Assembly: GCA_965243745.1 (NCBI GenBank)
Contig: CBDEVR010000002.1
Location: forward strand, 327,263-391,262
From: Dehalococcoidia bacterium
GTDB taxonomy: Bacteria; Chloroflexota; Dehalococcoidia; Lucifugimonadales; Australimonadaceae
DNA length: 64,000 bases
Direction of reading: 5' to 3'
Position 1 is the stretch's first letter. Each line of letters opens with the position of its first letter. This document shows positions 1 to 64,000 of the stretch, piece after piece. The notes under the pieces are model-generated. The model was not told the DNA's origin and searched no databases. It saw nothing but the letters and a program-made list of their open reading frames with translations. A program made the position numbers and the translations under genes.

Positions 1-179
1 TCACGGCGAGCGGCAGCATCATCGGGCCGGTCTACGCGGGCATCATGTACGACGCACGAGGCGACTACGTCTTCGCGTTCCTCTCGCTCGGGATGGTGAC
101 GATAGTGGGCTCACTCACGTTCTTCCTCGCCCGCCGACCTCCCCTCCCCGCACGAGCCCGGGCAGCCCGGGCAGGCTAG
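1..179 (+). CDS. C-terminal fragment of a membrane transporter (MFS-like), runs in from the window edge
   Basis: Frame 3 is open from the edge to TAG at 177-179. The translation ...GPVYAGIMYDARGDYVFAFLSLGMVTIVGSLTFFLARRPPLP is a terminal TM helix with a basic tail. Confidence 0.4.
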   Translation, partial: TASGSIIGPVYAGIMYDARGDYVFAFLSLGMVTIVGSLTFFLARRPPLPARARAARAG

Positions 180-180
180 C

Positions 181-1359
181 CTACCGGGCGAGACCCCACG
201 CGGCCTGCTCGTTGCCCTGCTCCGCGAGACGCGACGCGACAGACGCGATGAGGTTCCCCATCGCCGTCTCCGACCAGAACCAGCGCTGCAACTCGTCGTC
301 GTGCTCGTTCGGACGCTGGGAGAAGCGCGCCTCCATGAAGAACGCCTTGAGATCGTCAGAGGCAAGGCGCAGGAACCGTACCGGTTCGACCCCAGCCGGC
401 ATCCGCTCGTAGGTGGCGTCCTCTCCATCCGCAAAAGCCTGCAGGTAGCGAACGAGGCCCCTGAACTGGCGCTGCGGCACGCCGCTCAGCCCTACCATCG
501 TCCGGCCCTCGTGCTCGTCCACCCATCGCTCGTAGTAGCCGCGGAGCACTGTCACCTCGTCGGCGGGGTCGCTGTCGCGGTTCGCCGCGTCCGCCTGGGC
601 GGCGCTCGCCTGCAGCAGCACGGGCGGGGCGTCCGCATCCTCCGGGAACTCGGCGAAGACGGGCGTGTCGTTCTCCGACAGCAGGCCCAGGGCCGCGGAG
701 AGCACCTTCTGCTGGAAAGGCGGGTCGTCCGGGTTGCCGAGCGCGAACCCGAACGGGAACGGCACCCAGAGCGTCCGTGACGGCTTCACCCGCTGGGCAT
801 GCTCCTTGACGAGCGCGATCGTGACGGTCGGCAGGCCGGCCTCCTCGATGGCGCGCGCGAGCACACTGACCGTGTGCGTGCAGTTCGGTCAGGTCGGCGT
901 CAGGAAGGCCGCGTCGGCGCCCTCATCCAGCAGCAGGCGCCCGACCTCCGGGCCGGTCTCCTCTTCGATGCTGCGCGGGCTGCGCTGCGCCCCCATGAAC
1001 GAGTAGAAGTTCTCCGTCAGCGACCCCACTTCGCCGCGCTCCGCCATCTCCCGCAGCCGGTCGATGGGGAACGTGACGTTCACGTCCCGCATGATGCCCG
1101 TGCGGTCGAACCCGATGCTCATGTGGCTCTGGATGATCCCCGAGGCGGGCGTGGACGACGGGATGACGCGGTACGTCTGGTCCCCGCCGGAGAACGGCGT
1201 GTCGTCGCGCAGGTGCAAGCCCGCCGTCGTCACGAGCGCGATCTTCGCCTCGCTCAGCGGCTTGGACATCACCGCGCGCGGCGAGTCGTCATGGTCGAAG
1301 GCGGGGAAGTTCAGCATCCCCTGCCGCGTCAGGTCGGGCAGGTCCTCGAGTCTCGGCAT
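181..1359 (-). CDS. Glycine/sarcosine/betaine reductase selenoprotein B (GrdB)-like family protein with an in-frame TGA (putative selenocysteine)
   Basis: Track ORFs 889..1359 and 181..864 share one frame and are separated only by TGA (889-891) plus 8 sense codons. The joined product reads ...DAAFLTPT-U-PNCTHTVSVLARAIEEAGLPTVTIALVKEH...TLWVPFPFGFALG. From memory, this is the layout of GrdB-family proteins, which have Sec or Cys in a U/C-x-x-C motif at this point. Confidence 0.65.
861..877 (-). promoter_or_regulatory. Candidate bacterial SECIS hairpin
   Basis: The mRNA reads UGA + 11 nt + GCACAC-GGUCA-GUGUGC: a perfect 6-bp stem with a 5-nt loop containing GGU. Spacing and loop resemble the E. 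coli fdhF SECIS. Confidence 0.5.
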
Positions 1360-1362
1360 GGC

Positions 1363-1794
1363 CTACTCCTCCTCGTCGACGCCGTCCGGGGACGAGCGCG
1401 ACTGCTTGCGGCTGCCGCGCCGCCGCTTCTCTGCCAGCCGTTGCTCCACCGACGCCTGCGACGGACGCGTGGCGTGGCGTGAGCGCGGCGGGGCGGCGGC
1501 ATTGCGCAGGATGCCGACCAACCGCTCAACGGCGTCGTCGCGGTTGCGCTCCTGACTGCGGTAGCGCTGCGCCTTGATGATCAGCACCCCGTTGGCACTG
1601 AGCCTCCGTCCGGCGGCGCTGCGCAGGCGGCGCTTCACTTCCTCGGGCAGCGACGGCGAGGACGCGGCGTCGAAGTGCAGGTGCGCGGCGGTCGCGACGC
1701 GGTTCACGTTCTGCCCGCCCGGCCCTGCGGAGGTGACGTAGTGGAACTCCAGTTCGTGCTCGGCCAGATGGATATCGTCGGTGATGGGGATCAT
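1363..1794 (-). CDS. arfB: Alternative ribosome-rescue factor ArfB (peptidyl-tRNA hydrolase, RF-like GGQ domain)
   Basis: About 140 aa with a GGQ motif (SAGPGGQNVNRV) and a long basic C-terminal tail (RRRGSRKQSR...). Confidence 0.85.
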   Translation of the reverse strand: MIPITDDIHLAEHELEFHYVTSAGPGGQNVNRVATAAHLHFDAASSPSLPEEVKRRLRSAAGRRLSANGVLIIKAQRYRSQERNRDDAVERLVGILRNAAAPPRSRHATRPSQASVEQRLAEKRRRGSRKQSRSSPDGVDEEE

Positions 1795-1884
1795 GCCTTC
1801 ATGGTAACGCCTGCGCCCTTCGCGTTGACAGACCCCCGCCTGCTGCTATGCTCGCTCCACACCCAACCTCTGTGAGGAGTGAGC

Positions 1885-2781
1885 ATGGCGCGCAGCAGCA
1901 ACAGCATCCGGTTCGGACTCAACCCGCGGGGACTCCCCTACGACCGCGTCGTCGCGGTCGCGCAGGCCGCCGAGGCCGCGGGCTTCCAGAACATCTCGTT
2001 CAGCGACAGGCCGCCAGAGAACAACCTGGAAGGGTGGACGCTGGCGACCGCAGTGGCGCTGCAGACTAACCGGCTCCGCGTGACGCACTCCACCCTCAAC
2101 GTCCCGTTCCGCAACCCGGCGATGCTCTCCAAGATGGCCACCGCGCTCGACCACATCACCGGCGGCGACCGGGTCATCCTGACGCTCGGCACCGGTATCC
2201 AGGAGAACCACTTCACCACGTACGGCATCGAGTTCGGCACACCCGGCGAGCGCGTCGACGGCCTGATCGACGCCATCGAGATACTGCGCGGCACGTGGGC
2301 GAACGAGCAGTTCAGCTACTCCGGCAAGCGCTACAGCGTCGAGGACGCCACCGTCACGCCGACGCCCGTGAACGGCACGATCCCCATCTTCCTCGGCGCC
2401 GCCCTGCCGCGCATGCTCCGCCTCACCGGGCGCGTCGCCGACGGCTGGATACGCAACGGCGGCTGGCCGTCCGACCTCGACGCCTACCGCGCGCAGCTCG
2501 CCGCGGTTGTGGAGGCCGCGAGCGCTGCGGGACGCGACCCCGGCTCGCTGCACCGCGTCGTGAACTGCAACGCCTACGTCGGCGACGAGGACCCGACGAC
2601 GAAACTCGCGACGGTGTTCGGCAATCCCGGGGGGCTGATGGGGACGGCGGAGCAGGTGCTGGAGACCGTCGAGCAGTACCGCGAGGCCGGCATCGACACG
2701 TTCCACGTCCAGTTCCAGAACGACATCATCGACGAGCAGATCCCCGCGTTCGGAGAGTTGGTCATCGCGAAAGCAAGGTAG
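1885..2781 (+). CDS. LLM-class (luciferase-like) flavin/F420-dependent oxidoreductase
   Basis: N-terminus IRFGLNP...AQAAEAAGFQNISFSDR and an LTLGTG motif. ATG at 1885 follows a GAGGAG Shine-Dalgarno; the track start at 1879 is a GTG. Confidence 0.8.
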   Translation: MARSSNSIRFGLNPRGLPYDRVVAVAQAAEAAGFQNISFSDRPPENNLEGWTLATAVALQTNRLRVTHSTLNVPFRNPAMLSKMATALDHITGGDRVILTLGTGIQENHFTTYGIEFGTPGERVDGLIDAIEILRGTWANEQFSYSGKRYSVEDATVTPTPVNGTIPIFLGAALPRMLRLTGRVADGWIRNGGWPSDLDAYRAQLAAVVEAASAAGRDPGSLHRVVNCNAYVGDEDPTTKLATVFGNPGGLMGTAEQVLETVEQYREAGIDTFHVQFQNDIIDEQIPAFGELVIAKAR

Positions 2782-2791
2782 GAAGGCGCGT

Positions 2792-4348
2792 CTACGACTT
2801 CCGCAGCGCGCGACCGGGGAACGCGCCGGTGTGCCGCCCCTGCTCCCACACGAGCGTGCCGTTGACGAACACGTACTCGATGCCCGTCGCCAGCTGCTTC
2901 GGCGACTCGAACGTCGCCTGCGCGCGCACGCGCTCCGGGTCGAACACGACCACGTCCGCCTTCGCGCCGTCGCGCAGCACGCCGCGGTCCCGCAGCCCCA
3001 GCCGCCGAGCCGAAGCGCCGGTCATCTTGTGCACCGCGTCCTCCAGGCGCAGCGTGCCCTGCTCGACGGCCTGTCCCAGCAGATAGGGGAACGTGCCGTA
3101 GGTGCGCGGGTTCGGCATCTCGCCCGTCATCAGACCGTCGCTGCCCACCATCTGCGCCGGGTGCGCCATGATGGTGCGCACGTTGTCCGGATTGCCGGTG
3201 CGAGCGACGAATGCCACCTCCAGCCGCTCCTCGATGAGCAGGTCGCAGATCGTGTCCACCATCCGCTTTCCCTGCGCATCCGCCATATCCTGCAGCGAGC
3301 GCCCCTCCCACTCCTTGTTCTTCTCCGAGCCGACGTGGGCGAACATGTAGTCCGCCAGCGAACCTCCCCACTGTGGGTAGACGCCGTCCGCTATCTGGTC
3401 CCGTACGTCCTTGTCCGCGATGCGCTGCAGCAGCATCTCCGGCCCGCCCTCGTGCACCCACGGCGGAATGAGCGACAGCAGGATCGTGCTCGCCGCCGGG
3501 TACGGGTACTGGTCGAACGTCACGTCCACGCCCGACGAACGCGCCTCGTCCACCAATCCAACCATCCGCTCGCCCATGCCGGGGACGGGGTTGTGGTAGT
3601 GCGATATCTGCACCGGCGCGCCCGACTCCCTGCCGACCGCGACCGCCTCGCGGAACGGGTCCAGCAGGCCGTCGCCGAGCGCGTAGCGGCTGTGCGTCAC
3701 GTAGATGCCGCCGTAGGGCGCGACGGCGCTCGCGATCGAGGTCAGCTCGTGGGTATCGCTGTAGATGTTGGGCACGTACGTGAGACCCGTGGAGAAGCCG
3801 AACGCCCCGTCGCGCATCCCCTGCTCAGCCAGCGCCCTCATACGCGCCAGCTCCGCTTCCGTCGGCAGGCGGTTCGCCCATCCCATCGCCTCAATGCGGA
3901 GCGCCGCGTGCGGTACGAAGTACACGACGTTGCACGACGACGTGCCCTCAAACAGGTCGAGGAACGACGCTACCGATGTCCACTCCGTCCCCTCCGGCGG
4001 GCGTCCGTTCACGGCGGCGAGATAGTCCACGAGGTGCTGCCGGTTGACGGGAGAGATGGGAGCGTAGGAGAGGCCGTCCTGCCCCAGAGCCTCGGTCGTC
4101 ACACCCTGGCTCACCTTCGGCTCGTGGCGCGGCGAGGAGAGCAGCGCGAAATCTGAGTGGGAGTGCATGTCGATGAAGCCGGGGCAGACCGCCATGCCGG
4201 ACGCGTCTATCGTGCGCCCCGCCTCGACGTTCGACACGTCGCCTTCGAGCACCGTGACGGTGTCGCCCTCGATGCCGACGGCGGCACGGAACCAGGCGCG
4301 TCCCGCGCCATCGATCACCTTCCCGTTGACGATGAGCGTGTCGAACAT
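2792..4348 (-). CDS. N-acyl-D-amino-acid deacylase (D-aminoacylase) family amidohydrolase
   Basis: MFDTLIVNGKVIDG...GMAVCPGFIDMHSHSD metal-binding motif; 518 aa, typical of the family. Confidence 0.8.
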   Translation of the reverse strand: MFDTLIVNGKVIDGAGRAWFRAAVGIEGDTVTVLEGDVSNVEAGRTIDASGMAVCPGFIDMHSHSDFALLSSPRHEPKVSQGVTTEALGQDGLSYAPISPVNRQHLVDYLAAVNGRPPEGTEWTSVASFLDLFEGTSSCNVVYFVPHAALRIEAMGWANRLPTEAELARMRALAEQGMRDGAFGFSTGLTYVPNIYSDTHELTSIASAVAPYGGIYVTHSRYALGDGLLDPFREAVAVGRESGAPVQISHYHNPVPGMGERMVGLVDEARSSGVDVTFDQYPYPAASTILLSLIPPWVHEGGPEMLLQRIADKDVRDQIADGVYPQWGGSLADYMFAHVGSEKNKEWEGRSLQDMADAQGKRMVDTICDLLIEERLEVAFVARTGNPDNVRTIMAHPAQMVGSDGLMTGEMPNPRTYGTFPYLLGQAVEQGTLRLEDAVHKMTGASARRLGLRDRGVLRDGAKADVVVFDPERVRAQATFESPKQLATGIEYVFVNGTLVWEQGRHTGAFPGRALRKS

Positions 4349-4369
4349 GGGGAATTCGCCCGATGGACC

Positions 4370-4870
4370 CTAGTCCGGGTGGCGAGCGCGGCTCGCGGCC
4401 TGGGAGACCTGCACCGCACGTTGCGCCATCACGGCTTCGGCAAGCGTGTGGAACCTGCCCGACACCACCTTGAGCACCTGGCCGAGCAGTCGATAGCCGA
4501 TATGCGGGTCGCGGACGCACAGGTCCGCGAGTTGGGAACCTTCGAACCGCGCGAGCGTCGCATCGGTCACGCAGACGGCGGTGAGCGAGTACACGAACGG
4601 CTCCACGAGGGCAGACCAGCCGAATATCTGCCCCGCCTTGGCAGTGGAGACCTTCCGGTGCGGCGTATCGATGCCCCACCACTCCGGGACGTTCATGCGG
4701 AGTTCGACCTCGCCGTCGAGCGCGACGTAGAGGTGCTGCGCGTATTCCCCGCTCTTGAATATCTCGCTGTCCGCTTCCGCGGTGACGGTGGTGGCCAGGT
4801 CCTCGAAACGTTCGATCTGGACGGGACTGAATCCCCGGAGCAACTCGCTATGGGCTAACACGCTCTCCAA
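4370..4870 (-). CDS. Stand-alone cyclic-nucleotide-binding (cNMP) domain protein
   Basis: 166 aa. The pattern LLRGFSPVQIERFEDL...IFKSGEYAQHLYVALDGEVEL...GQIFGWSAL matches the Crp-type beta-roll. There is no HTH domain. Confidence 0.65.
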   Translation of the reverse strand: MESVLAHSELLRGFSPVQIERFEDLATTVTAEADSEIFKSGEYAQHLYVALDGEVELRMNVPEWWGIDTPHRKVSTAKAGQIFGWSALVEPFVYSLTAVCVTDATLARFEGSQLADLCVRDPHIGYRLLGQVLKVVSGRFHTLAEAVMAQRAVQVSQAASRARHPD

Positions 4871-4979
4871 CTCGGCCCTCCCATGTACCGATCGTGTTGA
4901 CAGCAGTGCGGGTTACACCACGCGCAATCCTGCTTGGCATGGCTTTAGCGTAGCAGATACGGGGCTGTACGAAACGGGT

Positions 4980-5969
4980 TCACGACGAGAGATCGACGAC
5001 GATATTCCCTATCGCGGCGTTGCTCTCCTGCAGTTCATGCGCCGCCGCGATGTCATCCAGCGGCATGGCGGCTGCGATGGGGTGCGTGAGCGCGCCGGCC
5101 GTGATGGCCCTCGCGATGTCCTCCACCGCCTGCCGCTTGGCCGCCTCCGGCTCCGAGTAGACGAGTACGAAGTGGACGGTCGCGTTCTTCCGGGAGAGCG
5201 CCTGGTACTCCACAGCGGGCTCGCGGTCGCCGGTGGACGCATAGCAGCCGATGGCGCCGTTCAGTCGCAGGGCGCGCTTGCTGGCCGCAAGGTTCCCGCC
5301 GAAGTCGACCTCGACGATGCGTTCGGCGCCCTCGCCGCCGGTGAGCTCCAGCACGCGCTCGCCCACGTCCTCGGTGCGGTAGTTGATCGTATGGTCGGCG
5401 CCGGCCCGCAGGGCGTGCCCCGCCTTCTCGTCCGAACTCACCGTGGCGATGACGGTCGCCCCGCCCCATTTGGCCAACTGGATGGCGCAGTGCCCCACGG
5501 CGCCTGCACCGCCAGTCACCAGGACGGTCATGCCGCCGACGGGCCCACTCGCGAAGAGGCAGCGGTGCGCCGTCATGGCGGGTATGCCGATGCACGCGCC
5601 CTCCTGGAACGTGACGCTCTCCGGGAGCGCCGGAGCGTGAGCAGACGGCAGCGCGATGTACTCGGCCGCGGTGCCGAACGGACGCTGCCATTGTCCCTCG
5701 AAGAGCCAGACGCGCTCACCGACTCGTGACGCATCCACCCCAGCGCCGACCGCCTCGATAACGCCCGCGCCGTCGCTGTGCGGGATGATGCGGGGGAACG
5801 GCATCTGCGGTCCGCGCGAGCCGGTGCGCGATTTCCAGTCCGACGGGTTCACGCCGGAGGCATGCACACGCACCAGCACCTCGCCGGGCCCTGGCTCCGG
5901 GTCTGGCATCTCGCCGACGTGGAAGACGTCCCGCGCCGGGCCGTACCGCTCATACCATGCCGCTCTCAT
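4980..5969 (-). CDS. NADPH:quinone reductase / zinc-type alcohol dehydrogenase superfamily (MDR) oxidoreductase
   Basis: MRAAWYERYGPARDVFHVGEMPDPEPGPGEVLVRVHASGVNPSDW... plus a GGAGAVG Rossmann motif. Start ATG 5967-5969 is preceded by GGAGGAG; the track ORF extends further upstream. Confidence 0.8.
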   Translation of the reverse strand: MRAAWYERYGPARDVFHVGEMPDPEPGPGEVLVRVHASGVNPSDWKSRTGSRGPQMPFPRIIPHSDGAGVIEAVGAGVDASRVGERVWLFEGQWQRPFGTAAEYIALPSAHAPALPESVTFQEGACIGIPAMTAHRCLFASGPVGGMTVLVTGGAGAVGHCAIQLAKWGGATVIATVSSDEKAGHALRAGADHTINYRTEDVGERVLELTGGEGAERIVEVDFGGNLAASKRALRLNGAIGCYASTGDREPAVEYQALSRKNATVHFVLVYSEPEAAKRQAVEDIARAITAGALTHPIAAAMPLDDIAAAHELQESNAAIGNIVVDLSS

Positions 5970-5976
5970 GCTCCTC

Positions 5977-7053
5977 CTAGATATCGCACTCGACGTCGAA
6001 CTCCGCGCAGACGCCGCGGAACCACTCGACCACCTCGCGATGCAGCGGGATGCCCTGCACAGAGCGCTCCTCCAGTGCGTCCCACTCCGGATCGCCTGCA
6101 ACCATCACGCGATCGTGGCCCGCCGCGGGAGGCGTCGCCTTCAACTCGCGGATGAAGTCGTCCATCCGTCCCTTGAACTCGCCAACGTCGCTGAAGGCGT
6201 CGATGTTGTACGCAGCGACGTAGTGGCGGTAGTTCTGGCGTCCGGCCTGCATCCCGTAGTCCGTCCCGGAAAGCACGGAGCAGAGGATGTCGACCGCCAC
6301 CGCGAGGCCGTAGCCCTTGTGCGAACCGGCGTCGCGGTTCGTGCCGAGCGGCAGCAGGATGTAGTCGTCCGGCACGGGCGCGGGCTCCATCACCGGCGTG
6401 CCGTCCTCCGCCGCGATGGTCCCCGGCGGGAGCAGCGTCCCCATCCGGCGGGCGTTCCGCACCTTGTTGACCGGCACCACGCTGGTCGCCATGTCGAATA
6501 CCCACGGACGCTCCTCCAGCGTGGGTGCGGCGATGGCGATGGGGTTGGTCCCGAGACGCGGCGCCCGTCCGAACGTCGGCGCGACGTCCGGCCCGGTGGC
6601 CGTCATGCAAACACCGATCATGTCGTGCGGGAGCGCCAGCATCGCGTGGTAGGCCGCCATGCCGACGTGCCCGCCATTGAACATCGTGACGACGCCGATG
6701 CCGGTATGTCTCGCCTTCTCGATGGCGATCTCCATCGCCTTCGGAGCGATGATGACGCCAAGCCCGCGGTCGCAGTCGATGTTCGCGGAGGCCGCGCGCT
6801 CCCGCACGACACGCCACTGCGGCGCGATCTTCTGCACGCCGTTCTGGTAGCGGTCCAGGTAGACCTTCAGCATGTTGGAGACGCCGTGGCTGTCCACCCC
6901 ACGCAGATCGGCGGTGACGAGCACGTCCGCCGCGAGCGCAGCATCCCCGGGCGCGAGGCCTACCTTCTCGAACAGCGCTTCCGTCGCTTCCCGCAGCGGC
7001 CCGGCCTGTACGCGAACGGCGTCCTCCTCCCGGATGTGGAAGCTCTGCGTCAC
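5977..7053 (-). CDS. Ldh family 2 oxidoreductase (malate/L-lactate/sulfolactate dehydrogenase type)
   Basis: ADVLVTADLRGVDSHGVSNMLKVYL and ...NPIAIAAP... motifs; 358 aa. Confidence 0.75.
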   Translation of the reverse strand: MTQSFHIREEDAVRVQAGPLREATEALFEKVGLAPGDAALAADVLVTADLRGVDSHGVSNMLKVYLDRYQNGVQKIAPQWRVVRERAASANIDCDRGLGVIIAPKAMEIAIEKARHTGIGVVTMFNGGHVGMAAYHAMLALPHDMIGVCMTATGPDVAPTFGRAPRLGTNPIAIAAPTLEERPWVFDMATSVVPVNKVRNARRMGTLLPPGTIAAEDGTPVMEPAPVPDDYILLPLGTNRDAGSHKGYGLAVAVDILCSVLSGTDYGMQAGRQNYRHYVAAYNIDAFSDVGEFKGRMDDFIRELKATPPAAGHDRVMVAGDPEWDALEERSVQGIPLHREVVEWFRGVCAEFDVECDI

Positions 7054-7469
7054 GACGCACTCTCCAATGCGGCGAGGCCCGCCACCGCTACTGCTTCGTC
7101 CTCCGCCGGTCGCGCGCCGCTGACGCCTATCGCCCCAACCATCGTGCCGTCCGGCCTGCGGACGGGCAGCGCGCCCTGCCAGGGGATGAGCCGCCCGTTC
7201 TCCATCATGGAGAGCGCTCGGACGACGGGTTGATCCCAGCGGTCAGCGAGGTCGCCGCTCGGCATATCCCATGCGGCCGACGCTGCAGCCTTGCCCTGGG
7301 AGATGGGGACGCTGCGCCAGAGCGCGCCGTCCATGCGGTGCAACGCGACGAGATCGCCGCGCGGGTCAAGCACCGCGATGCTGACGCGGATGCCGAGTTC
7401 CTCAGCCTTCACGCGCCCCGCCTCGAGCATCCGCACCGCTTCGTCCAACTGCAACGGTCCCATAGGCAC
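7050..7469 (-). CDS. GlcG/HbpS-like (DUF336) heme-binding protein
   Basis: 139 aa with ISQGKAAASAAW...GAIGVSGARPAEDEAVA, typical of DUF336. It overlaps the downstream Ldh gene by 4 nt. Confidence 0.7.
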   Translation of the reverse strand: MPMGPLQLDEAVRMLEAGRVKAEELGIRVSIAVLDPRGDLVALHRMDGALWRSVPISQGKAAASAAWDMPSGDLADRWDQPVVRALSMMENGRLIPWQGALPVRRPDGTMVGAIGVSGARPAEDEAVAVAGLAALESAS

Positions 7470-7898
7470 ACTCCTCTACGTGCGCGGCGCAGGATAGCGC
7501 ATAACGCAGGTGGGCGGAGTGCGTGTAGGGGTCGAGCGGGAGCAAGGGGTAGCGCCGGCGGCGGGGTTCGTGTATAACACCCCCGCAACTGCGTTAAAAG
7601 AGGTGTCCTGAGCAACTGGGGCGCCCGAGTTCGCCGTTCGGAGTCGGCCCCCCAGTCCCCCGGGGCCACCTCATCCTGCGGCTCGCTCAAACCACAGTCA
7701 CTCAGGACGGGGCTATCTTAAACAGCGCGTTAAAGCGCTGTCAAGCGATTTCAAGCGGATTTCAGCGCGGTTTCGCCGTCACCTCTGTATTGATACCTGG
7801 CTGCCGGTTTTACAAGTGCCAGTATCGATAGACGGCCTGTTCGGTTCACCCTCACCCCAGCCCTCTCCCCTCAAGAGAGAGGGGCCAGACTCCCTGCC

Positions 7899-8684
7899 CT
7901 ATGGTCCGTAACCGAGGCGCTCCATGGTCTGGTCGTCGGTGCCTGGCATGACGTAGGGCGGGCGGCGCTCGGAGGTGACGGAGACGTTCGGGTCCTCGAG
8001 GTCGACCCCCATGAACACCAGTGTCCGCGTCGCGATGTGCTCGACTCCCCCGCTGCCGAGCACGCGGAACGGGCGGTCGTGGCCGGGATAGATGACCTCC
8101 GCCTCCTCCAGAACACGCTCGATGCTCCGGCGCGAGGCCTCCTCGCTCCAGAAGACGTTGGCGTTCACCTTGGTCAGCGCAACCTGAGCGTTCGCCACGC
8201 CGTCGCCCGTTATCGCGACCGGACCCTCGGACGTATCGACGACGAGGGCGATGGTGCCGGCAGAGTGTCCCGGCGTGTGCAGGATGCGCACGCCTTTCTC
8301 GATCTCGTAGCCGTCCTCGACCTCCTTGAGGTTCGAGATGGTATCGAGCATCGCGCTCGTCCAGAGGGGCGTGGCCCAGTCGTTGGGATGAGGGTTGCGT
8401 GCGTACCTGCGCTCCCACGCGTGGATCAACACTTCGGCGGTGTCGAGCACGTCGTAGTTCTGGGCGTGATCCCAGTGCGAGTGGGTCATCACCGCGACGT
8501 CGATGTCGGACGGCTCCAGGCCGCGCTCCGCCAGCGCCTCGAGCAGGGCACGCCGCCTGCCGACGTGCCCCGTGTCCACGACGATGTTGCGGTCGCCGCG
8601 CACGAGCAGCGTGCTGCAGTAGCCGATGGAGCCGTAGTTCGTCGCGATGGACTCTCCGTGCAGCAGGACCTCAACGGTCGGCAT
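7899..8684 (-). CDS. MBL-fold metallo-hydrolase (lactonase-like)
   Basis: HSHWDH metal motif. Start ATG 8682-8684 follows GGAAGGAGA; the track ORF is longer. Confidence 0.75.
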   Translation of the reverse strand: MPTVEVLLHGESIATNYGSIGYCSTLLVRGDRNIVVDTGHVGRRRALLEALAERGLEPSDIDVAVMTHSHWDHAQNYDVLDTAEVLIHAWERRYARNPHPNDWATPLWTSAMLDTISNLKEVEDGYEIEKGVRILHTPGHSAGTIALVVDTSEGPVAITGDGVANAQVALTKVNANVFWSEEASRRSIERVLEEAEVIYPGHDRPFRVLGSGGVEHIATRTLVFMGVDLEDPNVSVTSERRPPYVMPGTDDQTMERLGYGP

Positions 8685-8817
8685 GGCGTCTCCTTCCGTG
8701 GGCAGATGTTCCCTGTTGAGACAGGGCGCATAGTAGGCGCAGCCAGCGCAACCGGGCAAGGGGCGGGTGGAGCCTGAGAGATTCCTCGGCTCCGCTCGGA
8801 AATGACACCCTTCAGCC

Positions 8818-9666
8818 GTGTGCTACGCTCACGCCATGCAGCTGCGGAACGTGGACCGAGGCCTGACCTACGCCGATCTCACCTTCATCCACGAGGCGCT
8901 CGGGAGGGACGCGCCCGCCGAGGACGAGATGCCGCGACTGCTCGCGAATGAAGAACGCCGGGCGGAGCTGCTCGGCAGCCAACGCCTATTCGACGCCCTG
9001 CTGCCCCACGACGGCTCGCTCGCGCCGGTCTCGCCGCGGCTCTTCTTCGAGACGCTGCTGCGCCGCGCAGTCGAAGAGCTGCAAGGCACGCGGCACACGT
9101 TCGAGCGCACCGGCTCGGTCTCCGGCGAGCGCGTGCCGGTGTTCGACGCGGCGGAGGTGGCGGCGTTCGCGGCGCAGCCGCGCATCCTGCACTACCTCGC
9201 GTCGATGCTGTCGTCGTTCACGAAGGTGCACAGCCACACGGAGCGCGTCTGGGTACGGCGCGGCGTCGTACGCAAGGTGCGCTACAGCGACCTGGACGTG
9301 CACTCGATGCTGCGGCTGATCCAGCAGACCGAGGAGCACGAGCGCCTGCCGCTCTACCGGCGGACAGGCGACCTCTGCCTGCTCATCCTCGGCATCTTCC
9401 CGGATTTCGCCGCGACCGCCCAGCGTTACCCGGGCTCGGGCGCACTGCGGGCGCAGTCATCGTACCGGCGCAGGCTGAGCACGGAGGAGTACGAGACGGT
9501 CGCGGCGGAGATGTACGGTCACGCGGCGCGGTACGACACGGGGGAAGCGTCGGCGGTCCACCGCACGCTCGCCGCCCGCATCCCGGACGCCAGGAAGCCG
9601 CTCAACTTCATGGCCGAGCACTACCTCGGTTTCCGCCGCGACCGGCTGTTCGGAACGGGGGAGTGA
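8818..9666 (+). CDS. Hypothetical protein
   Basis: Long ORF in an otherwise empty interval. No family recognised. The start is uncertain (an alternative ATG lies 6 codons in). Confidence 0.45.
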   Translation: MCYAHAMQLRNVDRGLTYADLTFIHEALGRDAPAEDEMPRLLANEERRAELLGSQRLFDALLPHDGSLAPVSPRLFFETLLRRAVEELQGTRHTFERTGSVSGERVPVFDAAEVAAFAAQPRILHYLASMLSSFTKVHSHTERVWVRRGVVRKVRYSDLDVHSMLRLIQQTEEHERLPLYRRTGDLCLLILGIFPDFAATAQRYPGSGALRAQSSYRRRLSTEEYETVAAEMYGHAARYDTGEASAVHRTLAARIPDARKPLNFMAEHYLGFRRDRLFGTGE

Positions 9667-9700
9667 GGGTGGCGCATACTCGTCGAATGACACAAAACGA

Positions 9701-9729
9701 TTGACACCGGTCGGCGAACTTCCTATCCT
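9701..9729 (+). promoter_or_regulatory. Sigma-70-like promoter (TTGACA-N17-TATCCT)
   Basis: Exact TTGACA at 9701-9706, a 17-nt spacer, then TATCCT at 9724-9729. It lies about 60 nt upstream of the 9787 ORF. Confidence 0.4.
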
Positions 9730-9786
9730 TGAGATGGTCCAGCGCATTGCGCGCGGACAACAGGGAGAGAGAGAAGCGACCCAGCA

Positions 9787-10047
9787 ATGAGCACCGAGAG
9801 CGTTCCTGCCTACTTCGCCGACTTCAAGGAAGAGAACGCCAGACAGCACGGCGAACTGAGCGCCAAGATCGAGCAGACCAAGGGCGATCTGGGTGTTCGG
9901 CTAGAGCAGTCCGAAGGCAGGTTGAGTCTGCAGATAGAGCGTACGCAGGCAACGCTCATCAAATGGGTAGTAGCGACCATGCTCGGCGGCATCACCGCCG
10001 TCAGCGGCCTGATGTTCACGCTCGCCTACCTGATACAGTCTGCGTAG
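9787..10047 (+). CDS. Small coiled-coil protein with C-terminal TM helix (DUF1640-like)
   Basis: 86 aa. A heptad-like N-terminal half is followed by a hydrophobic C-terminus, IKWVVATMLGGITAVSGLMFTLAYLI. Confidence 0.5.
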   Translation: MSTESVPAYFADFKEENARQHGELSAKIEQTKGDLGVRLEQSEGRLSLQIERTQATLIKWVVATMLGGITAVSGLMFTLAYLIQSA

Positions 10048-10183
10048 AGCAAGGCCAGAGCTCTCGCCCTCCCCCTCCCCCGGATCACACTCCTTAGCAC
10101 CCACAACCCTCACTATTGCCCTCGCCTGCGTGCGGGCGTACAGTTCGCCGCAAGTGAACGGATGGCGCAGCCGGAGGTGTGCG

Positions 10184-11215
10184 ATGGCCGTGATCGACTC
10201 AGATGCCCACGTCGTGGAGTCGGAGCGGACGTGGGACTTCATCCCGGATGAGCTGCAGCACCTCCGCCCCATCGTCCTGCTGCCCAAGGAGGGCTACAAG
10301 TCGCCCTCTCCGGAGTTCTGGTATGTCGACGGGCGGGCCTTCAGCAAGGGCGTCAACGTCGGCCTCGACACCGACGAGGCCACCCGCGAGGCGAGCGACA
10401 TCGCCAGGCGGCTCGCCCACATGGATGAGCTCGGCGTCGACACGCACGTCCTCTACCCCAGCATCTTCCTCCGCCCGCTTGCCACGCACCCTGAGGTGGA
10501 CCTGGCGCTCGCACAGGGCTACAACCGCTGGCTCGCCGACATCCACCGGCAGGGCGGCGGACGCCTCCGTTGGGCCGTCGTGCTCCCCACGATGTCGCTC
10601 GGCGAGTCGATCGAAGAGATGCAGTTCGGGAAGGACAACGGGGCGTGCGCGGTGTTCATGCGCGGCATCGAGGGCCCGCACCGGCTGAGCGACCCGTACA
10701 TGACCCCGCTCTGGGAGGAGGCGCAGCGGCTGGACCTCCCGGTATGTATCCATGCCGCGACCGGCAACTTCGCTTTCTTCGACTACTTCGGGCGCGATGC
10801 GGGCTTCTCCACGTTCAAGCTCTCCGGCGTCGGCGCGTTCCACGACATCGTTATGAAGGACATGCACCTGCGCTTCCCCGACCTGCGCTGGGGGTTCGTG
10901 GAGCTGAGCGCGTCGTGGGTCCCGTACGCGATGAACGACCTGGCGCTGCGGTTCGAGAAGCGGGGCAAGGCGTGGCCGGGACGCGAACTGCTGGCGGAGC
11001 GCAACATCTGGGTCGCCGTGCAGACCGCCGACGACATCGATTACATCATCGACTGCGCGGGCGAGGACAACCTCGTGCTCGGCACGGACTACGGCCACAA
11101 CGACACCTCGACCGAGCTGCACGCGCTCCGCAACCTGCGCGAGAACGGCGGACTCGGCGACGAGGTGGCGGACAAGATACTCGACCACAACCCCACGAAA
11201 CTCTACGCGCTCTAG
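10184..11215 (+). CDS. Amidohydrolase-2 (ACMSD-like, PF04909-type) family protein
   Basis: MAVIDSDAHVVE..., HVLYPS..., VCIHA..., LGTDYGHND motifs. The ATG at 10184 follows GGAGG. Confidence 0.8.
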   Translation: MAVIDSDAHVVESERTWDFIPDELQHLRPIVLLPKEGYKSPSPEFWYVDGRAFSKGVNVGLDTDEATREASDIARRLAHMDELGVDTHVLYPSIFLRPLATHPEVDLALAQGYNRWLADIHRQGGGRLRWAVVLPTMSLGESIEEMQFGKDNGACAVFMRGIEGPHRLSDPYMTPLWEEAQRLDLPVCIHAATGNFAFFDYFGRDAGFSTFKLSGVGAFHDIVMKDMHLRFPDLRWGFVELSASWVPYAMNDLALRFEKRGKAWPGRELLAERNIWVAVQTADDIDYIIDCAGEDNLVLGTDYGHNDTSTELHALRNLRENGGLGDEVADKILDHNPTKLYAL

Positions 11216-11245
11216 CGACATCCAGGACGAAAGGGAGGACCTGCC

Positions 11246-12247
11246 ATGTCACGCATCGGAAGGATCGGACGTCTGGGACGGCTCATGCTGCTCGCGGGAG
11301 CGCTCGCGGCCATCGCCGCATTCGGCGCAGCCTGCGGCGACGACGAGCCGGAGTTCCCGACCCGCGACATCGAATGGTTCGTGGGGTTCGGAGCGGGCGG
11401 CGGGTTCGACACCGCCAGCCGCATCATCGCGGAGAAGATGGGCGAGGACCTCGGCGTGAACGTCGTGGTGCGGAACATCGAGGGCGGCGGCGGACGGCGC
11501 GCCGTGCAGGAGATCGCACGATCCGACCCGGACGGCCATGCCATCTCCATCATGAACATGCCGAACCAGATAACGGCGGAACGGCTCGACCCCGAGGACG
11601 TGGACTTCAACGAACTCTCCTGGGTGGGGCGCGCGGTCATCCAGACCTACGGCCTGTACACCGCGTCCGCGAACGACTTCAACACACCGCAGGACCTGCA
11701 GGGCATGCCGGACGTCCGCTTCTGCCTGAGCGGCCTCGCCGGGCACTCCTTCCTCGTCGCGTCCGTCACCACAGAGGTGATGGGCATCGCGTGGAACCCG
11801 GTAACGGGCTACCGCGGCCAGGAGACGCAGGCCGGACTGCTGCGCGGCGACTGTGAACTGGCGCTCGGTCCGATCGCCGGCTCGACGCTGACCGCGGTGC
11901 AGGGGCCGGACTTCAAGGTGCTGTGGATGTACTCCAGCGAGCGCTTCGGCCCAGTGCCCGACGCGCCGACCGTGGACGAGCTTGGCTTCCCCGAACTGGG
12001 CGGCTCCAAGTTCGCGAATAACGGACTCGTCGCGGCGGCCCCCGGCACACCGGACGATATCCTGCAGATACTGGCGGACGCGTTCGACAGCGCGCTGCAG
12101 GACGCGGACGTTATCGCCGGCATCAACAACGCGGGTATGGGCGTCGAGCGGCTCACCCCTGACGAGACGGCCGACGTCGTCTCGGGGATGGACGGCATCG
12201 TCTCGGAGTACATCGACACGGTACGGCAGAAGTCGCAGGCACAATAG
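11246..12247 (+). CDS. tctC: Tripartite tricarboxylate transporter substrate-binding protein (TctC/Bug family)
   Basis: Lipoprotein-like leader (..AAFGAACGDD) and the Bug-family core VGFGAGGGFDTASRIIAEKM...VVVRNIEGGGG. Confidence 0.85.
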   Translation: MSRIGRIGRLGRLMLLAGALAAIAAFGAACGDDEPEFPTRDIEWFVGFGAGGGFDTASRIIAEKMGEDLGVNVVVRNIEGGGGRRAVQEIARSDPDGHAISIMNMPNQITAERLDPEDVDFNELSWVGRAVIQTYGLYTASANDFNTPQDLQGMPDVRFCLSGLAGHSFLVASVTTEVMGIAWNPVTGYRGQETQAGLLRGDCELALGPIAGSTLTAVQGPDFKVLWMYSSERFGPVPDAPTVDELGFPELGGSKFANNGLVAAAPGTPDDILQILADAFDSALQDADVIAGINNAGMGVERLTPDETADVVSGMDGIVSEYIDTVRQKSQAQ

Positions 12248-12268
12248 CGGGGGAGGCTCGGCACTCTC

Positions 12269-13777
12269 ATGTTCGAGGCATTCCTCGACGGCCTCGCAGG
12301 GATGGGCAGCCCCGCCGTGATCGGGGCGATCATCCTGGGCACGACGCTCGGCGTCCTGTTCGGGGTGATTCCCGGTCTCGGCAGCGTCATCGCGATGACG
12401 CTGATCCTGCCGTTCACGTTCGGCTGGGACCCCATCATCGCGATGTACGTGTTCGCGGGCATCATCGGCACCGCAAGCACAGGCGGCGGGGTGCCGGCCA
12501 TCCTCCTCAATACGCCTGGGACGATCGCAAACGTCTGTACGACGTTCGACGGCTTCCCCATGACGCGGCGGGGCGAGGGCGGACGCGCCATAGGGCTGGC
12601 TGCCACTGCGTCGGCGCTCGGCACGCTGTTCAGCATCGTCGTGCTCGCGGCGCTGCTGCCGCTGGCGGAGGTCATGCTGCGGGCATTCACGCCGCCGGAC
12701 TTCTTCTGGCTCATCATCCTGGGCCTCATCGCCGTGACGTTCGCGTCGCGGCAGAACATGGTGAAGGGGCTCGCTGCAGGCGGCGTCGGCATCCTCATCG
12801 CGCTCATCGGGTTCAGCCCCGTGTTCGGCGTGCGGCGCTACACGCTCGGGAGCGAGTACCTGTGGGACGGCATCGAGATCGTCCCGCTCGTCATCGGTTT
12901 CTTCGCACTGAGCGAGCTCATCGTCTACACGTCGCGCGGCGGCTCCATCGCGCGGGATGCCAGCGTCCACCTCGGCGGCTTCCGGCAGATCATGCGCGGG
13001 GCGGTGGAGGTGTTCCAGTACAAGGCGATCCTGCTGCGCGGCTCGGTCATCGGAACGGTGATCGGGGCCATCCCCGGCGCGGGCGGCGCGGTGGCCAACT
13101 TCCTCTCCTACTCGACCGCCAAGCAGGCGTCCAAGACACCGGAGCTGTTCGGCACGGGCTATCCGGGCGGGGTCGTCGCGTCAGAGTCGTCCAACGACGC
13201 GAAGGACGGCGGCATCCTGCTGCCGACGCTGACGTTCGGCATCCCCGGCAACGGAGAAATGGTCATCCTGATGGGCGCATTCGTGCTGCACGGCATACAG
13301 CCGGGGCGGGACCTGCTCGTGAACCGGCTGGACATCGTGTGGGCCATCATCCTGGGCGTCATCGCGGCGCAGGTGCTCACCACCATCATCATCCTGGGCG
13401 GCGGGGCGTGGCTCGCGCGCATCAGCCTCGTGCCGGTGAAGTACATCGCGCCGTTCGTGGCCATCCTCTCGTTCATCGGCGTCTACGCCGTGCGAAGCAA
13501 CATCTGGGACGTGGCGCTCGCGGTGTTCGCGGCCCTCGTGGGCTTCTCGATGCGGCGCGCCGGGTTCCCGCTCATCACGCTGGTGATCGGGTTTGTGCTC
13601 GGTCAGCTGGCGGAGGAGAAGTTCACGCAGTCGCTCCAGATATCGGGCGGGGGCTACTCGATATTCTTCACACGTCCGGTCTCCATCGTCCTGCTGCTCG
13701 GCATCGTGTTCATGCTCGGCTGGTCGATGTACAAGGCGGCGAAGAAGGCCCCTGCGCCGCAGACGGCAGAGTCATGA
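12269..13777 (+). CDS. tctA: Tripartite tricarboxylate transporter permease TctA
   Basis: 502-aa polytopic protein with IPGLGSVIAMTLILP and GAIPGAGGAVANFLSY motifs. Confidence 0.85.
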   Translation: MFEAFLDGLAGMGSPAVIGAIILGTTLGVLFGVIPGLGSVIAMTLILPFTFGWDPIIAMYVFAGIIGTASTGGGVPAILLNTPGTIANVCTTFDGFPMTRRGEGGRAIGLAATASALGTLFSIVVLAALLPLAEVMLRAFTPPDFFWLIILGLIAVTFASRQNMVKGLAAGGVGILIALIGFSPVFGVRRYTLGSEYLWDGIEIVPLVIGFFALSELIVYTSRGGSIARDASVHLGGFRQIMRGAVEVFQYKAILLRGSVIGTVIGAIPGAGGAVANFLSYSTAKQASKTPELFGTGYPGGVVASESSNDAKDGGILLPTLTFGIPGNGEMVILMGAFVLHGIQPGRDLLVNRLDIVWAIILGVIAAQVLTTIIILGGGAWLARISLVPVKYIAPFVAILSFIGVYAVRSNIWDVALAVFAALVGFSMRRAGFPLITLVIGFVLGQLAEEKFTQSLQISGGGYSIFFTRPVSIVLLLGIVFMLGWSMYKAAKKAPAPQTAES

Positions 13778-14328
13778 CGCGCATCAACGGCTTCAACCTC
13801 GGCGTCTACGCCTTCCTGCTCACCGTCGCGCTGAGCATCGTGCTCGGCGCGACGGCCTACGCAGGCAAGCAGCAGTTGACGGCGTTCGTCATCGGGATCC
13901 CCACCATCACGCTCCTCGTCTTCCTCGTGCTTGCGGAGGTGACGCCGCGCCTGATCAAGCTGACGGGGGCGTTCGGCGTCTCGGAGGACGACGCCCCGCA
14001 GGCCGCCGAGGACGACGCGGGCGGAAGCCCGGGCGGCATGGAGGCGGGCTCCTGGCGGCGCGTCGGCATCGTCTACGGCTGGCTTGTGCTCTACTTCGCA
14101 ATGACGTTCGTGTTCGGGTTCTACATCGCGATACCCGTCTTCATGGTGCTCTTCCTCACCATCGAGTCGCGACTCATCCCCGTCTACGCCGTTGGGGTCA
14201 CGGTGGCGGCGGGCCTGCCGCTGTACATCATCTTCCGGCTGGTGCTGGACATCCCCCTCTGGACGGGCATCCTGCCACGCATCCTGCCGGGCATCATCGG
14301 CGGCGGCACCATCCCGCAACTGAACTAG
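13774..14328 (+). CDS. tctB: Tripartite tricarboxylate transporter small subunit TctB
   Basis: 184-aa protein with four hydrophobic segments. Its ATG overlaps the tctA stop (ATGA). In the track it is hidden inside ORF 12862..14328. Confidence 0.7.
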   Translation: MTRINGFNLGVYAFLLTVALSIVLGATAYAGKQQLTAFVIGIPTITLLVFLVLAEVTPRLIKLTGAFGVSEDDAPQAAEDDAGGSPGGMEAGSWRRVGIVYGWLVLYFAMTFVFGFYIAIPVFMVLFLTIESRLIPVYAVGVTVAAGLPLYIIFRLVLDIPLWTGILPRILPGIIGGGTIPQLN

Positions 14329-14380
14329 GGCGCGCTCAGCCTCCGATCAGGACGATCCTTCTCCCGCGCAGCGGTTGGAG
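14287..14380. repeat. Direct repeat copy A (tctB 3' end plus a 15-codon fragment of the carbonic anhydrase 3' end)
   Basis: About 92 nt with about 6 mismatches to 26067..26159. The minus strand encodes LQPLRGRRIVLIGG*, identical to the carbonic anhydrase C-terminus. Confidence 0.85.
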
Positions 14381-14540
14381 CTACGGTACGGGCGCGTCGG
14401 CTCCGACCGCTCCTCTGAAGTTGACCTTGACCCTGAGAGGCGTAACATGAAGCCGGTTCGCCTATCGGTTTTTTGCGGTAGTTGGATGTGCATCCCTGCT
14501 CCGGCACATCCGATGCAGTGCTCCATGGAGGGTAACGGAT

Positions 14541-15911
14541 ATGCAACAGGCGAATGGGACACAGCGACGGAATGGACGCAGCAGGAACGGACCAACGCCA
14601 TACGAGGCCGCCGTCCTCGGCTTCCGCAACTACTGGTACCCCGTCTTTACCTCAGGCGAAGTGGATGAGAAGGCACGGGCCATGACGCTGCTCGGCGACG
14701 ACCTCTTCTTCGTCAGGCGGCAGGGAAAGGTCTACGCGCTGATCAACGAATGCGCCCACCGCGGCACGCGCTTCACTCACCCCCTCGGCATCTACTACTT
14801 CAAGGGCACACCTACCATCACCTGCGGCTACCACGGCTGGACCTACGACGTGACCAATGGCATGTGCGTCGCGGTCCCCACGGAAGGACCGACGAGCCAG
14901 GTGCCGGGCAAGGTGCGCCTGCGCACCTACCCCGTGGAGGAGCGCGCAGGCATCATCTGGGTCTGGATCGGTGAGCAGACTCCTGTGCCCGTGGAGGAGG
15001 ACATCCCCAAGGCACTCCTCCTCGACAACGCCGTGGTCAAGGTCCGCAACGTCATCTTCAACGGGAACTGGCGGTGGCACGCCGAAAACGTCAACGGCGG
15101 ACACGACTTCATCGTCCACAACCTGGCCGCGCGGAACTGGTTCAAGCCACTGAAGGTGTTCCCGGACCCGGAGACCAACTTCCCCCATGAAGTCGAGGAC
15201 TGGGACGGTAAGGGCGTCGCTTCGACCCAGGGACGAGGCAACAAAACCCCGTCCTACGATGTGTGGGACATACCGGGCCTGGGGAGATGGCCCCAGCGGC
15301 CCCTGTGGCACCGGCTGCTTCTGAACTGGTGGATCCGGCGGGCCCCGCGGTACGGCGGCGCCGGGGTAAAGGGCGGTATGTTGTCATTGCCGGGCTACTT
15401 CCGCGTGCCCGGACACCCGAACAACGGCAACCTCTACTACGAGTGGTACGTCCCCGTTGATGAGGACCACTACATCTACTTCCAGGTCACGAGCTGGTTC
15501 CCCACGAACATATTCGGGCGGCTGGGTCACTGGCTGAAGTACTACCTCCACGGAAAACCGATAGGCGTTGTCCGGTTCAACAACCAGGACGCCGCCATGG
15601 TCGCGGAGACCACGGCCTACGTGAACCGGCACGGCCCCGGCGCCGAACGGTACTTCTCCAAGCTCACCCAGAACGACCGGTTCCACGAATTCTGGCGGGA
15701 GTACTGCAACAAGCATGCCCGCGGCGTCGGTCACGCGTACACACGGACCGGGGACTCCGAGGCGTTACCGGCAGCGCGCAACGGACATGCAGAGCAGGTA
15801 TCGGCACGCCAGAAACCAGGTCCACCTATCGGCCCACCGCCTCACGATACTGCGCCTAGCGTGCCGACACCTGCATCGGCACGTTCCGGGGAACAGCCCC
15901 GTGGAGGGTAA
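14541..15911 (+). CDS. Rieske [2Fe-2S] non-heme iron oxygenase, tandem copy 1 (with a read-through C-terminal extension)
   Basis: Rieske motif CAHRG...CGYHGW and catalytic-domain motif NWRWHAENVNGGHDFIVH. The C-terminal 44 aa are read from the inter-copy spacer. Confidence 0.8.
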   Translation: MQQANGTQRRNGRSRNGPTPYEAAVLGFRNYWYPVFTSGEVDEKARAMTLLGDDLFFVRRQGKVYALINECAHRGTRFTHPLGIYYFKGTPTITCGYHGWTYDVTNGMCVAVPTEGPTSQVPGKVRLRTYPVEERAGIIWVWIGEQTPVPVEEDIPKALLLDNAVVKVRNVIFNGNWRWHAENVNGGHDFIVHNLAARNWFKPLKVFPDPETNFPHEVEDWDGKGVASTQGRGNKTPSYDVWDIPGLGRWPQRPLWHRLLLNWWIRRAPRYGGAGVKGGMLSLPGYFRVPGHPNNGNLYYEWYVPVDEDHYIYFQVTSWFPTNIFGRLGHWLKYYLHGKPIGVVRFNNQDAAMVAETTAYVNRHGPGAERYFSKLTQNDRFHEFWREYCNKHARGVGHAYTRTGDSEALPAARNGHAEQVSARQKPGPPIGPPPHDTAPSVPTPASARSGEQPRGG

Positions 15912-15916
15912 CGGAT

Positions 15917-17167
15917 ATGCAACAGGCGAATGGGACACAGCGACGGAATGGACGCAGCAGGAACGGACCAACGCCTTACGAGGCTGCCGTCCTCGGCTTC
16001 CGCAACTACTGGTACCCCGTCTTTACCTCAGGCGAAGTGGATGAGAAGGCACGGGCCATGACGCTGCTCGGCGACGACCTCTTCTTCGTCAGGCGGCAGG
16101 GAAAGGTCTACGCGCTGATCAACGAATGCGCCCACCGCGGCACGCGCTTCACTCACCCCCTCGGCATCTACTACTTCAAGGGCACACCTACCATCACCTG
16201 CGGCTACCACGGCTGGACCTACGACGTGACCAATGGCATGTGCGTCGCGGTCCCCACGGAAGGACCGACGAGCCAGGTGCCGGGCAAGGTGCGCCTGCGC
16301 ACCTACCCCGTGGAGGAGCGCGCAGGCATCATCTGGGTCTGGATCGGTGAGCAGACTCCTGTGCCCGTGGAGGAGGACATCCCCAAGGCACTCCTCCTCG
16401 ACAACGCCGTGGTCAAGGTCCGCAACGTCATCTTCAACGGGAACTGGCGGTGGCACGCCGAAAACGTCAACGGCGGACACGACTTCATCGTCCACAACCT
16501 GGCTGGCCGGAACTGGTTCAAGACGTTGCGGGCCTACCAGGACCCGGAGATCAACACACCTGAGGAACTCGAGGACTGGGATGGGAAGGGTGTTGCTTCT
16601 CGCACCCGGGACGCCGGCAAGTCCTACAGCATATGGGACATACCAGGCCTGGGGAGATGGCCCCAGCGGTCTTTGTGGCACCGGCTGCTTCTGAACTGGT
16701 GGACCCGGTCGACCCGCCGGTACGGCGGCGCCGGGATAAGCCGGGGCATGTTGTCATTGCCGGGCTACTTCCGCGTGCCCGGACACCCGAACAACGGCAA
16801 CCTCTACTACGAGTGGTACGTCCCCGTTGATGAGGACCACTACATCTACTTCCAGGTTACGAGCTGGTTCCCCACGAACGTATTCGGCCGGCTGGGTCAC
16901 TGGCTGAAGTACTACCTCCACGGGAAGCCACTGGGGGTTGTCCGGTTCAACAACCAGGACGCCGCCATGGTGGCGGAGACCACCGCCTACGTGAAGCGGC
17001 ACGGCCCCGCCGCCGAGCACTACTTCTCCAAGCTCACCCAGAACGACCGGTTCCATGAGCTCTGGCGGGAGTACTGCAACAAGCATGCCCGCGGCGTCGG
17101 TCACGCGTACACACGGACCGGGGACTCCGAGGCGTTACCGGCAGCGGTCGGTGCCCCCGACTCGTAG
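15917..17167 (+). CDS. Rieske [2Fe-2S] non-heme iron oxygenase, tandem copy 2
   Basis: Same motifs as copy 1. The first about 195 aa are identical to copy 1. Confidence 0.85.
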   Translation: MQQANGTQRRNGRSRNGPTPYEAAVLGFRNYWYPVFTSGEVDEKARAMTLLGDDLFFVRRQGKVYALINECAHRGTRFTHPLGIYYFKGTPTITCGYHGWTYDVTNGMCVAVPTEGPTSQVPGKVRLRTYPVEERAGIIWVWIGEQTPVPVEEDIPKALLLDNAVVKVRNVIFNGNWRWHAENVNGGHDFIVHNLAGRNWFKTLRAYQDPEINTPEELEDWDGKGVASRTRDAGKSYSIWDIPGLGRWPQRSLWHRLLLNWWTRSTRRYGGAGISRGMLSLPGYFRVPGHPNNGNLYYEWYVPVDEDHYIYFQVTSWFPTNVFGRLGHWLKYYLHGKPLGVVRFNNQDAAMVAETTAYVKRHGPAAEHYFSKLTQNDRFHELWREYCNKHARGVGHAYTRTGDSEALPAAVGAPDS

Positions 17168-17250
17168 CGCGGTCAGGGATATGGCGGAGGCTACAAGGTG
17201 CGGCAGCCTACCGGCTGCACCTGCGTGAACGTGTGTGCCTGCGCAACCCG

Positions 17251-18012
17251 CTAGGCCGCCGGGACCGCCACCACCTGGTCATGGAACCTGAAGATCAGCT
17301 CATTGAGCCGGTCTTCCGCGATCCGCACACCGCCCGCTCCGAAGTTGGGCTCTATCGCCAGGTGAGCGTTGGAGACCCTGTCGCGCAGCTCGTAGGTATG
17401 CAGGATCGGGTGCGTGAGGTCCTCCGTGCTGTCGGTGCGAACGATGAACATGGGTATGGCGATCTGCGGCACCAAGTCCCACAGGTTGAAGAACTCCTGC
17501 AGCTCCGGCTTGTTGCGGATGTTGAAGTAGTTCCAGACCACGTCCATCCAGTCGGCGCCGTGCCGCCGCTCCATCTCCTGCTGCTGCGCGGGCGGCAGCT
17601 TGTTGCCGTCCCCGCCCGAGGCGTTCAGACGAGCCGTGGCCTCGGGCGTGATCGCGATGATGGGGTTGACTACGACGACCGAGCGGACTCGCTGCGGATT
17701 GTTGATGGCGAAGCGCATGGCGATCCGCGAGCCCAGGCTGGTGCCAAAGATGTGGACGGTGTCAATGCCAAGCTGGTCGAGCAACTCGCCGATGTCGTCG
17801 ACCCAGGCGGTCGGCGGCATTTCGGTCACGTGCTCGCTGCGGCCCATGGAGCGCAGGTCGGGTGCGATGACCCGGAACCGGGTGGAGAGTCCGGGGTACT
17901 GTGGCTCGAAAGCGTGGGCGCTGCCAGTCGCCCCATGAACCATGACGAAGACGTCTCCTGAGCCCACGTCGTCATAGTAGTGATTGAGTCCAGCTATCGT
18001 GGTCGTCGGCAT
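17251..18012 (-). CDS. Alpha/beta-fold hydrolase
   Basis: FVMVHGATGS..., RVIAPDLRSMGRS and nucleophile elbow GTSLGS. Start ATG 18010-18012 follows GAGGAGG. Confidence 0.8.
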   Translation of the reverse strand: MPTTTIAGLNHYYDDVGSGDVFVMVHGATGSAHAFEPQYPGLSTRFRVIAPDLRSMGRSEHVTEMPPTAWVDDIGELLDQLGIDTVHIFGTSLGSRIAMRFAINNPQRVRSVVVVNPIIAITPEATARLNASGGDGNKLPPAQQQEMERRHGADWMDVVWNYFNIRNKPELQEFFNLWDLVPQIAIPMFIVRTDSTEDLTHPILHTYELRDRVSNAHLAIEPNFGAGGVRIAEDRLNELIFRFHDQVVAVPAA

Positions 18013-18073
18013 GTCGCTGCCTCCTCTCGCCAAAAGCCTTCACACGGATTCTACGCGTGCCGGTACTGTTCCC

Positions 18074-18523
18074 CTACCCCTTGAAATGGGCCTGAAAGTG
18101 CTCCGCGGCCTCCTGTTCGAGAACGCCTCTGAGTACTTTGGTGTGGTCTCCCACATTCATCAGGGCGATGAGCCTGTCCAGGTTGTCTTCCCCCGGCACC
18201 GGCCTGATCCCTGAGACTACGAGGGAGACCTTGTTGGCTAACATCACCCCACAGCACATCATGCAGCTGCCCTGGTTGTTGTAGACCGTGCAACCCGTCA
18301 TGTCGGCGGTCCCCAGACGCTGAGCGGCCTCCTGGATGGCCAGTATCTCAGCGTGACCGGTGGGGTTCTTCGTGGAATCTATCCGAGGCCCACTCCGTCC
18401 AACGACGATGCCGTCGTGCACCACAACCGTTCCGTACGGGCGGCCTCCGGCCTGGGCGGACATGGCCGCCTCAGCCATGGCCAGGCGCATGAACCACTCG
18501 TGGTCAGCTTGTGCGCTCGTCAT
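18074..18523 (-). CDS. Cytidine/deoxycytidylate (CDA)-type nucleoside/nucleobase deaminase
   Basis: HAE zinc motif (GHAEILAIQEA) and a second zinc motif variant SCMMCC; 149 aa. Confidence 0.75.
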   Translation of the reverse strand: MTSAQADHEWFMRLAMAEAAMSAQAGGRPYGTVVVHDGIVVGRSGPRIDSTKNPTGHAEILAIQEAAQRLGTADMTGCTVYNNQGSCMMCCGVMLANKVSLVVSGIRPVPGEDNLDRLIALMNVGDHTKVLRGVLEQEAAEHFQAHFKG

Positions 18524-18723
18524 GTCTCATCCTTTCGAAGGGTCCCCGTTCCATGAGGCCCTCGCCACGGACCGCGGGGCGACGAATCCCCTGCGGCACA
18601 CTTGCTTGCAGCGACCCTAATTTATCACTACCATGCCAATAGTGTGCAGGAAGTGATTACTCCTGCGTGGGTGGATACAGGAATCGAGCGAGGCAAGGTC
18701 ACGCCTCAGATCGGGGTCATGAG

Positions 18724-19527
18724 ATGCTCCTTGAACAGACCCTCCCAAGTGGTATGCGATTCTGGATAGCCCGGCCCGAAACCGACAGTCCCCGTCCCGC
18801 CGTATTCCTCCACCACGAGCGGTTCGGCCCGGTGAAGCATAGCTTCGAGTCGATAGAGAAGATCGCCAGTGACGGTTTCGTGGGTTGCCTCCCGGACCTG
18901 TACCATCGCTTCGACGGCGACCGAGGGCTGCTGGAGCGGGCGGAGGACCGATGCGACCCCACCGACGAGGAGACACTGGCCGACCTGGACGAGTCGGTGG
19001 CGTACCTCCGTACGCTGGACTTCGTGAACGGGAACAACATCGGCATGGCGGGCTTCTGCGCGACGGGCCGCGCCCCGATCCTCTACGCGGCATCGCGTGA
19101 CCTGAAGGGCATCGCCGTCTTCCACGGAGGCGTTTACGAGCGCGACTATGATCCCGTCTACCCCGGGCAGGGGACGGTTTCCGCAATGATCCCGAGTCTA
19201 TCGTGCCCTACATTCGGCGCCTTCGGTGAGTCCGACTTCCTCGTGTCCCTGGAGAACGTACAGCGCTTCCGTACAGAGTTGGAGCAGCACCGGAAGAGCT
19301 ACCGCATCAAGATATTCGCGAACATGCCGCACGCCTGGGGTGTCGACGACGATTCGGGAAGATTCCGGCCACATGAGGCCGAGGAGGCCTGGCGGATGAT
19401 GGTCTCATTCTTCGATGAGGTCTTCACCGACAGGTGGGATGCCGGACGCGCCGTGTGGCAGTTCGACAGTGACATCGCCCCTGACTACGACTACGAGACG
19501 GTGGTCGCGCAGAGCCAGAGCTCCTAG
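18724..19527 (+). CDS. Dienelactone hydrolase family protein
   Basis: ...PAVFLHHERFG...GFVGCLPDLYHR...GMAGFCATG...; ATG at 18724. Confidence 0.7.
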   Translation: MLLEQTLPSGMRFWIARPETDSPRPAVFLHHERFGPVKHSFESIEKIASDGFVGCLPDLYHRFDGDRGLLERAEDRCDPTDEETLADLDESVAYLRTLDFVNGNNIGMAGFCATGRAPILYAASRDLKGIAVFHGGVYERDYDPVYPGQGTVSAMIPSLSCPTFGAFGESDFLVSLENVQRFRTELEQHRKSYRIKIFANMPHAWGVDDDSGRFRPHEAEEAWRMMVSFFDEVFTDRWDAGRAVWQFDSDIAPDYDYETVVAQSQSS

Positions 19528-19588
19528 TTACGAAGGCTTTGGCCGTGGACGGTCGGCGTCAGTGCCTGACGACAGTCCCTTGACATAG

Positions 19589-21307
19589 TCAGCGGTCGGC
19601 GGCCAGCTTCAGGCCGAACCGCCTCCCTATCGCTACTGCCGCGATCGCCATGAACATGATGACGATGGTGATGACCGCGGCCGCTTCCCGGGAGCCCCCG
19701 GCTCCGACCAGGAAGTCCAGCGTCAGCAGCGACAGTGTCTTGGTCGCGGTCGAGGCCAGCAGGATCACCCCGCTCACTTCGTTGAGCGTAGCCACGAACG
19801 TGATGAGGCCGACGCCGAGCAGCATGGGCATCAGGATGGGGCCCACGATCCTGAACTGGATATACCACCACCTGGCGCCCGAGATCTGCGCTGCTTCCTC
19901 CAACTCGTTGCTCACCTGCATGATGCCCGTCCGCAGCAGGTGGACCCCGATGGGGAACCGGAAGAGGATGATGGCGACCACGAGGATGATGGAGGTGCCA
20001 TGGAGGAACTGGAGCATCGGGAACTGGAGCACCATCATCAGAATCCCCAGGCTCAGAAGCACACCGGGCAGCGCCCATGGCAACCAGCTCACGAAGTCAA
20101 GCGCCTGCTTGCCGCGGAAGGAAGAACGGACGAGTGTGTAGGCAACGGCGAACATCACCGCCATGCCCACGAAAGCTGAGATAACGCCGAGCTTGAGCGT
20201 CGTCCAGAACGCCCCCAGGAAACGACTGTCCGAGAGTACGGTGGAATAGTGGCTGAACGTCCACACGTTCTGGATATCGAAGTACCCCCACCTCGTCATC
20301 AGGCTGCCCGCGATGATGGCGATGAACGGCACTATGGTCAGCAGCGCGATGACGACGACCACGAACGCGAACGCCGGCCATCGCCATCTGCCGAGGTCCG
20401 TGGTCGTGGGCCTCATCTTGCCGGAGACCGTCGTATACATGCGGTTGCCGACGTAGTAACGCTGGATGAAGATGAGCGGGACCAACGCCATCAGGATGAT
20501 CACGGACAGCACGACGGCCTGCTCGATGATCAAGTCCTCGTCGCTGATCATGTGGACCAGCAGAGTGGCATACACGTCGATCCCGATGGGCTGGCCGAGG
20601 ACACGCTCGACTTCGAATGACTGCATCCCCCGGATGATGGCGAGCACGACGACCATTCCCAGGATAGGGCGCATGATCGGCAAGGTGATGCGCCGCACCG
20701 TCCCGGCGCCGGTCGCCCCGGCCACACGCGCTGCCTCTTCGAGCGCGCCGTCCATGTTGCGGAACGACAACGAGAACAGGACGAAGTGGGTCGAGAGCAC
20801 GTTGGCCATGAGATGGACCCAGATGATCCCCCAGAAGGAGAATACATTGAACGGGCTCCCGTCGATGAAGGGCAGCTTGACGATCCACTGGTTGACGACT
20901 CCGGTGTTGCCTTCAAGCAGGAAGATCCAGCCCTGGATCACCGCCAAGCCCGGCATGAAGAACGAGAGCCACATGCCGAAATCCAACAGCGACGCACGCG
21001 GGATGTTCGTTCGCGTGATCAGCCAGGCGAGAAACACCCCCACCACGAAACCGATCCCCATCCTCACGAACACGATCCTCACCGTGTTCCAGAGCGCGGG
21101 CCACAGTCTCGGGTCGTCCAAGGCCTCCCGCCAATGGTGCAACCCGGGGTTGAACGGCTGACCCGGGAGCGCCTCGTTGAAGCTGTTGTAGGTCAGCAGG
21201 GCGATAGGCACCACGATCACGAAAGAAACCCCGGCCAGCAATAGCCACAACAAACCGTGGTGACGAAACGAGCGCGCCCGGGTCAGGGACCCGGCAATAC
21301 TTACCAA
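19589..21307 (-). CDS. ABC importer permease, fused two-domain (Fe3+/thiamine-type)
   Basis: 572 aa and about 12 TM segments. Two EAA-like loops are present (LEEAARVAGA.. and LEEAAQISGA..). Confidence 0.8.
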   Translation of the reverse strand: MVSIAGSLTRARSFRHHGLLWLLLAGVSFVIVVPIALLTYNSFNEALPGQPFNPGLHHWREALDDPRLWPALWNTVRIVFVRMGIGFVVGVFLAWLITRTNIPRASLLDFGMWLSFFMPGLAVIQGWIFLLEGNTGVVNQWIVKLPFIDGSPFNVFSFWGIIWVHLMANVLSTHFVLFSLSFRNMDGALEEAARVAGATGAGTVRRITLPIMRPILGMVVVLAIIRGMQSFEVERVLGQPIGIDVYATLLVHMISDEDLIIEQAVVLSVIILMALVPLIFIQRYYVGNRMYTTVSGKMRPTTTDLGRWRWPAFAFVVVVIALLTIVPFIAIIAGSLMTRWGYFDIQNVWTFSHYSTVLSDSRFLGAFWTTLKLGVISAFVGMAVMFAVAYTLVRSSFRGKQALDFVSWLPWALPGVLLSLGILMMVLQFPMLQFLHGTSIILVVAIILFRFPIGVHLLRTGIMQVSNELEEAAQISGARWWYIQFRIVGPILMPMLLGVGLITFVATLNEVSGVILLASTATKTLSLLTLDFLVGAGGSREAAAVITIVIMFMAIAAVAIGRRFGLKLAADR

Positions 21308-21409
21308 CTCTGCCTCCAGTCCATTCCCGCTGGTACAAGTGGCCGCCGGAAGGATGCCTTCCGGCGGCCACTGACCCTATCGAACTGCGACTCCCAACGT
21401 CCAGCTTGC

Positions 21410-22609
21410 CTACTGTCCGCCTACCGCTGCGTCCACGAGGTCGCGATACTCGCTCAGGCAGCAGGTGGTGGGCATCAGGTTGAAGATCTCGCCCGTGAGG
21501 TCCGGAACGATGAACTGGGGCAGGCTGGAGAGGTCCACGTCGGCCCGCCGCGACACCGCGCCGCGGACGTCCGCCAACGCCTGTCCGCCGGCCTGCGAGA
21601 AGAACCAGTTCACGTACACCTTGGTCGCGTTCGGGTGTGGAATATCGATGTTCGGGACGAACAGGACTCCGGGGCTGCCGGACAGCCGGGCGATGGTCGG
21701 CCCGCCCTCCACGATCGGTAGTGTCTCGATGATCGTTGGAGCGGCGCCGATCTCCAGCAGCGACCGGTAGATCGCCGCGTCAGGAGCGATGTGAATCAGC
21801 ATGTTGCCGTTGTTGATCTGGTCGTACATGAAGTTCCGGTCAGAGGAGAACACGATGTCCTGAGTGGAGAACAGCTTGGTGATGAAGTCCGGTCCCAGGT
21901 AGGGGTTCGGGTCGCCGTAGGCGGGAGCCCACATCCAGAAGGCGGTCAGCGCTCCCCCTCCGCCGGAACCCCTCGGGTCCGTCATGATGATCTTTCCCTT
22001 GAACCGGGGGTCCAGCAGGGACTCCCACGAGGTGATGGAGGCAGGGTCGACCGAGTCGGCGATCGCCATCGCCGCGTTCGTGGCGCCGTCCCCGATGAAC
22101 ATGTACTCCTCTTCGGCGTCGACCCACATATGTCCACCCAGCCAGTTGTCCGGGTCGGTTACCTCGGGTGTGACCATGAACGGCTTGATCGGCTGCAACG
22201 CCCCAGCAGGTTTCAATCGGCCGTTACCGCCCGATATGCCGCCGTTGAAGAGGTCCACGCTCGCGACGCCAGCCTCCCACTCCGTCAGATAGCGGGACTG
22301 CACCTCGGAGCTGCGGGCGCCCTGGAAGAGCACCACATCGATATCCGGGAAGGCCTTCTCGAATTCAAGCTCGAGGAAGTTACGGGCTGCATTTCCCCCA
22401 CCGCCAACCCAGATGTCTATCTGGCCTTCCACCTTGGCGGCCTCCAACGCGGCGTCCATCTCCAGCTGCCACGCCGGTACCGGCGTCGGCGTCGCCTCCG
22501 GTATCGGCGTCGCGGTCGGCGGCGACGTCGGAGTTGGGTCGGTCCCGCACGCCGCAACCATGAACGCCGCTACGATAATGAGCATCGGCACTAGCATGAG
22601 CCTACGCAT
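21410..22609 (-). CDS. ABC transporter periplasmic substrate-binding lipoprotein
   Basis: Lipobox leader MRRLMLVPMLIIVAAFMVAACG followed by a Pro/Thr linker. It sits directly upstream of the permease gene. Confidence 0.75.
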   Translation of the reverse strand: MRRLMLVPMLIIVAAFMVAACGTDPTPTSPPTATPIPEATPTPVPAWQLEMDAALEAAKVEGQIDIWVGGGGNAARNFLELEFEKAFPDIDVVLFQGARSSEVQSRYLTEWEAGVASVDLFNGGISGGNGRLKPAGALQPIKPFMVTPEVTDPDNWLGGHMWVDAEEEYMFIGDGATNAAMAIADSVDPASITSWESLLDPRFKGKIIMTDPRGSGGGGALTAFWMWAPAYGDPNPYLGPDFITKLFSTQDIVFSSDRNFMYDQINNGNMLIHIAPDAAIYRSLLEIGAAPTIIETLPIVEGGPTIARLSGSPGVLFVPNIDIPHPNATKVYVNWFFSQAGGQALADVRGAVSRRADVDLSSLPQFIVPDLTGEIFNLMPTTCCLSEYRDLVDAAVGGQ

Positions 22610-23227
22610 GTTCTTCTTCCCCTTTCAGCTTGACCGACCGATCCCAACCATTCAGGCACTCGCTCTCAGTGAGCCAGAAGCGTGGTGTGCATCTCCGTGT
22701 GCTTCAGGCACCTTCAAAGCACCCAACCGATACTGGCGGGTGAGTACTTGGACATGCTGGGGGCTCAGGACTTCCAGCAGTTGGTTCATGGCAACGCGAG
22801 GAAGCCGCACCATCGGTGTCGGCTTGGACGAGGACCGCTCGGCTATCGCTCCGGCCGCCAGATCGTTCACTGGGAACTCCCACTTCACCCCAGACTCTCG
22901 ACGTTTGCGGAACTAGGAGGGAACCGATCGTTGGCTCGGTTAAGCCCCAACTGCCAGCCGTTGCGCTTCATACTACAAGTGCAACCCGAAATGTCAACAG
23001 GCAGCATGCCTGAACGGACATGGCGTCGATTCCATCCACAACCTCCTTTTTGGGTAACGCAATTCGTCGTCGACAGAGGCGCCGGCATGGCAGCCTCGAG
23101 CAAGGTCGGGTATGATGGCCCTGCCGTCTCCTGATGGCCTTCAGCAGTCAGCAATGAGCTTGGGGTCGCTGCCGTGAGGGCCGGAACCTTGTGGTTCCGA
23201 TCAAGGTATTGCGTGAGGAGGACCTGG

Positions 23228-24193
23228 ATGCCTATCGAACTGGGTCTTGCATCTTCCCATGCCCCGTCCCTGGTAGCTGCTGCGGAGCAGTGGCCGGCCA
23301 TCTACAAGCGGATAGTCCGAGACACGCCGCAGCCGAAGGTGGCGGAACGTGAAACGACCGAAGTCATCGACGACTTCGTCAGGCGAGTCGACAGCTCGTT
23401 CTACAAGCTACGCCAGGAGCTGGCGGCTTACGACCCCGATCTGCTGATCATCATCGGGGGCGACCAGTCAGAGATGTTCGACCGAAGTAACGTCCCGAAT
23501 CTCATGATCTACACAGGCGAGGTCGCCTGGGGTGACAACTACAGCAATACCGTGGGAGGCGAGAGGTCGGAGGCCGACATCGTCCGACTAAGGGTTGACG
23601 TCGCCACGTCCGCGTTCCTGCTGCGTCGCCTAGTGGTCGAAGAGGGTTTTGACGTCGCCATAAGCAGCGAGCAGTTCCCCCTGGGCCGAGGGAAGGGCCT
23701 CCCGCACGCGTTCTGCCGGCCCATGCCTTTGCTCCAGCCTAACTACGACATCCCCGTGGTGATCTTCTACGAGAACACCTATGATCCTCCGTCCTTATCC
23801 GCCGAGCGGTGCTACGAGTTAGGACGGGCTCTGGCCCATTCACTCAGAAACGACCCTCGCCGGATAGCCATCTACGGCTCCGGCGGACTCTCCCACGACC
23901 CCGGCGGGCCGCGTTCGGGGTGGATCGACGAGCCCCTCGATCGGTGGTTTCTGGACCGCATCGCGGAAGGCGACGGTGTGGCCACAAAGGCTCTCTACCG
24001 TTTCGACTCCATGACCATGCGGGGCGGTACCGGCGAGATCCGCGCTTGGATCACGGTAGCGGGTGCGCTGGAGGAGATGGGCTGTGACGGCGCCAACGTC
24101 GTGGACTACATCCCCGCCAACCATGCGGTGACCGGGCTTGGGTGGGCATACTGGCATGCAAACGCCGGCGCATCGGCCACGTCTCGGTCCTAG
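23228..24193 (+). CDS. LigB-like (class III extradiol dioxygenase superfamily) protein, non-canonical metal site
   Basis: Aligns by eye to LigB landmarks: LASSHAPS (His12), GGDQSEMF (His61 position is Gln), GSGGLSHDPGGPRSGW (His195), GGTGEIRAW (Glu242). ATG at 23228. Confidence 0.75.
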   Translation: MPIELGLASSHAPSLVAAAEQWPAIYKRIVRDTPQPKVAERETTEVIDDFVRRVDSSFYKLRQELAAYDPDLLIIIGGDQSEMFDRSNVPNLMIYTGEVAWGDNYSNTVGGERSEADIVRLRVDVATSAFLLRRLVVEEGFDVAISSEQFPLGRGKGLPHAFCRPMPLLQPNYDIPVVIFYENTYDPPSLSAERCYELGRALAHSLRNDPRRIAIYGSGGLSHDPGGPRSGWIDEPLDRWFLDRIAEGDGVATKALYRFDSMTMRGGTGEIRAWITVAGALEEMGCDGANVVDYIPANHAVTGLGWAYWHANAGASATSRS

Positions 24194-24282
24194 CCCGAAG
24201 GACGCGCATCGCGACCGTTTCGTTCAGAGGCCTCGGTACTCATCACGACTGCCGCAGGCAGGGTGGCCCGGCTCACAAGTGC

Positions 24283-25122
24283 CTAGGTCCCCACCCACAG
24301 CACCTGCCCAGTCATGAACGAAGCGTCGTCTGAGGCGAGGAATGCGATTGCGGATGCCTGCTCCTCGGGCCCTCCCTGGCGCTTCATGGGAGTGAAATCG
24401 ATGCCCGCGTAGGGGCCCTCGCCCATGAAGCGGGCCTGGCGCGCCTGCTGCAGGGCCTCCTGCTCTGGCGTCAGGTTGCGCGGCTCGGTGTTGCGTGGCA
24501 CGAGACGGTCCGTAACCGCTGTCGTATGAGGCGCGACGCAATTGACCCGCACGCCCTTCGCGGCTACCTCGAGGCCAACCGACGTGGTTAACGCAATGAT
24601 GCCGCCCTTGGCAGCGGCGTACGGGGCTCGCAGGATGCCCCTGACTGCGGAGGAGGCGACGTTCACGACCGCGCCGCTTTCCACAGCGACCATGTGCGCG
24701 AGTGCGGCGTGCATGCAGAACATAGTGGGCCAGAAATTGCGCCGCATGTCCTGGTACATCTGCTCCTCTGTGAACTCCCACATATACTGAGAGCGGTAAG
24801 GTCCTCCCACGTTGTTCACCAGGACGTCGATCCGTCCGAAACGCTCGAGCGTCTCGTCCATCAGCCGGTGACAGGTATCCCACTCGCTGAGGTCACCCAG
24901 GAACACCATCGTTTCCACGCCGTGGTTCTCGAGCGTGTCACGTGTCCGGCTGGCGCCCGCCTCGGACATGTCCGCAATGACAACGATGGCGCCCTCTGCT
25001 CCAAGGCGTCGTGCTGTGGCGGCACCGATGCCCTGACCCGCACCGGTGACTATGCTCACCCTATCCACGAAGCGCCGCGCTCCTGCCGCACGCTCATCCA
25101 GCGGACTGCTCATCGTTGTCAT
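24283..25122 (-). CDS. SDR-family oxidoreductase
   Basis: TGAGQGIG cofactor motif and YAAAK catalytic motif. The ATG follows GGAGGA. Confidence 0.85.
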   Translation of the reverse strand: MTTMSSPLDERAAGARRFVDRVSIVTGAGQGIGAATARRLGAEGAIVVIADMSEAGASRTRDTLENHGVETMVFLGDLSEWDTCHRLMDETLERFGRIDVLVNNVGGPYRSQYMWEFTEEQMYQDMRRNFWPTMFCMHAALAHMVAVESGAVVNVASSAVRGILRAPYAAAKGGIIALTTSVGLEVAAKGVRVNCVAPHTTAVTDRLVPRNTEPRNLTPEQEALQQARQARFMGEGPYAGIDFTPMKRQGGPEEQASAIAFLASDDASFMTGQVLWVGT

Positions 25123-25201
25123 TTCGATCCTCCTACTGCACTTGCAGGCTTCGTACCTTCTGGCTACGGCGAGTGGCCTGCCAGCGGTTAGGGACGACAA
25201 C

Positions 25202-25975
25202 CTAGGCTGAAATCGCCGGAGGGGCTTCCTTGAGGTTCCTCCTTAGAAAGTCGAGCTTGATGGGCCATGCCCACTCAACTGCGGCTGCGTTGTGGCGATC
25301 TGGGATGTCAGCGTCGAAGAAGGCATGTCCTGCTGGCGGATCACCTTCCCAGATGTGGTATTCGAACGATTTGCCAAGCCTCTCCATCGTCGCGGCTGCC
25401 ACCTTGATGTCGGCTGGTGACGGCCTCTGGTCGGCGCCTCCCGATATGGAGAGCACGGGGCACTTCAGGCCTTCAAGGAGCCGGAGTATCGGGACGGGGC
25501 GGGCGGGCGTCGTATCCAGGCTCGCTATCGGTCCATAGTTCGAAACGACGGCCCGCACGTCGCCGTGGATGCACCCTGCCAACAGAGCAACCGTTCCGCC
25601 GCCGCAATACCCGATGGTGCCCAGCCTGTCCGGGTCGACGTTGGGCAGCTCACGAAGGAGGTTCAATGCCATGCGCGAATCGACAGCCAGACCGTAGTCG
25701 GTCTGCGTCTCACGGGCGGCGGTCGCCTGCTCGCGCTCCTCAGGCCAACGAAACTCGGTCCGGTAGCTCAATCGGTGATAGAGGTCAGGCATCGCCACGA
25801 CGTAGCCTTCGGACGCCAGCCGCTCGGCGATGGAGCGATGCTGCGCGTTCGCCCCGAGAACGATGTGGAAGTACGCCAGGGCGGGATAGCGGCCTGGCTC
25901 CGCCGGCTCCGCAACGAAAACCGCCATTTTGCCGCTCTCGGAAGGGACATCTACCCATCGGGTATTCACTTCCAT
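25202..25975 (-). CDS. Dienelactone hydrolase family protein
   Basis: ...GYVVAMPDLYHR...GTIGYCGGG...; ATG at 25973-25975. Confidence 0.7.
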   Translation of the reverse strand: MEVNTRWVDVPSESGKMAVFVAEPAEPGRYPALAYFHIVLGANAQHRSIAERLASEGYVVAMPDLYHRLSYRTEFRWPEEREQATAARETQTDYGLAVDSRMALNLLRELPNVDPDRLGTIGYCGGGTVALLAGCIHGDVRAVVSNYGPIASLDTTPARPVPILRLLEGLKCPVLSISGGADQRPSPADIKVAAATMERLGKSFEYHIWEGDPPAGHAFFDADIPDRHNAAAVEWAWPIKLDFLRRNLKEAPPAISA

Positions 25976-26066
25976 GGCATACTCCCTATGCGTAGTCGTC
26001 TTCGGTTTGGCGAGCGACAGTATAGCAACGCTGTCCGGCAGGCTATTGGGTGTATGCGAGCATCCC

Positions 26067-26159
26067 CCGGAATCATCAGCGGCGGCACCGTCCCGCAACT
26101 GAACTAGGGCGCGCTCAGCCTCCAATCAGGACGATCCTTCTCCCGCGCAGCGGCTGCAA
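26067..26159. repeat. Direct repeat copy B (a 13-codon tctB 3' fragment plus the genuine 3' end of the carbonic anhydrase gene)
   Basis: The plus strand encodes ..GIISGGTVPQLN*, matching the TctB end ..GIIGGGTIPQLN*. The sequence then continues into the true carbonic anhydrase stop region. Confidence 0.85.
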
Positions 26160-26774
26160 CGGCCTGTTGTTGGGCCCGCCGCTCAACGATTGGAGCACCT
26201 CCACCTGCGCCTGCGACACCGTTGCCGCGTCGCGCATCACCACCCACTCCACGGGTTCCGGGCACGGAGGAGTCGTCTTCGAGCCGGTGTAGTTGAAGAA
26301 CGCGCTGGAGCGCGGCCTGAAAGCCGCTCCGGAAAGGAAGCCCGCCGTCTCTCCCACGGCTTCCTCGAGCATCTCCTGCAGGACAGGGTCAGAAGGGCCG
26401 AGCCGGTAGAGGACGCCGACCACGAGCACGTCGCCGGAGGCGTCCTCGTGCACCATGTGGAGTTCTGCCGCGAACCCCTCGCCGTCCACCGTGTGCTCGG
26501 CAGGCGAGTGGGCATGGGCCGACAGCAACTCGTAGCGCCGTTCTCCAAGCGTGAGGCTGCTCCCCGGCGCGAACTCCACGACAGCCGAGCCCCGCACGAG
26601 TTCAACGCCGCTAACTCCGCCATCGTACGAGAACGACAGCATCGGAGCATCCGCGTGCTCGTAGCCGGTGATGTCGATGGGCGACTGCTGCACGCCCTCG
26701 GCGCAGGGCGCGTACTCCGGAGCGAGCGTGCCCCAATGCGCCGGGCCGGTCGGGCCCACGTAACCCCACTCCAT
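26115..26774 (-). CDS. Alpha-class carbonic anhydrase, no N-terminal signal peptide
   Basis: MEWGYVGPTGPAHWG..., SAHAHSPAEHTVDG and AELHMVH (three zinc His), plus NYTGSKTTPPCPEPVEWVV. Confidence 0.8.
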   Translation of the reverse strand: MEWGYVGPTGPAHWGTLAPEYAPCAEGVQQSPIDITGYEHADAPMLSFSYDGGVSGVELVRGSAVVEFAPGSSLTLGERRYELLSAHAHSPAEHTVDGEGFAAELHMVHEDASGDVLVVGVLYRLGPSDPVLQEMLEEAVGETAGFLSGAAFRPRSSAFFNYTGSKTTPPCPEPVEWVVMRDAATVSQAQVEVLQSLSGGPNNRPLQPLRGRRIVLIGG

Positions 26775-26779
26775 GACGG

Positions 26780-27328
26780 TCAGCTCAGGTAGCGAGCGAC
26801 GACCTCGTCCAGCGGCAGAACCTCGCTGTGGAGGACGTTGCGGACGATGCGGAGCGCGTACTCCTTCACCTCCGGCGGTTCGCTCTGCCGGTGCACCATC
26901 GTGCAGTCCTCCACCACGACGACCTTGTACCGCAGTTGGAAGGCGTCGGCGGAGGTCCAGAGCACGGTGTTGTCGGTCGACGCTCCGGCGATGATGACGG
27001 TGTCGCGCTGCATCGTGCGGAGGACGTAGTCGAGGTCGTTGTGGGAAAAGCCGCTCAGGTAGCGCTTGTAGACGAGCGTGTCCTTGTCCACCGGCTGCAA
27101 CTCCGGGATGACGTCGAGGGCGTCGGTGCCCTCCTTCATCATCACGCGGGACCAGTCGCCGACCTGGTCGCTCTCGCGCCGCATCGAGTTGACGTGGATG
27201 ATGGGCGCCTCGGCGGCATACGCGGCGTCCTTGAGGCGGCGCACGTTCGCCACCATCTCGTAGCCGTACGAGCCGGGCTCCCATCCGTATCCCTTCGCCA
27301 TGTCCAGGATGATCACTGCGATGTTCAT
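26780..27328 (-). CDS. Isochorismatase-family cysteine hydrolase
   Basis: 182 aa with IAVIILDM..., ...KRYLSGFSHNDLDYVLR..DTVIIAGASTDNTV. ATG 27326-27328 follows AGGAGA. Confidence 0.75.
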   Translation of the reverse strand: MNIAVIILDMAKGYGWEPGSYGYEMVANVRRLKDAAYAAEAPIIHVNSMRRESDQVGDWSRVMMKEGTDALDVIPELQPVDKDTLVYKRYLSGFSHNDLDYVLRTMQRDTVIIAGASTDNTVLWTSADAFQLRYKVVVVEDCTMVHRQSEPPEVKEYALRIVRNVLHSEVLPLDEVVARYLS

Positions 27329-27345
27329 GTTTCTCCTTTGCCGCC

Positions 27346-28212
27346 CTACCCTGCCGCTTCCCTGAAGCGGCGCAGGGCGTCGATATGTTCGTCCGCGGAC
27401 CCAAGTCCCGCGCGCAACGTGTTGAAGGAGACGTGCGACACGCCCATCTCCTGCCACGCCTCGGACTCGCGCAGCGCGCCGTCGACGCCGCCGCGCGACA
27501 GGGCGACCCGCGCGTCGACGCCCACGTCGTCCTGCGAGCGTCCCGCCTCAGCAACGAAGTTGCGGAACGCCGCCAGCCGCTCCCTGCCCTGCTCGTCCGC
27601 CTGCATCTGCGGGAACCAGCCGTCGCCCATGCGGGCGATGCGGCGCAGGACGCCGTCCGAGCGTCCGCCGCCGAACCAGACGGGGATGGGGCGCTGCACC
27701 GGCAGCGGCTTGATGCCCGCGCCGGGGATGCTGTGCCAGCGGCCCTGGAAGTCCACGATCTCGTTCGTCCAGAGCACGCGCAGCAGCTCCACCTGCTCCT
27801 CGGAGCGCTTGCCGCGGTCGTGGAAGTTCTCGTTCAGCGCCTCGTACTCGACGTCGTTCCAGCCGATCCCGACGCCGAGGCGCAGGCGTCCGCCGCTGAG
27901 CACGTCGACCTGCGCGGCCTGCTTCGCGAGGAGCGCCGTCTGCCGCTGCGGCAGGATGATGACGGCGGTGACGAGCTCGATGCGGCTGGTGAGCGCGGCG
28001 AGGTAGCCGAAGGTGACCATCGGCTCGTGGAAGGTGTCCCGGTGCGAATACGGGCCCTGCCAGTCCGGCCTGCGGTCGGTGTCCGCGCCGAGCACGTGAT
28101 CGTAGAAGATGAGGTGTTCATAACCGAGACCCTCGGCAGCCTCGGCGAACGCGCGCACCGCGCCCGGGTCCTCGCCTATCTCGTTCTGTGGGAAAACGAC
28201 GCCCAGCTGCAT
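27346..28212 (-). CDS. LLM-class F420-dependent oxidoreductase
   Basis: MQLGVVFPQNEIG...GYEHLIFYDHVLG...LRLGVGIGWN. Confidence 0.8.
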   Translation of the reverse strand: MQLGVVFPQNEIGEDPGAVRAFAEAAEGLGYEHLIFYDHVLGADTDRRPDWQGPYSHRDTFHEPMVTFGYLAALTSRIELVTAVIILPQRQTALLAKQAAQVDVLSGGRLRLGVGIGWNDVEYEALNENFHDRGKRSEEQVELLRVLWTNEIVDFQGRWHSIPGAGIKPLPVQRPIPVWFGGGRSDGVLRRIARMGDGWFPQMQADEQGRERLAAFRNFVAEAGRSQDDVGVDARVALSRGGVDGALRESEAWQEMGVSHVSFNTLRAGLGSADEHIDALRRFREAAG

Positions 28213-28300
28213 GTGCGCTCCTGTCAGCTATCTCCTGCGTGAAGCGACAGGTTAGCCTGCTCCGCCCGCGCGTACAATCGTCGTCCGCAAGGACCCAGCG

Positions 28301-28738
28301 ATGCCAACCTGGAAACGTCTCCTCATAGCCTGGTTCTTCGTGCCGGTGCACCGGCACCTGTTCCGCCTCTCAGGAGGCCGCCTCCTGGGCCGACTGGAGG
28401 GCACGGGAGTCCTCATCCTCGTGACGAAGGGGCGCAGGAGCGGCAAGCCCCGCTCGTCGCCCCTGCTGTACTTCCGGTTCGAGGAGCGCGGCGACCTCAT
28501 CGTCGTCGCCTCGAACTATGGACGGGGCCGCCATCCCGCGTGGTACCTGAACGTCGCAGCCGAGCCGAACGTCTCCGTCGAGGTGGGCGGTGAGCGCTTC
28601 GCCGCCGAGGCCCGTATCACGCAGGGAGAGGAACGCTCTACGCTGTACGACAGGGTCATCGCGGCGAACCCGCGCTTCGCCACCTACTACGCCGCTACCG
28701 ACCGCCAGATCCCGGTCGTTACGCTCCGCCGCGCCTAG
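28301..28738 (+). CDS. Deazaflavin (F420H2)-dependent nitroreductase family (DDN-like) protein
   Basis: VLILVTKGRRSGKPRSSPLLY...VVASNYGRGRHPAWYLN..., the typical PF04075 pattern. Confidence 0.8.
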   Translation: MPTWKRLLIAWFFVPVHRHLFRLSGGRLLGRLEGTGVLILVTKGRRSGKPRSSPLLYFRFEERGDLIVVASNYGRGRHPAWYLNVAAEPNVSVEVGGERFAAEARITQGEERSTLYDRVIAANPRFATYYAATDRQIPVVTLRRA

Positions 28739-29892
28739 CCGCCGTGCCCGAATACGACGCTTCCCACCTTCGCGGACCGCATCGCCTCGGCGACCGCGTC
28801 CGCGATCAGTTCGCCGGCGCGGGCCGACGCCTCGTCCAGGGTCATCGGAGCGCTGAGGATGGACACCACCGCGTCGATTCCCTCCGCGTGCACGCTCTCA
28901 AACCCCTTGCCCAGAGCACCGCAGACGGCCAGCACCGGGATGCCTCTCTGCTTCGAGCGCCGCGCAACCCCGATCGGGGCCTTGTTGTAGACCGTCTGGA
29001 AATCGATCTGCCCCTCACCGGTTATCACGAGGTCGGCGCCCTCCAGCTTCTCGTCAAGCCCAACGTGGTCCAGCACGATGTCCACGCCCGCCCGCAGCGA
29101 ACCGCCGAGGAATGCCATCATCCCGCCGCCAAGCCCGCCGGCAGCGCCGGAGCCGGGAACGGCCTCGATACTCGTGCCGATATCCCGTTCAACCACCTTC
29201 GCGAAGTTCGCCAGTGCGGCGTCGAGCCGCTCGACCATGTCCCGTGTCGCCCCCTTCTGCGGGCCGTAGACCGCGGATGCGCCCTCGGGGCCGGTGAGCG
29301 GGTTCGATACGTCGCACGCCACCGAGAACCGGGCTCCGACCACCCGCTCGTCGAGTCCTGCCGTGTCTATCCGCCGGAGGTCGGCGAGCTCCGCCCCTCC
29401 CGGCGGAAGGTCGTTCCCTGCCTCGTCCAGCAGACGCACGCCCAGCGCCTGGGCCATCCCCGCGCCGCCATCGTTCGTTGCGCTTCCGCCGATCCCCACG
29501 ATGAAGCTGCGGAAGCCCGCGTCGAGCGCCTCGCGGAGCACCTCGCCGAGGCCGTACGTGGTTGCGCGCAGGGGGTCGCGTTCTTCGAGCGAGAGCAGCG
29601 CGAGGCCGGAGGTGCGCGCCATCTCGATCACGGCGGTCTGGCCGTCGCCGAGCGCGCCCCACTCCGCCGCGACCGGCTTCCCGATGGGGCCGGTCACCGT
29701 GGTGGAACGGACCTCCCCGCCCGTCGCCTCGACGAGCGTCTCGAGCGTCCCGTCGCCGCCGTCGGCCACCGGCACGAGAACGGCCTCGGCGTCCGGGAGG
29801 ACCCGGAGCACCCCTTCCTCCATCGCCCTAGCGGCATCAAGCGCTGAGATGCTTCCCTTGAAGCTCTGCGGTGCGATAACGATCTTCATCAC
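28735..29892 (-). CDS. Glycerate kinase
   Basis: MKIVIAPQSFKGS...PVADGGDGTLE...GIGGSATNDGGAGM... motifs. Confidence 0.85.
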   Translation of the reverse strand: MMKIVIAPQSFKGSISALDAARAMEEGVLRVLPDAEAVLVPVADGGDGTLETLVEATGGEVRSTTVTGPIGKPVAAEWGALGDGQTAVIEMARTSGLALLSLEERDPLRATTYGLGEVLREALDAGFRSFIVGIGGSATNDGGAGMAQALGVRLLDEAGNDLPPGGAELADLRRIDTAGLDERVVGARFSVACDVSNPLTGPEGASAVYGPQKGATRDMVERLDAALANFAKVVERDIGTSIEAVPGSGAAGGLGGGMMAFLGGSLRAGVDIVLDHVGLDEKLEGADLVITGEGQIDFQTVYNKAPIGVARRSKQRGIPVLAVCGALGKGFESVHAEGIDAVVSILSAPMTLDEASARAGELIADAVAEAMRSAKVGSVVFGHGG

Positions 29893-29981
29893 GGTGCCGC
29901 AGGATAGCGTGAGGACGGCCTACTCAACCAGCGGACCGATGCCGGATGGCCGGGTCACCCTGCCTGTTATAAGCTGCGATC

Positions 29982-31133
29982 GTGAACAGTCAGCCCTATA
30001 CCATCCATGTCGCAGACCGCGTCCTCGACGACCTGCGCGAGCGTCTCGCCAGTACCCGGTGGCCGGACGCGGTCGATGGCGCCGGCTGGGACTACGGGGC
30101 CAACCTCGACTACGTCCGCGAGCTGGCAGAGTACTGGCGCACGGGGTTCGACTGGCGCGCCCAGGAAGCACGGCTGAACTCGCTGCCCAACTATCGGGCC
30201 GAGGTCGGCGGACTGAGCATCCACTTCATCCACGTCCGCGGCAACGGGCCCCATCCCCTGCCGATCATACTGACCCACGGCTGGCCGAGCACGTTCCTCG
30301 AAGAGCTGGAGATACTCCCTCTGCTCTCCGACCCTGCGGCGCACGGCGGCGACGCTGCCGACGCTTTCGACGTCGTCATCCCATCGCTGCCGGGCTATGG
30401 CTTCTCCGACCGGCCATCGGAGAAGGGCATGAGCGCAAAGCGTACGGCCGCGCTGTGGTCGGAGCTCATGCAGGGACTTGGCTACCCACGGTTCGTGGCC
30501 CACGGGGGCGACTGGGGCGCTGCCGTCACCACGCAGTTCGGCCTCGGGCACTCCGACCATGTTGCCGCGGTCCACCTGACCTCGGCAACCATCGTCGGGC
30601 CGCATCTCGGTGAGGGGTCTGCCCCTCTCAGCGCAGCCGAACAGGCGCTCGTCAAGCACCGAGACTGGTGGCAAGCCACCGAGCACGGGTACTCACACGA
30701 ACAGCGCACAAAGCCGTTGACGCTCGCCTACGGGCTCAGCGACTCACCCGTCGGGATGCTGGCCTGGATCGTCGAGAAGTTCTGGAAGTGGAGCGACAAC
30801 GAGGGCGACGTCGAGGAGCGGTTCACCAAGGACGAGCTGCTCACGAACGCGACGATCTACTGGGCCACGCAGACGATCTCGTCGTCCGTTCGGTTCTACA
30901 AGGAGTCGGCGGAGGACCCGGTGCGCGTTGGGCCGGGCGAACGGGTCGAGGTGCCCACCGGCTTCGCGATATTCCCTGGCGACTCGAGCCAGCCGCCGCG
31001 CGAATGGGCCGAGCGCTCCTACAACGTCCAGCGCTACACGCTGATGCCGAGCGGCGGGCACTTCGGCGCATGGGAAGAGCCGGAGCTGTTGGTGAACGAG
31101 CTGCGGGAGTTCTTCCGGCCATTCCGGGGCTAG
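29982..31133 (+). CDS. Epoxide hydrolase (N-terminal EHN domain plus alpha/beta hydrolase)
   Basis: ...RWPD...GWDYG...Y.RELAEYW...FDWR..E..LN... followed by ILTHGWPSTF. Confidence 0.85.
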   Translation: MNSQPYTIHVADRVLDDLRERLASTRWPDAVDGAGWDYGANLDYVRELAEYWRTGFDWRAQEARLNSLPNYRAEVGGLSIHFIHVRGNGPHPLPIILTHGWPSTFLEELEILPLLSDPAAHGGDAADAFDVVIPSLPGYGFSDRPSEKGMSAKRTAALWSELMQGLGYPRFVAHGGDWGAAVTTQFGLGHSDHVAAVHLTSATIVGPHLGEGSAPLSAAEQALVKHRDWWQATEHGYSHEQRTKPLTLAYGLSDSPVGMLAWIVEKFWKWSDNEGDVEERFTKDELLTNATIYWATQTISSSVRFYKESAEDPVRVGPGERVEVPTGFAIFPGDSSQPPREWAERSYNVQRYTLMPSGGHFGAWEEPELLVNELREFFRPFRG

Positions 31134-31143
31134 TTCGCTGCGA

Positions 31144-32559
31144 TCAGCGCTCTCCCGGGTCCCGCGCATCAGATCTGCTTCTGTTCCCGTCGCCGAGCCG
31201 GTAGATGGCCACGATCAGGTTGCCGCCGACAACGAAACCGATGTAGGCGAAGAGGGCGGCTGCATGCCACGTGTACCCCAGGTTCAGCCGGTCGAGGGCC
31301 TCTTCCCGGGAGAAGCCCAACCTGGCGAAGTCGATCTCCCACGAGTTGAACAGGTTGTGGTCCGGCAGGACCATCGGCAGATCGGGAGAGACGTATACCG
31401 CCAGGACGGTAAGCAGACCCAGAACCGTCGAAACGACTGCTACCACCAGCGTGGTGGACAGCAGGAACTGCCGGTCCCTCTCGCTCGGGTTGGTGGAGGG
31501 CTCCTGGACAACCAGCAATGCGATGAAGAGTAACGCCACCACCGGCATCAGGACCCCAAACTGTATCCAGACCGACGCGTTCGATATCGCGAGGACAACG
31601 GCGTACACGAAGCCGATCGGGGCCAGTACCGCCCAGACCGACCGCCTGAGGACACTGCCCTCGCTACCGTGGTGCAAGTAGTGCCATCGCCACAAGAACT
31701 GAGACATCAGCCCAGCGGATGAAGCGAGCGCCAGGTTAACAAGGAGCGCCAACATGTAGGGCAGGTACGTGCCGGCTGAATCGCCCACCGTATAGAAGCC
31801 GTAGTGGTCCATGCCCAGGGGCGCGAACTGCAAAAGCGGAGTGCTCAGTACAAAGAACAGGGTACTCCAGAAGAATTCTCTGAGAGTGACGACGGTGCGA
31901 TCAGGGAATAGGACTCCCTGCACCAACACCATTCCCGTTACAAGGCCAACATAGACCACGGGAAGCCAGATATTGCTCCAGTCCAGGAACGAGAAGGCGT
32001 ACCCGACGCCAACGATAAGGGCGCCCAGGAGCAGACATCTGAGAGACACGAATCTCCAGCCCATCAAGGGCGGGATGACGGTTGTTGAAGCGCGACCTCC
32101 GGCAGCGCCGGGGCCTGCCAGCACATCTCTTTCGCCCGGAATCGGTTCGTATCCGGGGCCCTGGTTGCTCCCACCATTGATGGCCATGAAGGAAGCCGTC
32201 TGGAGATCGGGCGCGAGGCCTGCCAGCAGGATCAGTCCCGCCACCTCCGTTGACGACAGCCCCAGGGCCAACCCGAAGACCTGCAGCCGGTGCACGGTGG
32301 GACGTGTAGCCCCGGACTCCCACCGGGAGACGGTGGCGTGGCTGAACCGCTCCGCGTACTCATCGTCTATCGACGCCATGAGCCGGAGCAGCGCTTCCTG
32401 GCTCAGGCCGCGCTGGCCGTCCTCGGAGAGGAAGGACTCGCGGTAGGCCTTCATGGCGAACCCTGCCTGGGCCGCTCTCAACCGTTGTTCATCGATCTCG
32501 GCTGTCATCGTCAGGTGTACATCGTGGGTACTGTCGCCGAGAGGTACGTTCGTGCGCAT
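31144..32559 (-). CDS. XRE-type HTH domain fused to a polytopic membrane domain (function unknown)
   Basis: HTH segment LSQEALLRLMASI...SHATVSRWESGATRPTV followed by about 9-10 hydrophobic helices. The start is uncertain (ATG at 32559 or 32508). The track ORF extends into the upstream repeat and is probably too long. Confidence 0.6.
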   Translation of the reverse strand: MRTNVPLGDSTHDVHLTMTAEIDEQRLRAAQAGFAMKAYRESFLSEDGQRGLSQEALLRLMASIDDEYAERFSHATVSRWESGATRPTVHRLQVFGLALGLSSTEVAGLILLAGLAPDLQTASFMAINGGSNQGPGYEPIPGERDVLAGPGAAGGRASTTVIPPLMGWRFVSLRCLLLGALIVGVGYAFSFLDWSNIWLPVVYVGLVTGMVLVQGVLFPDRTVVTLREFFWSTLFFVLSTPLLQFAPLGMDHYGFYTVGDSAGTYLPYMLALLVNLALASSAGLMSQFLWRWHYLHHGSEGSVLRRSVWAVLAPIGFVYAVVLAISNASVWIQFGVLMPVVALLFIALLVVQEPSTNPSERDRQFLLSTTLVVAVVSTVLGLLTVLAVYVSPDLPMVLPDHNLFNSWEIDFARLGFSREEALDRLNLGYTWHAAALFAYIGFVVGGNLIVAIYRLGDGNRSRSDARDPGER

Positions 32560-32623
32560 GCGGACATGGTATCGGATGCAACTTCGGCGAACAGTATGTA
32601 CCACCACTGTTGCGGAGACTCCG

Positions 32624-32795
32624 GGTGAACGCCATGCCGCGCCAGCACACCGCATCCGCTGACCGCGCACATAACCATTCATGGACTGTGCACAACGCCC
32701 TGGGTAAGGGCATGGATCCGCGAACATCGCAGGAGTGGAACAGTCCGAAACCGCGCATGTACAGACTTCCCGGGGAGGCATCAGTCAGGCTGTTG
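32624..32795. repeat. About 170-bp direct repeat, copy 1
   Basis: Similar at most positions by eye to 33062..33230. Shared blocks include atccgctgaccgcgcaca, catggactgtgcacaacgc, ggatccgcgaacatcgcaggagtgga and gtccgaaaccgcgcatgtacagacttcc. Confidence 0.85.
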
Positions 32796-33061
32796 CAGAC
32801 TCCAGGGGCGGCAAGGCCGCTTCGCGATCCCACGAGGTGACCCCCAATGCAACGACCGGCAGGCTTCGACCACCTACGCCACCGCATCGAGGCGCGCGAA
32901 GACGGCATCGTACGGACGTACTGTGGACACTGGATTGCACCACCTCCGCCGCCCGCGCCCGGGGAGCCCCGACCGGTCTGCCGACGCTGTGACACGGCGT
33001 GGCTGATGCATCGAGGCCGCTCGGCTATCGCCTCGGTTTTTGCGCGGCGCAAACACTCTGA

Positions 33062-33230
33062 GTGAACGCCAAGCCGTACTCGCACATCGTATCCGCTGAC
33101 CGCGCACACAACCCCTCATGGACTGTGCACAACGCTCCGGGTGCGGGCGTGGATCCGCGAACATCGCAGGAGTGGAAGAGTCCGAAACCGCGCATGTACA
33201 GACTTCCGGGGATGCGTGGGTCAGGCTGTG
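33062..33230. repeat. About 170-bp direct repeat, copy 2 (about 70 nt upstream of the giant gene)
   Basis: See copy 1. Confidence 0.85.
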
Positions 33231-33300
33231 GGCGTGAACGGCATCGCGGGCGGAACGGCTCCATCTGAAGCGATGTCAAGGTGCGACGAGGGAACCCCAC

Positions 33301-36300
33301 ATGCACGCTACGCGCCCGGCGCGCTTCTTTCGCCCCCTCATGTCCATGGCAGCCCTGGCTTTCCTGGCGGCGCTCCTACTGCATGTCCCGCAGGCACGCG
33401 CGCAGTTCGACAATACCGCCCCCTTACTGCTGGCGGCGAACGTGGACGGAACGTCCCTGGTCCTCATCTATAGCGAGCTCCTGAACGAAAGCTCCACCCC
33501 CGCAGCGAGCGACTATACGGTGGATATCGGCGGCACGGACTACACCCCGTCGAGCGTCGCAGTGCTCGGCGCTGAGGTGGCGCTCACGCTGTCGACAGGC
33601 GCCGCAAGCGGCGACACCGTGACGTTGGACTACACAGTGGGGACAAACCCGGTGGAGGACCCGGCAGGCAACGACGCGCAGGCGTTGACCAGCTGGTCTG
33701 TGGCCAACCACACCGGCGCGACCAACGACCGGCCGGAATTCTCGAGCGACACGATCACCATCACTGTCGATGAGAACACGCCGTCTCTGACCGCCTTCGG
33801 GGACCCGGTCGCCGCCACGGACGATGACACGGGCGACACGCTGACCTACGAGCTGCACTCAACCGTCGTTCCTACATTCTTCATCGACACGAGCTCCGGT
33901 CAGATTTCAGTATTCGGAAACCTGGACTTTGAAACCACATCCTCCTACGTCGCACCTATGTACGTTCGCGACAGCAAGACCCCCGCCGGGGACAGCGACA
34001 CGCAGTGGGACGACAGCATCAAGGTGACCATCAGCGTCAACGACCTCAATGAAGAGCCCACCATCACTGGCGCTACTGCCCCCGACGTTGACGAGAACAC
34101 GACCACCGTCGACACGTACACGGTCTCGGACCCGGACACGGCGGACACCCACACGTGGTCGATAGACAGCGACACCAGCGTTGAGGAGAACCAGGACGGA
34201 GCGCTGTTCCAGATCGGGCAGACCAGCGGCGTGCTCTCATTCATCAACGCGCCGGACTACGAGACGCCGGGCAGCGCGACCACTCCCGCCAGCAACACAT
34301 ACCAGGTGACGATCAAGGTCACCGACAACGGTTCGCCCGCAATGAGCGATACCTTTGACGTTGTCGTCGATGTCATCAACGTCAACGAGGCGCCGGCCAT
34401 CACGAGCACGGGCTCGTCCCACACCTCCATCAGCAAGCCGGAGGGCACGGGGCCCAGTGACCCACTCGCAACCTACGCGGCGGACGACCCGGAGGACGAT
34501 ACGCTGACGTGGACGCTGAGCGGGCCTGACGCGGCAGACTTCACCATCAACTCGTCGACAGGAGCGCTCAGGTTTCAGGCCCTCACCGACTACGAGGACC
34601 CACGGGACGCCGGCACCAACAACGTCTACAACGTGACCGTGGAGGTGAAGGACACCGATGGCTCCGCCGTCGACGACAGCATCAACGTGGTCGTCACCGT
34701 CACCAACATCGACGAGGCCGGCACGGTAACGCTGCCCGGCACGATCACGGCTGGGCAGGCGGTAACTGCGACGTTGACCGACCACGACGGTACCCCCAGC
34801 AACGTAACGTGGCAGTGGTCGAGGTCCGACACGGCAGGCGGGACGTTTACACCCATCAGCGGGGCCACCTCCAACCCCTACACGCCCGTAGCCGTGGACG
34901 TGGGCAAGTATCTGAAGGCCACGGCGTCCTACACGGACCCCCACGGTTCGGGCAAGTCCGCAACCAGCGCCGCGTCGAGCCAGGTGGCGGTGGGCAACAG
35001 GGACCCGTCGTTCAGCAGCATGACCGCCACCCGCAGCGTGCCGGAGAACAGTTCATCAGGGACGAACGTCGGGGCTATGGTCTCGGCCACGGACCACGAC
35101 AACGACACGCTGCACTACTGGTTGACCGGCACGGACGCGTCTTCCTTCGACATCGTTTCGACAAGCGGCCAGATACAGACGAAGTCGGGGATCACCTACA
35201 ACTACGAGTCCAAGAGCAGCTACAGCGTGACCGTGAACGTGCGCGACAACAAGGACGAGGCCGGCGACACCGACACCGACACCGACGACGACATCACGGT
35301 GACCATCAACCTCTCCAACGTGGACGAGCCGGGCACGGTGACGATCACGGGCACGGAGTCGGGCGGGGAGACGCTGACGGCGTCCGTGACCGACATCGAC
35401 GGTACCGTCAGCAACCTGACGTGGCAGTGGGCGCTGGGGGCCTCGGCCTCGGGACCCTTCGCCCCCATCAGCGGGGCGACAAACAACACGTATACAACCG
35501 TGGCCGTCGACGTGAACAGGTTCCTGCGCGCCACGGCGAGCTACACGGACCCCCAGGGTTCCGGCAAGTCCGCCAGCGCCGTGACCGGCCAGATCAGCGC
35601 CAGCAACAATGAGCCGGAGTTCCCCACCAGTGAGACGGGCTCCCGGAGTTTGGCGGAGAACAGCGGAGGCGGAACAAACGTCGGCGCGCCGGTGGCGGCC
35701 GAGGATGACGACAGCGACTCACTGACCTACTCGCTCAGCGGCACGGACGCGTCTTCCTTCGACATCGTTGCGACAAGCGGCCAGATACGGACCAAGTCGG
35801 GGATCACCTATAACTACGAGTCCAAGAGCGTTTACGGCTTTTCCGTGCATGTGCACGACAACAAGGACGCCGCCAGCAATTCTCCTCATACCACCACCGA
35901 CGACACCATCAATGTGACCATCACCCTCACGGACGTCAACGAACAGCCCGCGATCTCGACCCCCCAGACCTCCATCTCCGTTGAGGAAAACCAGACCTCC
36001 GTCCTCACGTACATGGCGACCGACGTGGACAGCGAGAACAACGAGGCCCACGACTCGGCCAATACGCTGACGTGGTCCGTGGAGAGCGCCGACGACGGCA
36101 GTTTCTTCGAGATTGGCTCGTCGAGCGGCGTGCTCACGTTCAAGAACGCGCCGAACTTCGAGGACAAGCAGGACGCCGGCAACGACAACGTCTACAACGT
36201 CACGGTCACGGTCACGGACAACGGCATCGACGGCGCCCGGGGAGCGTCGAACCACCTCAGCGTCTCCAGGTCCCTCGCCGTGACCGTCACGGACGTCAAC

Positions 36301-39300
36301 GAAGCGCCCACGTTGACGTCCGGCCCCGGTGCCCCCGCATTCGACGAGAACGCGACAGGGGTCGTCGCGACGTACGTGGCGACGGACCCGGACGCGACGA
36401 CGGGGACGATGTCGTGGGACCTGCAGGGCAACGATGCGGGGGACTTCAACATCACGTCGACCGTGAACGGAACGGCAGAACTCACGTTCAGGAGCCCGCC
36501 GGATTACGAGAGGCCGGACGACACCGGCACGGACAACGTCTACGACGTGACGGTGCGGGTGAGGGACAACGGGAGCCCGAGACTGGAAGACACCCAGATC
36601 GTCGCGGTCACCGTCAACGACCTCAACGAGACGCCGGTGGTCGCCGGGAACGCCGGGCCGAGCTTCGCGGAGATCGAGTTCGATCACACGGCGACAGCCT
36701 CCGAGCTCGTCATCGGCACCTACACCGCCACCGACGACGACAACGCTGACAACGCCGGTCTCCAGACGATCACGTTCGACGTGTCCGGCACGGACGCGGC
36801 CCACTTCAGCATCAACGGGAGCACCGGCGTCCTCTCCTTCAGCATCGAGCCGGACTTCGAGAACCCAGCCGACCTGGCGGACTCGAACATGATGGCCGCC
36901 TCCGACAACATGTACCAGATCGTCGTGGAGGCGGACGACGGGGCGGGTGAATCGAACAGCGTCGGGACGTTCACCGTCACCGTGACGGTCACGAACGTCA
37001 ACGAGACACCGGAGATCCCGGCCGGCGTTCCTGACGAGAGCTTCGCGGAGATCGAGTGGGACGCCGATTCCGCGAACCTGGACGTGATGACCTACATCCC
37101 CCGGGACGAGGAGATCACCACTCTTACCCAGTTGTCGTGGTCCCTGGTCGGCACAGACGCCGCCGACTTCCAGATCACCGAGGACTCCACAACCGGCCAC
37201 GGCACGCTCAGCTTCCGGGAACGGCCCAACTTCGAGGACCCGACCGACCGCGTGAACACCTCCGAAAGCCACGCGGCCGGCGACAACATGTACCAGGTCA
37301 TCGTGAAGATCAGCGACGGCACGAACACGCGCGACTACCCGTTGACCGTGACTGTCACCAACGTCAACGAGACGCCGGGGTTCACTCAGCTTTCGACCGG
37401 TCGGCACGCGGACGAGATCGAGTACGACTCCGGGACGACGGCGAACGATCTCTCCACCATCCCCGCCACGGTGGCGAACCAGGCCTATTGGTACCGGGTC
37501 GAGGCCCGGGACGAGGAGGGGGACGACATCATCTGGACCATCACCGGGCCCGACGCCGCCGACTTCGTCATCGTGGAGGACCCCGACTTCGTCATGACGG
37601 CCGACGCCGACGAGAGCGCCATCGCCCGCTGGGCCATCGTGCCGGACTTCGAGGACCCGATGGGCTCTTCAACCGATGTAGGGGCTAACGGATACGTGTT
37701 CACCGTGAACGCGTCCGACGGCACCAACACCGCGATGCACGAGGTCTTCATCCGTATCTTCGACGTCAACGAGCAGCCGGAGTTCACGGGGACCGTCGAA
37801 ACGGCGATAGCGCTCGACGAACACGACGCTACCCTCGACGCGAGTTTCCAGGAGCCTCCGTACGGCTTCGCGACCATCGCGTCGTACACCGCGCGCGACG
37901 AGGAGGGCGGGGTCACGTGGTCGCTCACGGGCACAGACGCGCTTGACTTCGAGATCGACAGCGGCGGCAACGTCACCTTCAAGGAGACGCCCAGCTTCGA
38001 GGACCCGAAGGACTCCGGCGGGGACAACGTCTACAACTTCAACGTCGTTGCCACCGACATCATGAGCAAGACGAACCGGCGCACCGCCACGCAGCCCGTC
38101 ACCGTGACGGTGCGCGACATCGAGGAGACGGGCGTCATCAGGGTGGACAACCTGGACCCCGTCGTGGGGGACACGATCACCTTCACGTTGTCGGACCCGG
38201 ACGGCGGCATCGACACGGATGCAGTCGATATCAGCTGGACCCTGAGGGCTCAGGAATCGGGGGTGTGGCAGCCCATTACCATCGGGGGGGGCGCCTCCAC
38301 TACGCTGAGGTACACGGTGGACGAGGATGATGCCGGGAAGCCTCTGCGGGCCGAGGTGTCCTACTTCGACCGGCGAAACGCGGACCGCAACCTCTTCAAC
38401 CGGAAGATGCTGACCAGCGGCGAGACTTCCCCTGTGGAAGCGGACCCCCTGCCCAACGTGAAGCCCCGGTTCCGCTCGGGGACCAGCCAGGCGATCGACG
38501 AGGGGGCCGCCGGCAGGGTCCTGTCCGAACGCCTGACAGCCACGGACCGCGATAACGACAACCTGACATTCGGCATCCAGGCCGGGCAGGACTCCGCTCT
38601 CTTCGAGATCGACCCGTCTTCCGGACAGATCACGGCCGTCGGGGCGTTGAACTTCGAGACGGCGGGATCGGAGGGCTTGCTGTTCTTCACCGCCACCCTG
38701 CATGACGGCAAGGGCTTGGACGCCAACGACATGGTGATCAACGACGACTCCATCGACGTGACTACCGTTGTATCGGTGCGTGTCATAGACCTGGAGGAAG
38801 ACGGCGTAGTAACCCTCTCCGTCCAGGAGCCGGATGTCGGGGAGTTGGTGACGGCCACGCTCACTGACGGGGACGGCGGCGTCACGGGCGCCTCCTGGCA
38901 GTGGGCCTGGTCGGACGACGGGCGGACCGGCTGGACGCCCATATCGGGAGCGACGAACCGCAGCTACAGGCCGACCGAAGACGACGGGGACCGCTACCTG
39001 CGCGCCAGGGTCGAATACACGGACCGGCGCGGCGGCGGCAAGAGCGCGGAAGGGATAACCAACCCTGTTCCCACTACGAACCGGCGCCCCCTCTTCCCGT
39101 CCACGGAGAACGGACAGCGCACGGTGGACGAGAACTCGCGGGCGGGCACGAACATCGGCGCTCCGGTGGCGGCGGAAGACCCTGAGCGAAACACACTGAC
39201 GTACACGCTGACCGGCACGGACGCCGCCTCCTTCACCATCGTGACGAGGACCGGCCAAATCCGGCTGGCATCGGGCGTGACGCTGGACTATGAGACGAAG

Positions 39301-41532
39301 TCCACCTACCGCGTCACCGTGGAGGTGCACGACGGCAGGGACGGCTCCGGCGTCACGTCGACCGCCATCGACGACACGCAGGACGTGACGATAACGGTGG
39401 AGAACCTCGATGAGCCGGGGACCGTCACGCTCTCTTCGGAGACCGCTACCATCCAGGCGAGGGTCCCGGTGACGGCCACGCTGGAGGACGACGACGGCGT
39501 CATCGGCTCCGTCAGCTGGCAGTGGGCGCGCTCTCGCAGCAGTACGTCGGGATGGGCCAACATCGCGGGGGCGACGTCTGACACGTTCACGCCGGCGGAC
39601 ACCGACGTCGGCGGCTACATCCGCGCGACCGCCAGCTACAACGACGGTGAAGACTCGGGCAAGACGGCCGTCAGGGTGTCGCCGCGCGTAGGGCAGCCGC
39701 CGCCGGTGAACTCGGCGCCAGCGTTCCCGGCAACGGAGAACGGCAGGCGGGAGATCGCGGAGGACGCCACCGGCGGCACGGCCGTTGGCGACCCCGTGGC
39801 GGCCACGGACTTCAACGACGACCCGCTGACGTACACGTTGAGCGGGACGGACGCGGCGCTCTTCACCGTCGGCTCGAATGATGGGCAGTTACGGGTTGCG
39901 GCCGGCGCGCAACTGGACTTCGAGACCAGGCGCACCCTGCGGGTCACGGTGGAGGTCTCGGACGGCGCGAACTCGCTGGGCGACCCCGATAACGACGCCA
40001 TCGACGACCGGCAGAACGTGATCGTCACGCTGACGGATGTGAACGAAGCGCCCGTCGTCACCGGCGACGAGATGCCCTCCTTCCAAGAGAACTCCAACCG
40101 GGCGGTCGCGACCTACACCGGCACGGACCCGGAGCGCGACGTGCTCACCTGGTCGGTCAGCGACACCACCAACTTCTGGATCTCCGAGCGGGGTCAACTC
40201 TACTTCCGCACGCCCCCCAGCTACGAGGACCGGACCTCCTACCCGGTGACCATCACCGCCACGGACGACGACCCGGACAACCCTCTCTCCGGCTCGCTCT
40301 CCGTGACCGTCACCGTGACCGACGTGGAGGAGCAAGGAGTGGTCGCCGTCACCCCGTCACGAGGCTGGGTGGACGCGAATACGCGGTTCAGCGCCAGCCT
40401 GACCGACGACGACGGCAGCATAAGCAACGAGTCCTGGCAGTGGGCGCGGTCGCGTAGCCGCGGAGGCGGATGGGCAGACATCGATGGAGCAACGTCCAGC
40501 AACTACACGGTGGGCGCGGACGACGCCGACCAGTACCTGCGGGCAAGCGTCTCCTACGAGGACGCCCGCGGCAGCAACAAGACGGCTTCCGCCGTGCTCG
40601 CATCGGCCATCGGTGCTACGAGGTCCGCAACGAACACCGCGCCTGAGTTCACGGAGACGTCACCGATCACCCGCAGCGTCTCTGCGGGCACGGCGGCGGG
40701 CCGGAACGTCGGCTCGGCCGTGCGGGCCACCGATGCCGACCGGGGCGACGTCCTCACTTACGCGCTCAGCGGTTCGGACGCTGGCACCTTCGACATCGAC
40801 CCGGCCACCGGCCAGATCAAGACGAGGGACGTCCTCGAACACGACCCGGACGGAGACAACACCTACGAAGTAACGGTGTCCGTCCACGACGGCTTCGATG
40901 CCTCCTACAACCCATCCACCACCCCGGACGACACCATCGAGGTGACGATAACGGTGACCGCCGCTCCCACGGTGCGGCGGCCGCCAACCACCAGCGGTGG
41001 CGGTGGCGCCAGCGGCGGGAGTGGCGGCGGTGGTGGAGGCGGCGGCACCTTCACACCCGTCGTCACTCCCCCCGTGTTCGGTGAGGGGTTCCGCGCCTCG
41101 CGCTCCGCGCCCGAGAACGCGAAGCCCGGCGACGAGATCGGCGAGCCGGTGTCCGCGCGGGTGGTGCAGGGCGAGACGGTGACCTACTCGCTGAGCGGCG
41201 CGGACGCCGCGCTGTTCACCATCGACGAGCAGACGGGGCAGATCAGCGTCGCCGAGGGAGCGGTCTTCGACTTCGAGGGCGAGAAGAACACGTATGAGAT
41301 CGACGTGGTGGCTCGGAACTCGCGCGGCGGCGTGTCCAGCATACGGGTCGTCATCGAGATCACCAACGTGAGCCTCCAGGGCATCGCCAACGACTACGAC
41401 GCCAACGGCAACGAAAAGATCGATCTCGACGAGGCCATCGCGGCGGTCAACGACTACACCGCGGGCACGCTCACCCACGAGGAGGCGATTGAGATCGTCA
41501 AGATCTACTTCGCCGAGCGGAGCACGTCGTGA
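33301..41532 (+). CDS. Giant secreted cadherin-repeat surface protein (2743 aa) with N-terminal SwmB-type Ig-like domain and C-terminal dockerin/EF-hand-like motif
   Basis: Signal peptide ..LLLHVPQARA-QF. About 17 repeats carry cadherin hallmarks (xTDxDxxDxLTYxL and V[NT]D[VL]NExP). Six interspersed modules of about 90 aa carry a (T/S)WQW motif. A Gly-rich linker precedes the C-terminus DYDANGNEKIDLDEAIAAVNDY. Confidence 0.85.
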   Translation: MHATRPARFFRPLMSMAALAFLAALLLHVPQARAQFDNTAPLLLAANVDGTSLVLIYSELLNESSTPAASDYTVDIGGTDYTPSSVAVLGAEVALTLSTGAASGDTVTLDYTVGTNPVEDPAGNDAQALTSWSVANHTGATNDRPEFSSDTITITVDENTPSLTAFGDPVAATDDDTGDTLTYELHSTVVPTFFIDTSSGQISVFGNLDFETTSSYVAPMYVRDSKTPAGDSDTQWDDSIKVTISVNDLNEEPTITGATAPDVDENTTTVDTYTVSDPDTADTHTWSIDSDTSVEENQDGALFQIGQTSGVLSFINAPDYETPGSATTPASNTYQVTIKVTDNGSPAMSDTFDVVVDVINVNEAPAITSTGSSHTSISKPEGTGPSDPLATYAADDPEDDTLTWTLSGPDAADFTINSSTGALRFQALTDYEDPRDAGTNNVYNVTVEVKDTDGSAVDDSINVVVTVTNIDEAGTVTLPGTITAGQAVTATLTDHDGTPSNVTWQWSRSDTAGGTFTPISGATSNPYTPVAVDVGKYLKATASYTDPHGSGKSATSAASSQVAVGNRDPSFSSMTATRSVPENSSSGTNVGAMVSATDHDNDTLHYWLTGTDASSFDIVSTSGQIQTKSGITYNYESKSSYSVTVNVRDNKDEAGDTDTDTDDDITVTINLSNVDEPGTVTITGTESGGETLTASVTDIDGTVSNLTWQWALGASASGPFAPISGATNNTYTTVAVDVNRFLRATASYTDPQGSGKSASAVTGQISASNNEPEFPTSETGSRSLAENSGGGTNVGAPVAAEDDDSDSLTYSLSGTDASSFDIVATSGQIRTKSGITYNYESKSVYGFSVHVHDNKDAASNSPHTTTDDTINVTITLTDVNEQPAISTPQTSISVEENQTSVLTYMATDVDSENNEAHDSANTLTWSVESADDGSFFEIGSSSGVLTFKNAPNFEDKQDAGNDNVYNVTVTVTDNGIDGARGASNHLSVSRSLAVTVTDVNEAPTLTSGPGAPAFDENATGVVATYVATDPDATTGTMSWDLQGNDAGDFNITSTVNGTAELTFRSPPDYERPDDTGTDNVYDVTVRVRDNGSPRLEDTQIVAVTVNDLNETPVVAGNAGPSFAEIEFDHTATASELVIGTYTATDDDNADNAGLQTITFDVSGTDAAHFSINGSTGVLSFSIEPDFENPADLADSNMMAASDNMYQIVVEADDGAGESNSVGTFTVTVTVTNVNETPEIPAGVPDESFAEIEWDADSANLDVMTYIPRDEEITTLTQLSWSLVGTDAADFQITEDSTTGHGTLSFRERPNFEDPTDRVNTSESHAAGDNMYQVIVKISDGTNTRDYPLTVTVTNVNETPGFTQLSTGRHADEIEYDSGTTANDLSTIPATVANQAYWYRVEARDEEGDDIIWTITGPDAADFVIVEDPDFVMTADADESAIARWAIVPDFEDPMGSSTDVGANGYVFTVNASDGTNTAMHEVFIRIFDVNEQPEFTGTVETAIALDEHDATLDASFQEPPYGFATIASYTARDEEGGVTWSLTGTDALDFEIDSGGNVTFKETPSFEDPKDSGGDNVYNFNVVATDIMSKTNRRTATQPVTVTVRDIEETGVIRVDNLDPVVGDTITFTLSDPDGGIDTDAVDISWTLRAQESGVWQPITIGGGASTTLRYTVDEDDAGKPLRAEVSYFDRRNADRNLFNRKMLTSGETSPVEADPLPNVKPRFRSGTSQAIDEGAAGRVLSERLTATDRDNDNLTFGIQAGQDSALFEIDPSSGQITAVGALNFETAGSEGLLFFTATLHDGKGLDANDMVINDDSIDVTTVVSVRVIDLEEDGVVTLSVQEPDVGELVTATLTDGDGGVTGASWQWAWSDDGRTGWTPISGATNRSYRPTEDDGDRYLRARVEYTDRRGGGKSAEGITNPVPTTNRRPLFPSTENGQRTVDENSRAGTNIGAPVAAEDPERNTLTYTLTGTDAASFTIVTRTGQIRLASGVTLDYETKSTYRVTVEVHDGRDGSGVTSTAIDDTQDVTITVENLDEPGTVTLSSETATIQARVPVTATLEDDDGVIGSVSWQWARSRSSTSGWANIAGATSDTFTPADTDVGGYIRATASYNDGEDSGKTAVRVSPRVGQPPPVNSAPAFPATENGRREIAEDATGGTAVGDPVAATDFNDDPLTYTLSGTDAALFTVGSNDGQLRVAAGAQLDFETRRTLRVTVEVSDGANSLGDPDNDAIDDRQNVIVTLTDVNEAPVVTGDEMPSFQENSNRAVATYTGTDPERDVLTWSVSDTTNFWISERGQLYFRTPPSYEDRTSYPVTITATDDDPDNPLSGSLSVTVTVTDVEEQGVVAVTPSRGWVDANTRFSASLTDDDGSISNESWQWARSRSRGGGWADIDGATSSNYTVGADDADQYLRASVSYEDARGSNKTASAVLASAIGATRSATNTAPEFTETSPITRSVSAGTAAGRNVGSAVRATDADRGDVLTYALSGSDAGTFDIDPATGQIKTRDVLEHDPDGDNTYEVTVSVHDGFDASYNPSTTPDDTIEVTITVTAAPTVRRPPTTSGGGGASGGSGGGGGGGGTFTPVVTPPVFGEGFRASRSAPENAKPGDEIGEPVSARVVQGETVTYSLSGADAALFTIDEQTGQISVAEGAVFDFEGEKNTYEIDVVARNSRGGVSSIRVVIEITNVSLQGIANDYDANGNEKIDLDEAIAAVNDYTAGTLTHEEAIEIVKIYFAERSTS

Positions 41533-42308
41533 ACAGAAGCGTACGACTGGTGTGCCTGCTGCTGCTCATGGTGGGCGTAGTCCTGGTGGTGCTGCTCAGC
41601 CAGTTGGGCAGTGCGGACGCCTCCGGTCACAGCGCCACGCGATCGTTCGCCTCCCCCTCGGTTGCTCCAAGCGGACGTATCGAGGTGACGATAACGGCCC
41701 GTGACTATGGAGCCTTCGCCCAGGTGGTGGAGACGATCCCGGGTGGGTTCACTTACGTGGGTTCCAGCCTTCCCACTGCTGCCGTGAACGCGAGACTGGA
41801 TGCGGTCACGTTCACGCTGGTCGGGGAGGAGCAGTTCACGTACACGGTGGAGGCGCCTGCCGTCGAGGCGACCTTCAGCTTCTCCGGTCTCGTGCGGGAC
41901 CAGCACAAGGTCGAGCACGAGGTCGGAGGCGACGCCAGTCTGCGGGTCGGGCCGCCACCCACACCAGTCCCGACGCCCGACCCGCAGGCCTCGCCAACGG
42001 CTACCCCAACCCCCACGCCGGCCCCGGTCGCCACACCCGCCCCGGCTCCTACCACCACACCGCGCCCCACGGCGACGCCCATGCCGCAGCCGACCGCTAC
42101 CGCAACGCCGCGTCCCACGGCAACACCGGTGCCTGAGCCCACCGCCACGCCTACTCCCAGACCTCCGGCCCCTCCGACGATGACCCCGGTTCCGGTTGCG
42201 CCGACGTCCGAGGGAGAAGGCGGCATTCCGCCGTGGGTATGGGTCCTGCCGCTCATCTTCATCGTGCTGGCCCTCGGCAGCATCGGATACGCGCGCAGAC
42301 AGTCCTAA
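41529..42308 (+). CDS. Membrane-anchored surface protein: signal peptide, beta-sandwich-like domain, Pro/Thr-rich stalk, C-terminal TM with basic tail
   Basis: The GTG start overlaps the giant gene stop (GTGA). The protein has a leader ..LGSADA-SGH, a domain of about 105 aa (ATRSFASPSVAPSGRIEVTITARDYGAFAQVVETIPGGFTYV...), a P/T/A linker of about 90 aa, and the C-terminus GGIPPWVWVLPLIFIVLALGSIGYARRQS. Confidence 0.7.
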   Translation: MNRSVRLVCLLLLMVGVVLVVLLSQLGSADASGHSATRSFASPSVAPSGRIEVTITARDYGAFAQVVETIPGGFTYVGSSLPTAAVNARLDAVTFTLVGEEQFTYTVEAPAVEATFSFSGLVRDQHKVEHEVGGDASLRVGPPPTPVPTPDPQASPTATPTPTPAPVATPAPAPTTTPRPTATPMPQPTATATPRPTATPVPEPTATPTPRPPAPPTMTPVPVAPTSEGEGGIPPWVWVLPLIFIVLALGSIGYARRQS

Positions 42309-42339
42309 AGCCTGCGCGTGTTCCGGACCCAGTGGTTAT

Positions 42340-42415
42340 TGGTGCCCCCAGCGGGATTCGAACCCCGCTCACCAAGGCAGGTGTTTCTTGGGGTTCGTCG
42401 AACCTGACTATCGGC
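42340..42415 (-). pseudogene. tRNA-Glu-derived remnant (intact 3' acceptor and T-arm half only)
   Basis: The 26 nt at 42340-42365 are identical to the 3' end of tRNA-Glu (44646-44671), CCA included. The 5' half cannot form an acceptor stem, D stem or 7-nt anticodon loop. Confidence 0.6.
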
Positions 42416-42653
42416 AACCAGCCATGCTCTCGACCACCTCGAAAGCCTTCTGTGCTCCTGCTGGGCCACCTGCCGGCATCAACAACACGCGCTCCAGGCC
42501 CAAGTCGAAACGCTTCAATCTGAGCCAGTTATAGGGCGATTCGCCCGCAGCCGGTTCGGCCCGGTAGTCTACGCCGTGCGGGTTTGGCGCTATACTTGCC
42601 ATACAGCACTTGTTGACGCCACTTCGCAGTATCCGCAGGCGGAGGAGGGTCTA

Positions 42654-43589
42654 ATGCCTATCGGACTGGGCTTGGCATCGTCGCACGCACCTTCGTTGGT
42701 TGCACCTGCAGAACTATGGCCGGCCATCTATCGAAGGCTGGCAAGTAATGTCCCCCAGCCGCCGCAGGCTTCCGGCGAAACCCCTGAAGTAATCTCCGGC
42801 TACCTGGAGCGGATCGAACGTGCGTTCAGCACGCTGAGGCACGCAATCGAAACATATGGAACAGAGTTGCTCATCATCGTCGGCGGCGACCAGTCCGAGA
42901 TGTTCGACCGTAGCAACGTTCCGAATCTGATGATCTATGCCGGTGAGGTAGCCTGGGGTCACAACAACAACGGGATAGCTGGTGAAAAACCTTCTGAGGA
43001 CGATATCGTTCGATTGAAGATCGACGTCGCAACTGCAGAGTGGCTCTTGGACCGCCTTGTGCGGGAAGAAGGGTTCGACATCACCATCAGTCGTGAGCAG
43101 AGTGCCTTGGGCCGCCCTGAGCGCGGGCTGCCCCATGCCTTCGCCCGCCCCATGCCGCTCTTGATCCCGATGCTCGATATCCCTGTCATCGTCATCTACG
43201 AAAACACCTACGACCCTCCGTCCCTCTCGGCCTCCCGCTGCTACGAGCTTGGCCAGACCCTTGCTCGGGTATTCAGGCATGACCCCAGAAAGATAGCGAT
43301 CTATGGCTCCGGAGGGCTCTCCCATGATCCCGGCGGTCCTCGCTCCGGCTGGGTGGACGAGCCGCTTGACCGTTGGTTCCTTGGTCGGCTCGAGGGTGGA
43401 CATGGACGAGAAACGACGGCACTCTATCGGTTCGATTCGATGACGATGCGCGGTGGAACAGGCGAGATGCGAGCTTGGATCACGGTAGCAGGAGCAATGG
43501 AAGAGATGGAGAGCAGCGGTGCGGCTGTGGTGGACTACATCCCTGCGAACCACGCCGTAACGGGGCTGGGCTGGGCATACTGGTCTTGA
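42654..43589 (+). CDS. LigB-like (class III extradiol dioxygenase superfamily) protein, close paralog of 23228..24193
   Basis: MPIGLGLASSHAPS..., GGDQSEMFDRSNVPNLMIY, GSGGLSHDPGGPRSGW, GGTGEMRAW. The ATG at 42654 matches the paralog start; the track ORF begins earlier. Confidence 0.75.
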   Translation: MPIGLGLASSHAPSLVAPAELWPAIYRRLASNVPQPPQASGETPEVISGYLERIERAFSTLRHAIETYGTELLIIVGGDQSEMFDRSNVPNLMIYAGEVAWGHNNNGIAGEKPSEDDIVRLKIDVATAEWLLDRLVREEGFDITISREQSALGRPERGLPHAFARPMPLLIPMLDIPVIVIYENTYDPPSLSASRCYELGQTLARVFRHDPRKIAIYGSGGLSHDPGGPRSGWVDEPLDRWFLGRLEGGHGRETTALYRFDSMTMRGGTGEMRAWITVAGAMEEMESSGAAVVDYIPANHAVTGLGWAYWS

Positions 43590-43688
43590 ATCCCCGGCAC
43601 CCACGACGATACGCCAGAGAACTCTCGGACCTCGCTAATCGGAGTCACTGACCTACCACCTCACACCCTACAGGAGAAGACACCACAG

Positions 43689-44624
43689 ATGCTGGGACTT
43701 GGTCTTGCCGCCTCCTATGCCCCCGCCATGTATCGAGACCCCAATGAGTGGAAGGCGATCCACGATTGGCTGGTCGGAGACGCTCCTCAGCCGCTGGAAC
43801 TTGCTGACGAAACCGATGGCGTTATCAGACAGCATACTGAGCGAGTAAAGGCCAACCTCGGCAGATTCCGCGCCGAGCTGGAAGAGTACAACCCGTCTGC
43901 CCTTGTCGTGCTGGTCAGTGACACGGGTCGAATGTTCAGCCGTTTGCAGGTCCCGCAGTTCTGTACATTCCTCGGAGAAAGCCTCTGGGGCAGCACTCGT
44001 CTGGAGGGGCTGGGCGAGGGGGCGGACGATGACATAGTCGAGCTTTCATGCGACACCGGCTTGGCTGCCTTCGTGCACGAGGAGCTCGTGGCCAACGGGT
44101 TCGACATGAGCTACAGCAAAGAGTTCAACCCCCAAGGCCAGCCGGCGTACGGTATGCCGGTGTCACTGGTTGCGCTCGTGCGCGCACTGAATCCCAGCCT
44201 CGACCTCCCAGTCGTCCCAATCTTGATGAACTGCCATGTCACACCGTCGCCGTCCGGAAGACGATGCCGGGAGCTCGGGGAAGCTCTTGGCGCGATCCTT
44301 GATGAGCCTGAGCAGCGCATCGCATTGGCTGCTTCAGGAGGCCTGTCCCACGACCACCACGGTCCCCGGGCTGGCTGGATCGACTTCCCATTTGACCGAT
44401 GGATGCTGAAACAGGTTTCACGTGGGAGAGGCACGAACCTCAACCCCGTTTGGGACTTGGAGTCGGACAGCATTCAAGGAGGTACTGCCGAGGTCCGCCT
44501 TTGGTCAGTTGTGGCGGGTGCATGCGAGGCCTTAGGCGGCAAGGCAGTAGTGGACGACTATTTCCCGGCGTTCACAGCTGCGACGGGTCTGGGGTTCGTA
44601 CACTACCCACTCCATCGCGCATAG
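43689..44624 (+). CDS. Divergent LigB-like protein lacking the N-terminal metal-binding His (possible non-catalytic partner subunit)
   Basis: GLAASYAPAM (His12 position is Tyr), VSDTGRMF (His61 position is Thr), ASGGLSHDHHGPRAGW, GGTAEVRLW. Confidence 0.65.
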   Translation: MLGLGLAASYAPAMYRDPNEWKAIHDWLVGDAPQPLELADETDGVIRQHTERVKANLGRFRAELEEYNPSALVVLVSDTGRMFSRLQVPQFCTFLGESLWGSTRLEGLGEGADDDIVELSCDTGLAAFVHEELVANGFDMSYSKEFNPQGQPAYGMPVSLVALVRALNPSLDLPVVPILMNCHVTPSPSGRRCRELGEALGAILDEPEQRIALAASGGLSHDHHGPRAGWIDFPFDRWMLKQVSRGRGTNLNPVWDLESDSIQGGTAEVRLWSVVAGACEALGGKAVVDDYFPAFTAATGLGFVHYPLHRA

Positions 44625-44645
44625 ACCGACATCAGCAGCGGTTCT

Positions 44646-44722
44646 TGGTGCCCCCAGCGGGATTCGAACCCGCGATCTCCACCTTGAAAGGGTGGCGTCC
44701 TAGGCCGCTAGACTATAGGGGC
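44646..44722 (-). tRNA. tRNA-Glu (anticodon TTC), CCA encoded
   Basis: Full cloverleaf: acceptor GCCCCTA/TGGGGGC, D stem GTCT/GGAC, anticodon arm CCACC-CTTTCAA-GGTGG, T arm GCGGG-TTCGAAT-CCCGC. Confidence 0.9.
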
Positions 44723-44740
44723 ACGCGTGCGGCGGCGCGC

Positions 44741-45775
44741 CTACGGGTAGATGGCCAGCTGTTCCAGCCCCGTCGCCTCCGGCAGCCCGAACATGAGGTT
44801 CATGTTCTGCACCGCCTGTCCAGCCGCGCCCTTGACGAGGTTGTCCAGCGCGGAGAATACGACGAGTTTGCCCGTGTGCCGGTCCACCGTAGGATAAACC
44901 AAGCAGTCGTTATTGCCCCAGGTCTGCTTGGTCTGGGGCGACTTGTCGGTCACTTTCACGAACGGCTCATCGCGGTAGTACTCGCGGTAGAGCTCGGTCA
45001 CCGAGGCCGACGCCTCCTCCACCGAGCCGAACGCCCCGTCCACGAAGTCGGCATAGATCGTGTCGAGGATGCCGCGCGTCATGGGGATGAGGTGCGGCTG
45101 GAAGAGCACGCGTGGCGTGTAGCCGTCCTTGATCCGGCGCAACTCCTGCGTGATCTCCGGCAGGTGACGATGCCCGCCAACGGAGTAGGCGAACACGTTC
45201 TCGTTCACCTCGGAGAAGTGCGTCGTCATGCTCAGACCGCGACCAGCGCCCGAGACGCCGGACTTGCAGTCGACCACAATCTGCTCGCCGATGAGGCCCT
45301 TCTCGACGACGGGCGCGAGCGCCAGCAGCGCGGCGGTGGGGTAGCAGCCGGGGTTCGCCACCAGCTGCGCCGAGGCGATGCCGTCCCTGTCCAGCTCCGT
45401 GAGACCGTAGACGGACGTCTCCAGCAGGTCGGGCGCGGGGTGCTCCGCCCCGTACCAGAGCGCGTATTCGTCCGGGTCGTGCAGGCGGAAGTCGGCGGAG
45501 ATGTCGACGACCTTCACTCCGTCCCGCGCGAACGGGACGCACGCCTCGGCGGAGGCGACCTGCGGCAGCGCTGAGAAGACGACGTCCACGCTGCGGGTGA
45601 TCTCCGGCTCGATGGTGATGTCCATCCGCGAGAGGTGTGGCAGCGCGTCGCCCAACTCCTCGCCGGCCTGGCTGCGCCCAGTGACGCTGACGACGTCAGC
45701 CTCGGGATGGCGGTACAGGATGCGCGCGAGCTCGATACCCGCGTACCCCGTCACGTTGATGATGCCTATCTTCAT
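44741..45775 (-). CDS. argC: N-acetyl-gamma-glutamyl-phosphate reductase
   Basis: MKIGIINVTGYAGIELARIL... and the active-site region NPGCYPTAALLALAP. Confidence 0.9.
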   Translation of the reverse strand: MKIGIINVTGYAGIELARILYRHPEADVVSVTGRSQAGEELGDALPHLSRMDITIEPEITRSVDVVFSALPQVASAEACVPFARDGVKVVDISADFRLHDPDEYALWYGAEHPAPDLLETSVYGLTELDRDGIASAQLVANPGCYPTAALLALAPVVEKGLIGEQIVVDCKSGVSGAGRGLSMTTHFSEVNENVFAYSVGGHRHLPEITQELRRIKDGYTPRVLFQPHLIPMTRGILDTIYADFVDGAFGSVEEASASVTELYREYYRDEPFVKVTDKSPQTKQTWGNNDCLVYPTVDRHTGKLVVFSALDNLVKGAAGQAVQNMNLMFGLPEATGLEQLAIYP

Positions 45776-45885
45776 GCACCTTCACCTCGCGTGGTCGGCA
45801 GGCCACGCCTGTTCCCTATTGTAGACCAGACCTGTCATTCCGAGCGGAGTGCAGTGGAGTCGAGGAATCTCTCAGGAGAGGGGGT

Positions 45886-46827
45886 TCACGCCCCCAGTGG
45901 CACGAGCTTCCGGTGGAAGGGTTGCACGATGGCCTCGGCCTGCAGCCGCATCTGCTCCAGCATCTCGTCCGCGCCACATGCAGGGTTGAACACGAACTTG
46001 GAAGCGCCCGCGTCTATGTACTCGCGCAGCCGCGACATGATCTGATCCGGCGTGCCGAGCAGGTTCAACTGCTCCGGGGGCACATCGGAGCGACGCCGCA
46101 GCAGGTAGCGCTCCTTGATGCGGTCAGGAACCGCGCCGCTCTCCACCAGGTAGCTGTTGATCTGCAGGCCGAAGTGATCATCCTCTATGTGATTTCCGGC
46201 CTCCGCGGCGTACTCCTTGATGCGCGCGATGCCCGCCGCGACCTCCTCTGGCGTTATCTGCGTCGGCAACCAGCCGTCGCCCAGCCTGCCCGTGCGGCGC
46301 AGTCCGGCCTCGGAGCGGCTACCCATCCATATCGGCACGCTCGCCTGCTTCGGGCGCACCCCTATCGTCGCGTCCGTCAGCTTGATGAACTCGCTCTCGT
46401 AGGTGACGCGTTCCTCCGTCCACAGACGCCGCATGAGCACGATGGCCTCGTCAAGCCGCCTGCCGCGGTCGCGCTTGCGAACGCCCATCGCCTCGTACTC
46501 CGCGGGCGACTCCTGTCCGACGCCGACACCCAGCACGAGGCGTCCGTTGGAGAGCAGGTCTATCGTCGCGAGCTCGCGGGCGGCGGTGACCGGGCTGCGC
46601 ATGGACATCAGCAGCACGCCGGTGCCGAACTTCAGCTTCTCGCTGCGTCCGGTGACGATGGCCATCCCCGCGATGGGGTCCATCCGCCATGCGGGCCCGA
46701 CGATGCGGTCCGAGAACCAGATGGAGTCCCAGTCCAGCTCCTCGGCTGCGTCGACGTAGCGCAGGAACGTCTCGCGCCCCTCGCGAGCCATCACCGAGGC
46801 CCCGGCCAGCCCTATCTTCACCGACAT
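45886..46827 (-). CDS. LLM-class F420-dependent oxidoreductase
   Basis: MSVKIGLAG...ELDWDSIWFSDR...LVLGVGVG... ATG 46825-46827 follows GGAGG; the track ORF is longer. Confidence 0.8.
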   Translation of the reverse strand: MSVKIGLAGASVMAREGRETFLRYVDAAEELDWDSIWFSDRIVGPAWRMDPIAGMAIVTGRSEKLKFGTGVLLMSMRSPVTAARELATIDLLSNGRLVLGVGVGQESPAEYEAMGVRKRDRGRRLDEAIVLMRRLWTEERVTYESEFIKLTDATIGVRPKQASVPIWMGSRSEAGLRRTGRLGDGWLPTQITPEEVAAGIARIKEYAAEAGNHIEDDHFGLQINSYLVESGAVPDRIKERYLLRRRSDVPPEQLNLLGTPDQIMSRLREYIDAGASKFVFNPACGADEMLEQMRLQAEAIVQPFHRKLVPLGA

Positions 46828-46923
46828 GCGAACCTCCGCCTGCAAGTGTCCGGACACAACTGCGCATCCGCACTCACGCGATTCTACCAGCGGCAAGCCT
46901 TGCGGTTGCTCCTCTTGCAACCG

Positions 46924-47064
46924 ATCAAGGTGGCCAACCCGCCCGTTATCTGGCCACCTTGATGCCTTAGCTGCGAGTAAACCGGCTGCTCGATCTGGCC
47001 ACCTTGGCCACCTTGATACGGGCGTCCGCAAGGCCACGGCCTACCTTCTGCATCAAGGTGTCCA
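46924..47064. repeat. Cluster of 13-nt inverted repeats (ATCAAGGTGGCCA / TGGCCACCTTGAT)
   Basis: Forward arm at 46924-46936 and 47052-47064 (one mismatch). Reverse arm at 46951-46963 and 47005-47017, with a partial overlapping extra copy at 46996-47006. This gives two hairpin or operator pairs upstream of the LLM gene. Confidence 0.7.
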
Positions 47065-47590
47065 AGATGGCCAAAGATTTCGAAAGTTTCCGCCGCAGCC
47101 ATAGACGCCGTTGATGGCTGAGCCTGTGAGGCATAGACACGGTCTATAGGTGCTGCCGGTGCGACGGCCATGCAACCAGCGTAGCCCACGAGCACCTAAC
47201 AGGTAAGGGGCAGATGTCACATGTCGCCGGGGCATCCGGGCGCCGTAGCAGCCTGCCTTCCTTAAACGAAGCGCCCCGGCTCCATCAGGAGCCGAGGCAC
47301 CCGTCCTTTCCCCATGTCAGCACCGCCGAAGCGAAGCCTCCACGAGGTGCACCCTGCCGCGCCTCCCGCAAGGACCCACCACTGAGGTCCCACGGGACAC
47401 CGCGGGGCGACCGACATCGACCGGTCGGTCCCTAGCGGCGAGCAGCGGGTGACGCAGCAGTGCTAGGTAATGATGTATGCACTACGGATCACCCCCTTTC
47501 TGCGGCCTATCGCCGCACGCGCCATGTTAGAGGGCGTATCTCCGATTGCCAAGCCCATCGCTTGCGATTTTGGGCCGATATGCGCGCGCC

Positions 47591-48106
47591 TTACCCGTCC
47601 TCTTTCGCCCACGCGACTACCTCCGCATGCGGGCCGCGCACCGCTCGTGCCAGCATCCCCCGCCTCGGGCCGCACGCCCTGCAGTAGAGGCCGCGCAGCA
47701 CGCGGAAGCGGACGAACCGAAGGCCGCAGCCGGGGCACTCCAGGCCGCTTGCCATGCGACGCGGAGACGACTCCGGCGCGAGCGATGGACCGCTGTGCGC
47801 GGTCGCGCGCGGGTCCGTGCCCAGCTTCACCGCCCACGCCTTCCACCGGGCGCCGTGCGGACGCCGACCCCCCATGGCCGCGACGTGCGCCAGCTCGTGC
47901 CGCAGCGTCGCTTGCGCCTGTTCGTGGTCGAGCCACGCCGAGAGCCGGATGAGCCGCCGTCCGTACGCCTTGCCGAGCACGCGCCGCAGGCGCTGTGACC
48001 ACTCCAGCGCCGGCTGCGGGGATATGCCGTGCTCCTCGCACAACGCCGCCAGCAGGCGCTCCACGGAGGCGCGTTCGAGCGGCGAGATGGGGCGCGGCTC
48101 GCTCAC
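47591..48106 (-). CDS. SprT-like zinc metalloprotease domain protein with C-terminal zinc ribbon
   Basis: RHELAHV...HGARWKAWAVKLG (HExxH SprT pattern) and CPGCG...CRACG. The GTG start overlaps the nth stop (GTGA). Confidence 0.7.
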   Translation of the reverse strand: MSEPRPISPLERASVERLLAALCEEHGISPQPALEWSQRLRRVLGKAYGRRLIRLSAWLDHEQAQATLRHELAHVAAMGGRRPHGARWKAWAVKLGTDPRATAHSGPSLAPESSPRRMASGLECPGCGLRFVRFRVLRGLYCRACGPRRGMLARAVRGPHAEVVAWAKEDG

Positions 48107-48873
48107 AGCGGCTTGTGGTTCAACGTCGCGGTCGGCACGCGCGGGTCGTCTCCGCGGAGGTGGCGCGGACGGTCCGGGCAGCGCTCGCCCAGCGGACAGG
48201 CGTGGCAGAGCGGACGCTGGGCCTTGCACACGCGGCGCCCGTGCGTGATGAGGTAGACGTGCAGGTTCAGCACGCGCTCCGGCGCGATGGCCTGCTCCAG
48301 CACGTCGTGCGCCTCGTCCGCCGTCACCTTCGGCCCGATGAGGGCGAGCCGCTTCGAGACGCGATAGATGTGCGTATCGACCGCCATCGCCGGTTGGCCC
48401 ATCGAGAACGACAGCACGACCCCCGCCGTCTTCGGGCCGACGCCCGGCATGGCGCGCAGCCAGGCCTTGGCCTCCTCCAGCGGCATGCGCTCCAGGAAAG
48501 AGATATCGAACCCGCCGGTGCGTTCGCGTACGGAGCCGAGCGCCTGCTGGATGCGCGGCGCCTTCTGATTGGCAAGCCCGCCGCTCCGGATCGTCTCAGC
48601 CAGGTCCGCCTCCGGCGCTTGCAGCACGTCCTCCCACGTCTCGTAGCGGTCGGAGAGTGCGGCGAACGCGCGCTCCGCGTTCACGTCGGACGTGTGCTGC
48701 GACAGGATCGTCCATACGAGTTCGGACATGCCGTCGAGCCGCTGGCGGCGCGTCGGAACGCCGTAGTAGTCCTCCAGCAGGTCGTACACCTCGTCCGGCG
48801 TGTACGGCTTCACGCCGCGCACGCTGCGCGGGCGCAGCACCTTGCGGCGGGTCCTGCGCGGCGCGCTCGTCAT
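48103..48873 (-). CDS. nth: Endonuclease III (DNA glycosylase/AP lyase)
   Basis: HhH-GPD region LRAMPGVGPKTAGVVL...AVDTHIYRV and the Fe-S cluster CKAQRPLCHACPLGERC. Confidence 0.85.
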   Translation of the reverse strand: MTSAPRRTRRKVLRPRSVRGVKPYTPDEVYDLLEDYYGVPTRRQRLDGMSELVWTILSQHTSDVNAERAFAALSDRYETWEDVLQAPEADLAETIRSGGLANQKAPRIQQALGSVRERTGGFDISFLERMPLEEAKAWLRAMPGVGPKTAGVVLSFSMGQPAMAVDTHIYRVSKRLALIGPKVTADEAHDVLEQAIAPERVLNLHVYLITHGRRVCKAQRPLCHACPLGERCPDRPRHLRGDDPRVPTATLNHKPL

Positions 48874-49487
48874 TCGATCCCCGCCAAGTGCGCCGCGTCG
48901 TTGTGGCTGACGATGCGGAGCACCGTGCCGTCCTCCACATGCAGCTCCGTTACCGACGCGTACGACGTCTTGATCCACTCCTCGCGGTGCGACGAGTCCG
49001 GCAGCCCATGCGCGATGGAGACCGCCATCCGCACCGGCGAGTCGTGCGTTGCGGCGAAGACCATGCCCTCCGGATGCGCCACCGCCACGTCGCTGATGAA
49101 GCGTTCCATGCGTTGCCGCAGCGCCGCGAGGCTCTCGCCGCCGTCGAACGTGACGGTGTGCGGCTCGGTGCGCCAGCGGTGGAGGAGGTCCGGGTCCTCC
49201 CGCATCACGTCGGTCACGAGCGCGCCCGCGTACCGTCCGTAGTCGAGGTCGCGTAGCAGGCGTCGACGGCGCACGGTCAGGCCGAGCGCGTCGGCGAGCG
49301 GCTGCGCGGTCTGGCGGGCGCGCCACGCGGGCGAGGCGTAGACGGCGGCGATGGGTTCCGCTGAGAGGCGCTGTGTGAGTGCAGCGACCTGCGCCCTGCC
49401 CACCCCGTCCAGCCCGCCGCCGCCCTGAACGCGCCCCTGCACGTTCCAGGAGGTGCGGCCATGACGCGCAAGGATCAGGCGAAGCAT
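48870..49487 (-). CDS. Histidine phosphatase (phosphoglycerate mutase-like) family protein
   Basis: LILARHGRTSWN (RHG motif). Its stop overlaps the nth start (ATGA). Confidence 0.8.
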   Translation of the reverse strand: MLRLILARHGRTSWNVQGRVQGGGGLDGVGRAQVAALTQRLSAEPIAAVYASPAWRARQTAQPLADALGLTVRRRRLLRDLDYGRYAGALVTDVMREDPDLLHRWRTEPHTVTFDGGESLAALRQRMERFISDVAVAHPEGMVFAATHDSPVRMAVSIAHGLPDSSHREEWIKTSYASVTELHVEDGTVLRIVSHNDAAHLAGIE

Positions 49488-49525
49488 GGGGCAGATTCTA
49501 GCGCGGATGTGCCTTGCCCGCGCGC

Positions 49526-50047
49526 TCACCGTGGAATGAAGTCACGCACTCGAACACGTTCCCTGTGCGAGTCATGCACAGTGTCCCCGCCAAGCAACTC
49601 CACGGTCATACTGCCGTTGCCTTCTGGCTTGCACGTATAGAGCGTCACTTCTCGAGAATCGTAGGTGCGGTTCTCCCTGGAATCCGGATGGAACTCGCCT
49701 GCCCACTGGGTCTCCGAACAGTTCGGGTTGAACCCGATGATGTCCTCCGCGTTATCAGTAGATGTGTGGATCCGGATCCCGTACTCGACGGACGGGTCCA
49801 TGTTGGTAGCCATCACGGAGAACCTGTGCCTCCGGGACTTGAACGATTCCTCCACCCAGACAATGGATACCTCAGGTTCGTAGACATAGCCCGGAGGTAT
49901 GGGAGTAGCAGTGGGTATGGGCACGATATCGGAAGACCAGAACGAGAACCCGCCCTGCATCCAGCCCAAGACGCCCACCAGAAGAAATAGCCCCCCGACT
50001 GCCGCGGCAATGAAGCAAGCGACTTTCACCAGCCCTTCCATGTTCAC
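49526..50047 (-). CDS. Hypothetical N-terminally anchored/exported protein
   Basis: N-terminal TM (VACFIAAAVGGLFLLVGVLGW) followed by a soluble domain of about 130 aa with no recognised family. Confidence 0.5.
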   Translation of the reverse strand: MNMEGLVKVACFIAAAVGGLFLLVGVLGWMQGGFSFWSSDIVPIPTATPIPPGYVYEPEVSIVWVEESFKSRRHRFSVMATNMDPSVEYGIRIHTSTDNAEDIIGFNPNCSETQWAGEFHPDSRENRTYDSREVTLYTCKPEGNGSMTVELLGGDTVHDSHRERVRVRDFIPR

Positions 50048-50085
50048 TGCACAGCCTCTTGAGCAGGTTGCGGTAGAGCGTCAGG

Positions 50086-50718
50086 CTACTGGATGTACTC
50101 GCGTACGGCCTCGCCGTAGCGTTCGTCGAAGGCGTTGCGGAGGCGGTCGAAGAGCGCGCGGTACTCCGGGGAGTCGAGAGCGTCGGTGGTCATGATGACG
50201 GCGTCCTCGTGGTTGTCGGCGTAGTAGCGGCGACGGATGCCGGCCTCGTGGAAGCCGTACTTGGCGTAGAGCGCCTTGGCCGGCTCGTTGGAGATGCGCG
50301 CCTCCAGGGTGACGACCTGCGCGCCGCGCGCCATCCCCATCTCGATCGCGCCGATGACCAGCAACTCGCCGAGCCCACGCCTCCGGTATTCCTCGCGGAC
50401 GGCGATGGAGACGATGTGCGCCTCGCCGGCCATGTGCCACACGCCAAGGAACCCGCTGAGCAGCCGCCGCCGCTCCGCCGGCTCCGGCTTGTTGCGGCGG
50501 AAGAGACGGCGCAGTGCTCCGGGCTTCCGCTCCACGGTGCGGTACTCCCCCTCCCGCACGCAGACGAGGTACTCCGCGGTGCGGTTCCGCATCTCGCGTC
50601 GGTAGTTGGTGGGAGGCCAGAGGGTGGGGAAAGCCTCACGCTCCATCTCGGCGACCTGGTCAAGGTCGTCCCAGTCCATGGGGCGTAATGAGTAGGGGAG
50701 CACTGCTTCTCGGCGCAC
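50086..50718 (-). CDS. rimI: GNAT acetyltransferase, RimI-like (ribosomal-protein-alanine N-acetyltransferase)
   Basis: ...VAEMEREAFP..W...IAVREEYRRRGLGELL...LEARISNEPAKALYAKYGF. It has an insertion relative to typical RimI. Confidence 0.65.
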   Translation of the reverse strand: MRREAVLPYSLRPMDWDDLDQVAEMEREAFPTLWPPTNYRREMRNRTAEYLVCVREGEYRTVERKPGALRRLFRRNKPEPAERRRLLSGFLGVWHMAGEAHIVSIAVREEYRRRGLGELLVIGAIEMGMARGAQVVTLEARISNEPAKALYAKYGFHEAGIRRRYYADNHEDAVIMTTDALDSPEYRALFDRLRNAFDERYGEAVREYIQ

Positions 50719-50860
50719 GTCGTTGAACCGCCTGCGGGGAACGCCTCGATTCTAGCACCCGTAGCACGCGTCACGGCGCAACCGCATGGTCTTAACGAGT
50801 GATTAAGGGTGGCGTATACTGGTCAGGATTCGTACCCTCGCTGCCGGTCCCCGACCCTCG

Positions 50861-52654
50861 ATGCGAAGAACCCTCTGGCGCATAACGAAACTCGCCGCCC
50901 TCGAGAAGGGGCGGCTCATCATAGCCTGGGTATCGCTTATCACCGCGTCCGTGCTCTTCCTCTCGGTGCCACGGCTGGTGGGCAACGCCATAGACGCCGC
51001 GCTCGGGACCGGAGGCAGCGGGGCGGACACAGACGAACTGGTGCGGCTGGGGCTGCTCGTCATCGCCGTCATCGCCGCGCGGAGCGTCTTCAACTACGGC
51101 AACCTCTACATGGCGGAGGCCGTCTCCCAGCGGGTCGCCTACCGCATCCGCAATCTGCTGTACGACAAGCTCCAGCACCTCAGTTTCGCGTTCCACGACA
51201 AGGAGCACACCGGCAACCTCATGTCCAAGTCCACGGTGGACGTGGAGATGACGCGGATGTTCGTGAGCATGGGCCTGATCCGCGCCGGACAGATCGTCCT
51301 GTTCACCGCCGGTTCTGCGACGATGATGATGCTGACCGACGTGCGGCTCGCGCTCATCAGTCTGGCGTTCGCGCCCATCATCGCGGCGCGCGCCATCTGG
51401 GCGAGCAGGCGGATGCGCCACATGTGGCTCCAGACCCAGATAGAGATGGGCAAGCTCACCACCGTGCTGCAGGAGAACCTCTCCGGCCAGCGCGTGGTCA
51501 AGGCGTTCGGGGCCGAGGACCACGAGGAGCGGAAGTTCCAGGGCCAGAACCGTGAAGTGTTCAGCCGCACGTACGAGGTGCAGAAGGCGCAGTCGTTCAA
51601 CACCTCGCTCATGCAGATCGTCTTCTGGGGCGCCTCCGGCGTCATCCTCTGGTTCGGCGGCAGGGCCGTCATCGAGGGACGCATGACACCCGGCGAGTTG
51701 AGCGAGTTCTTCCTCTACATCAGCTTGCTCGTGCAGCCGATCCGCATGCTGGGCTTCCTCGTCAACACGTTCGCGCGGGCCGCATCCGCGGGCGAACGTG
51801 TATTCGCGGTGCTCGACGCCGATTCGCCGGTGCGCGATCTGCCGGAAGCGGCGCCCATCGGCGAGGTCCGTGGCCACGTGCGGTTCGAGGACGTGACGTT
51901 CCGCTACGCCCACCGCGATGCTGTGCGCGGCGTGTCGTTCGAGGCGGAGCCGGGGCAGGTGACCGCACTCATGGGCGCTCCGGGCTCCGGCAAGACGACG
52001 CTGATGAGCCTGCTCGCGCGCTTCTACGACCCGGACGGTGGCCGCATCACCATCGACGGCAAGGACATCCGCGAGTGCACGCTCCCCTCGCTCCGATCGG
52101 CCATCGGCATCGTCCAGCAGGATGTCTTCCTGTTCAGCGCGACCGTGGCGGAGAACATCGCCTACGGCCGCGAGGACGCGACGATGGACGAGATCGTCGC
52201 CGCGGCGAAGACGGCGCAGATACACGACGAGATCATGGCGCTGCCCGAAGGCTACGAGACGGTCATCGGCGAGCGGGGCGTCTCGCTCTCAGGCGGCCAG
52301 CGGCAGCGGCTCTCCATCGCGCGGACGCTGGCGCTCGACCCGCCCATCCTCGTCCTGGACGACTCGACCTCCAGCGTTGACGCAGGCACGGAGTCGGGCA
52401 TCCAGGACGCGATGGCCGCGGTAGTGAAGGACCGGACGACGTTCATCATCGCCCACCGGCTCTCCTCCATCCAGCACGCGCACCTCGTCATCGTGATGAA
52501 GGACGGCGAGATCGGCGAGATGGGGACGCCCGAGGAGCTGATCGCGTCCGGCGGGTTGTTCACCCACGTTACTGAACTCCAGTACGCGACGAGCCTGAAC
52601 GGCGTCGCCGCCCTGCGCACGAGCGCGCCCGCCCCGGGGAGAGCCGCGCCATGA
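50861..52654 (+). CDS. ABC exporter, fused TMD-NBD half-transporter (MsbA/MdlA-like)
   Basis: Six-TM domain, Walker A GAPGSGKTT, signature LSGGQRQR, Walker B ILVLDD. Confidence 0.85.
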   Translation: MRRTLWRITKLAALEKGRLIIAWVSLITASVLFLSVPRLVGNAIDAALGTGGSGADTDELVRLGLLVIAVIAARSVFNYGNLYMAEAVSQRVAYRIRNLLYDKLQHLSFAFHDKEHTGNLMSKSTVDVEMTRMFVSMGLIRAGQIVLFTAGSATMMMLTDVRLALISLAFAPIIAARAIWASRRMRHMWLQTQIEMGKLTTVLQENLSGQRVVKAFGAEDHEERKFQGQNREVFSRTYEVQKAQSFNTSLMQIVFWGASGVILWFGGRAVIEGRMTPGELSEFFLYISLLVQPIRMLGFLVNTFARAASAGERVFAVLDADSPVRDLPEAAPIGEVRGHVRFEDVTFRYAHRDAVRGVSFEAEPGQVTALMGAPGSGKTTLMSLLARFYDPDGGRITIDGKDIRECTLPSLRSAIGIVQQDVFLFSATVAENIAYGREDATMDEIVAAAKTAQIHDEIMALPEGYETVIGERGVSLSGGQRQRLSIARTLALDPPILVLDDSTSSVDAGTESGIQDAMAAVVKDRTTFIIAHRLSSIQHAHLVIVMKDGEIGEMGTPEELIASGGLFTHVTELQYATSLNGVAALRTSAPAPGRAAP

Positions 52655-54528
52655 TGATGAACACGGGCGGCGGTCACTGGGTGATGCGCGGCCAGCAGGG
52701 CGACATCGACGAGGACGGCACGAGGTTGTACGACCAGCGCGTCATCCTGCGCCTGCTCGCCTACGTCGCGCCCTACAAGTTCCCGGTCTTCCTCGCCATG
52801 ATGGCGGTGGTCGTCTACACCGGGGCGACGGTCGCGATACCGCTCATCATCGCCATCGGGATAGACCGCTACATCGAGGAGGGCAACGTCTCCGGCCTCA
52901 ACACGCTCGCGGCCTGGTTCGCCGTCGTCCTGGTGGTGCACTACGCCGCGAATTACGCGCACCAGGTGCTGCTGGCGCGCGTGAGCCAGCGCGTCATCTA
53001 CGACCTGCGGAACGACCTCTTCAAGCATCTGCAGGACCTGCCGATGTCGTTCCACAACCGGCACAAGGTCGGCTCCGTGATGTCCCGAGCCCAGAACGAC
53101 GTCTACCAGCTACAGGAATTCCTGGACATCGTAGTGCTGAGCATCGGCGACCTGCTGAGCCTCAGCGGCATCATCGCCTTCATGCTCGCCAGGGACTGGC
53201 AGCTCTCTCTGCTCTCGTTCGCCAGCCTGCCCGTCCTGCTCGTCATCATCTGGGTATGGCAGAAGCACGCGCGCCCCGCGTTCCTGCGCGTCCGGGTCGC
53301 CATCTCGCAGGTGAACGCGTCGCTCGCGGAAAACCTGGACGGCGTGCGCGTCGTGCAGAGCATGAACCGCCAGCGGACGAACCTGCGCTCGTTCGACGGG
53401 CTGAACGACTATCACCTGCAGACCAACCTCCGCGCGCAGCGGCTCGCCTCCTCGCTCATGCCGGTGGTGGAGATGTTCATGTCGTTCAGCCTCGCGGCGA
53501 CCATCATCTTCGGCGGCAGGCTCGTGCTCGGCGGAGCGATGGGCGCGGGGCAGCTCATCCAGTTCACGCTCTACATCCAGCGCTTCTACGACCCGATCCG
53601 CAGCCTGACGATGCAGTTCACACAGCTGCAGCGCGCGATGGCATCCGGCGCGCGCATCTTCGACCTGCTCGATATTGAGCCGGACCTCGTCGATGCGCCC
53701 GGCGCGGAACCGATACCGCAGATACAAGGCGCCGTCCGCTACGAGAACGTCTCGTTCGCGTACGAGCCGGGTAAGCTCGTGTTGATCGACGTCGACCTGG
53801 ACGTGCAGCCCGGCGAGACGATCGCGTTCGTCGGACGCACGGGGGCCGGAAAGACGACGATGGCTGCCCTGGTCTCCCGCTTCTACGACGTGGTCAACGG
53901 GCGCATCACGGTGGACGGCCATGACGTGCGGGACGTGACACGCGAGTCGCTCGCGAAGCAGATGGGCATCGTGCTGCAGGAACCGTTCCAGTTCTCCGGC
54001 ACCATCATGGAGAACATCCGCTACAACCACCCGGAGGCGAGCGACGAGAAGGTGTACGAGGCAGCGACGGCCGTGGGCCTGCACGACCACATCGCGAGCC
54101 TGCCGGACGGCTACGAAACGATGATGGAGGAGCGCGGCGGCAACATGAGCCTCGGCCAGCGCCAGCTGGTCAGCTTCGCCCGCGCGCTCGTCGCGGACCC
54201 GCGCATCATCGTGCTCGACGAGGCGACGGCGAGCGTCGACACGCAGACCGAGCAGCTGATACAGCAGGCGATAGGGAAGATGCTGCACGGGCGGACGGCC
54301 ATCGTCATCGCACACCGCCTCTCCACCATCCGCAACGCTGACAAGATCGTGGTGATGGAGAAGGGCCGCATCGTGGAGCTGGGCAACCACGACGAACTGG
54401 TCGCGCTCGGTGGGTTGTACGCGAAGCAGTACGAATTGCACGCGCGCCTCGCGGCGACGGGTGCGAAGCGGGACTACGCTCCCACCAACGAGTTCGACGA
54501 CGAGGTCCCCGGCCTCGCGCCTGCCTAA
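52651..54528 (+). CDS. ABC exporter, fused TMD-NBD half-transporter (partner of the preceding gene)
   Basis: Walker A GRTGAGKTT, signature LSLGQRQL, Walker B IIVLDE. It overlaps the upstream gene by 4 nt. Confidence 0.85.
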   Translation: MMMNTGGGHWVMRGQQGDIDEDGTRLYDQRVILRLLAYVAPYKFPVFLAMMAVVVYTGATVAIPLIIAIGIDRYIEEGNVSGLNTLAAWFAVVLVVHYAANYAHQVLLARVSQRVIYDLRNDLFKHLQDLPMSFHNRHKVGSVMSRAQNDVYQLQEFLDIVVLSIGDLLSLSGIIAFMLARDWQLSLLSFASLPVLLVIIWVWQKHARPAFLRVRVAISQVNASLAENLDGVRVVQSMNRQRTNLRSFDGLNDYHLQTNLRAQRLASSLMPVVEMFMSFSLAATIIFGGRLVLGGAMGAGQLIQFTLYIQRFYDPIRSLTMQFTQLQRAMASGARIFDLLDIEPDLVDAPGAEPIPQIQGAVRYENVSFAYEPGKLVLIDVDLDVQPGETIAFVGRTGAGKTTMAALVSRFYDVVNGRITVDGHDVRDVTRESLAKQMGIVLQEPFQFSGTIMENIRYNHPEASDEKVYEAATAVGLHDHIASLPDGYETMMEERGGNMSLGQRQLVSFARALVADPRIIVLDEATASVDTQTEQLIQQAIGKMLHGRTAIVIAHRLSTIRNADKIVVMEKGRIVELGNHDELVALGGLYAKQYELHARLAATGAKRDYAPTNEFDDEVPGLAPA

Positions 54529-54540
54529 CGTCCCCGGAGC

Positions 54541-54780
54541 ATGGAAACCACCAACTACTACGAACGGAGAGCACGCAGTAGGCATCCCGAACCGATTGAT
54601 GAGTGGGTAGAGAGGGTGTTAGCCAGCCCTTATCGCATTGAAGGATAGCCGGATGGCAGGGTGCGGTATTATGGGTTCATTGAAGAACAGGGCAAGTGGC
54701 TCAGGGTCATCCTGGTGGACGGCAAGCTGCATAACCGCTTCTTCGACAGAGGCAAGCTGAGAGAGTGGGGCAGGCTATGA
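54541..54780 (+). pseudogene. Small toxin-like ORF upstream of DUF2283, interrupted by an in-frame TAG
   Basis: A single frame reads METTNYYERRARSRHPEPIDEWVERVLASPYRIEG-TAG(54646-54648)-PDGRVRYYGFIEEQGKWLRVILVDGKLHNRFFDRGKLREWGRL*. Its TGA overlaps the next ATG (ATGA). Neither half is in the ORF track because both are under 60 aa. Confidence 0.55.
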
Positions 54781-54986
54781 AACCGGTAGTGAAGTACTTC
54801 GAGGATACCGACACGCTGTCGGTTGACCTCGCAAGCCGCCCTGCTGCCGAAGCAGAGGAAGTCGCCGAAGACGTCATCATCGACTTCGACAGCGATGGCA
54901 ACGTGGTGGGGTTCACCATCGAACACGCCAGCCGCCTGTTAGGAGCGGCCCTCGCCAGCAAGCGTGCAGCGCAAGCGCGGCGATAG
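54777..54986 (+). CDS. DUF2283 domain protein (antitoxin-like small protein)
   Basis: MKPVVKYFEDTDTLSVDL......DVIIDFDSDGNVVGFTIEHAS, the classic DUF2283 pattern. Confidence 0.7.
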   Translation: MKPVVKYFEDTDTLSVDLASRPAAEAEEVAEDVIIDFDSDGNVVGFTIEHASRLLGAALASKRAAQARR

Positions 54987-54991
54987 CGGCC

Positions 54992-56335
54992 GTGGCTGAA
55001 CCCTACGAACTCACCCTCACGCAGGCCACCGCCGAGATCGCGGCGCGGCGGCTCTCATCCGTCGAACTGACCGAGTCGCTGTTGGCACGCATCGAGGCAC
55101 TGGAGCCGCGACTGCAGGCGTGGGCGACGCTCCTGCCGGAGCAGGCCCTCGCCGGGGCCCGCACAGCCGACGCCGCAGGCGGCTCGCGCGGCCCGCTCGC
55201 GGGCGTTCCCTACGGCGCGAAGGACATCTTCGACACCGCCGGTATCCGCACGGCGGCGGGCTCGAAGATATGGGCCGAACGCGTCCCCGACGCCGATTGT
55301 GCCTCAGTCGTTCTCGCTCGCAACGCAGGCGCGGTGCTGCTCGGCAAGCTGCACACGACCGAGTTCGCCGACGGCGACCCCGCGCCGTGCTTCAACCCAT
55401 GGAACGCCGAGCACACGCCCGGCGGCTCCAGCACCGGCTCCGGCGTCGCGGTCGCGGCGCGCATGGTGCCGTGGGCGTTCGGCTCGCAGACCGTCGGCTC
55501 CGTGCTGCGCCCCGCCGCCTACAACGGCGTCGTCGGGTTCAAGCCCACGTTCGGACGCATCTCCCGCCTCGGCGTCGTGCCGATGGCCACGTCGTTCGAC
55601 CACGTCGGCGTACTCGTGCGCAGCGTCGAGGACGTCGCGCTGCTGCTGAGCGTACTCGCCGGGCATGACCCGGACGACCCGCACTCCGCCGACGTTCCGG
55701 TGGACGACTACGTCGCCGCGGTCAGCGGCGACCTGCCCGCGCCGCGCCTCGGCCTCGTGCGCGGCTGGTTCGTGAACGAGGCGGATGCCGAGACGCGCCT
55801 CGTCATGGAGGAGACGGCGCAGTTGCTCGCGAACGCGGGCGCTGTCGTTGAGGAGGTCGACCCAGGCGTCGACTTCGACCGCTCATACGCCTCGCACCGC
55901 ATCATGCAGGAGTCGGAGATGGCCGTCTGGCACACCCCGCTCTACGTCGGCAACGAGAGCCTGTACGGCCCGAAGATCACCGTCTACATACAGAACGGCT
56001 TCTCGCACACCGCGCGGGACTACGTTGCTGCGTCGGACTACCGTCGAGAGGTGCAACGGTTGGCCGCCGAGGCCATGGAGCAGGTGGACGCCCTCATCAT
56101 GCCGACTGCCTCCGGCCCCGCTCCCCGCGACCGCACGCAGACCGGCGACACGCGCTTCCAGAGTCCGTGGAGCTACACGGGGTTCCCCAGCATCTCGGTG
56201 CCTATCGGGCTCGCGAGCGATGGCCTGCCGCTCGGCGTGCAACTCGCGTGCGGCCCATTCCGCGAGGCGCAACTGCTGCGTACCGCAGCGTGGGTCGAGC
56301 AGGCGCTCGGCGTCGAACTCAACCCTCCGCTCTAG
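54992..56335 (+). CDS. Amidase (amidase-signature family, GatA-like)
   Basis: GAKDIFDTAGIRT and GGSSTGSGVAVAA signature; 447 aa. Confidence 0.85.
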   Translation: MAEPYELTLTQATAEIAARRLSSVELTESLLARIEALEPRLQAWATLLPEQALAGARTADAAGGSRGPLAGVPYGAKDIFDTAGIRTAAGSKIWAERVPDADCASVVLARNAGAVLLGKLHTTEFADGDPAPCFNPWNAEHTPGGSSTGSGVAVAARMVPWAFGSQTVGSVLRPAAYNGVVGFKPTFGRISRLGVVPMATSFDHVGVLVRSVEDVALLLSVLAGHDPDDPHSADVPVDDYVAAVSGDLPAPRLGLVRGWFVNEADAETRLVMEETAQLLANAGAVVEEVDPGVDFDRSYASHRIMQESEMAVWHTPLYVGNESLYGPKITVYIQNGFSHTARDYVAASDYRREVQRLAAEAMEQVDALIMPTASGPAPRDRTQTGDTRFQSPWSYTGFPSISVPIGLASDGLPLGVQLACGPFREAQLLRTAAWVEQALGVELNPPL

Positions 56336-56349
56336 CCGAACCTTTCGTC

Positions 56350-56369
56350 ATTCCCGCGCAGGCGGGAAT
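56350..56369. terminator. GC-rich hairpin between convergent genes (ATTCCCGC-GCAG-GCGGGAAT)
   Basis: Perfect 8-bp stem with a 4-nt loop, 15 nt after the amidase stop. There is no clear U-tract. Confidence 0.45.
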
Positions 56370-56403
56370 CCAGCAGCCCTTGGCTGGGGGAGCGGGCTGG
56401 GAA

Positions 56404-56538
56404 CTAGCGGACGCGCTTGGTGAACCCAAAGCGGACGCGCTTGCCGTTACGCGTCTCGTCCTTCTTGCTCACCCGCGCGACGAACTGCTCGGTCGTCTCG
56501 GCAGGTTTCTCTTTCTTCGCTTTCTTGATGCGGGGCAT
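56404..56538 (-). CDS. Possible 44-aa highly basic micro-protein
   Basis: MPRIKKAKKEKPAETTEQFVARVSKKDETRNGKRVRFGFTKRVR*. It lies just downstream of the phosphatase gene and is not in the ORF track. No family recognised. Confidence 0.3.
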   Translation of the reverse strand: MPRIKKAKKEKPAETTEQFVARVSKKDETRNGKRVRFGFTKRVR

Positions 56539-56548
56539 GATCTGCTCG

Positions 56549-57214
56549 CTACTGAGTCAGGTGTGCGTGAGAGAGTATACCAGCACCGGGTTCGGGAGGA
56601 GGAACGTCCAGGTGGCCGGCGTCGCTCCATGCGAACAGCGCGGTGCGGCCGTCGTCCCGCCTGCGGACGCGGGATATGCTCGCGGAGCGCAGGCCGCTGA
56701 GCGACCAGAACGTCTCGTCCGGCAGATCGAGCAGGCGCACGGCGAGCGCTCGGAACGCCGCGCCGTGCCCGACCACGAGCACGTCGTCGTTGGCGTGGCG
56801 CTCCTTCACCATCTCCGCGAATCCTCCCAGCCGGTCGAGCATCCGGCGGTACGACTCGCCGCCGGGAGGCGCGAAGTCGAGGTCCCGCTCGTGCTGCACC
56901 GCCTTTACTCCCTCATCCATCTCCGTCCAGGTCTTGCCCTCCAACTTGCCGAAGGAGACCTCGCGGAGGCGCTCGTCCAGGACGATCTCGTAGGGCCCGG
57001 TGTTGCTCGCGGCGACGATGATCTCCGCCGTTTCGCGGGCGCGGACGAGGTCGCTGGAGTAGACCGCGCCGAACCGGACGTCGGCGAGGCGCTGCCCGGT
57101 GAGCGCCGCCTGCTCGCGGCCGCCGTCGTGCAGCGAAACGTCCGTGTGGCCCTGGACTCGCCGCTCCGCGTTCCACGTGGTCTCGCCGTGGCGGATGAGG
57201 TACCAGTCGTTCAT
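56549..57214 (-). CDS. Histidine phosphatase (phosphoglycerate mutase-like) family protein
   Basis: WYLIRHGETTWN (RHG motif). The ATG overlaps the stop of the upstream aldo/keto reductase gene (ATGA). Confidence 0.8.
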   Translation of the reverse strand: MNDWYLIRHGETTWNAERRVQGHTDVSLHDGGREQAALTGQRLADVRFGAVYSSDLVRARETAEIIVAASNTGPYEIVLDERLREVSFGKLEGKTWTEMDEGVKAVQHERDLDFAPPGGESYRRMLDRLGGFAEMVKERHANDDVLVVGHGAAFRALAVRLLDLPDETFWSLSGLRSASISRVRRRDDGRTALFAWSDAGHLDVPPPEPGAGILSHAHLTQ

Positions 57215-58203
57215 CGCGCGCCCGGTCGCGGAGCGGGGTTGTCGCTGTCGATGACGGCGTTGCGTCCCTCCCACCAGGAGGTGAGCGCGTCAAGTTCGTC
57301 CAGGTCCTCGGCGGTGAGCTTCCAGTCGACGGCCTTGACGTTCGCCTCGACGTGCTCAGGCCGATCGAAGCCGGTGAGCGCGAGCACGACCTCCGGGTGC
57401 GCGATGACCCATGCGAGCGCAAGCTCGGCGATGGTGTGGCCGCGCTCTCCGGCGAACGCTTCGAGCAGCGGGACGAGGCGCTCGACACGCTCCGAGCGGA
57501 TGCGCGTCACGATGCCGGTGGGCACCTTTGCGGCGCGGCTCCCCTCCGGGTACGGCTCGCCGGGCCGGTATGTTCCTGTCAACCAGCCACCCGCCAGCGG
57601 GAAGTACGCGAGAAGCGACCTGCCGTACGCGCGGCAGAACGGGATCAACTCCACCTCGGCGTGGCGGTAGAGGAGGCTGTAGTGGTTCTGCGTCGACTGG
57701 AACTCGGCCATGCCGTTGGCGCGGGAGGCCTCGATCTCCTCCAGCCAGCGCCACGACGCGGTGTTGCAGTTGCCGATGTAGCGCACCTTGCCCTCCCGGA
57801 CGAGGTCGTCCAGCGGGCCGAGCAGCTCCTCGTGCGGCACGTCGGGTGAGGAGAAGTGCACCTGGAAGAGGTCGATGTGATCGGTGTGCAGCTTGCGCAA
57901 CGCCTCTTCGCAGCGGGCGAAGACGCGGTCGCGCGGCGTCTGGTCGCCGAGGTCGCGCAGGTTGAACTTGGTCGAGAGGTAGACGGCGTCGCGCTTGCCG
58001 ACGAGCGCGTTGCCGAGGAAGTCTTCGCTCTGGCCGCCCCCGTAGACGTCCGACGTGTCGAAGAAGTTGATGCCGCACTCGATGGCGCGGTGTACGACCG
58101 CGGTCGTCTCGTCCTGGCCGAGTAGCGGCGGGCCGAACGGATAGCCGCCCGTGCCGATGACCGATACGTCCATGTCCGTGCCGCCGAGCCGCCGGTACTC
58201 CAT
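57211..58203 (-). CDS. Aldo/keto reductase
   Basis: MEYRRLGGTDMDVSVIGTG...GINFFDTSDVYGGGQSE... Confidence 0.85.
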   Translation of the reverse strand: MEYRRLGGTDMDVSVIGTGGYPFGPPLLGQDETTAVVHRAIECGINFFDTSDVYGGGQSEDFLGNALVGKRDAVYLSTKFNLRDLGDQTPRDRVFARCEEALRKLHTDHIDLFQVHFSSPDVPHEELLGPLDDLVREGKVRYIGNCNTASWRWLEEIEASRANGMAEFQSTQNHYSLLYRHAEVELIPFCRAYGRSLLAYFPLAGGWLTGTYRPGEPYPEGSRAAKVPTGIVTRIRSERVERLVPLLEAFAGERGHTIAELALAWVIAHPEVVLALTGFDRPEHVEANVKAVDWKLTAEDLDELDALTSWWEGRNAVIDSDNPAPRPGAR

Positions 58204-58215
58204 GACTCCCTCCCT

Positions 58216-59658
58216 CTACGCGCCGTCCTGCTGTCCGGGAAAGACGAGCGACTTGATGACGACCGGCGCGGCCCCGGACGACGGGATGAGCTCGCCGATG
58301 TCGATGTAGTCGAACTCGCGCAGTTCGATGCCGTCTATCGAGATGACGGGGTTGGGAAGGCCAACCTCCTCCCGGAGGTGCAGGCCCAGCAGCCCGCCGA
58401 TGTCGCCGTCGCTCACGAGGACGAGCGGGTTGCCCTTGTCCAGCAATGCGCTCATGGCGGACGCCGCGCCGCGCGTGAAGGCGTCCAGCCGGTGGAAGGT
58501 GGCCGACCCGCCCCACCGGAAGCCGATGGCGACAGCCGTATCGGCGTCGTGCAGGTCCAGCCGCGTGAGTCCGGCGCGCACCGCGCCGGCGATGGCGTCG
58601 GAGTCGAGGTCGTCGACGGTGAGGTCGAGATCCGGCGTCATCACGGGGATGTTGCGGATGGGGACGGACTCGATGGGTGAGATGAAGATGGTGCTCCCGC
58701 TCACCTGCACGGTGTACTGCGACGCGCCGACGACCGTAGCGCGGATGCCTGCCGCAGGCGCCATGAGCATCGCCCCGAGCTCGCCGACGCGCTGTCGCAT
58801 CGTGCGGGCGAACAGCGGGCCGAGGTCGCCGTAGCTGCTCCTGTCGTAGCCGTAGACAAACTCGGAGACGCCGCCGGAGAAGATGATAGTGCTCACCGGG
58901 CCGTCGTACGACAACTCCGGCAGGCGCAGCAGGCCCTTCGTTTCGTCCGAGACGCCGTTGCGGAGCACGACCTCCATGAGGCGGTCCACCATCTTCCCGG
59001 CGATGGCCTGCTTCTCGTCGTCGGAGAGCATCCCGCCGAGCTCGACGTTCACGCCCGCCTCGTTCGCGTAGAAGCGCCCCGCGTCCTCGATGCGGACGAT
59101 GCGGTCGTCCTCGTCGAATGCGAGCAGGCGCGCGCCCGCGTCGAGCGCGGTTACCTCGAGCGTCTTGCCGCCCTGGCACACCGCGACCTTGCTGGTGCCG
59201 CCGCCGATATCGACGTTCATCACGACGCCGTGCGTCCTCTCCGATTCGGCGACTGCGCCGGAGCCGTGGGCCGCCATCGCCGCCTCGAGGCCGTCCCCCG
59301 CGCTGACCGCGACGAACTTCCCGGCCTCCTGGGCGAAGAGCTCCGCTATGGCGCGGGCGTTATGCCGCCGGACGGCCACGCCCGTGAGGATGAGCGCGCC
59401 GGTGTCTATCTGCTCACGGCGGAGCCCGGCGGCCCGGTACTGCGCGTCGATGAACGCGCCGAGCGCCGCGGCGTCTATCGTCGCGCCGTCGTCCACGTAG
59501 GGTGTGAGGAGGATGTCCGACTCGCGGATGATGGTGCGCTTGACGATGACGTAGCGGGTGTTGCGGCGTTCCAGTTCGAGCGCGGAGAAGACGAGGTGGG
59601 ACGTCGACGAGCCGATGTCGACGCCGACGCTGGTGAGGTGCAACTCCTCCTCGCCCAT
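58216..59658 (-). CDS. EutA-like (ethanolamine ammonia-lyase reactivase family, ASKHA fold) protein
   Basis: LTSVGVDIGSSTSHLVFS...LILTGVAVRRHNA...VMNVDIGGGTSKVAV..., resembling the EutA N-terminus and second phosphate motif. The start is uncertain (ATG at 59658 has no SD; an upstream TTG follows GGAG). Confidence 0.6.
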   Translation of the reverse strand: MGEEELHLTSVGVDIGSSTSHLVFSALELERRNTRYVIVKRTIIRESDILLTPYVDDGATIDAAALGAFIDAQYRAAGLRREQIDTGALILTGVAVRRHNARAIAELFAQEAGKFVAVSAGDGLEAAMAAHGSGAVAESERTHGVVMNVDIGGGTSKVAVCQGGKTLEVTALDAGARLLAFDEDDRIVRIEDAGRFYANEAGVNVELGGMLSDDEKQAIAGKMVDRLMEVVLRNGVSDETKGLLRLPELSYDGPVSTIIFSGGVSEFVYGYDRSSYGDLGPLFARTMRQRVGELGAMLMAPAAGIRATVVGASQYTVQVSGSTIFISPIESVPIRNIPVMTPDLDLTVDDLDSDAIAGAVRAGLTRLDLHDADTAVAIGFRWGGSATFHRLDAFTRGAASAMSALLDKGNPLVLVSDGDIGGLLGLHLREEVGLPNPVISIDGIELREFDYIDIGELIPSSGAAPVVIKSLVFPGQQDGA

Positions 59659-59839
59659 GAAGGAGCGATCAGAGCCGGTGAAGCCTTCGCGTTGCTGTTG
59701 CGTCAAGGGAACTCCGGGGCGCGCGCGTCCGCTCCAAGGCAGGACTGCGGCGCGACAAGTGTAGGAGCGGGTCTGGGGAGCGTCAAGGAACGCGTGGGAT
59801 AAGGAGTAGACTCCGGTTCGTGGTGCGGAGCATGCGCGC

Positions 59840-61099
59840 ATGAGACGGAGCATCCGGGCGGGACCCGATTCCCGCCTGTTCAGCAGGCAGGGCCTGCCGT
59901 TGTTCGCGACGTTCCTCATCTGGGGAACGGGAAGCGGAGCGCAGACGCTGGGCAGGCCGTTGCTCGCCTACGAACTGGCGGACTCGATCTTCCTCGTCAC
60001 GCTGCTCATCGCGGCGCTCGGCATGTCCCGCATCATCTCCGCCCCGCTCACCGGCTTCCTGACGGACCGCATCGGGCGCAAGCCGCTGGCGGTGATCGGC
60101 GCTGCACTGCGGGGCGCCATGTCGTTCGCGGTGCTCTGGGTCGACAACTACGCCGCGTTCTTCGTGGTGGAACTCATCGGGAACACCGGCGTATCCATGT
60201 GGCAGACCACCTCGCAGGTCGTGGTCGCGGACATGAGCACGCCGGAGAACCGCGGACGCGCCGTGGCGATGAGGAACTCGTCGCTGCGCCTCGGCCAGAT
60301 CGTGGGGCCGGTCCTCGGCGGCGTGATAGCGGCGACGTGGGGCCTGCAGGAAGTGTTCGTGGTGAACGGCGTCTCCAAGTTCCTGGTCATGTTCATCACG
60401 CTCTACATGATCGGTGAGACCCGCCCCGCCCGGGCTCCCAAGCCTGCCGCAGAGCGAACGAGCCTGCGCGGCGACCTCGGCGCCATCATTCTGAGCCGCG
60501 CCTTCATCGCGCTGGGGCTCACCACCATCGCCGCGGCGCTGATCGGCCAGGGCATCGTGCAGGTGATGTTCCCCATCGCAGGGAAGGAAGAAGTGGGGTT
60601 GATCGAGAGCGACATCGGCCTGCTCATCGGCTTCGCAAGCCTGCTCACGCTACTGGCCTCCTTCCCCAACGGCATGCTGGTCGACCGTTTCGGACGGAGG
60701 ACGTCGCTCGTGCCCGGGCTGGTGCTCGCGGCAGGAGCAACGATGCTCCTCTCCTTCGCCGGCGACTTCAGCGGCGCGATGGCAGCGATGGCAGTGTTCG
60801 GCATAGCACAGGCGATGACGATGGGCTCCACGCAGGCGTTCGCCATGGACCTCGCCCCTGAGGACAAGCGAGGCGCGTTCATGGGGGTCTGGTCCGCGTT
60901 CCAGAGCTTCGGCTCGGCGGTGGGGCCCTTGACCGCAGGCGCCATCGCCGAATACTGGGGGTTCGGGACAGCGTTCACTGCGGTCGCGCTCTTCCTGATC
61001 ATCGCGGCGCTGGCGATGTTGGCGTTCGGTCCGGAGACGCGCGCACGGCGACGGCGCGACATCGGAGGAACGCCCTCCGGCACGCCGGGGCGCGAGTAG
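59840..61099 (+). CDS. MFS transporter
   Basis: About 12 TM segments, and the loop 2-3 motif GFLTDRIGRKP. Confidence 0.8.
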   Translation: MRRSIRAGPDSRLFSRQGLPLFATFLIWGTGSGAQTLGRPLLAYELADSIFLVTLLIAALGMSRIISAPLTGFLTDRIGRKPLAVIGAALRGAMSFAVLWVDNYAAFFVVELIGNTGVSMWQTTSQVVVADMSTPENRGRAVAMRNSSLRLGQIVGPVLGGVIAATWGLQEVFVVNGVSKFLVMFITLYMIGETRPARAPKPAAERTSLRGDLGAIILSRAFIALGLTTIAAALIGQGIVQVMFPIAGKEEVGLIESDIGLLIGFASLLTLLASFPNGMLVDRFGRRTSLVPGLVLAAGATMLLSFAGDFSGAMAAMAVFGIAQAMTMGSTQAFAMDLAPEDKRGAFMGVWSAFQSFGSAVGPLTAGAIAEYWGFGTAFTAVALFLIIAALAMLAFGPETRARRRRDIGGTPSGTPGRE

Positions 61100-61126
61100 C
61101 AGTACCCCGACGCGTGAGGGTGCGCC

Positions 61127-62161
61127 TCAGAGGTTCAGCGTGATGGAGGCGAACATCTCCTCGATGTTGGCCCGCTTCTTCGTGAGCCCCTGCTCGTGCG
61201 AGTAGTCGATCAGCGTGTTGAGCATCGCCTCGTTCGCCTTCACCCCGTAGGGGTACGGGTCGCTCCCGAACACCGCGCGCGTCTGGCGCATGTAGTCGCT
61301 GCCGAAGACGAGGTCGGTCGGCATCCGGGCGGGCAGCGTACGCACGGACAGTTCCTTCGCCTGCACGAACGCGTTGTACAGGTTCAGCGCCACCCAGGGG
61401 TGCTCGCGGTAGACGTCGCCCCGGACCACGTAGGTGTGGTTGGCGGGGATGAACCCGTGCTCCTTGAAGAACCGCGTCCCCTCCGCGATGCGGTCCGGGA
61501 ACATCGGTTTGATCTTGCTCAGGTCGCCCTGCCCCTGGATGCGCCACGAGCGGTCGACCAGGTTCGGCCCCTGGCTCCCGGGCTCGTTGAGGGCTGCGGG
61601 GTTGACCGACGCTATGTCCAGCTTGTTGGCCAGCAGCATGGACGCGAGGCTCTCATCCGGCGGGACACGGTCGAAGGAGATGCCTTCCGGCGGTTCGAAG
61701 CCGGTGGCGCCGCCGTGGCTCATCTCTTCCGTCCGCTCCATGAACCAGTGCACCTTGTACTGCGACACCCCGTGGTCGTGCTCCATGATGCCGCGCATCC
61801 AGAGCGCCGCGGTCTGCTGGTACTCCCCGACCCCGATGCGCTTGCCGACCACGTCGGACGGTTTCTCGATGCCGGAGTCCGTGTGGTAGTGCAGGTTCAT
61901 GTGCATGAAGCTGCGGTGCGGGAAGACGGGTATCGCTATCCAGTCCGCCCCCTGCTCCCGCGAGATGAGGTACGACGAGATCGACAGTTCGTGGAACTGG
62001 AACTCGCCGAAGTTCAGGTGCCGCCACGCGCCCTCGGACATCCCTCCGAAGGTGTGGATCAGCTCGATACCCTCGGGCTGCACCCGCCCGTCGAGCAACG
62101 GCGCAACGCGGTCGCTGCTGGATGACATGAAACTGAGCCGGAGTTTCGGCTTGCTGACCAT
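61127..62161 (-). CDS. 4,5-dihydroxyphthalate decarboxylase-like protein (periplasmic-binding-protein fold)
   Basis: ...DRVAPLLDGRVQPEGIEL...FQFHELSISSYL...AIPVFPHRSFMHMNLHY...GKRIGVGEYQQTAALWMRG..., matching my memory of this family. Confidence 0.55.
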   Translation of the reverse strand: MVSKPKLRLSFMSSSSDRVAPLLDGRVQPEGIELIHTFGGMSEGAWRHLNFGEFQFHELSISSYLISREQGADWIAIPVFPHRSFMHMNLHYHTDSGIEKPSDVVGKRIGVGEYQQTAALWMRGIMEHDHGVSQYKVHWFMERTEEMSHGGATGFEPPEGISFDRVPPDESLASMLLANKLDIASVNPAALNEPGSQGPNLVDRSWRIQGQGDLSKIKPMFPDRIAEGTRFFKEHGFIPANHTYVVRGDVYREHPWVALNLYNAFVQAKELSVRTLPARMPTDLVFGSDYMRQTRAVFGSDPYPYGVKANEAMLNTLIDYSHEQGLTKKRANIEEMFASITLNL

Positions 62162-62190
62162 GACCTCTCCTCCTGTTGCCTCGCTTGTCC

Positions 62191-63258
62191 CTAGAAGCCG
62201 TAGAAGCGGCGGGTGTTCTCGAAGAGCACCGCGTGCTTCTGGTCCTCCGTGAGGACCTCGTCCTCCAACGTCTCCTCGATCTCGTGCATCGCCGCCGTGA
62301 GGTCGACCTCGTGCGGGTAGTCGGAAGAGTAGGCGAACGGTTCGATGCCGATGCGCGAGGCCACGTACGGCAGGCTCACGTCGTTCCCCTCGCAGCCGAT
62401 GAGCACGTCCCCGCTGGTGATGTACTCGTCGAACGGGCGCTTCGCCACCTTGCCGAAGAACTCGTCATCGCGTATCGCGCGGTCGAGCACGGGCACGAGC
62501 CAGCCCGGCCCGCCTTCCAGGAACGCGAGCTTCAGGCCGGGGCAGCGGTCGAACACGCCGTGGTAGACCAGTGCGACGAGCGAGTACATGAGCGGCACGG
62601 GGTGATGCAGGACGTGCGAGCCCACGAAGTCGGTGAACGTATCGAGCCCGATGCCGCGGTTCGACCCGCCGTGCAGCGCGAGCACGCAGCCGAGGTTGGC
62701 CGCCTCCTCGTACACCGGCCAGTAGTACTCGTGGGCGAGGTGCAGCGGCAGACCGGTGGTGGGCAGCATCGCGCCCGGCATGCCGAGGTCGCGCACGATG
62801 CGGCGCAGCTCCGCGACTGCCAGGCTCGGGCTCTGCATGGGGATCAGCCCCACGGGGTGGATGCGTGCGTCAACCTTGTGGTAGCGGTCGTACACGTAAT
62901 CGTTGTAGGCACGGCAGAGGCGGTCGGCGTACTCCGGCGTCTGGATGAAGCCGACGGCGAGGCCGCGCGTCGGGAAGATGACGGTCTGCTCGATGCCGGT
63001 CTTGTCGAGGAAGTGCGTCCAGTCCTCGCCGGAGCCCGTGCGCTCCTCGCTCGCCATCGTCCGCTCTCCGCCGAACCGTCCCCCTTCCCCTTTAAAGAAG
63101 TTGTGAATGCCGTCCAGCGTCGGGAACGGGCCGTCCTGGGCGGGCACCTGCCCTGTCGCCACCGCCTTGATGGAGTCGTCGACGTACGCGCCGAGCTCGC
63201 TGTTCGACTCGATCAGATGGCCGTCCGAGTCCAGTAGTCTGACCTGCGTGCTGGTCAT
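62191..63258 (-). CDS. Amidohydrolase-2 (ACMSD/decarboxylase-like) family protein
   Basis: LLDSDGHLIE..., ...FPT..., LALHGG..., HH.. and SDYPHE motifs. ATG 63256-63258 follows GGAGGGAA. Confidence 0.8.
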   Translation of the reverse strand: MTSTQVRLLDSDGHLIESNSELGAYVDDSIKAVATGQVPAQDGPFPTLDGIHNFFKGEGGRFGGERTMASEERTGSGEDWTHFLDKTGIEQTVIFPTRGLAVGFIQTPEYADRLCRAYNDYVYDRYHKVDARIHPVGLIPMQSPSLAVAELRRIVRDLGMPGAMLPTTGLPLHLAHEYYWPVYEEAANLGCVLALHGGSNRGIGLDTFTDFVGSHVLHHPVPLMYSLVALVYHGVFDRCPGLKLAFLEGGPGWLVPVLDRAIRDDEFFGKVAKRPFDEYITSGDVLIGCEGNDVSLPYVASRIGIEPFAYSSDYPHEVDLTAAMHEIEETLEDEVLTEDQKHAVLFENTRRFYGF

Positions 63259-63447
63259 GGTTCCCTCCTCCCCTGTATCTGCTGGCGGCATGCTACCACC
63301 GACGGCGTGCGCATGCGTGCGAAGGCGCGCGCGAAGCGTGCCCCCGGCAAATCCGCCCGCAATCCGGCATTTTTCTTGACACAAGCATGGAGATTGCAAG
63401 TATGATTCGCGCACTTGCGCCCAAGGAGCGCGCAAGAGCGGGAGGGA

Positions 63448-64000
63448 ATGATGGCTAACCTCGAGGTCGTGATCGACGGCGACGGCCATATCTTCGAAGA
63501 CGGGGAGGAGTTGCGGAAGCACCTGCGAAGCCCGCTGGCGGACGCCAATATCGCCAAGTTGTTCAGCATCTTCCCGCAGTTGGACCACCTCCACCACAGC
63601 GTCGTGCGCAACCCCGAGGACTCGTTCGGCATCAGCAACGGCGTCTTCAAAGACCCGGGCGTGGAGGGCTGGGGCGAGTTCATGGACAGGGCCGGCGTCG
63701 AGTCCGCCGTGCTCTATCCGACCTCCGGCCTCTCCTACGGCAAGATCATCGATCTGGACTTCGCCATCCAGGCATGCCAGGCGTACAACGACTGGATCAC
63801 CGACGCGTACTCCTCCAAAGACAGCCGCCTGCACCCGGTGGCGCTCATCCCCATGCAGGAGCCGGACGCCGCGGTCGAAGAGTTGCGCCGCGCCGTGAAC
63901 GACCTCGGCATGTGCGGAGCGATGCTCCCGTCCACCGGGCTCATGACGCACCTGGGCGCCAAGACCTACTGGCCTGTCTATGCGGAGGCTGAGCGCCTCG
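63448..64000 (+). CDS. Amidohydrolase-2 family protein, 5' partial (runs off the window)
   Basis: The frame is open from ATG 63448/63451 to the window end: MMANLEVVIDGDGHIFE...AVLYPTSGL...CQAYNDWITDAY...LIPMQEPDAAVEELRRAV. It is a paralog of the divergent neighbour and is absent from the ORF track because no stop falls inside the window. Confidence 0.75.
   Translation, partial: MMANLEVVIDGDGHIFEDGEELRKHLRSPLADANIAKLFSIFPQLDHLHHSVVRNPEDSFGISNGVFKDPGVEGWGEFMDRAGVESAVLYPTSGLSYGKIIDLDFAIQACQAYNDWITDAYSSKDSRLHPVALIPMQEPDAAVEELRRAVNDLGMCGAMLPSTGLMTHLGAKTYWPVYAEAERL

What the first reader, a model, noticed from the sequence alone, without database searches (positions are those of the whole stretch)
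181..1359. Probable selenoprotein: GrdB-like gene joined by an in-frame UGA with a SECIS-like hairpin
The ORF track shows two minus-strand ORFs (889..1359 and 181..864). They share one reading frame and are separated only by TGA at 889-891 plus 8 sense codons. Read through, the junction is ..FLTPT-U-PNC-THTVSVLARAIEEAGLPTV.., a U-x-x-C redox motif. From memory, that is where glycine/sarcosine/betaine reductase B-type (PF07355) proteins carry Sec or Cys. Eleven nt after the UGA the mRNA forms GCACAC-GGUCA-GUGUGC (861-877). Its spacing and GGU-containing loop resemble the fdhF bacterial SECIS. No sel genes or tRNA-Sec occur in this window. This is a GrdB-like selenoprotein outside the clostridial Stickland context, next to arfB and redox paralogs, and gene callers would miss it.
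Basis: partly seen in the sequence, partly recalled or inferred. Interest (0 to 1): 0.7.

Follow-up and report, generated by a model that had tools for sequence, protein, structure and literature searches.

The report
PrdB-like selenoprotein gene split by UGA
Two neighbouring "genes" are really one 392-codon gene whose internal UGA almost certainly encodes selenocysteine; it is real, but it belongs to a marine "PrdB-like" selenoprotein family catalogued since 2005, so it is a routine annotation fix rather than a discovery.

Summary
Minus-strand ORFs 889..1359 and 181..864 are one reading frame interrupted only by TGA at 889-891, followed 11 nt later by the hairpin GCACAC-GGUCA-GUGUGC (861-877).

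The selenoprotein reading is strongly supported:
- The joined 392-aa product matches PrdB/GrdB models.
- All 16 full-length homologs have Cys at the TGA column (TPT-C-PxC-THT).
- 79 of 80 related genomic loci from at least six phyla keep TGA there; L068 was not resolved.
- The hairpin is conserved, with compensatory changes in 3 of its 6 pairs and frozen synonymous sites. It is lost in three Cys-form genes.
- TGA is an ordinary stop elsewhere in the window.

No sel genes or tRNA-Sec lie in the window. A close relative (SAR202 bin16, 92% identical ortholog) is reported to carry SelA, SelB and SelD.

The source is a SAR202/Dehalococcoidia bacterium, probably sponge-associated. There is no PrdA, PrdC or GrdA partner, and the score is below the PrdB equivalog cutoff. 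It is therefore an orphan PrdB-like protein with an extra helical C-terminal domain, not D-proline reductase.

The same architecture appears as "Proline reductase PrdB" in the 2005 Sargasso Sea selenoproteome. Verdict: new member of a known kind. Substrate unknown. Interest about 0.3.

The parts
181..1359 (-). Complete selenoprotein gene: 392 codons (ATG 1359-1357, Sec codon 157, stop TAG 183-181)
   Evidence: Full-length alignment to Cys-form homologs of 365-399 aa covers 92-100% of the query. GC3 is 0.90-0.97 across both halves.
889..891 (-). In-frame TGA, predicted selenocysteine codon (residue 157, first residue of U-P-N-C)
   Evidence: Aligns with Cys in 16 of 16 full-length homologs. TGA sits at this column in 79 of 80 related loci; L068 was not resolved. 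It also aligns with 'u' of Sargasso PrdB AACY01087932.
880..882 (-). TGC, Cys160, predicted resolving cysteine of the UxxC motif
   Evidence: Invariant in alignment A1 and in 74 of 74 Sec-form DNA sequences.
861..877 (-). SECIS-like hairpin: 6-bp stem (877-872 with 866-861) and 5-nt loop GGUCA (871-867), starting 11 nt after the UGA
   Evidence: 96.8% of cells paired across 74 distinct sequences. Three of 6 pairs carry compensatory changes, and 0 of 500 shuffles reach the observed values. Synonymous sites are frozen: GTG 73/74 and CAC 73/74. The pairing is not kept in Cys-form genes, with 2-4 of 6 pairs.
673..1269 (-). PrdB-like catalytic domain (residues 31-229)
   Evidence: TIGR04483 E 4.6e-44 over residues 31-229. 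PF07355 scores 43 bits against a cutoff of 22.
184..672 (-). Family-specific, mostly helical C-terminal domain (residues 230-392), with no Pfam or NCBIfam model
   Evidence: Searches give no hit. It is conserved in all homologs. AF2 of homolog P0041 predicts helices at 266-395 with high confidence. The domain is shared with the Sargasso 'PrdB' sequences.
1366..1374 (-). Shine-Dalgarno-like GAGGAGGAG, 6 nt upstream of the ATG and inside the end of arfB
   Evidence: Read directly from the sequence. No comparable signal precedes the GTG at 864.
1363..1794 (-). arfB (alternative ribosome-rescue peptidyl-tRNA hydrolase), immediately upstream. Its stop TAG lies 3 nt before the selenoprotein ATG, so the two are probably co-transcribed
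   Evidence: NF006718 ArfB equivalog scores 167 bits against a cutoff of 100. The same arrangement is found in 25 related loci of the nearer clade, all from L001-L033.

Best explanation
Window 181-1359 (minus strand) is a single gene for a 392-residue selenoprotein of the GrdB/PrdB superfamily, in a SAR202/Dehalococcoidia bacterium.

Decoding. UGA codon 157 is decoded as selenocysteine by SelB and Sec-tRNA(Sec). The recruiting signal is a small hairpin in the coding sequence that starts 11 nt downstream and has a G-U-containing loop.

Protein. Sec157 and Cys160 form a U-x-x-C redox pair. In the predicted structure of a Cys-form homolog, the equivalent residue 157 sits at the N-terminal cap of a helix that follows a beta-strand, a glutaredoxin-like geometry.

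Inferred mechanism, by analogy with PrdB. The selenolate attacks a substrate carbon and reductively cleaves a C-N or C-X bond next to a carbonyl. Cys160 then resolves the adduct to a selenylsulfide, and a dithiol donor (thioredoxin, or a lipoyl carrier such as the GcvH-like protein encoded next to some Cys forms) reduces that bond again.

What it is not. The protein is not D-proline reductase. It has no PrdA/PrdC partner, it scores below the PrdB cutoff, and it carries a family-specific helical C-terminal domain.

Shown versus inferred. Shown: one gene, the Sec/Cys column, TGA conservation, and RNA-level selection on the hairpin. Inferred: SelB recruitment, the chemistry and the reductant. The substrate is unknown.
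For: One frame, with a coding signature on both sides of the TGA.

Family models: PrdB E 4.6e-44, PF07355 above its gathering score.

Cys sits at the TGA column in 16 of 16 full-length homologs.

TGA is conserved in 79 of 80 loci spanning Chloroflexota, Tectimicrobiota/Entotheonella, Methylomirabilota/Rokubacteria, Binatia, Acidobacteriota, and single Gammaproteobacteria and Micromonosporaceae MAGs, down to 50% amino-acid identity.

Hairpin pair counts:
- pair 25:33: AU 58, GC 15, GU 1
- pair 22:36: CG 73, AU 1
- pair 21:37: GC 53, UA 5, CG 1, GU 1
- 0 of 500 shuffles reach the observed values, and slid controls collapse.

Codon-level freezing in the stem: GTG 73/74, while the adjacent Val codon is GTC 48, GTG 9, GTA 8.

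The hairpin is absent in Cys-form DNA.

TGA ends 11 of 35 window genes, so it is not reassigned.

Sec machinery in a close relative: SAR202 bin16 (MPMJ) carries the 92%-identical ortholog (L010) and has SelA, SelB and SelD in Table S4 of PMC5649159. Dehalococcoidia MAGs are among the richest selenoproteomes in BSepDB.

Structure: AF2 model with strand 150-154 followed by helix 158-173, and a weak glutaredoxin active-site match.

The same family is listed as a selenoprotein in PMC1088965 and PMC2398784.
Against: No selA, selB, selD or tRNA-Sec is in the 64-kb window, and the rest of this genome could not be searched.

The hairpin is thermodynamically unremarkable in its G+C-rich context (z = +1.03).

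The hairpin overlaps conserved codons, so part of its conservation is due to protein constraint.

Three of the six pairs never vary, and the outermost pair fails in 14 of 74 sequences.

There is no Rfam match.

No experimental evidence (75Se labelling, peptides) exists for any member.

The chemistry and the reductant rest on analogy with clostridial PrdB, whose pyruvoyl partner PrdA is missing here.
Confidence: 0.92

Rival explanations
1. Pseudogene or sequencing error: a nonsense mutation has inactivated a formerly Cys-containing PrdB-like gene.
For: Gene callers and public records treat it as two ORFs. No Sec machinery is in the window.
Against: The same TGA is present in 79 of 80 independent assemblies across several phyla, with intact ORFs and strong purifying selection on both sides. 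GC3 is 0.93-0.95 on both sides.
Confidence: 0.01
2. Two genuine separate genes: a 156-aa N-terminal protein that ends at TGA, and a 227-aa protein initiated at GTG 864.
For: Both pieces are called as genes in ENA, NCBI and JGI records, and many 227-255-aa representatives exist.
Against: The break falls inside one alpha/beta domain, between a strand and its helix. It lands exactly on the active-site Cys of the contiguous homologs. The GTG 'start' is a conserved Val codon inside the hairpin and has no ribosome-binding site. The frame is always maintained across the TGA.
Confidence: 0.02
3. UGA is read through or recoded as a standard amino acid (Trp, Gly or Cys) rather than Sec. Possible routes are near-cognate suppression, or Cys-tRNA(Sec) under selenium limitation.
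For: Sec insertion has not been shown experimentally. Cys is functional at this position in homologs.
Against: TGA terminates 11 of 35 genes in the window. A position-specific covarying hairpin at the canonical SelB distance is not needed for simple read-through. A close relative has SelA, SelB and SelD. The family is dominated by TGA forms (PMC2398784 reports 235 Sec against 110 Cys).
Confidence: 0.04
4. It is a true D-proline reductase PrdB (or a glycine/betaine reductase B subunit) working in a Stickland-type complex whose partners are encoded elsewhere in the genome.
For: The best family match is PrdB (E 4.6e-44). The literature labels the family 'Proline reductase PrdB'.
Against: The score of 150.6 is far below the equivalog cutoff of 300. 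No PrdA, PrdC, GrdA or GrdE was found in any of about 80 neighbourhoods, and the neighbours differ between clades. There is an extra 160-aa C-terminal domain that PrdB lacks. The hosts are largely aerobic heterotroph lineages, and the window context is mono- and dioxygenases.
Confidence: 0.05

Closest known systems
Marine 'Proline reductase PrdB' selenoprotein family of the Sargasso Sea and GOS selenoproteomes (Zhang, Fomenko & Gladyshev 2005, PMC1088965; Zhang & Gladyshev 2008, PMC2398784)
   Same: Same domain order: a PrdB-like domain carrying U-P-x-C, then the helical C-terminal domain. The shared motifs are RTxVGLS, DLKAFYxEA and WFWxET. BLASTP against AACY01087932 gives 36% identity over 233 aa, E 2e-40, with the Sec column aligned. 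Sec forms outnumber Cys forms.
   Different: The window gene is a SAR202/Dehalococcoidia ortholog, TPT-U-PNC-THT rather than CPV-U-PAC-TST, from a probably sponge-associated genome. The papers gave only fragments and no functional analysis.
D-proline reductase subunit PrdB of Clostridium sticklandii / C. difficile (TIGR04483; EC 1.21.4.1)
   Same: Homologous catalytic domain (E 4.6e-44 over nearly the whole 238-position model) and a UxxC motif at the equivalent place. Dithiol-dependent chemistry is plausible.
   Different: Below the equivalog cutoff (150.6 against 300). No PrdA pyruvoyl subunit or PrdC nearby. An extra C-terminal domain of about 160 aa. Non-Stickland hosts.
Glycine/sarcosine/betaine reductase selenoprotein B (GrdB/GrdF/GrdH; PF07355, TIGR01918)
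   Same: Member of Pfam GRDB. It aligns to the C-terminal half (positions about 205-408 of 431) that carries the Sec.
   Different: Lacks the N-terminal half of GrdB. TIGR01918 scores 63.0, just under its 65.45 cutoff. The motif is UxxC, not UxxCxxC. No GrdA, GrdC, GrdD or GrdE context.
E. coli fdhF-type bacterial SECIS (established knowledge; not tested here with bSECISearch)
   Same: A hairpin inside the coding sequence whose stem begins 11 nt after the UGA, with G then U in the apical loop. Loop position 2 is G in 74 of 74 sequences and position 3 is mostly U.
   Different: Much shorter: 5-6 bp with a 5-nt loop. No bulged U, and no supported lower stem. SelB binding is untested.

Membership tests
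Bacterial selenoprotein gene (Sec-UGA recoding) | In-frame TGA with intact coding sequence on both sides | tested here: met
Bacterial selenoprotein gene (Sec-UGA recoding) | Homologs with Cys aligned to the TGA | tested here: met
   16 of 16 full-length homologs have Cys. TGC confirmed in L082-L084.
Bacterial selenoprotein gene (Sec-UGA recoding) | TGA conserved in orthologs from other genomes | tested here: met
   79 of 80 loci, several phyla; L068 not resolved.
Bacterial selenoprotein gene (Sec-UGA recoding) | SECIS stem-loop immediately downstream of the UGA, under RNA-level selection | tested here: met
   Covariation in 3 of 6 pairs, with 0 of 500 shuffles reaching it. Synonymous sites frozen. 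Hairpin lost in Cys forms. Thermodynamic z-score not significant. bSECISearch was not available.
Bacterial selenoprotein gene (Sec-UGA recoding) | selA, selB, selC (tRNA-Sec) and selD in the same genome | not testable with these tools
   None in the 64-kb window, and the rest of the genome is not available. A close relative, bin16, has SelA, SelB and SelD according to PMC5649159 Table S4.
Bacterial selenoprotein gene (Sec-UGA recoding) | Selenium demonstrated in the protein (75Se labelling or mass spectrometry) | not testable with these tools
   Experimental.
D-proline reductase PrdB (TIGR04483 equivalog) | Score at or above the curated equivalog cutoff (300 bits) | tested here: not met
   150.6 bits.
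D-proline reductase PrdB (TIGR04483 equivalog) | Adjacent prdA (pyruvoyl proprotein) and prd operon partners (PrdC, PrdD, PrdE, PrdF) | tested here: not met
   Absent from the window flank, from L001, and from the conserved neighbour clusters of about 80 loci.
D-proline reductase PrdB (TIGR04483 equivalog) | UxxC active-site motif | tested here: met
   U157-P-N-C160.
D-proline reductase PrdB (TIGR04483 equivalog) | Single-domain protein of about 240 aa | tested here: not met
   392 aa, with an added C-terminal domain.
Pfam GRDB superfamily (PF07355) | Score above the Pfam gathering threshold | tested here: met
   43 bits against 22.
GrdB-type selenoprotein B subfamily (TIGR01918) | Score at or above 65.45 bits, with a full-length architecture of about 430 aa | tested here: not met
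   63.0 bits, and only model positions 205-408 are matched.
Marine 'PrdB' selenoprotein family of Zhang et al. 2005/2008 | PF07355 domain with UxxC plus the shared C-terminal domain; significant similarity to the published sequences | tested here: met
   BLASTP E 2e-40 over 233 aa against AACY01087932, with the Sec column aligned.

The most novel reading that the evidence does not exclude
The orphan PrdB-like family, a catalytic domain plus a private helical C-terminal domain with no solved structural relative, could be a stand-alone selenoenzyme that needs no pyruvoyl partner. It would perform a so-far undescribed reductive C-N, C-S or C-halogen cleavage on recalcitrant or sponge-derived compounds in aerobic heterotrophs such as SAR202. 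The reductant would be a lipoyl carrier (GcvH-like) or thioredoxin. In the window's clade, the tightly coupled upstream arfB might additionally rescue ribosomes that stall at the Sec-UGA when selenium is scarce.
Probability: 0.12. Interest if true: 0.6.

Novelty: new member of a known kind. Interest (0 to 1): 0.3.

Why it matters
In practice this is an annotation repair. In this window, and in essentially every public relative (ENA, NCBI and JGI records), the gene is stored as a 156-aa 'GRDB' fragment plus a 227-233-aa 'hypothetical protein'. Metabolic reconstructions of SAR202, Entotheonella, Rokubacteria and others therefore miss a conserved selenoenzyme and undercount selenium dependence.

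In biological terms, the family has been among the most abundant marine selenoproteins for 20 years without a known substrate or partner. Three observations here give concrete starting points for biochemistry:
- There is no PrdA.
- Neighbours vary between clades.
- Some Cys forms sit next to a GcvH-like gene inside aromatic-catabolism clusters.

None of this makes the finding itself new.

Tried and rejected
- tblastn of E. coli SelA, SelB and SelD against the window and all 84 loci gave no hits.
- ARAGORN and Rfam on the window, and ARAGORN on 60 loci, found no tRNA-Sec.
- An Rfam E-value scan of 780-960 returned only noise.
- A search for other in-frame TGA candidates in the window found none. 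The only other hit is the antisense shadow of this gene.
- A paralog search in the window found none. Weak hits at 9754-10191 were inspected and dismissed.
- An extended lower SECIS stem (alignment columns 16-18 with 40-42) has no covariation, and one pair fails in 29 of 74 sequences.
- Thermodynamic significance of the hairpin was not found.
- Conserved gene-neighbour analysis looked for a partner (PrdA, PrdC, GrdA, thioredoxin reductase). Nothing is conserved beyond clade-level synteny.
- A PDB sequence search and a Foldseek search with a confident AF2 model found no solved relative.
- Exact-sequence look-ups of the window's own protein and of P0001 were not on record.
Full report
**1. The observation**

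ATG is at 1359. There are 156 sense codons, then TGA at 891-889, then 235 further sense codons in the same frame, and TAG at 183-181. The junction reads ...DEGADAAFLTPT-*-PNC-THTVSVLARAIEEAGLPTV....

The 227-aa 'ORF' 181..864 merely starts at the first GTG after the TGA. A GAGGAGGAG Shine-Dalgarno-like run (1374-1366) precedes the ATG at 1359. Nothing comparable precedes GTG 864.

The hairpin is GCACAC (877-872) / GGUCA (871-867) / GUGUGC (866-861), and it begins 11 nt after the UGA.

Among all in-frame TGAs of the 64-kb window, this is the only one with a coding signature on both sides (GC3 0.95 and 0.93, against a window G+C of 0.66). The single other hit is the antisense shadow of the same gene.

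**2. What the protein is**

The joined product, with C substituted for U, gave these family matches:

| Model | Result | Cutoff | Region matched |
|---|---|---|---|
| NCBIfam TIGR04483 (PrdB) | E 4.6e-44, 150.6 bits | 300 | residues 31-229, model positions 23-220 of 238 |
| Pfam GRDB PF07355 | 43 bits | 22 | residues 18-156 |
| TIGR01918 | 63.0 bits | 65.45 | residues 17-220, model positions 205-408 of 431 |

It is therefore a member of the GrdB/PrdB superfamily, closest to PrdB, but it does not qualify as a PrdB or GrdB equivalog. Residues 230-392 match no model.

**3. The Sec/Cys test**

A search of 5.8 billion proteins returned two classes of hit. Relatives at 58-96% identity were all called as 217-252-aa C-terminal fragments, that is, with the same split. 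Relatives at 42-46% identity were contiguous proteins of 365-399 aa covering 92-100% of the query. One of these is an Umezawaea protein that NCBI names 'glycine/sarcosine/betaine reductase selenoprotein B family protein'.

In the alignment of 16 contiguous homologs, every one has Cys at the TGA column, in the motif TPT-C-PxC-T[HR]T.

**4. Conservation of the TGA**

One scan of 185,579 species-representative genomes returned 80 loci. Most are Dehalococcoidia, SAR202 or Chloroflexota MAGs. Others come from Candidatus Entotheonella/Tectimicrobiota, Rokubacteria/Methylomirabilota, Binatia and Acidobacteriota, plus one gammaproteobacterial and one Micromonosporaceae MAG. Amino-acid identity ranges from 94% down to 50%.

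In 79 of 80 loci the codon at this column is TGA and the frame is kept on both sides. L068 could not be resolved.

A syntenic locus from a 2.9-Mb Dehalococcoidia chromosome shows the public gene calls as a 156-aa 'GRDB' piece plus a 227-aa piece with no Pfam hit.

A nonsense mutation, a sequencing error, or two independent genes cannot explain this pattern.

**5. The hairpin**

I aligned 74 distinct 66-nt segments around the TGA. The alignment has no indels. RNAalifold recovers the hairpin. For the 6-bp stem, 96.8% of cells pair. Three pairs carry compensatory changes:

| Pair (alignment columns) | Pair types observed |
|---|---|
| 25:33 | AU 58, GC 15, GU 1 |
| 22:36 | CG 73, AU 1 |
| 21:37 | GC 53, UA 5, CG 1, GU 1, unpaired 14 |

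No shuffle out of 500 reaches the observed covariation, and sliding the partner columns abolishes it.

At the codon level, the Val codon in the 3' arm is GTG in 73 of 74 sequences; the one GTT is compensated by CAC to AAC. The very next Val codon, in the loop, is GTC 48, GTG 9, GTA 8. The Thr-to-Ala replacement (ACG to GCG) in the 5' arm is matched by a synonymous AGT-to-AGC change in the 3' arm. This is selection on RNA, not only on protein.

In three Cys-form genes the homologous positions pair at only 4, 2 and 3 of 6. In 15 of 16 Cys-form proteins the conserved Val is Ala or Thr.

Caveats:
- Three pairs never vary.
- The fold is not thermodynamically exceptional in this G+C-rich context (z = +1.03).
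- A putative lower stem has no support.
- Rfam has no matching family.
- The second loop base is G in all 74 sequences and the third is mostly U. Together with the 11-nt spacing this matches what is known of the E. coli fdhF minimal SECIS. That comparison rests on established knowledge and was not tested here.

**6. Genetic code and Sec machinery**

TGA terminates 11 of 35 confidently coding ORFs in the window (TAG 22, TAA 2), so it is not reassigned.

The window holds only tRNA-Glu. It gave no tblastn hit to SelA, SelB or SelD (the queries were recalled from memory, so this negative is weak). The rest of this genome could not be searched.

Evidence at the level of the lineage:
- Locus L010 is MPMJ01000025.1 of 'SAR202 cluster bacterium bin16'. 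It carries a 92%-identical ortholog with the TGA.
- MPMJ00000000 is bin16 of Slaby et al. 2017, at 65.63% G+C against 65.9% for the window.
- Their Table S4 gives bin16 one copy each of SelA (COG1921), SelB (COG3276) and SelD (COG0709).
- The paper notes that SelA and SelB co-occur in most sponge-symbiont bins.
- BSepDB lists Dehalococcoidia MAGs with 49 and 46 selenoproteins among the richest bacterial selenoproteomes.

**7. Context and likely mechanism**

Neighbours in the window are as follows:

| Coordinates (strand) | Product |
|---|---|
| 1363-1794 (-) | arfB; equivalog, 167 bits against cutoff 100; stop codon 3 nt before the selenoprotein ATG |
| 1879-2781 (+) | luciferase-like (LLM/F420-type) oxidoreductase |
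| 2792-4348 (-) | amidohydrolase |
| 4370-4870 (-) | cNMP-binding protein |
| 4980-5972 (-) | quinone oxidoreductase |
| 5977-7053 (-) | Ldh_2 dehydrogenase |
| 11216-13777 (+) | TctC / TctA transporter |
| 14451-17167 (+) | two Rieske ring hydroxylases |

There are no paralogs of the gene in the window.

Across the roughly 80 loci, no neighbour is conserved beyond clade level:
- arfB lies upstream in 25 loci of the nearer clade, all from L001-L033.
- A glyoxalase/VOC protein lies downstream in another SAR202 group.
- An SRPBCC-like protein plus a fused electron-transfer flavoprotein (ETF) follow in Entotheonella.
- A branched-chain amino-acid ABC transporter follows in Rokubacteria, Binatia and Methylomirabilota.

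No PrdA, PrdC, GrdA or GrdE was seen anywhere.

Cys forms are followed by a GcvH-like lipoyl-carrier gene in two of three loci. Two of the three (L082, L084) sit in clusters with hydroxyquinol-type dioxygenase and maleylacetate-reductase-like genes.

An AlphaFold2 model of the Cys homolog P0041 is confident (pLDDT 88.3, pTM 0.89). It places residue 157 at the N-cap of helix 158-173, directly after strand 150-154. This is the geometry of a glutaredoxin or thioredoxin CxxC site, and a weak profile match to glutaredoxin active sites is consistent with that. The model also predicts an all-helical C-terminal domain (266-395). Foldseek finds no PDB neighbour at E <= 0.001.

The best-supported mechanism is therefore a U157/C160 selenol-thiol redox couple. 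It would perform PrdB-type nucleophilic, reductive bond cleavage and be recycled by a dithiol. This part is inference by homology. The substrate is unknown. Substrate diversity in the superfamily is illustrated by the proposed GrdB-like fluoroacetate reductase of Synergistota.

**8. Comparison with what is known**

'Proline reductase PrdB' (pfam07355, UxxC) was the third most abundant selenoprotein family in the Sargasso Sea, with 42 genes. In GOS it had 235 Sec sequences against 110 Cys homologs.

The Sargasso supplement contains sequences such as AACY01087932 and AACY01078217. They show ...CPV-u-PAC-T... followed by the same C-terminal domain motifs: RTTVGLS, DLKAFYIEA and WFWNETVAG. BLASTP of AACY01087932 against the window protein gives 36% identity over 233 residues, E 2e-40, with 'u' aligned to codon 157.

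A profile made from the post-Sec part of the protein found 1,888 cluster representatives at 50% identity (E <= 1e-3), of which 177 had E <= 1e-30. Most of the best 150 are proteins of 227-255 aa that start at profile position 2-4. These are post-TGA fragments, so TGA forms dominate the family.

The family and its selenoprotein status are thus already in the literature. What is not there is a function, a partner, or correct annotation in genome records.

**9. Verdict**

It is an orphan PrdB-like selenoprotein, not D-proline reductase. It is a new member of a known kind. Interest is about 0.3: the gene is real, it is mis-annotated everywhere, and it belongs to a long-unexplained abundant family, but a selenoproteome specialist would not be surprised by it.

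Noticed in passing
window 1363-1794 (-), and loci L001-L033: arfB (ribosome-rescue peptidyl-tRNA hydrolase) ends 3 nt before the selenoprotein start codon, and the ribosome-binding site lies inside arfB. The arrangement is kept in 25 related loci of one clade and in no other clade. Coupling of a ribosome-rescue factor to a UGA-recoded gene may be coincidental synteny or functional.
   Followed up: partly
window 33238-41532 (+): A giant ORF of 2,764 codons with at least six cadherin domains plus Ig-like repeats (Pfam Cadherin E 6e-95). This is a eukaryote-like adhesin typical of sponge symbionts.
   Followed up: partly
whole window (35 ORFs): Stop-codon usage is TAG 22, TGA 11, TAA 2. TAG dominance is unusual for a genome of 66% G+C, where TGA usually prevails. 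This could relate to heavy Sec-UGA use in the lineage.
   Followed up: no
L083 9199-9600 and L084 9246-9623: Cys-form homologs are immediately followed by a GcvH-like (lipoyl-carrier) gene. L084 (and likewise L082, which is followed by a YCII gene rather than GcvH) lies in a cluster with hydroxyquinol-type dioxygenase and maleylacetate-reductase-like genes; L084 also has dienelactone hydrolase and muconate cycloisomerase genes. This gives a candidate dithiol donor and a hint of the pathway.
   Followed up: partly
L044 10865-12205 (+): 4.4 kb downstream of the ortholog, a second, GrdB-length family member ends at ...GVDAVVLTSA-TGA and continues in frame as GTSTRSGAAIATELEKAGIPV.... This is a further candidate selenoprotein, with U-x-x-S instead of U-x-x-C.
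   Followed up: partly
model of P0041 (homolog of window 181-1359): A confident AlphaFold2 model (pLDDT 88, pTM 0.89) has no Foldseek neighbour in the PDB at E <= 0.001, and a sequence profile finds no solved relative. The GrdB/PrdB fold appears to be structurally uncharacterised.
   Followed up: yes
window 14451-17167 (+), 1879-2781 (+), 27346-28227 (-): There are two tandem Rieske/Aromatic_hydrox ring-hydroxylating oxygenases and two luciferase-like monooxygenases. This is the oxygenase-rich repertoire described for SAR202.
   Followed up: no
window 8818-9666 (+), 10130-11215 (+), 21410-22624 (-): These ORFs have a strong coding signature but no Pfam or NCBIfam hit at the thresholds used.
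   Followed up: no

Follow-up and report, generated by a model that had tools for sequence, protein, structure and literature searches.

The two genes and their products

The window, by which we mean the whole stretch of 64,000 nucleotides of Dehalococcoidia DNA that we analysed, contains two overlapping genes on the same strand (Table 1). The first encodes a giant secreted adhesin, and the second encodes a small stalk protein, which we will call the anchor. The Pfam matches of the adhesin are 14 cadherin stretches (E = 5e-95), Ig domains of the SCAB-Ig and AIR9 types, and SWM_repeat, with no anchor domain among them. Both LPXTG and cysteines are absent from its sequence, and by hydropathy its N-terminal signal peptide is its sole hydrophobic segment, and the preliminary description was right that this protein has no recognisable anchor of its own. 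It is also strongly acidic (434 D+E vs. 142 K+R). Its C-terminus reads ...GIANDYDANGNEKIDLDEAIAAVNDYTAGTLTHEEAIEIVKIYFAERSTS*: the calcium-loop pattern that had been reported there is present, but the true end lies six residues (AERSTS) beyond the end that was quoted.

Table 1. Coordinates of the two-gene locus, its features, and the divergent neighboring gene
Feature	Position	Strand	Basis
545-aa gene, divergent orientation (context only)	31144..32781	-	weak HTH_31 match (Pfam E = 4e-4, below cut-off)
Giant secreted cadherin-repeat adhesin gene (cargo), 2743 aa	33301..41532	+	ORF list, translation, Pfam
Predicted signal peptide of adhesin, MHATRPARFFRPLMSMAALAFLAALLLHVPQARA	33301..33402	+	sequence; hydrophobic residues 9-32; cleavage site predicted
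C-terminal EF-hand-type tail module, YDANGNEKIDLDEAIAAVNDYTAGTLTHEEAIEIVKIYF, proposed docking module	41395..41511	+	alignment, profile matches
Canonical 12-residue EF-hand calcium loop, DANGNEKIDLDE	41398..41433	+	sequence; alignment to EF-hand loops; calcium binding putative
Shine-Dalgarno-like GGAG, six bases 5' of the anchor's GTG	41519..41522	+	sequence
GTGA start/stop overlap, putative translational coupling	41529..41532	+	sequence; same overlap at other loci (see text)
Anchor protein gene, 259 aa, type I membrane stalk protein	41529..42308	+	ORF, translation; shared architecture of orthologues
Anchor signal peptide, residues 1-31 (...SADA, then SGHS)	41529..41621	+	hydropathy; conserved leader of orthologues; cleavage after SADA predicted
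DUF11-type Ig-like beta-sandwich (SGHSATRSF...LRVG), proposed tail receptor	41622..41951	+	HMMER, Pfam of relatives, AlphaFold2, Foldseek
Pro/Thr/Ala-rich stalk, 87 residues	41952..42212	+	composition (34 P, 23 T, 13 A)
Juxtamembrane motif GGIPPW	42219..42236	+	family consensus (E/D)n-G-G-hydrophobic-P-x-W; aligned C-termini
TM helix VWVLPLIFIVLALGSIGY and basic cytoplasmic tail ARRQS	42237..42305	+	hydropathy, sequence

The sequence confirms the reported four-nucleotide overlap between the stop codon of the adhesin gene and the GTG start of the 259-aa reading frame. Because homologues of the anchor have the identical start position and a leader of the same kind, the GTG start and the two-gene layout are real and not the artefact of a frameshift. 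AlphaFold2, composition, and hydropathy together bear out the described order of parts in the small protein, namely a leader, a beta-sandwich, a Pro/Thr/Ala stalk, a TM helix (residues 237-254, within a hydropathy segment at 230-256), and a basic tail. The same architecture is seen in six orthologues (P0001, P0002, P0110, P0120, P0128, and P0154), and linkers like the window's Pro/Thr stalk are found in relatives as well.

An EF-hand-type tail and a DUF11-type domain

The calcium loop in the adhesin's tail has D, N, N, D, and E at ligand positions 1, 3, 5, 9, and 12 and a hydrophobic residue at position 8, as EF-hand loops do. Translated in six frames, the window contains a single instance of the literal pattern D-x-D-x-N-G-x-x-x-I-D-x-x-E. 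When tails from different loci are aligned, Y, D, E (position 12), A, and Y are invariant, and the consensus of the loop is YDxNxDGxIxxxE. A search with a profile of the tail gave matches down to E = 9e-16, and against the PDB the profile aligns to EF-hand loops, with matches to hippocalcin-like protein 1 (E = 6e-9), GCAP1, and hippocalcin, and with ALG-2 and calmodulin also among the listed matches. The module is about 40-45 amino acids long and has a single loop with ligands. Its second half is degenerate: the second segment (DYTAGTLTHEEA in the window) is without loop ligands, which holds across the aligned tails, and the conserved second helix pair ends in (L/I)Y(F/L). In an AlphaFold2 model of a chimera (discussed below), the tail is predicted to be a helix-loop-helix-helix. 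The Pfam models for the EF-hand (PF00036 and PF13405) do not match the window protein; tail-bearing relatives score 13-15 bits on EF-hand models vs. a cut-off of 25, and a few database relatives have precomputed matches to PF13405 or PF00036.

The preliminary description considered the tail to be dockerin-like. Dockerins consist of two tandem segments of about 22 residues, each of which is a calcium loop plus a helix. The tail, unlike these two duplicated segments, has one canonical loop, with its ligands in the first segment only and an invariant Glu at position 12, followed by the degenerate half. Dockerin_1 (PF00404) does not match the giant protein (E <= 1), ten tail-bearing relatives (E <= 0.1), or ten further tail proteins (E <= 0.05), and no dockerin is among the 60 best PDB matches listed. 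Homology to dockerins is therefore not supported. Judging from its sequence, the tail is an EF-hand-type module, and it probably binds calcium.

For the anchor's domain (about 110 amino acids), AlphaFold2 predicts an all-beta sandwich of 11 strands (pLDDT 96.4, pTM 0.88). An exhaustive HMMER search with this domain found 1181 representative proteins at E <= 1e-3, and the proteins that we examined have 1-6 tandem copies of it. No Pfam family matches the 259-aa protein at E <= 1. In relatives, DUF11 scores above its cut-off at the same positions (77.6 bits in P0018, 53.4 in P0047, 43.0 in P0100, and 28.5 in L028). L073 likewise passes the cut-off, and TIGR01451 scores 25.6 on L028. phmmer links the proteins that pass for DUF11 to the window protein at E = 1e-40 to 1e-121. 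The domain in the window would thus be a divergent DUF11-type Ig-like domain, by transitive homology only, because this copy reaches no Pfam threshold itself while its relatives do.

The small protein had also been proposed as a cohesin-like partner. The cohesin fold is a nine-stranded jelly-roll sandwich. Foldseek matches the model of the domain to generic Ig-like sandwiches, and the cohesin of Archaeoglobus fulgidus (2xdh) comes only 16th (E = 4e-4, TMq 0.60), after a CLIPPER adhesin domain, BslA, the C-domains of antigen I/II (TMq 0.71), YcnI, and chains of the Sec61-TRAP translocon complex. Also, relatives of the domain match DUF11, BatD, and CARDB and not Cohesin (PF00963). Neither its sequence nor its best fold match makes the domain a cohesin, and homology to cohesins is not supported.

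The end of the anchor resembles the sorting signals of several systems (LPXTG/sortase, PGF-CTERM/archaeosortase A, PEF-CTERM, PEP-CTERM, and GlyGly-CTERM) in that a short motif, GG-h-P-x-W, is followed by a TM helix and a basic cluster, all after a Pro/Thr linker. Relatives in the domain family have genuine LPXTG, PGF-CTERM, or PEF-CTERM ends. Unlike these catalogued signals, the window's end is matched by none of the sorting-signal models in NCBIfam and Pfam, whether the whole protein or its last 44 residues are searched, and the best match among relatives is GPS-CTERM at 17 bits vs. a cut-off of 28. The models did detect our positive controls, which were PGF-CTERM on L068 (38.3 vs. 18.8 bits), PEF-CTERM on L088 (29.6 vs. 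23), and LPXTG at the end of P0043 (16.5 vs. 15.9 bits). The G, P, and W of the GG-h-P-x-W motif are invariant in 20 aligned C-termini, and the motif is present in about 40 of the 150 best family members. Fetched loci totalling about 1 Mb contain five TM ends with GG-h-P-x-[WL], each of them on a DUF11-like protein, and a word-based database search for this end returned fragments only. The GG-IPPW-TM-RR end, which the preliminary description raised as a possible sorting signal, may simply be a membrane anchor. Two kinds of C-terminus are seen across the family: an EF-hand-type tail (7), or an anchor in the membrane or wall (GG-h-P-x-W with a TM helix in about 40, LPXTG-like in 13, PGF-CTERM, or PEF-CTERM). 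We saw a tail and an anchor together only in P0137, a fusion in which the tail is internal.

Gene pairing across genomes

Anchor genes of the window's type lie downstream of a protein that ends in the tail at six of six loci (the window, L002, L003, L094, L095, and L096), and all but L003 have the four-nucleotide overlap. The cargo at L094 differs: it is a Peptidase_S8/fn3/cadherin protein. P0137 is a natural fusion of 1451 amino acids on a 3.2-Mb contig. Its cadherins are followed by the tail, which a linker of 11 residues joins to the DUF11-like domain; a PT stalk and then a TM helix complete the protein. The internal signal peptide is cleanly missing, with the leader-coding segment deleted in frame.

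For the reverse test, we scanned metagenomes with the anchor domain only, which gave 25 loci with a GC content of 35-58%, some of them archaeal. A tail-ending reading frame is immediately upstream in all 20 of the loci that have upstream sequence, and its stop lies within -43 to +91 bp of the point where the DUF11-like open frame begins. At the loci on contig edges, a tail-bearing frame lies just downstream in three of five. The co-occurrence raised in the preliminary description was thus found at both sets of loci and in one fusion. Grouped at 70% identity of the domain, the 36 adjacent pairs make up 16 groups. At the domain-seeded loci, the upstream proteins include PKD, Big_5, InlB B-repeat, and SBP_bac_5 proteins as well as proteins of about 970 amino acids with no firm match. 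All upstream proteins have only a signal peptide and the tail in common, and all downstream proteins have only the DUF11-like domain in common. In some of these partners (L083-L087), no membrane anchor was seen. At L071, the pair is within an operon of the Opp type: the first protein is a solute-binding protein that bears the tail, the next is a DUF11-like protein with six domains and an end of the PGF type, and two permease and two ATPase genes of the Opp type follow. A binding protein must be held at the membrane.

A scan of 185,579 species genomes that was seeded with the tail gave 64 loci, every one of them in a MAG from Dehalococcoidia, SAR202, or elsewhere in the Chloroflexota; the most in any single genome was eight (OZ242009.1). 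A DUF11-like gene starts within 150 bp downstream for 16 of the 65 C-terminal tails that could be assessed; the other 49 have no adjacent DUF11-like gene, and 695 kb of these loci contain only 35 pieces of DUF11-like reading frames. Several of the adjacent partners consist of a signal peptide, 1-5 domains, a PT linker, and an EEGGFPVW-TM-RRR end. The tail is internal in 15 of 83 cases from Dehalococcoidia, and fn3, CARDB, LRR, or peptidase modules then come after it. As 18 tail-bearing proteins have DUF11-like domains themselves, often just ahead of the tail, anchors are not the only proteins with this domain.

The type of tail tracks the type of the adjacent domain (AINDYLF..NLYLFG with YGQAGGVTE, and AVxDY..LYF with YGAF[AG]QVVE), even for different types inside the single locus L049, although this co-variation is confounded by lineage and by the seeding of the two sets. 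By gene order, the pairing of a tail and an anchor appears to be recurrent in Chloroflexota and archaea. These results support the view that the two genes are a conserved functional pair and that the tail behaves as a portable attachment module, and the small protein has the topology of a stalk that is anchored in the membrane and presents a binding domain.

A proposed surface tether

The best reading of these results is a two-part, probably calcium-dependent surface tether, which would work like cohesin and dockerin do but with different modules. Both proteins would be exported by Sec, and the 259-aa protein would be kept in the membrane by its C-terminal helix, with the stalk placing its one beta-sandwich at a distance from the cell. 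The cadherin rod would then be held to the cell by its C-terminal EF-hand hairpin, which, probably loaded with calcium, would dock non-covalently on the beta-sandwich and so retain the adhesin at the surface. The start/stop overlap would couple the synthesis of the two proteins. More broadly, the portable tail would mark cargo such as adhesins, S8 proteases, PKD/Ig proteins, and the Opp solute-binding protein, and anchors with 1-6 DUF11-like domains and a TM, PGF-CTERM, PEF-CTERM, or LPXTG end would be monovalent or multivalent scaffolds. We are inclined to believe that such a two-gene display unit, with the tail docking on the DUF11-type domain, is the explanation.

A chimera of the window's tail and domain gave a pTM of 0.67 and a pLDDT of 61-88 for the tail in AlphaFold2, given an alignment of 35 rows with one natural fusion only and with calcium left out; thus, no confident fixed arrangement of the two is predicted. 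This is consistent with a functional link in which the tail binds something else (the S-layer, a surface glycan, the Pro/Thr stalk, or another tail) and in which the DUF11-like protein is a co-expressed spacer, co-receptor, or assembly factor. Adjacency and fusion show that the two are linked but not which of their surfaces meet, DUF11-like domains also occur within tail-bearing proteins, and some partners lack a membrane anchor. We consider this unlikely, though it deserves to be taken seriously. It does not sit well with the sharing of nothing but the signal peptide and tail upstream and of nothing but the domain downstream, or with the matching of tail and domain types within one locus, and 1-6 domains per partner would fit a role in valency.

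We are more doubtful that the tail is a calcium-triggered cap for folding or stability, or an element related to export, as the C-terminal calcium-binding regions of RTX proteins are, next to a surface protein that is merely co-regulated. A canonical EF-hand loop on a very acidic, cysteine-free protein of the cadherin type, which is calcium dependent, would suit such a cap, as would the internal tails. But this would leave unexplained the adjacency in 20 of 20 assessable loci across unrelated types of cargo and lineages, the insertion of the partner gene within the Opp operon, and the natural fusion, and the tail is the C-terminal end only in proteins without a membrane or wall anchor. Finally, it is very improbable that the window's two frames are one gene split by a frameshift or assembly error, with the fused state of P0137 as ancestral: that fused form exists, and frameshifts are obvious in many related metagenome contigs, which were assembled from long reads at low coverage, but the second frame has its own GGAG, GTG, and complete signal peptide that is kept in six orthologues, the overlap is repeated at four other loci, and P0137 has lost the leader segment by an in-frame deletion, not by a change of reading frame.

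As a proposed tether, the pair has parallels to cohesin and dockerin, both in cellulosomes and in non-cellulosomal pairs such as those of A. fulgidus. In each case a small module with a calcium loop plus helix, usually C-terminal, is found on many unrelated secreted proteins; a protein that is anchored to the cell and has Pro/Thr linkers bears one to several tandem beta-sandwich modules; both types of module occur together in some proteins, as in adaptor scaffoldins; and cargo genes outnumber scaffold genes. On the other hand, there is no sequence relationship (no Pfam match to Dockerin_1 or Cohesin), the candidate receptor is DUF11-type with a cohesin only 16th among its fold matches, anchoring is by a TM helix, PGF-CTERM, PEF-CTERM, or LPXTG, and the gene for the cargo often adjoins or overlaps that for the anchor. 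Docking in our system is a proposal.

Surface proteins with DUF11 (PF01345) or the "conserved repeat domain" TIGR01451 have the homologous domain in tandem copies, are extracellular, and have varied C-terminal anchors; unlike DUF11 proteins in general, the window's copy is too divergent for any Pfam threshold. We know of no partner module for DUF11, and our literature search found none. The subfamily with SATRSF...YGxxxxVxETLPxGF and upstream EF-hand-type tails is not known to have been described. The tail shares with canonical EF-hand proteins the 12-residue DxNxDGxIxxxE loop followed by a helix, but it is extracellular, has a single functional loop, and lies at the end of large surface proteins. 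Adhesins of the LapA type from Gram-negative bacteria use type I secretion and are retained non-covalently at the surface by an N-terminal plug in an outer-membrane channel. Like these RTX adhesins, the window's protein is a long acidic rod of calcium-dependent repeats with a separate protein as its proposed retainer; unlike them, the window's two proteins each have a Sec signal peptide, and the module proposed to retain the adhesin is at its C-terminus.

In the literature that we searched, we found no description of a system with this pair, in agreement with the preliminary description. We regard it as an evenly balanced proposition that there is an unrecognised, widespread calcium-dependent docking system in monoderm Chloroflexota (Dehalococcoidia/SAR202) and archaea, in which single-loop EF-hand tails of about 45 amino acids plug onto DUF11-type modules. 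If so, then adhesins, proteases, Ig/PKD proteins, and even the binding proteins of ABC transporters would be plugged onto modules that occur in sets of one to six on stalk proteins with a membrane or archaeosortase anchor, and the cell surface would be organised by a convergent counterpart of cohesin and dockerin that is independent of cellulosomes.

We also note the 545-aa gene that diverges from the adhesin gene. It is syntenic with an HTH_31 gene that adjoins a remnant locus in L001, and it is possibly a regulator.

The adhesin tail and the anchor domain

The giant cadherin-repeat protein (the adhesin) and the small protein encoded after it (the anchor) have the anatomy that the preliminary description gave them, as judged from sequence, open reading frames and hydropathy, except that the adhesin's C-terminus is six residues (AERSTS) longer than quoted. 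G+C content of the window is 66%. The adhesin has an N-terminal signal peptide, and Pfam finds 14 cadherin stretches, SCAB-Ig/AIR9-type Ig domains and an SWM repeat. It has 434 acidic residues against 142 basic ones. We looked along its sequence for a second hydrophobic segment, an LPXTG motif and cysteine, and found none. It ends with ...GIANDYDANGNEKIDLDEAIAAVNDYTAGTLTHEEAIEIVKIYFAERSTS, which includes a canonical 12-residue EF-hand loop (DANGNEKIDLDE); the loop pattern occurs once in the six-frame translation of the window. In the anchor, residues 1-31 are a leader. A domain of some 110 residues comes next, then 87 residues of stalk, of which 80% are Pro, Thr or Ala; GGIPPW leads into a transmembrane helix, and the protein ends with ARRQS.

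Features of the window and of comparison loci (L-numbers, from other genomes or metagenomes)
Feature	Sequence	Position	Strand or orientation	Source
Adhesin ORF, 2743 aa	window	33301-41532	same strand as anchor gene	ORF list/translation
Anchor ORF, 259 aa	window	41529-42308	same strand as adhesin gene	ORF list/translation
GTGA overlap of the two genes	window	41529-41532		
Gly/Ser run (adhesin residues ~2563-2582)	window	40980-41060		
26-nt direct repeat, first copy	window	42340-42365		
26-nt direct repeat, second copy	window	44646-44671		
tRNA-Glu gene	window	44646-44722	minus	
Flanking: LigB-family dioxygenase	window	42576-43589		
Flanking: LigB-family dioxygenase	window	43689-44624		
Flanking: glycerate kinase	window			
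Flanking: epoxide hydrolase-type alpha/beta hydrolase	window			
Flanking: aspartate-semialdehyde dehydrogenase	window			
Flanking: luciferase-like monooxygenases	window			
Adhesin/anchor remnant (compared with window 33301-42308)	L001	10001-10576		
Double-tailed protein	L033	3805-6333		
Solute-binding protein operon	L071	765-9360		
Partner gene	L083	~6878-7615		
Protease cargo	L094	1-2504		
Internal EF-hand modules	L005, L022, L026, L047, L050, L054, L058	~6000 each		

The tail had been described as dockerin-like and the anchor domain as cohesin-like, and neither identity stands. Ten aligned tails share an invariant Y, D, E (at loop position 12), A and Y, and the tail profile matches the EF-hand loops of hippocalcin-like protein 1, GCAP1, ALG-2, calbindin and calmodulin, with E values down to 6e-9. 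There is no dockerin among the 60 best listed matches of this profile, Pfam's Dockerin_1 does not match the tail-bearing proteins examined, and neither Pfam nor NCBIfam has a match in the adhesin's last 110 residues. Because the profile matches EF-hand loops and the second half of the module is without loop ligands, the tail is a single-loop EF-hand hairpin, and we dropped the dockerin identification.

The anchor protein matches no model in Pfam or NCBIfam. A word-indexed homologue search with its domain found just 5 close relatives, while an exhaustive HMMER search found 1,181 representative proteins with E values of 1e-3 or less (less than 1e-30 for 208), and the best-scoring of these have one to six tandem copies. 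In several relatives, Pfam's DUF11 (PF01345) passes its gathering score over precisely this domain, and TIGR01451 matches one relative, so the window's domain is most likely a divergent DUF11-type module. AlphaFold2 (with a 51-row alignment) models it as an all-beta sandwich with pLDDT 96.4 and pTM 0.88. When we compared this model to the PDB with Foldseek, the matches were generic Ig-like sandwiches, among them a CLIPPER adhesin domain, BslA, YcnI, chains of Sec61-TRAP translocon complexes, and streptococcal antigen I/II C-terminal domains, which reach TMq 0.71. The best-placed cohesin, an archaeal non-cellulosomal one, is at rank 16 only (TMq 0.60), and there is no Cohesin profile match, so the cohesin identification was dropped as well. 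We found no solved structure that is related to the domain by sequence. Overall, neither the tail nor the domain appears to belong to the dockerin or cohesin families.

Pairing of tails with DUF11-like proteins

Anchor genes follow genes for tail-ending proteins, a pattern that the preliminary description proposed to check. This holds at all six loci where a window-type anchor gene could be placed on a contig (the window, L002, L003, L094, L095 and L096), and in five of the six the genes overlap by 4 nt. The upstream protein, or cargo, can vary: L094 encodes one with Peptidase_S8, fn3 and cadherin domains. Furthermore, the 1,451-aa protein P0137, from a 3.2-Mb contig, is a natural fusion of adhesin-type and anchor-type genes. 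It has cadherins, the tail, an 11-residue linker, a DUF11-like domain, a PT stalk and a transmembrane helix, and the second protein's leader is cleanly absent. A side observation is that the adhesin has a Gly/Ser run (SGGGGASGGSGGGGGGGG) between the main rod and the last cadherin-like domain and tail, and P0137 has a far longer Gly/Ser region at the matching position. The run may be a flexible hinge ahead of the docking end.

We also scanned metagenomes from JGI, with a query aligned from anchor domains only and so free of tail information, and scanned genomes with the tail. Both scans used tight subfamily alignments, so each samples one subfamily. The metagenome scan gave 25 loci with 35-58% G+C, from lineages other than the window's. 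At least some of these are archaeal, as PGF-CTERM on L068 and PEF-CTERM on L088 score above their cutoffs. A local profile search found a tail-ending ORF in 24 of the 25 loci (three in L068, none in L070 or L089). In all 20 loci with upstream sequence, the tail ORF stops between -43 and +91 bp from the start of the DUF11-like open frame; the remaining five begin at a contig edge, and three of these have a tail ORF just downstream. Grouping the adjacent tail/domain pairs of all sets at 70% domain identity leaves 16 groups, so the result does not come from resampling a single locus.

All that the upstream cargoes of the metagenome loci have in common is a leader and the tail. Some contain PKD, Big_5, InlB B-repeat or SBP_bac_5 domains, and others are proteins of about 970 aa without a firm family match. 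The most telling case is L071, where the EF-hand tail is at the C-terminus of a family-5 solute-binding protein (235 bits). The next gene encodes a DUF11-like protein that has six domains and a PGF-type end, and after it come two permease and two ATPase genes, all of the Opp type: the partner gene has been inserted into a transporter operon. The solute-binding protein of an ABC transporter must stay at the membrane, and this arrangement may be a new way to tether it. Membrane anchoring is not universal among the partners. In L083-L087 they are proteins of about 246 aa with one DUF11-like domain and an InlB B-repeat, they end with ...FIWELYETYIEPFM, and we saw no transmembrane segment in them.

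The tail-seeded scan used the commonest tail subtype and one genome for each of 185,579 species. It found 64 loci, up to eight per genome, all from Dehalococcoidia, SAR202 or other Chloroflexota MAGs. Together with the window's relatives, this distribution of the tail points to Chloroflexota, class Dehalococcoidia, as the origin of the window; an exact-sequence look-up of the anchor protein matched no record. Of the 65 C-terminal tails that could be assessed, 16 have a DUF11-like gene starting at most 150 bp downstream, and several of those partners have a leader, 1-5 domains, a PT stalk and EEGGFPVW-TM-RRR. The 695 kb examined contains only 35 pieces of DUF11-like ORFs. There is no adjacent partner gene for 49 of the 65 tails. 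A small number of scaffolds serving many cargoes would lead to this, but the figure does not itself speak for docking. Also, eighteen tail proteins carry DUF11-like domains themselves. The module is not strictly a C-terminal tag, as it is internal in 15 of 83 Dehalococcoidia cases.

The tail's subtype tracks that of the adjacent domain: AINDYLF..NLYLFG occurs with YGQAGGVTE, and AVxDY..LYF occurs with YGAF[AG]QVVE. Both combinations lie side by side in L049. Overall, tail identity correlates with domain identity (Spearman 0.40), but lineage and the seeding of the sets confound this, and it is only suggestive. Given the six window-type loci, the fusion, and both scans, we conclude that the pairing of tail and anchor genes is more than coincidence.

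A proposed docking unit and its alternatives

Anatomy, folds, gene linkage and fusion are established. The reading with the best support is a two-part surface-tethering unit. The anchor would be a type-I membrane stalk that presents its DUF11-type sandwich. We infer that this sandwich is the docking site for the EF-hand hairpin of the adhesin, which probably has calcium bound to it, and that the contact would retain the adhesin at the surface. The overlap of the genes would link the production of the two proteins. In broader terms, a tail would label a protein as cargo, and the scaffolds would be proteins that have one to six DUF11-like domains.

When we joined the window's tail to its domain, mimicking the fusion, AlphaFold2 gave a pLDDT of 88.7 and a pTM of 0.67, with 61-88 for the tail's pLDDT, so there is no confident fixed arrangement. 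We view this as neutral and as a weak test, because the alignment had almost no tail depth and just one true fusion row; also, calcium is absent from the model. The internal tails, the 49 tails without a partner, the tail proteins that carry DUF11-like domains, and the anchorless partners of L083-L087 count against a simple picture.

Two alternatives still stand. First, the pair may be linked, but the tail might bind something other than the DUF11-like domain. Second, the tail might be a calcium-dependent folding cap, with adjacency reflecting co-regulation only. A third, that the window's two genes are a single gene split artificially, is effectively excluded: the genes are really separate, as the anchor has its own GTG start with GGAG six bases 5' of it, and its orthologues share the start position and the kind of leader.

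Cohesin and dockerin are the textbook example of how multi-protein machines are assembled on microbial surfaces and are a common tool in protein engineering. The docking that we propose would work alike. In contrast, our pair fails every sequence test for membership in those families: the tail is an EF-hand and the candidate receptor is of the DUF11 type. Pending proof of binding, we would place it with modular non-covalent surface docking systems. The full-text literature that we searched, which has most subscription journals outside it, contains no description of an EF-hand tail paired with DUF11-like anchors. If the docking is real, then a second, unrelated pair of modules does the job of cohesin and dockerin, in lineages (Dehalococcoidia/SAR202 and several archaea) whose surfaces have hardly been studied. 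DUF11-type repeats would gain a concrete role, and there would be an explanation for the way in which cells that lack an outer membrane retain giant adhesins without an anchor of their own and a solute-binding protein tagged at its C-terminus. New orthogonal parts for docking, perhaps of several specificities, would also become available. Two small recombinant domains would be enough to test the prediction directly.

Anchor ends, cargoes and genomic context

Among the best 150 proteins of the domain family, about 40 C-termini have the form (E/D)n-GG-hydrophobic-P-x-W, a transmembrane helix and basic residues; 13 are LPXTG-like, one is PGF-CTERM, about a dozen are other transmembrane ends, and 7 are EF tails. 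Of the proteins that we saw, only P0137 has both a tail and a membrane anchor, and its tail is internal. Such classes would arise if the tail takes the place of other means of attachment.

The preliminary description suggested that the GG-IPPW end could be a sorting signal. In 20 aligned C-termini of the GG-h-P-x-W type, the G, P and W never vary. The motif is a usual feature of the domain family, and its five occurrences in about 1 Mb of loci are all on DUF11-like proteins. NCBIfam's catalogued sorting-signal models do not match the motif in the window's GG-IPPW-TM-RRQS end or in eight C-termini, and the same NCBIfam and Pfam searches recognise LPXTG, PGF-CTERM and PEF-CTERM on relatives. A profile made from 20 C-termini retrieved only fragments from the database. 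Because LPXTG-bearing relatives also have P-x-W at the start of the helix, the motif may not be a sorting signal but a juxtamembrane trait that the family shares. We leave the anchor's end as a plain membrane anchor with a conserved collar. In P0033, P0059, P0062, P0096 and P0124, collagen-like GxxGxx repeats replace the Pro/Thr stalk before the conserved transmembrane end ...PAGGVLAIIALIIAIIVAVGLGAGGIYIMSRR.

The cargoes include subtilisin-type proteases. P0100 (1,106 aa) combines the protease with an OpuAC-type substrate-binding domain, LRRs and DUF11-like domains; the L094 protein combines it with fn3, PPC, P_proprotein and cadherin domains. Where EF-hand modules are internal (seven loci in the table), they often come right after a DUF11-like domain and are followed by fn3 and CARDB-like repeats, long LRR arrays or enzyme domains. 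The L033 protein has four DUF11-like domains and ends with two consecutive, near-identical EF-hand tails. Its two tails might make it an adaptor that docks twice, or the tail could have been duplicated recently.

The genes that flank the adhesin and anchor are unrelated metabolic genes. Upstream of the adhesin, in divergent orientation, is a 545-aa gene that HTH_31 matches weakly. On L001, a related contig of 105 kb, the same HTH gene (80% DNA identity) is followed by a 191-aa remnant, P0004, and the adhesin is missing. P0004 starts with MHAMRPAGYRHSLISIAAPAP, which resembles the adhesin's N-terminus, and resumes in the middle of the DUF11-like domain: it joins the adhesin's first 20 or so codons to the anchor's second half, and the 3' half of the anchor gene is kept at 73% DNA identity. 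A deletion seems to have fused the two genes here. It follows that the whole unit can be lost as a block.

Finally, the 3' end of tRNA-Glu (TGGTGCCCCCAGCGGGATTCGAACCC) occurs twice in the window as an exact 26-nt direct repeat. The first copy is 32 bp past the anchor's stop codon, and Rfam finds no tRNA there (42200-42700). The tRNA-like stretch at this place is the 26-nt fragment only; the second copy is inside a real tRNA-Glu gene. The copies bracket 2.3 kb that contains the two dioxygenase genes, and they look like the scar of an insertion into a tRNA gene.
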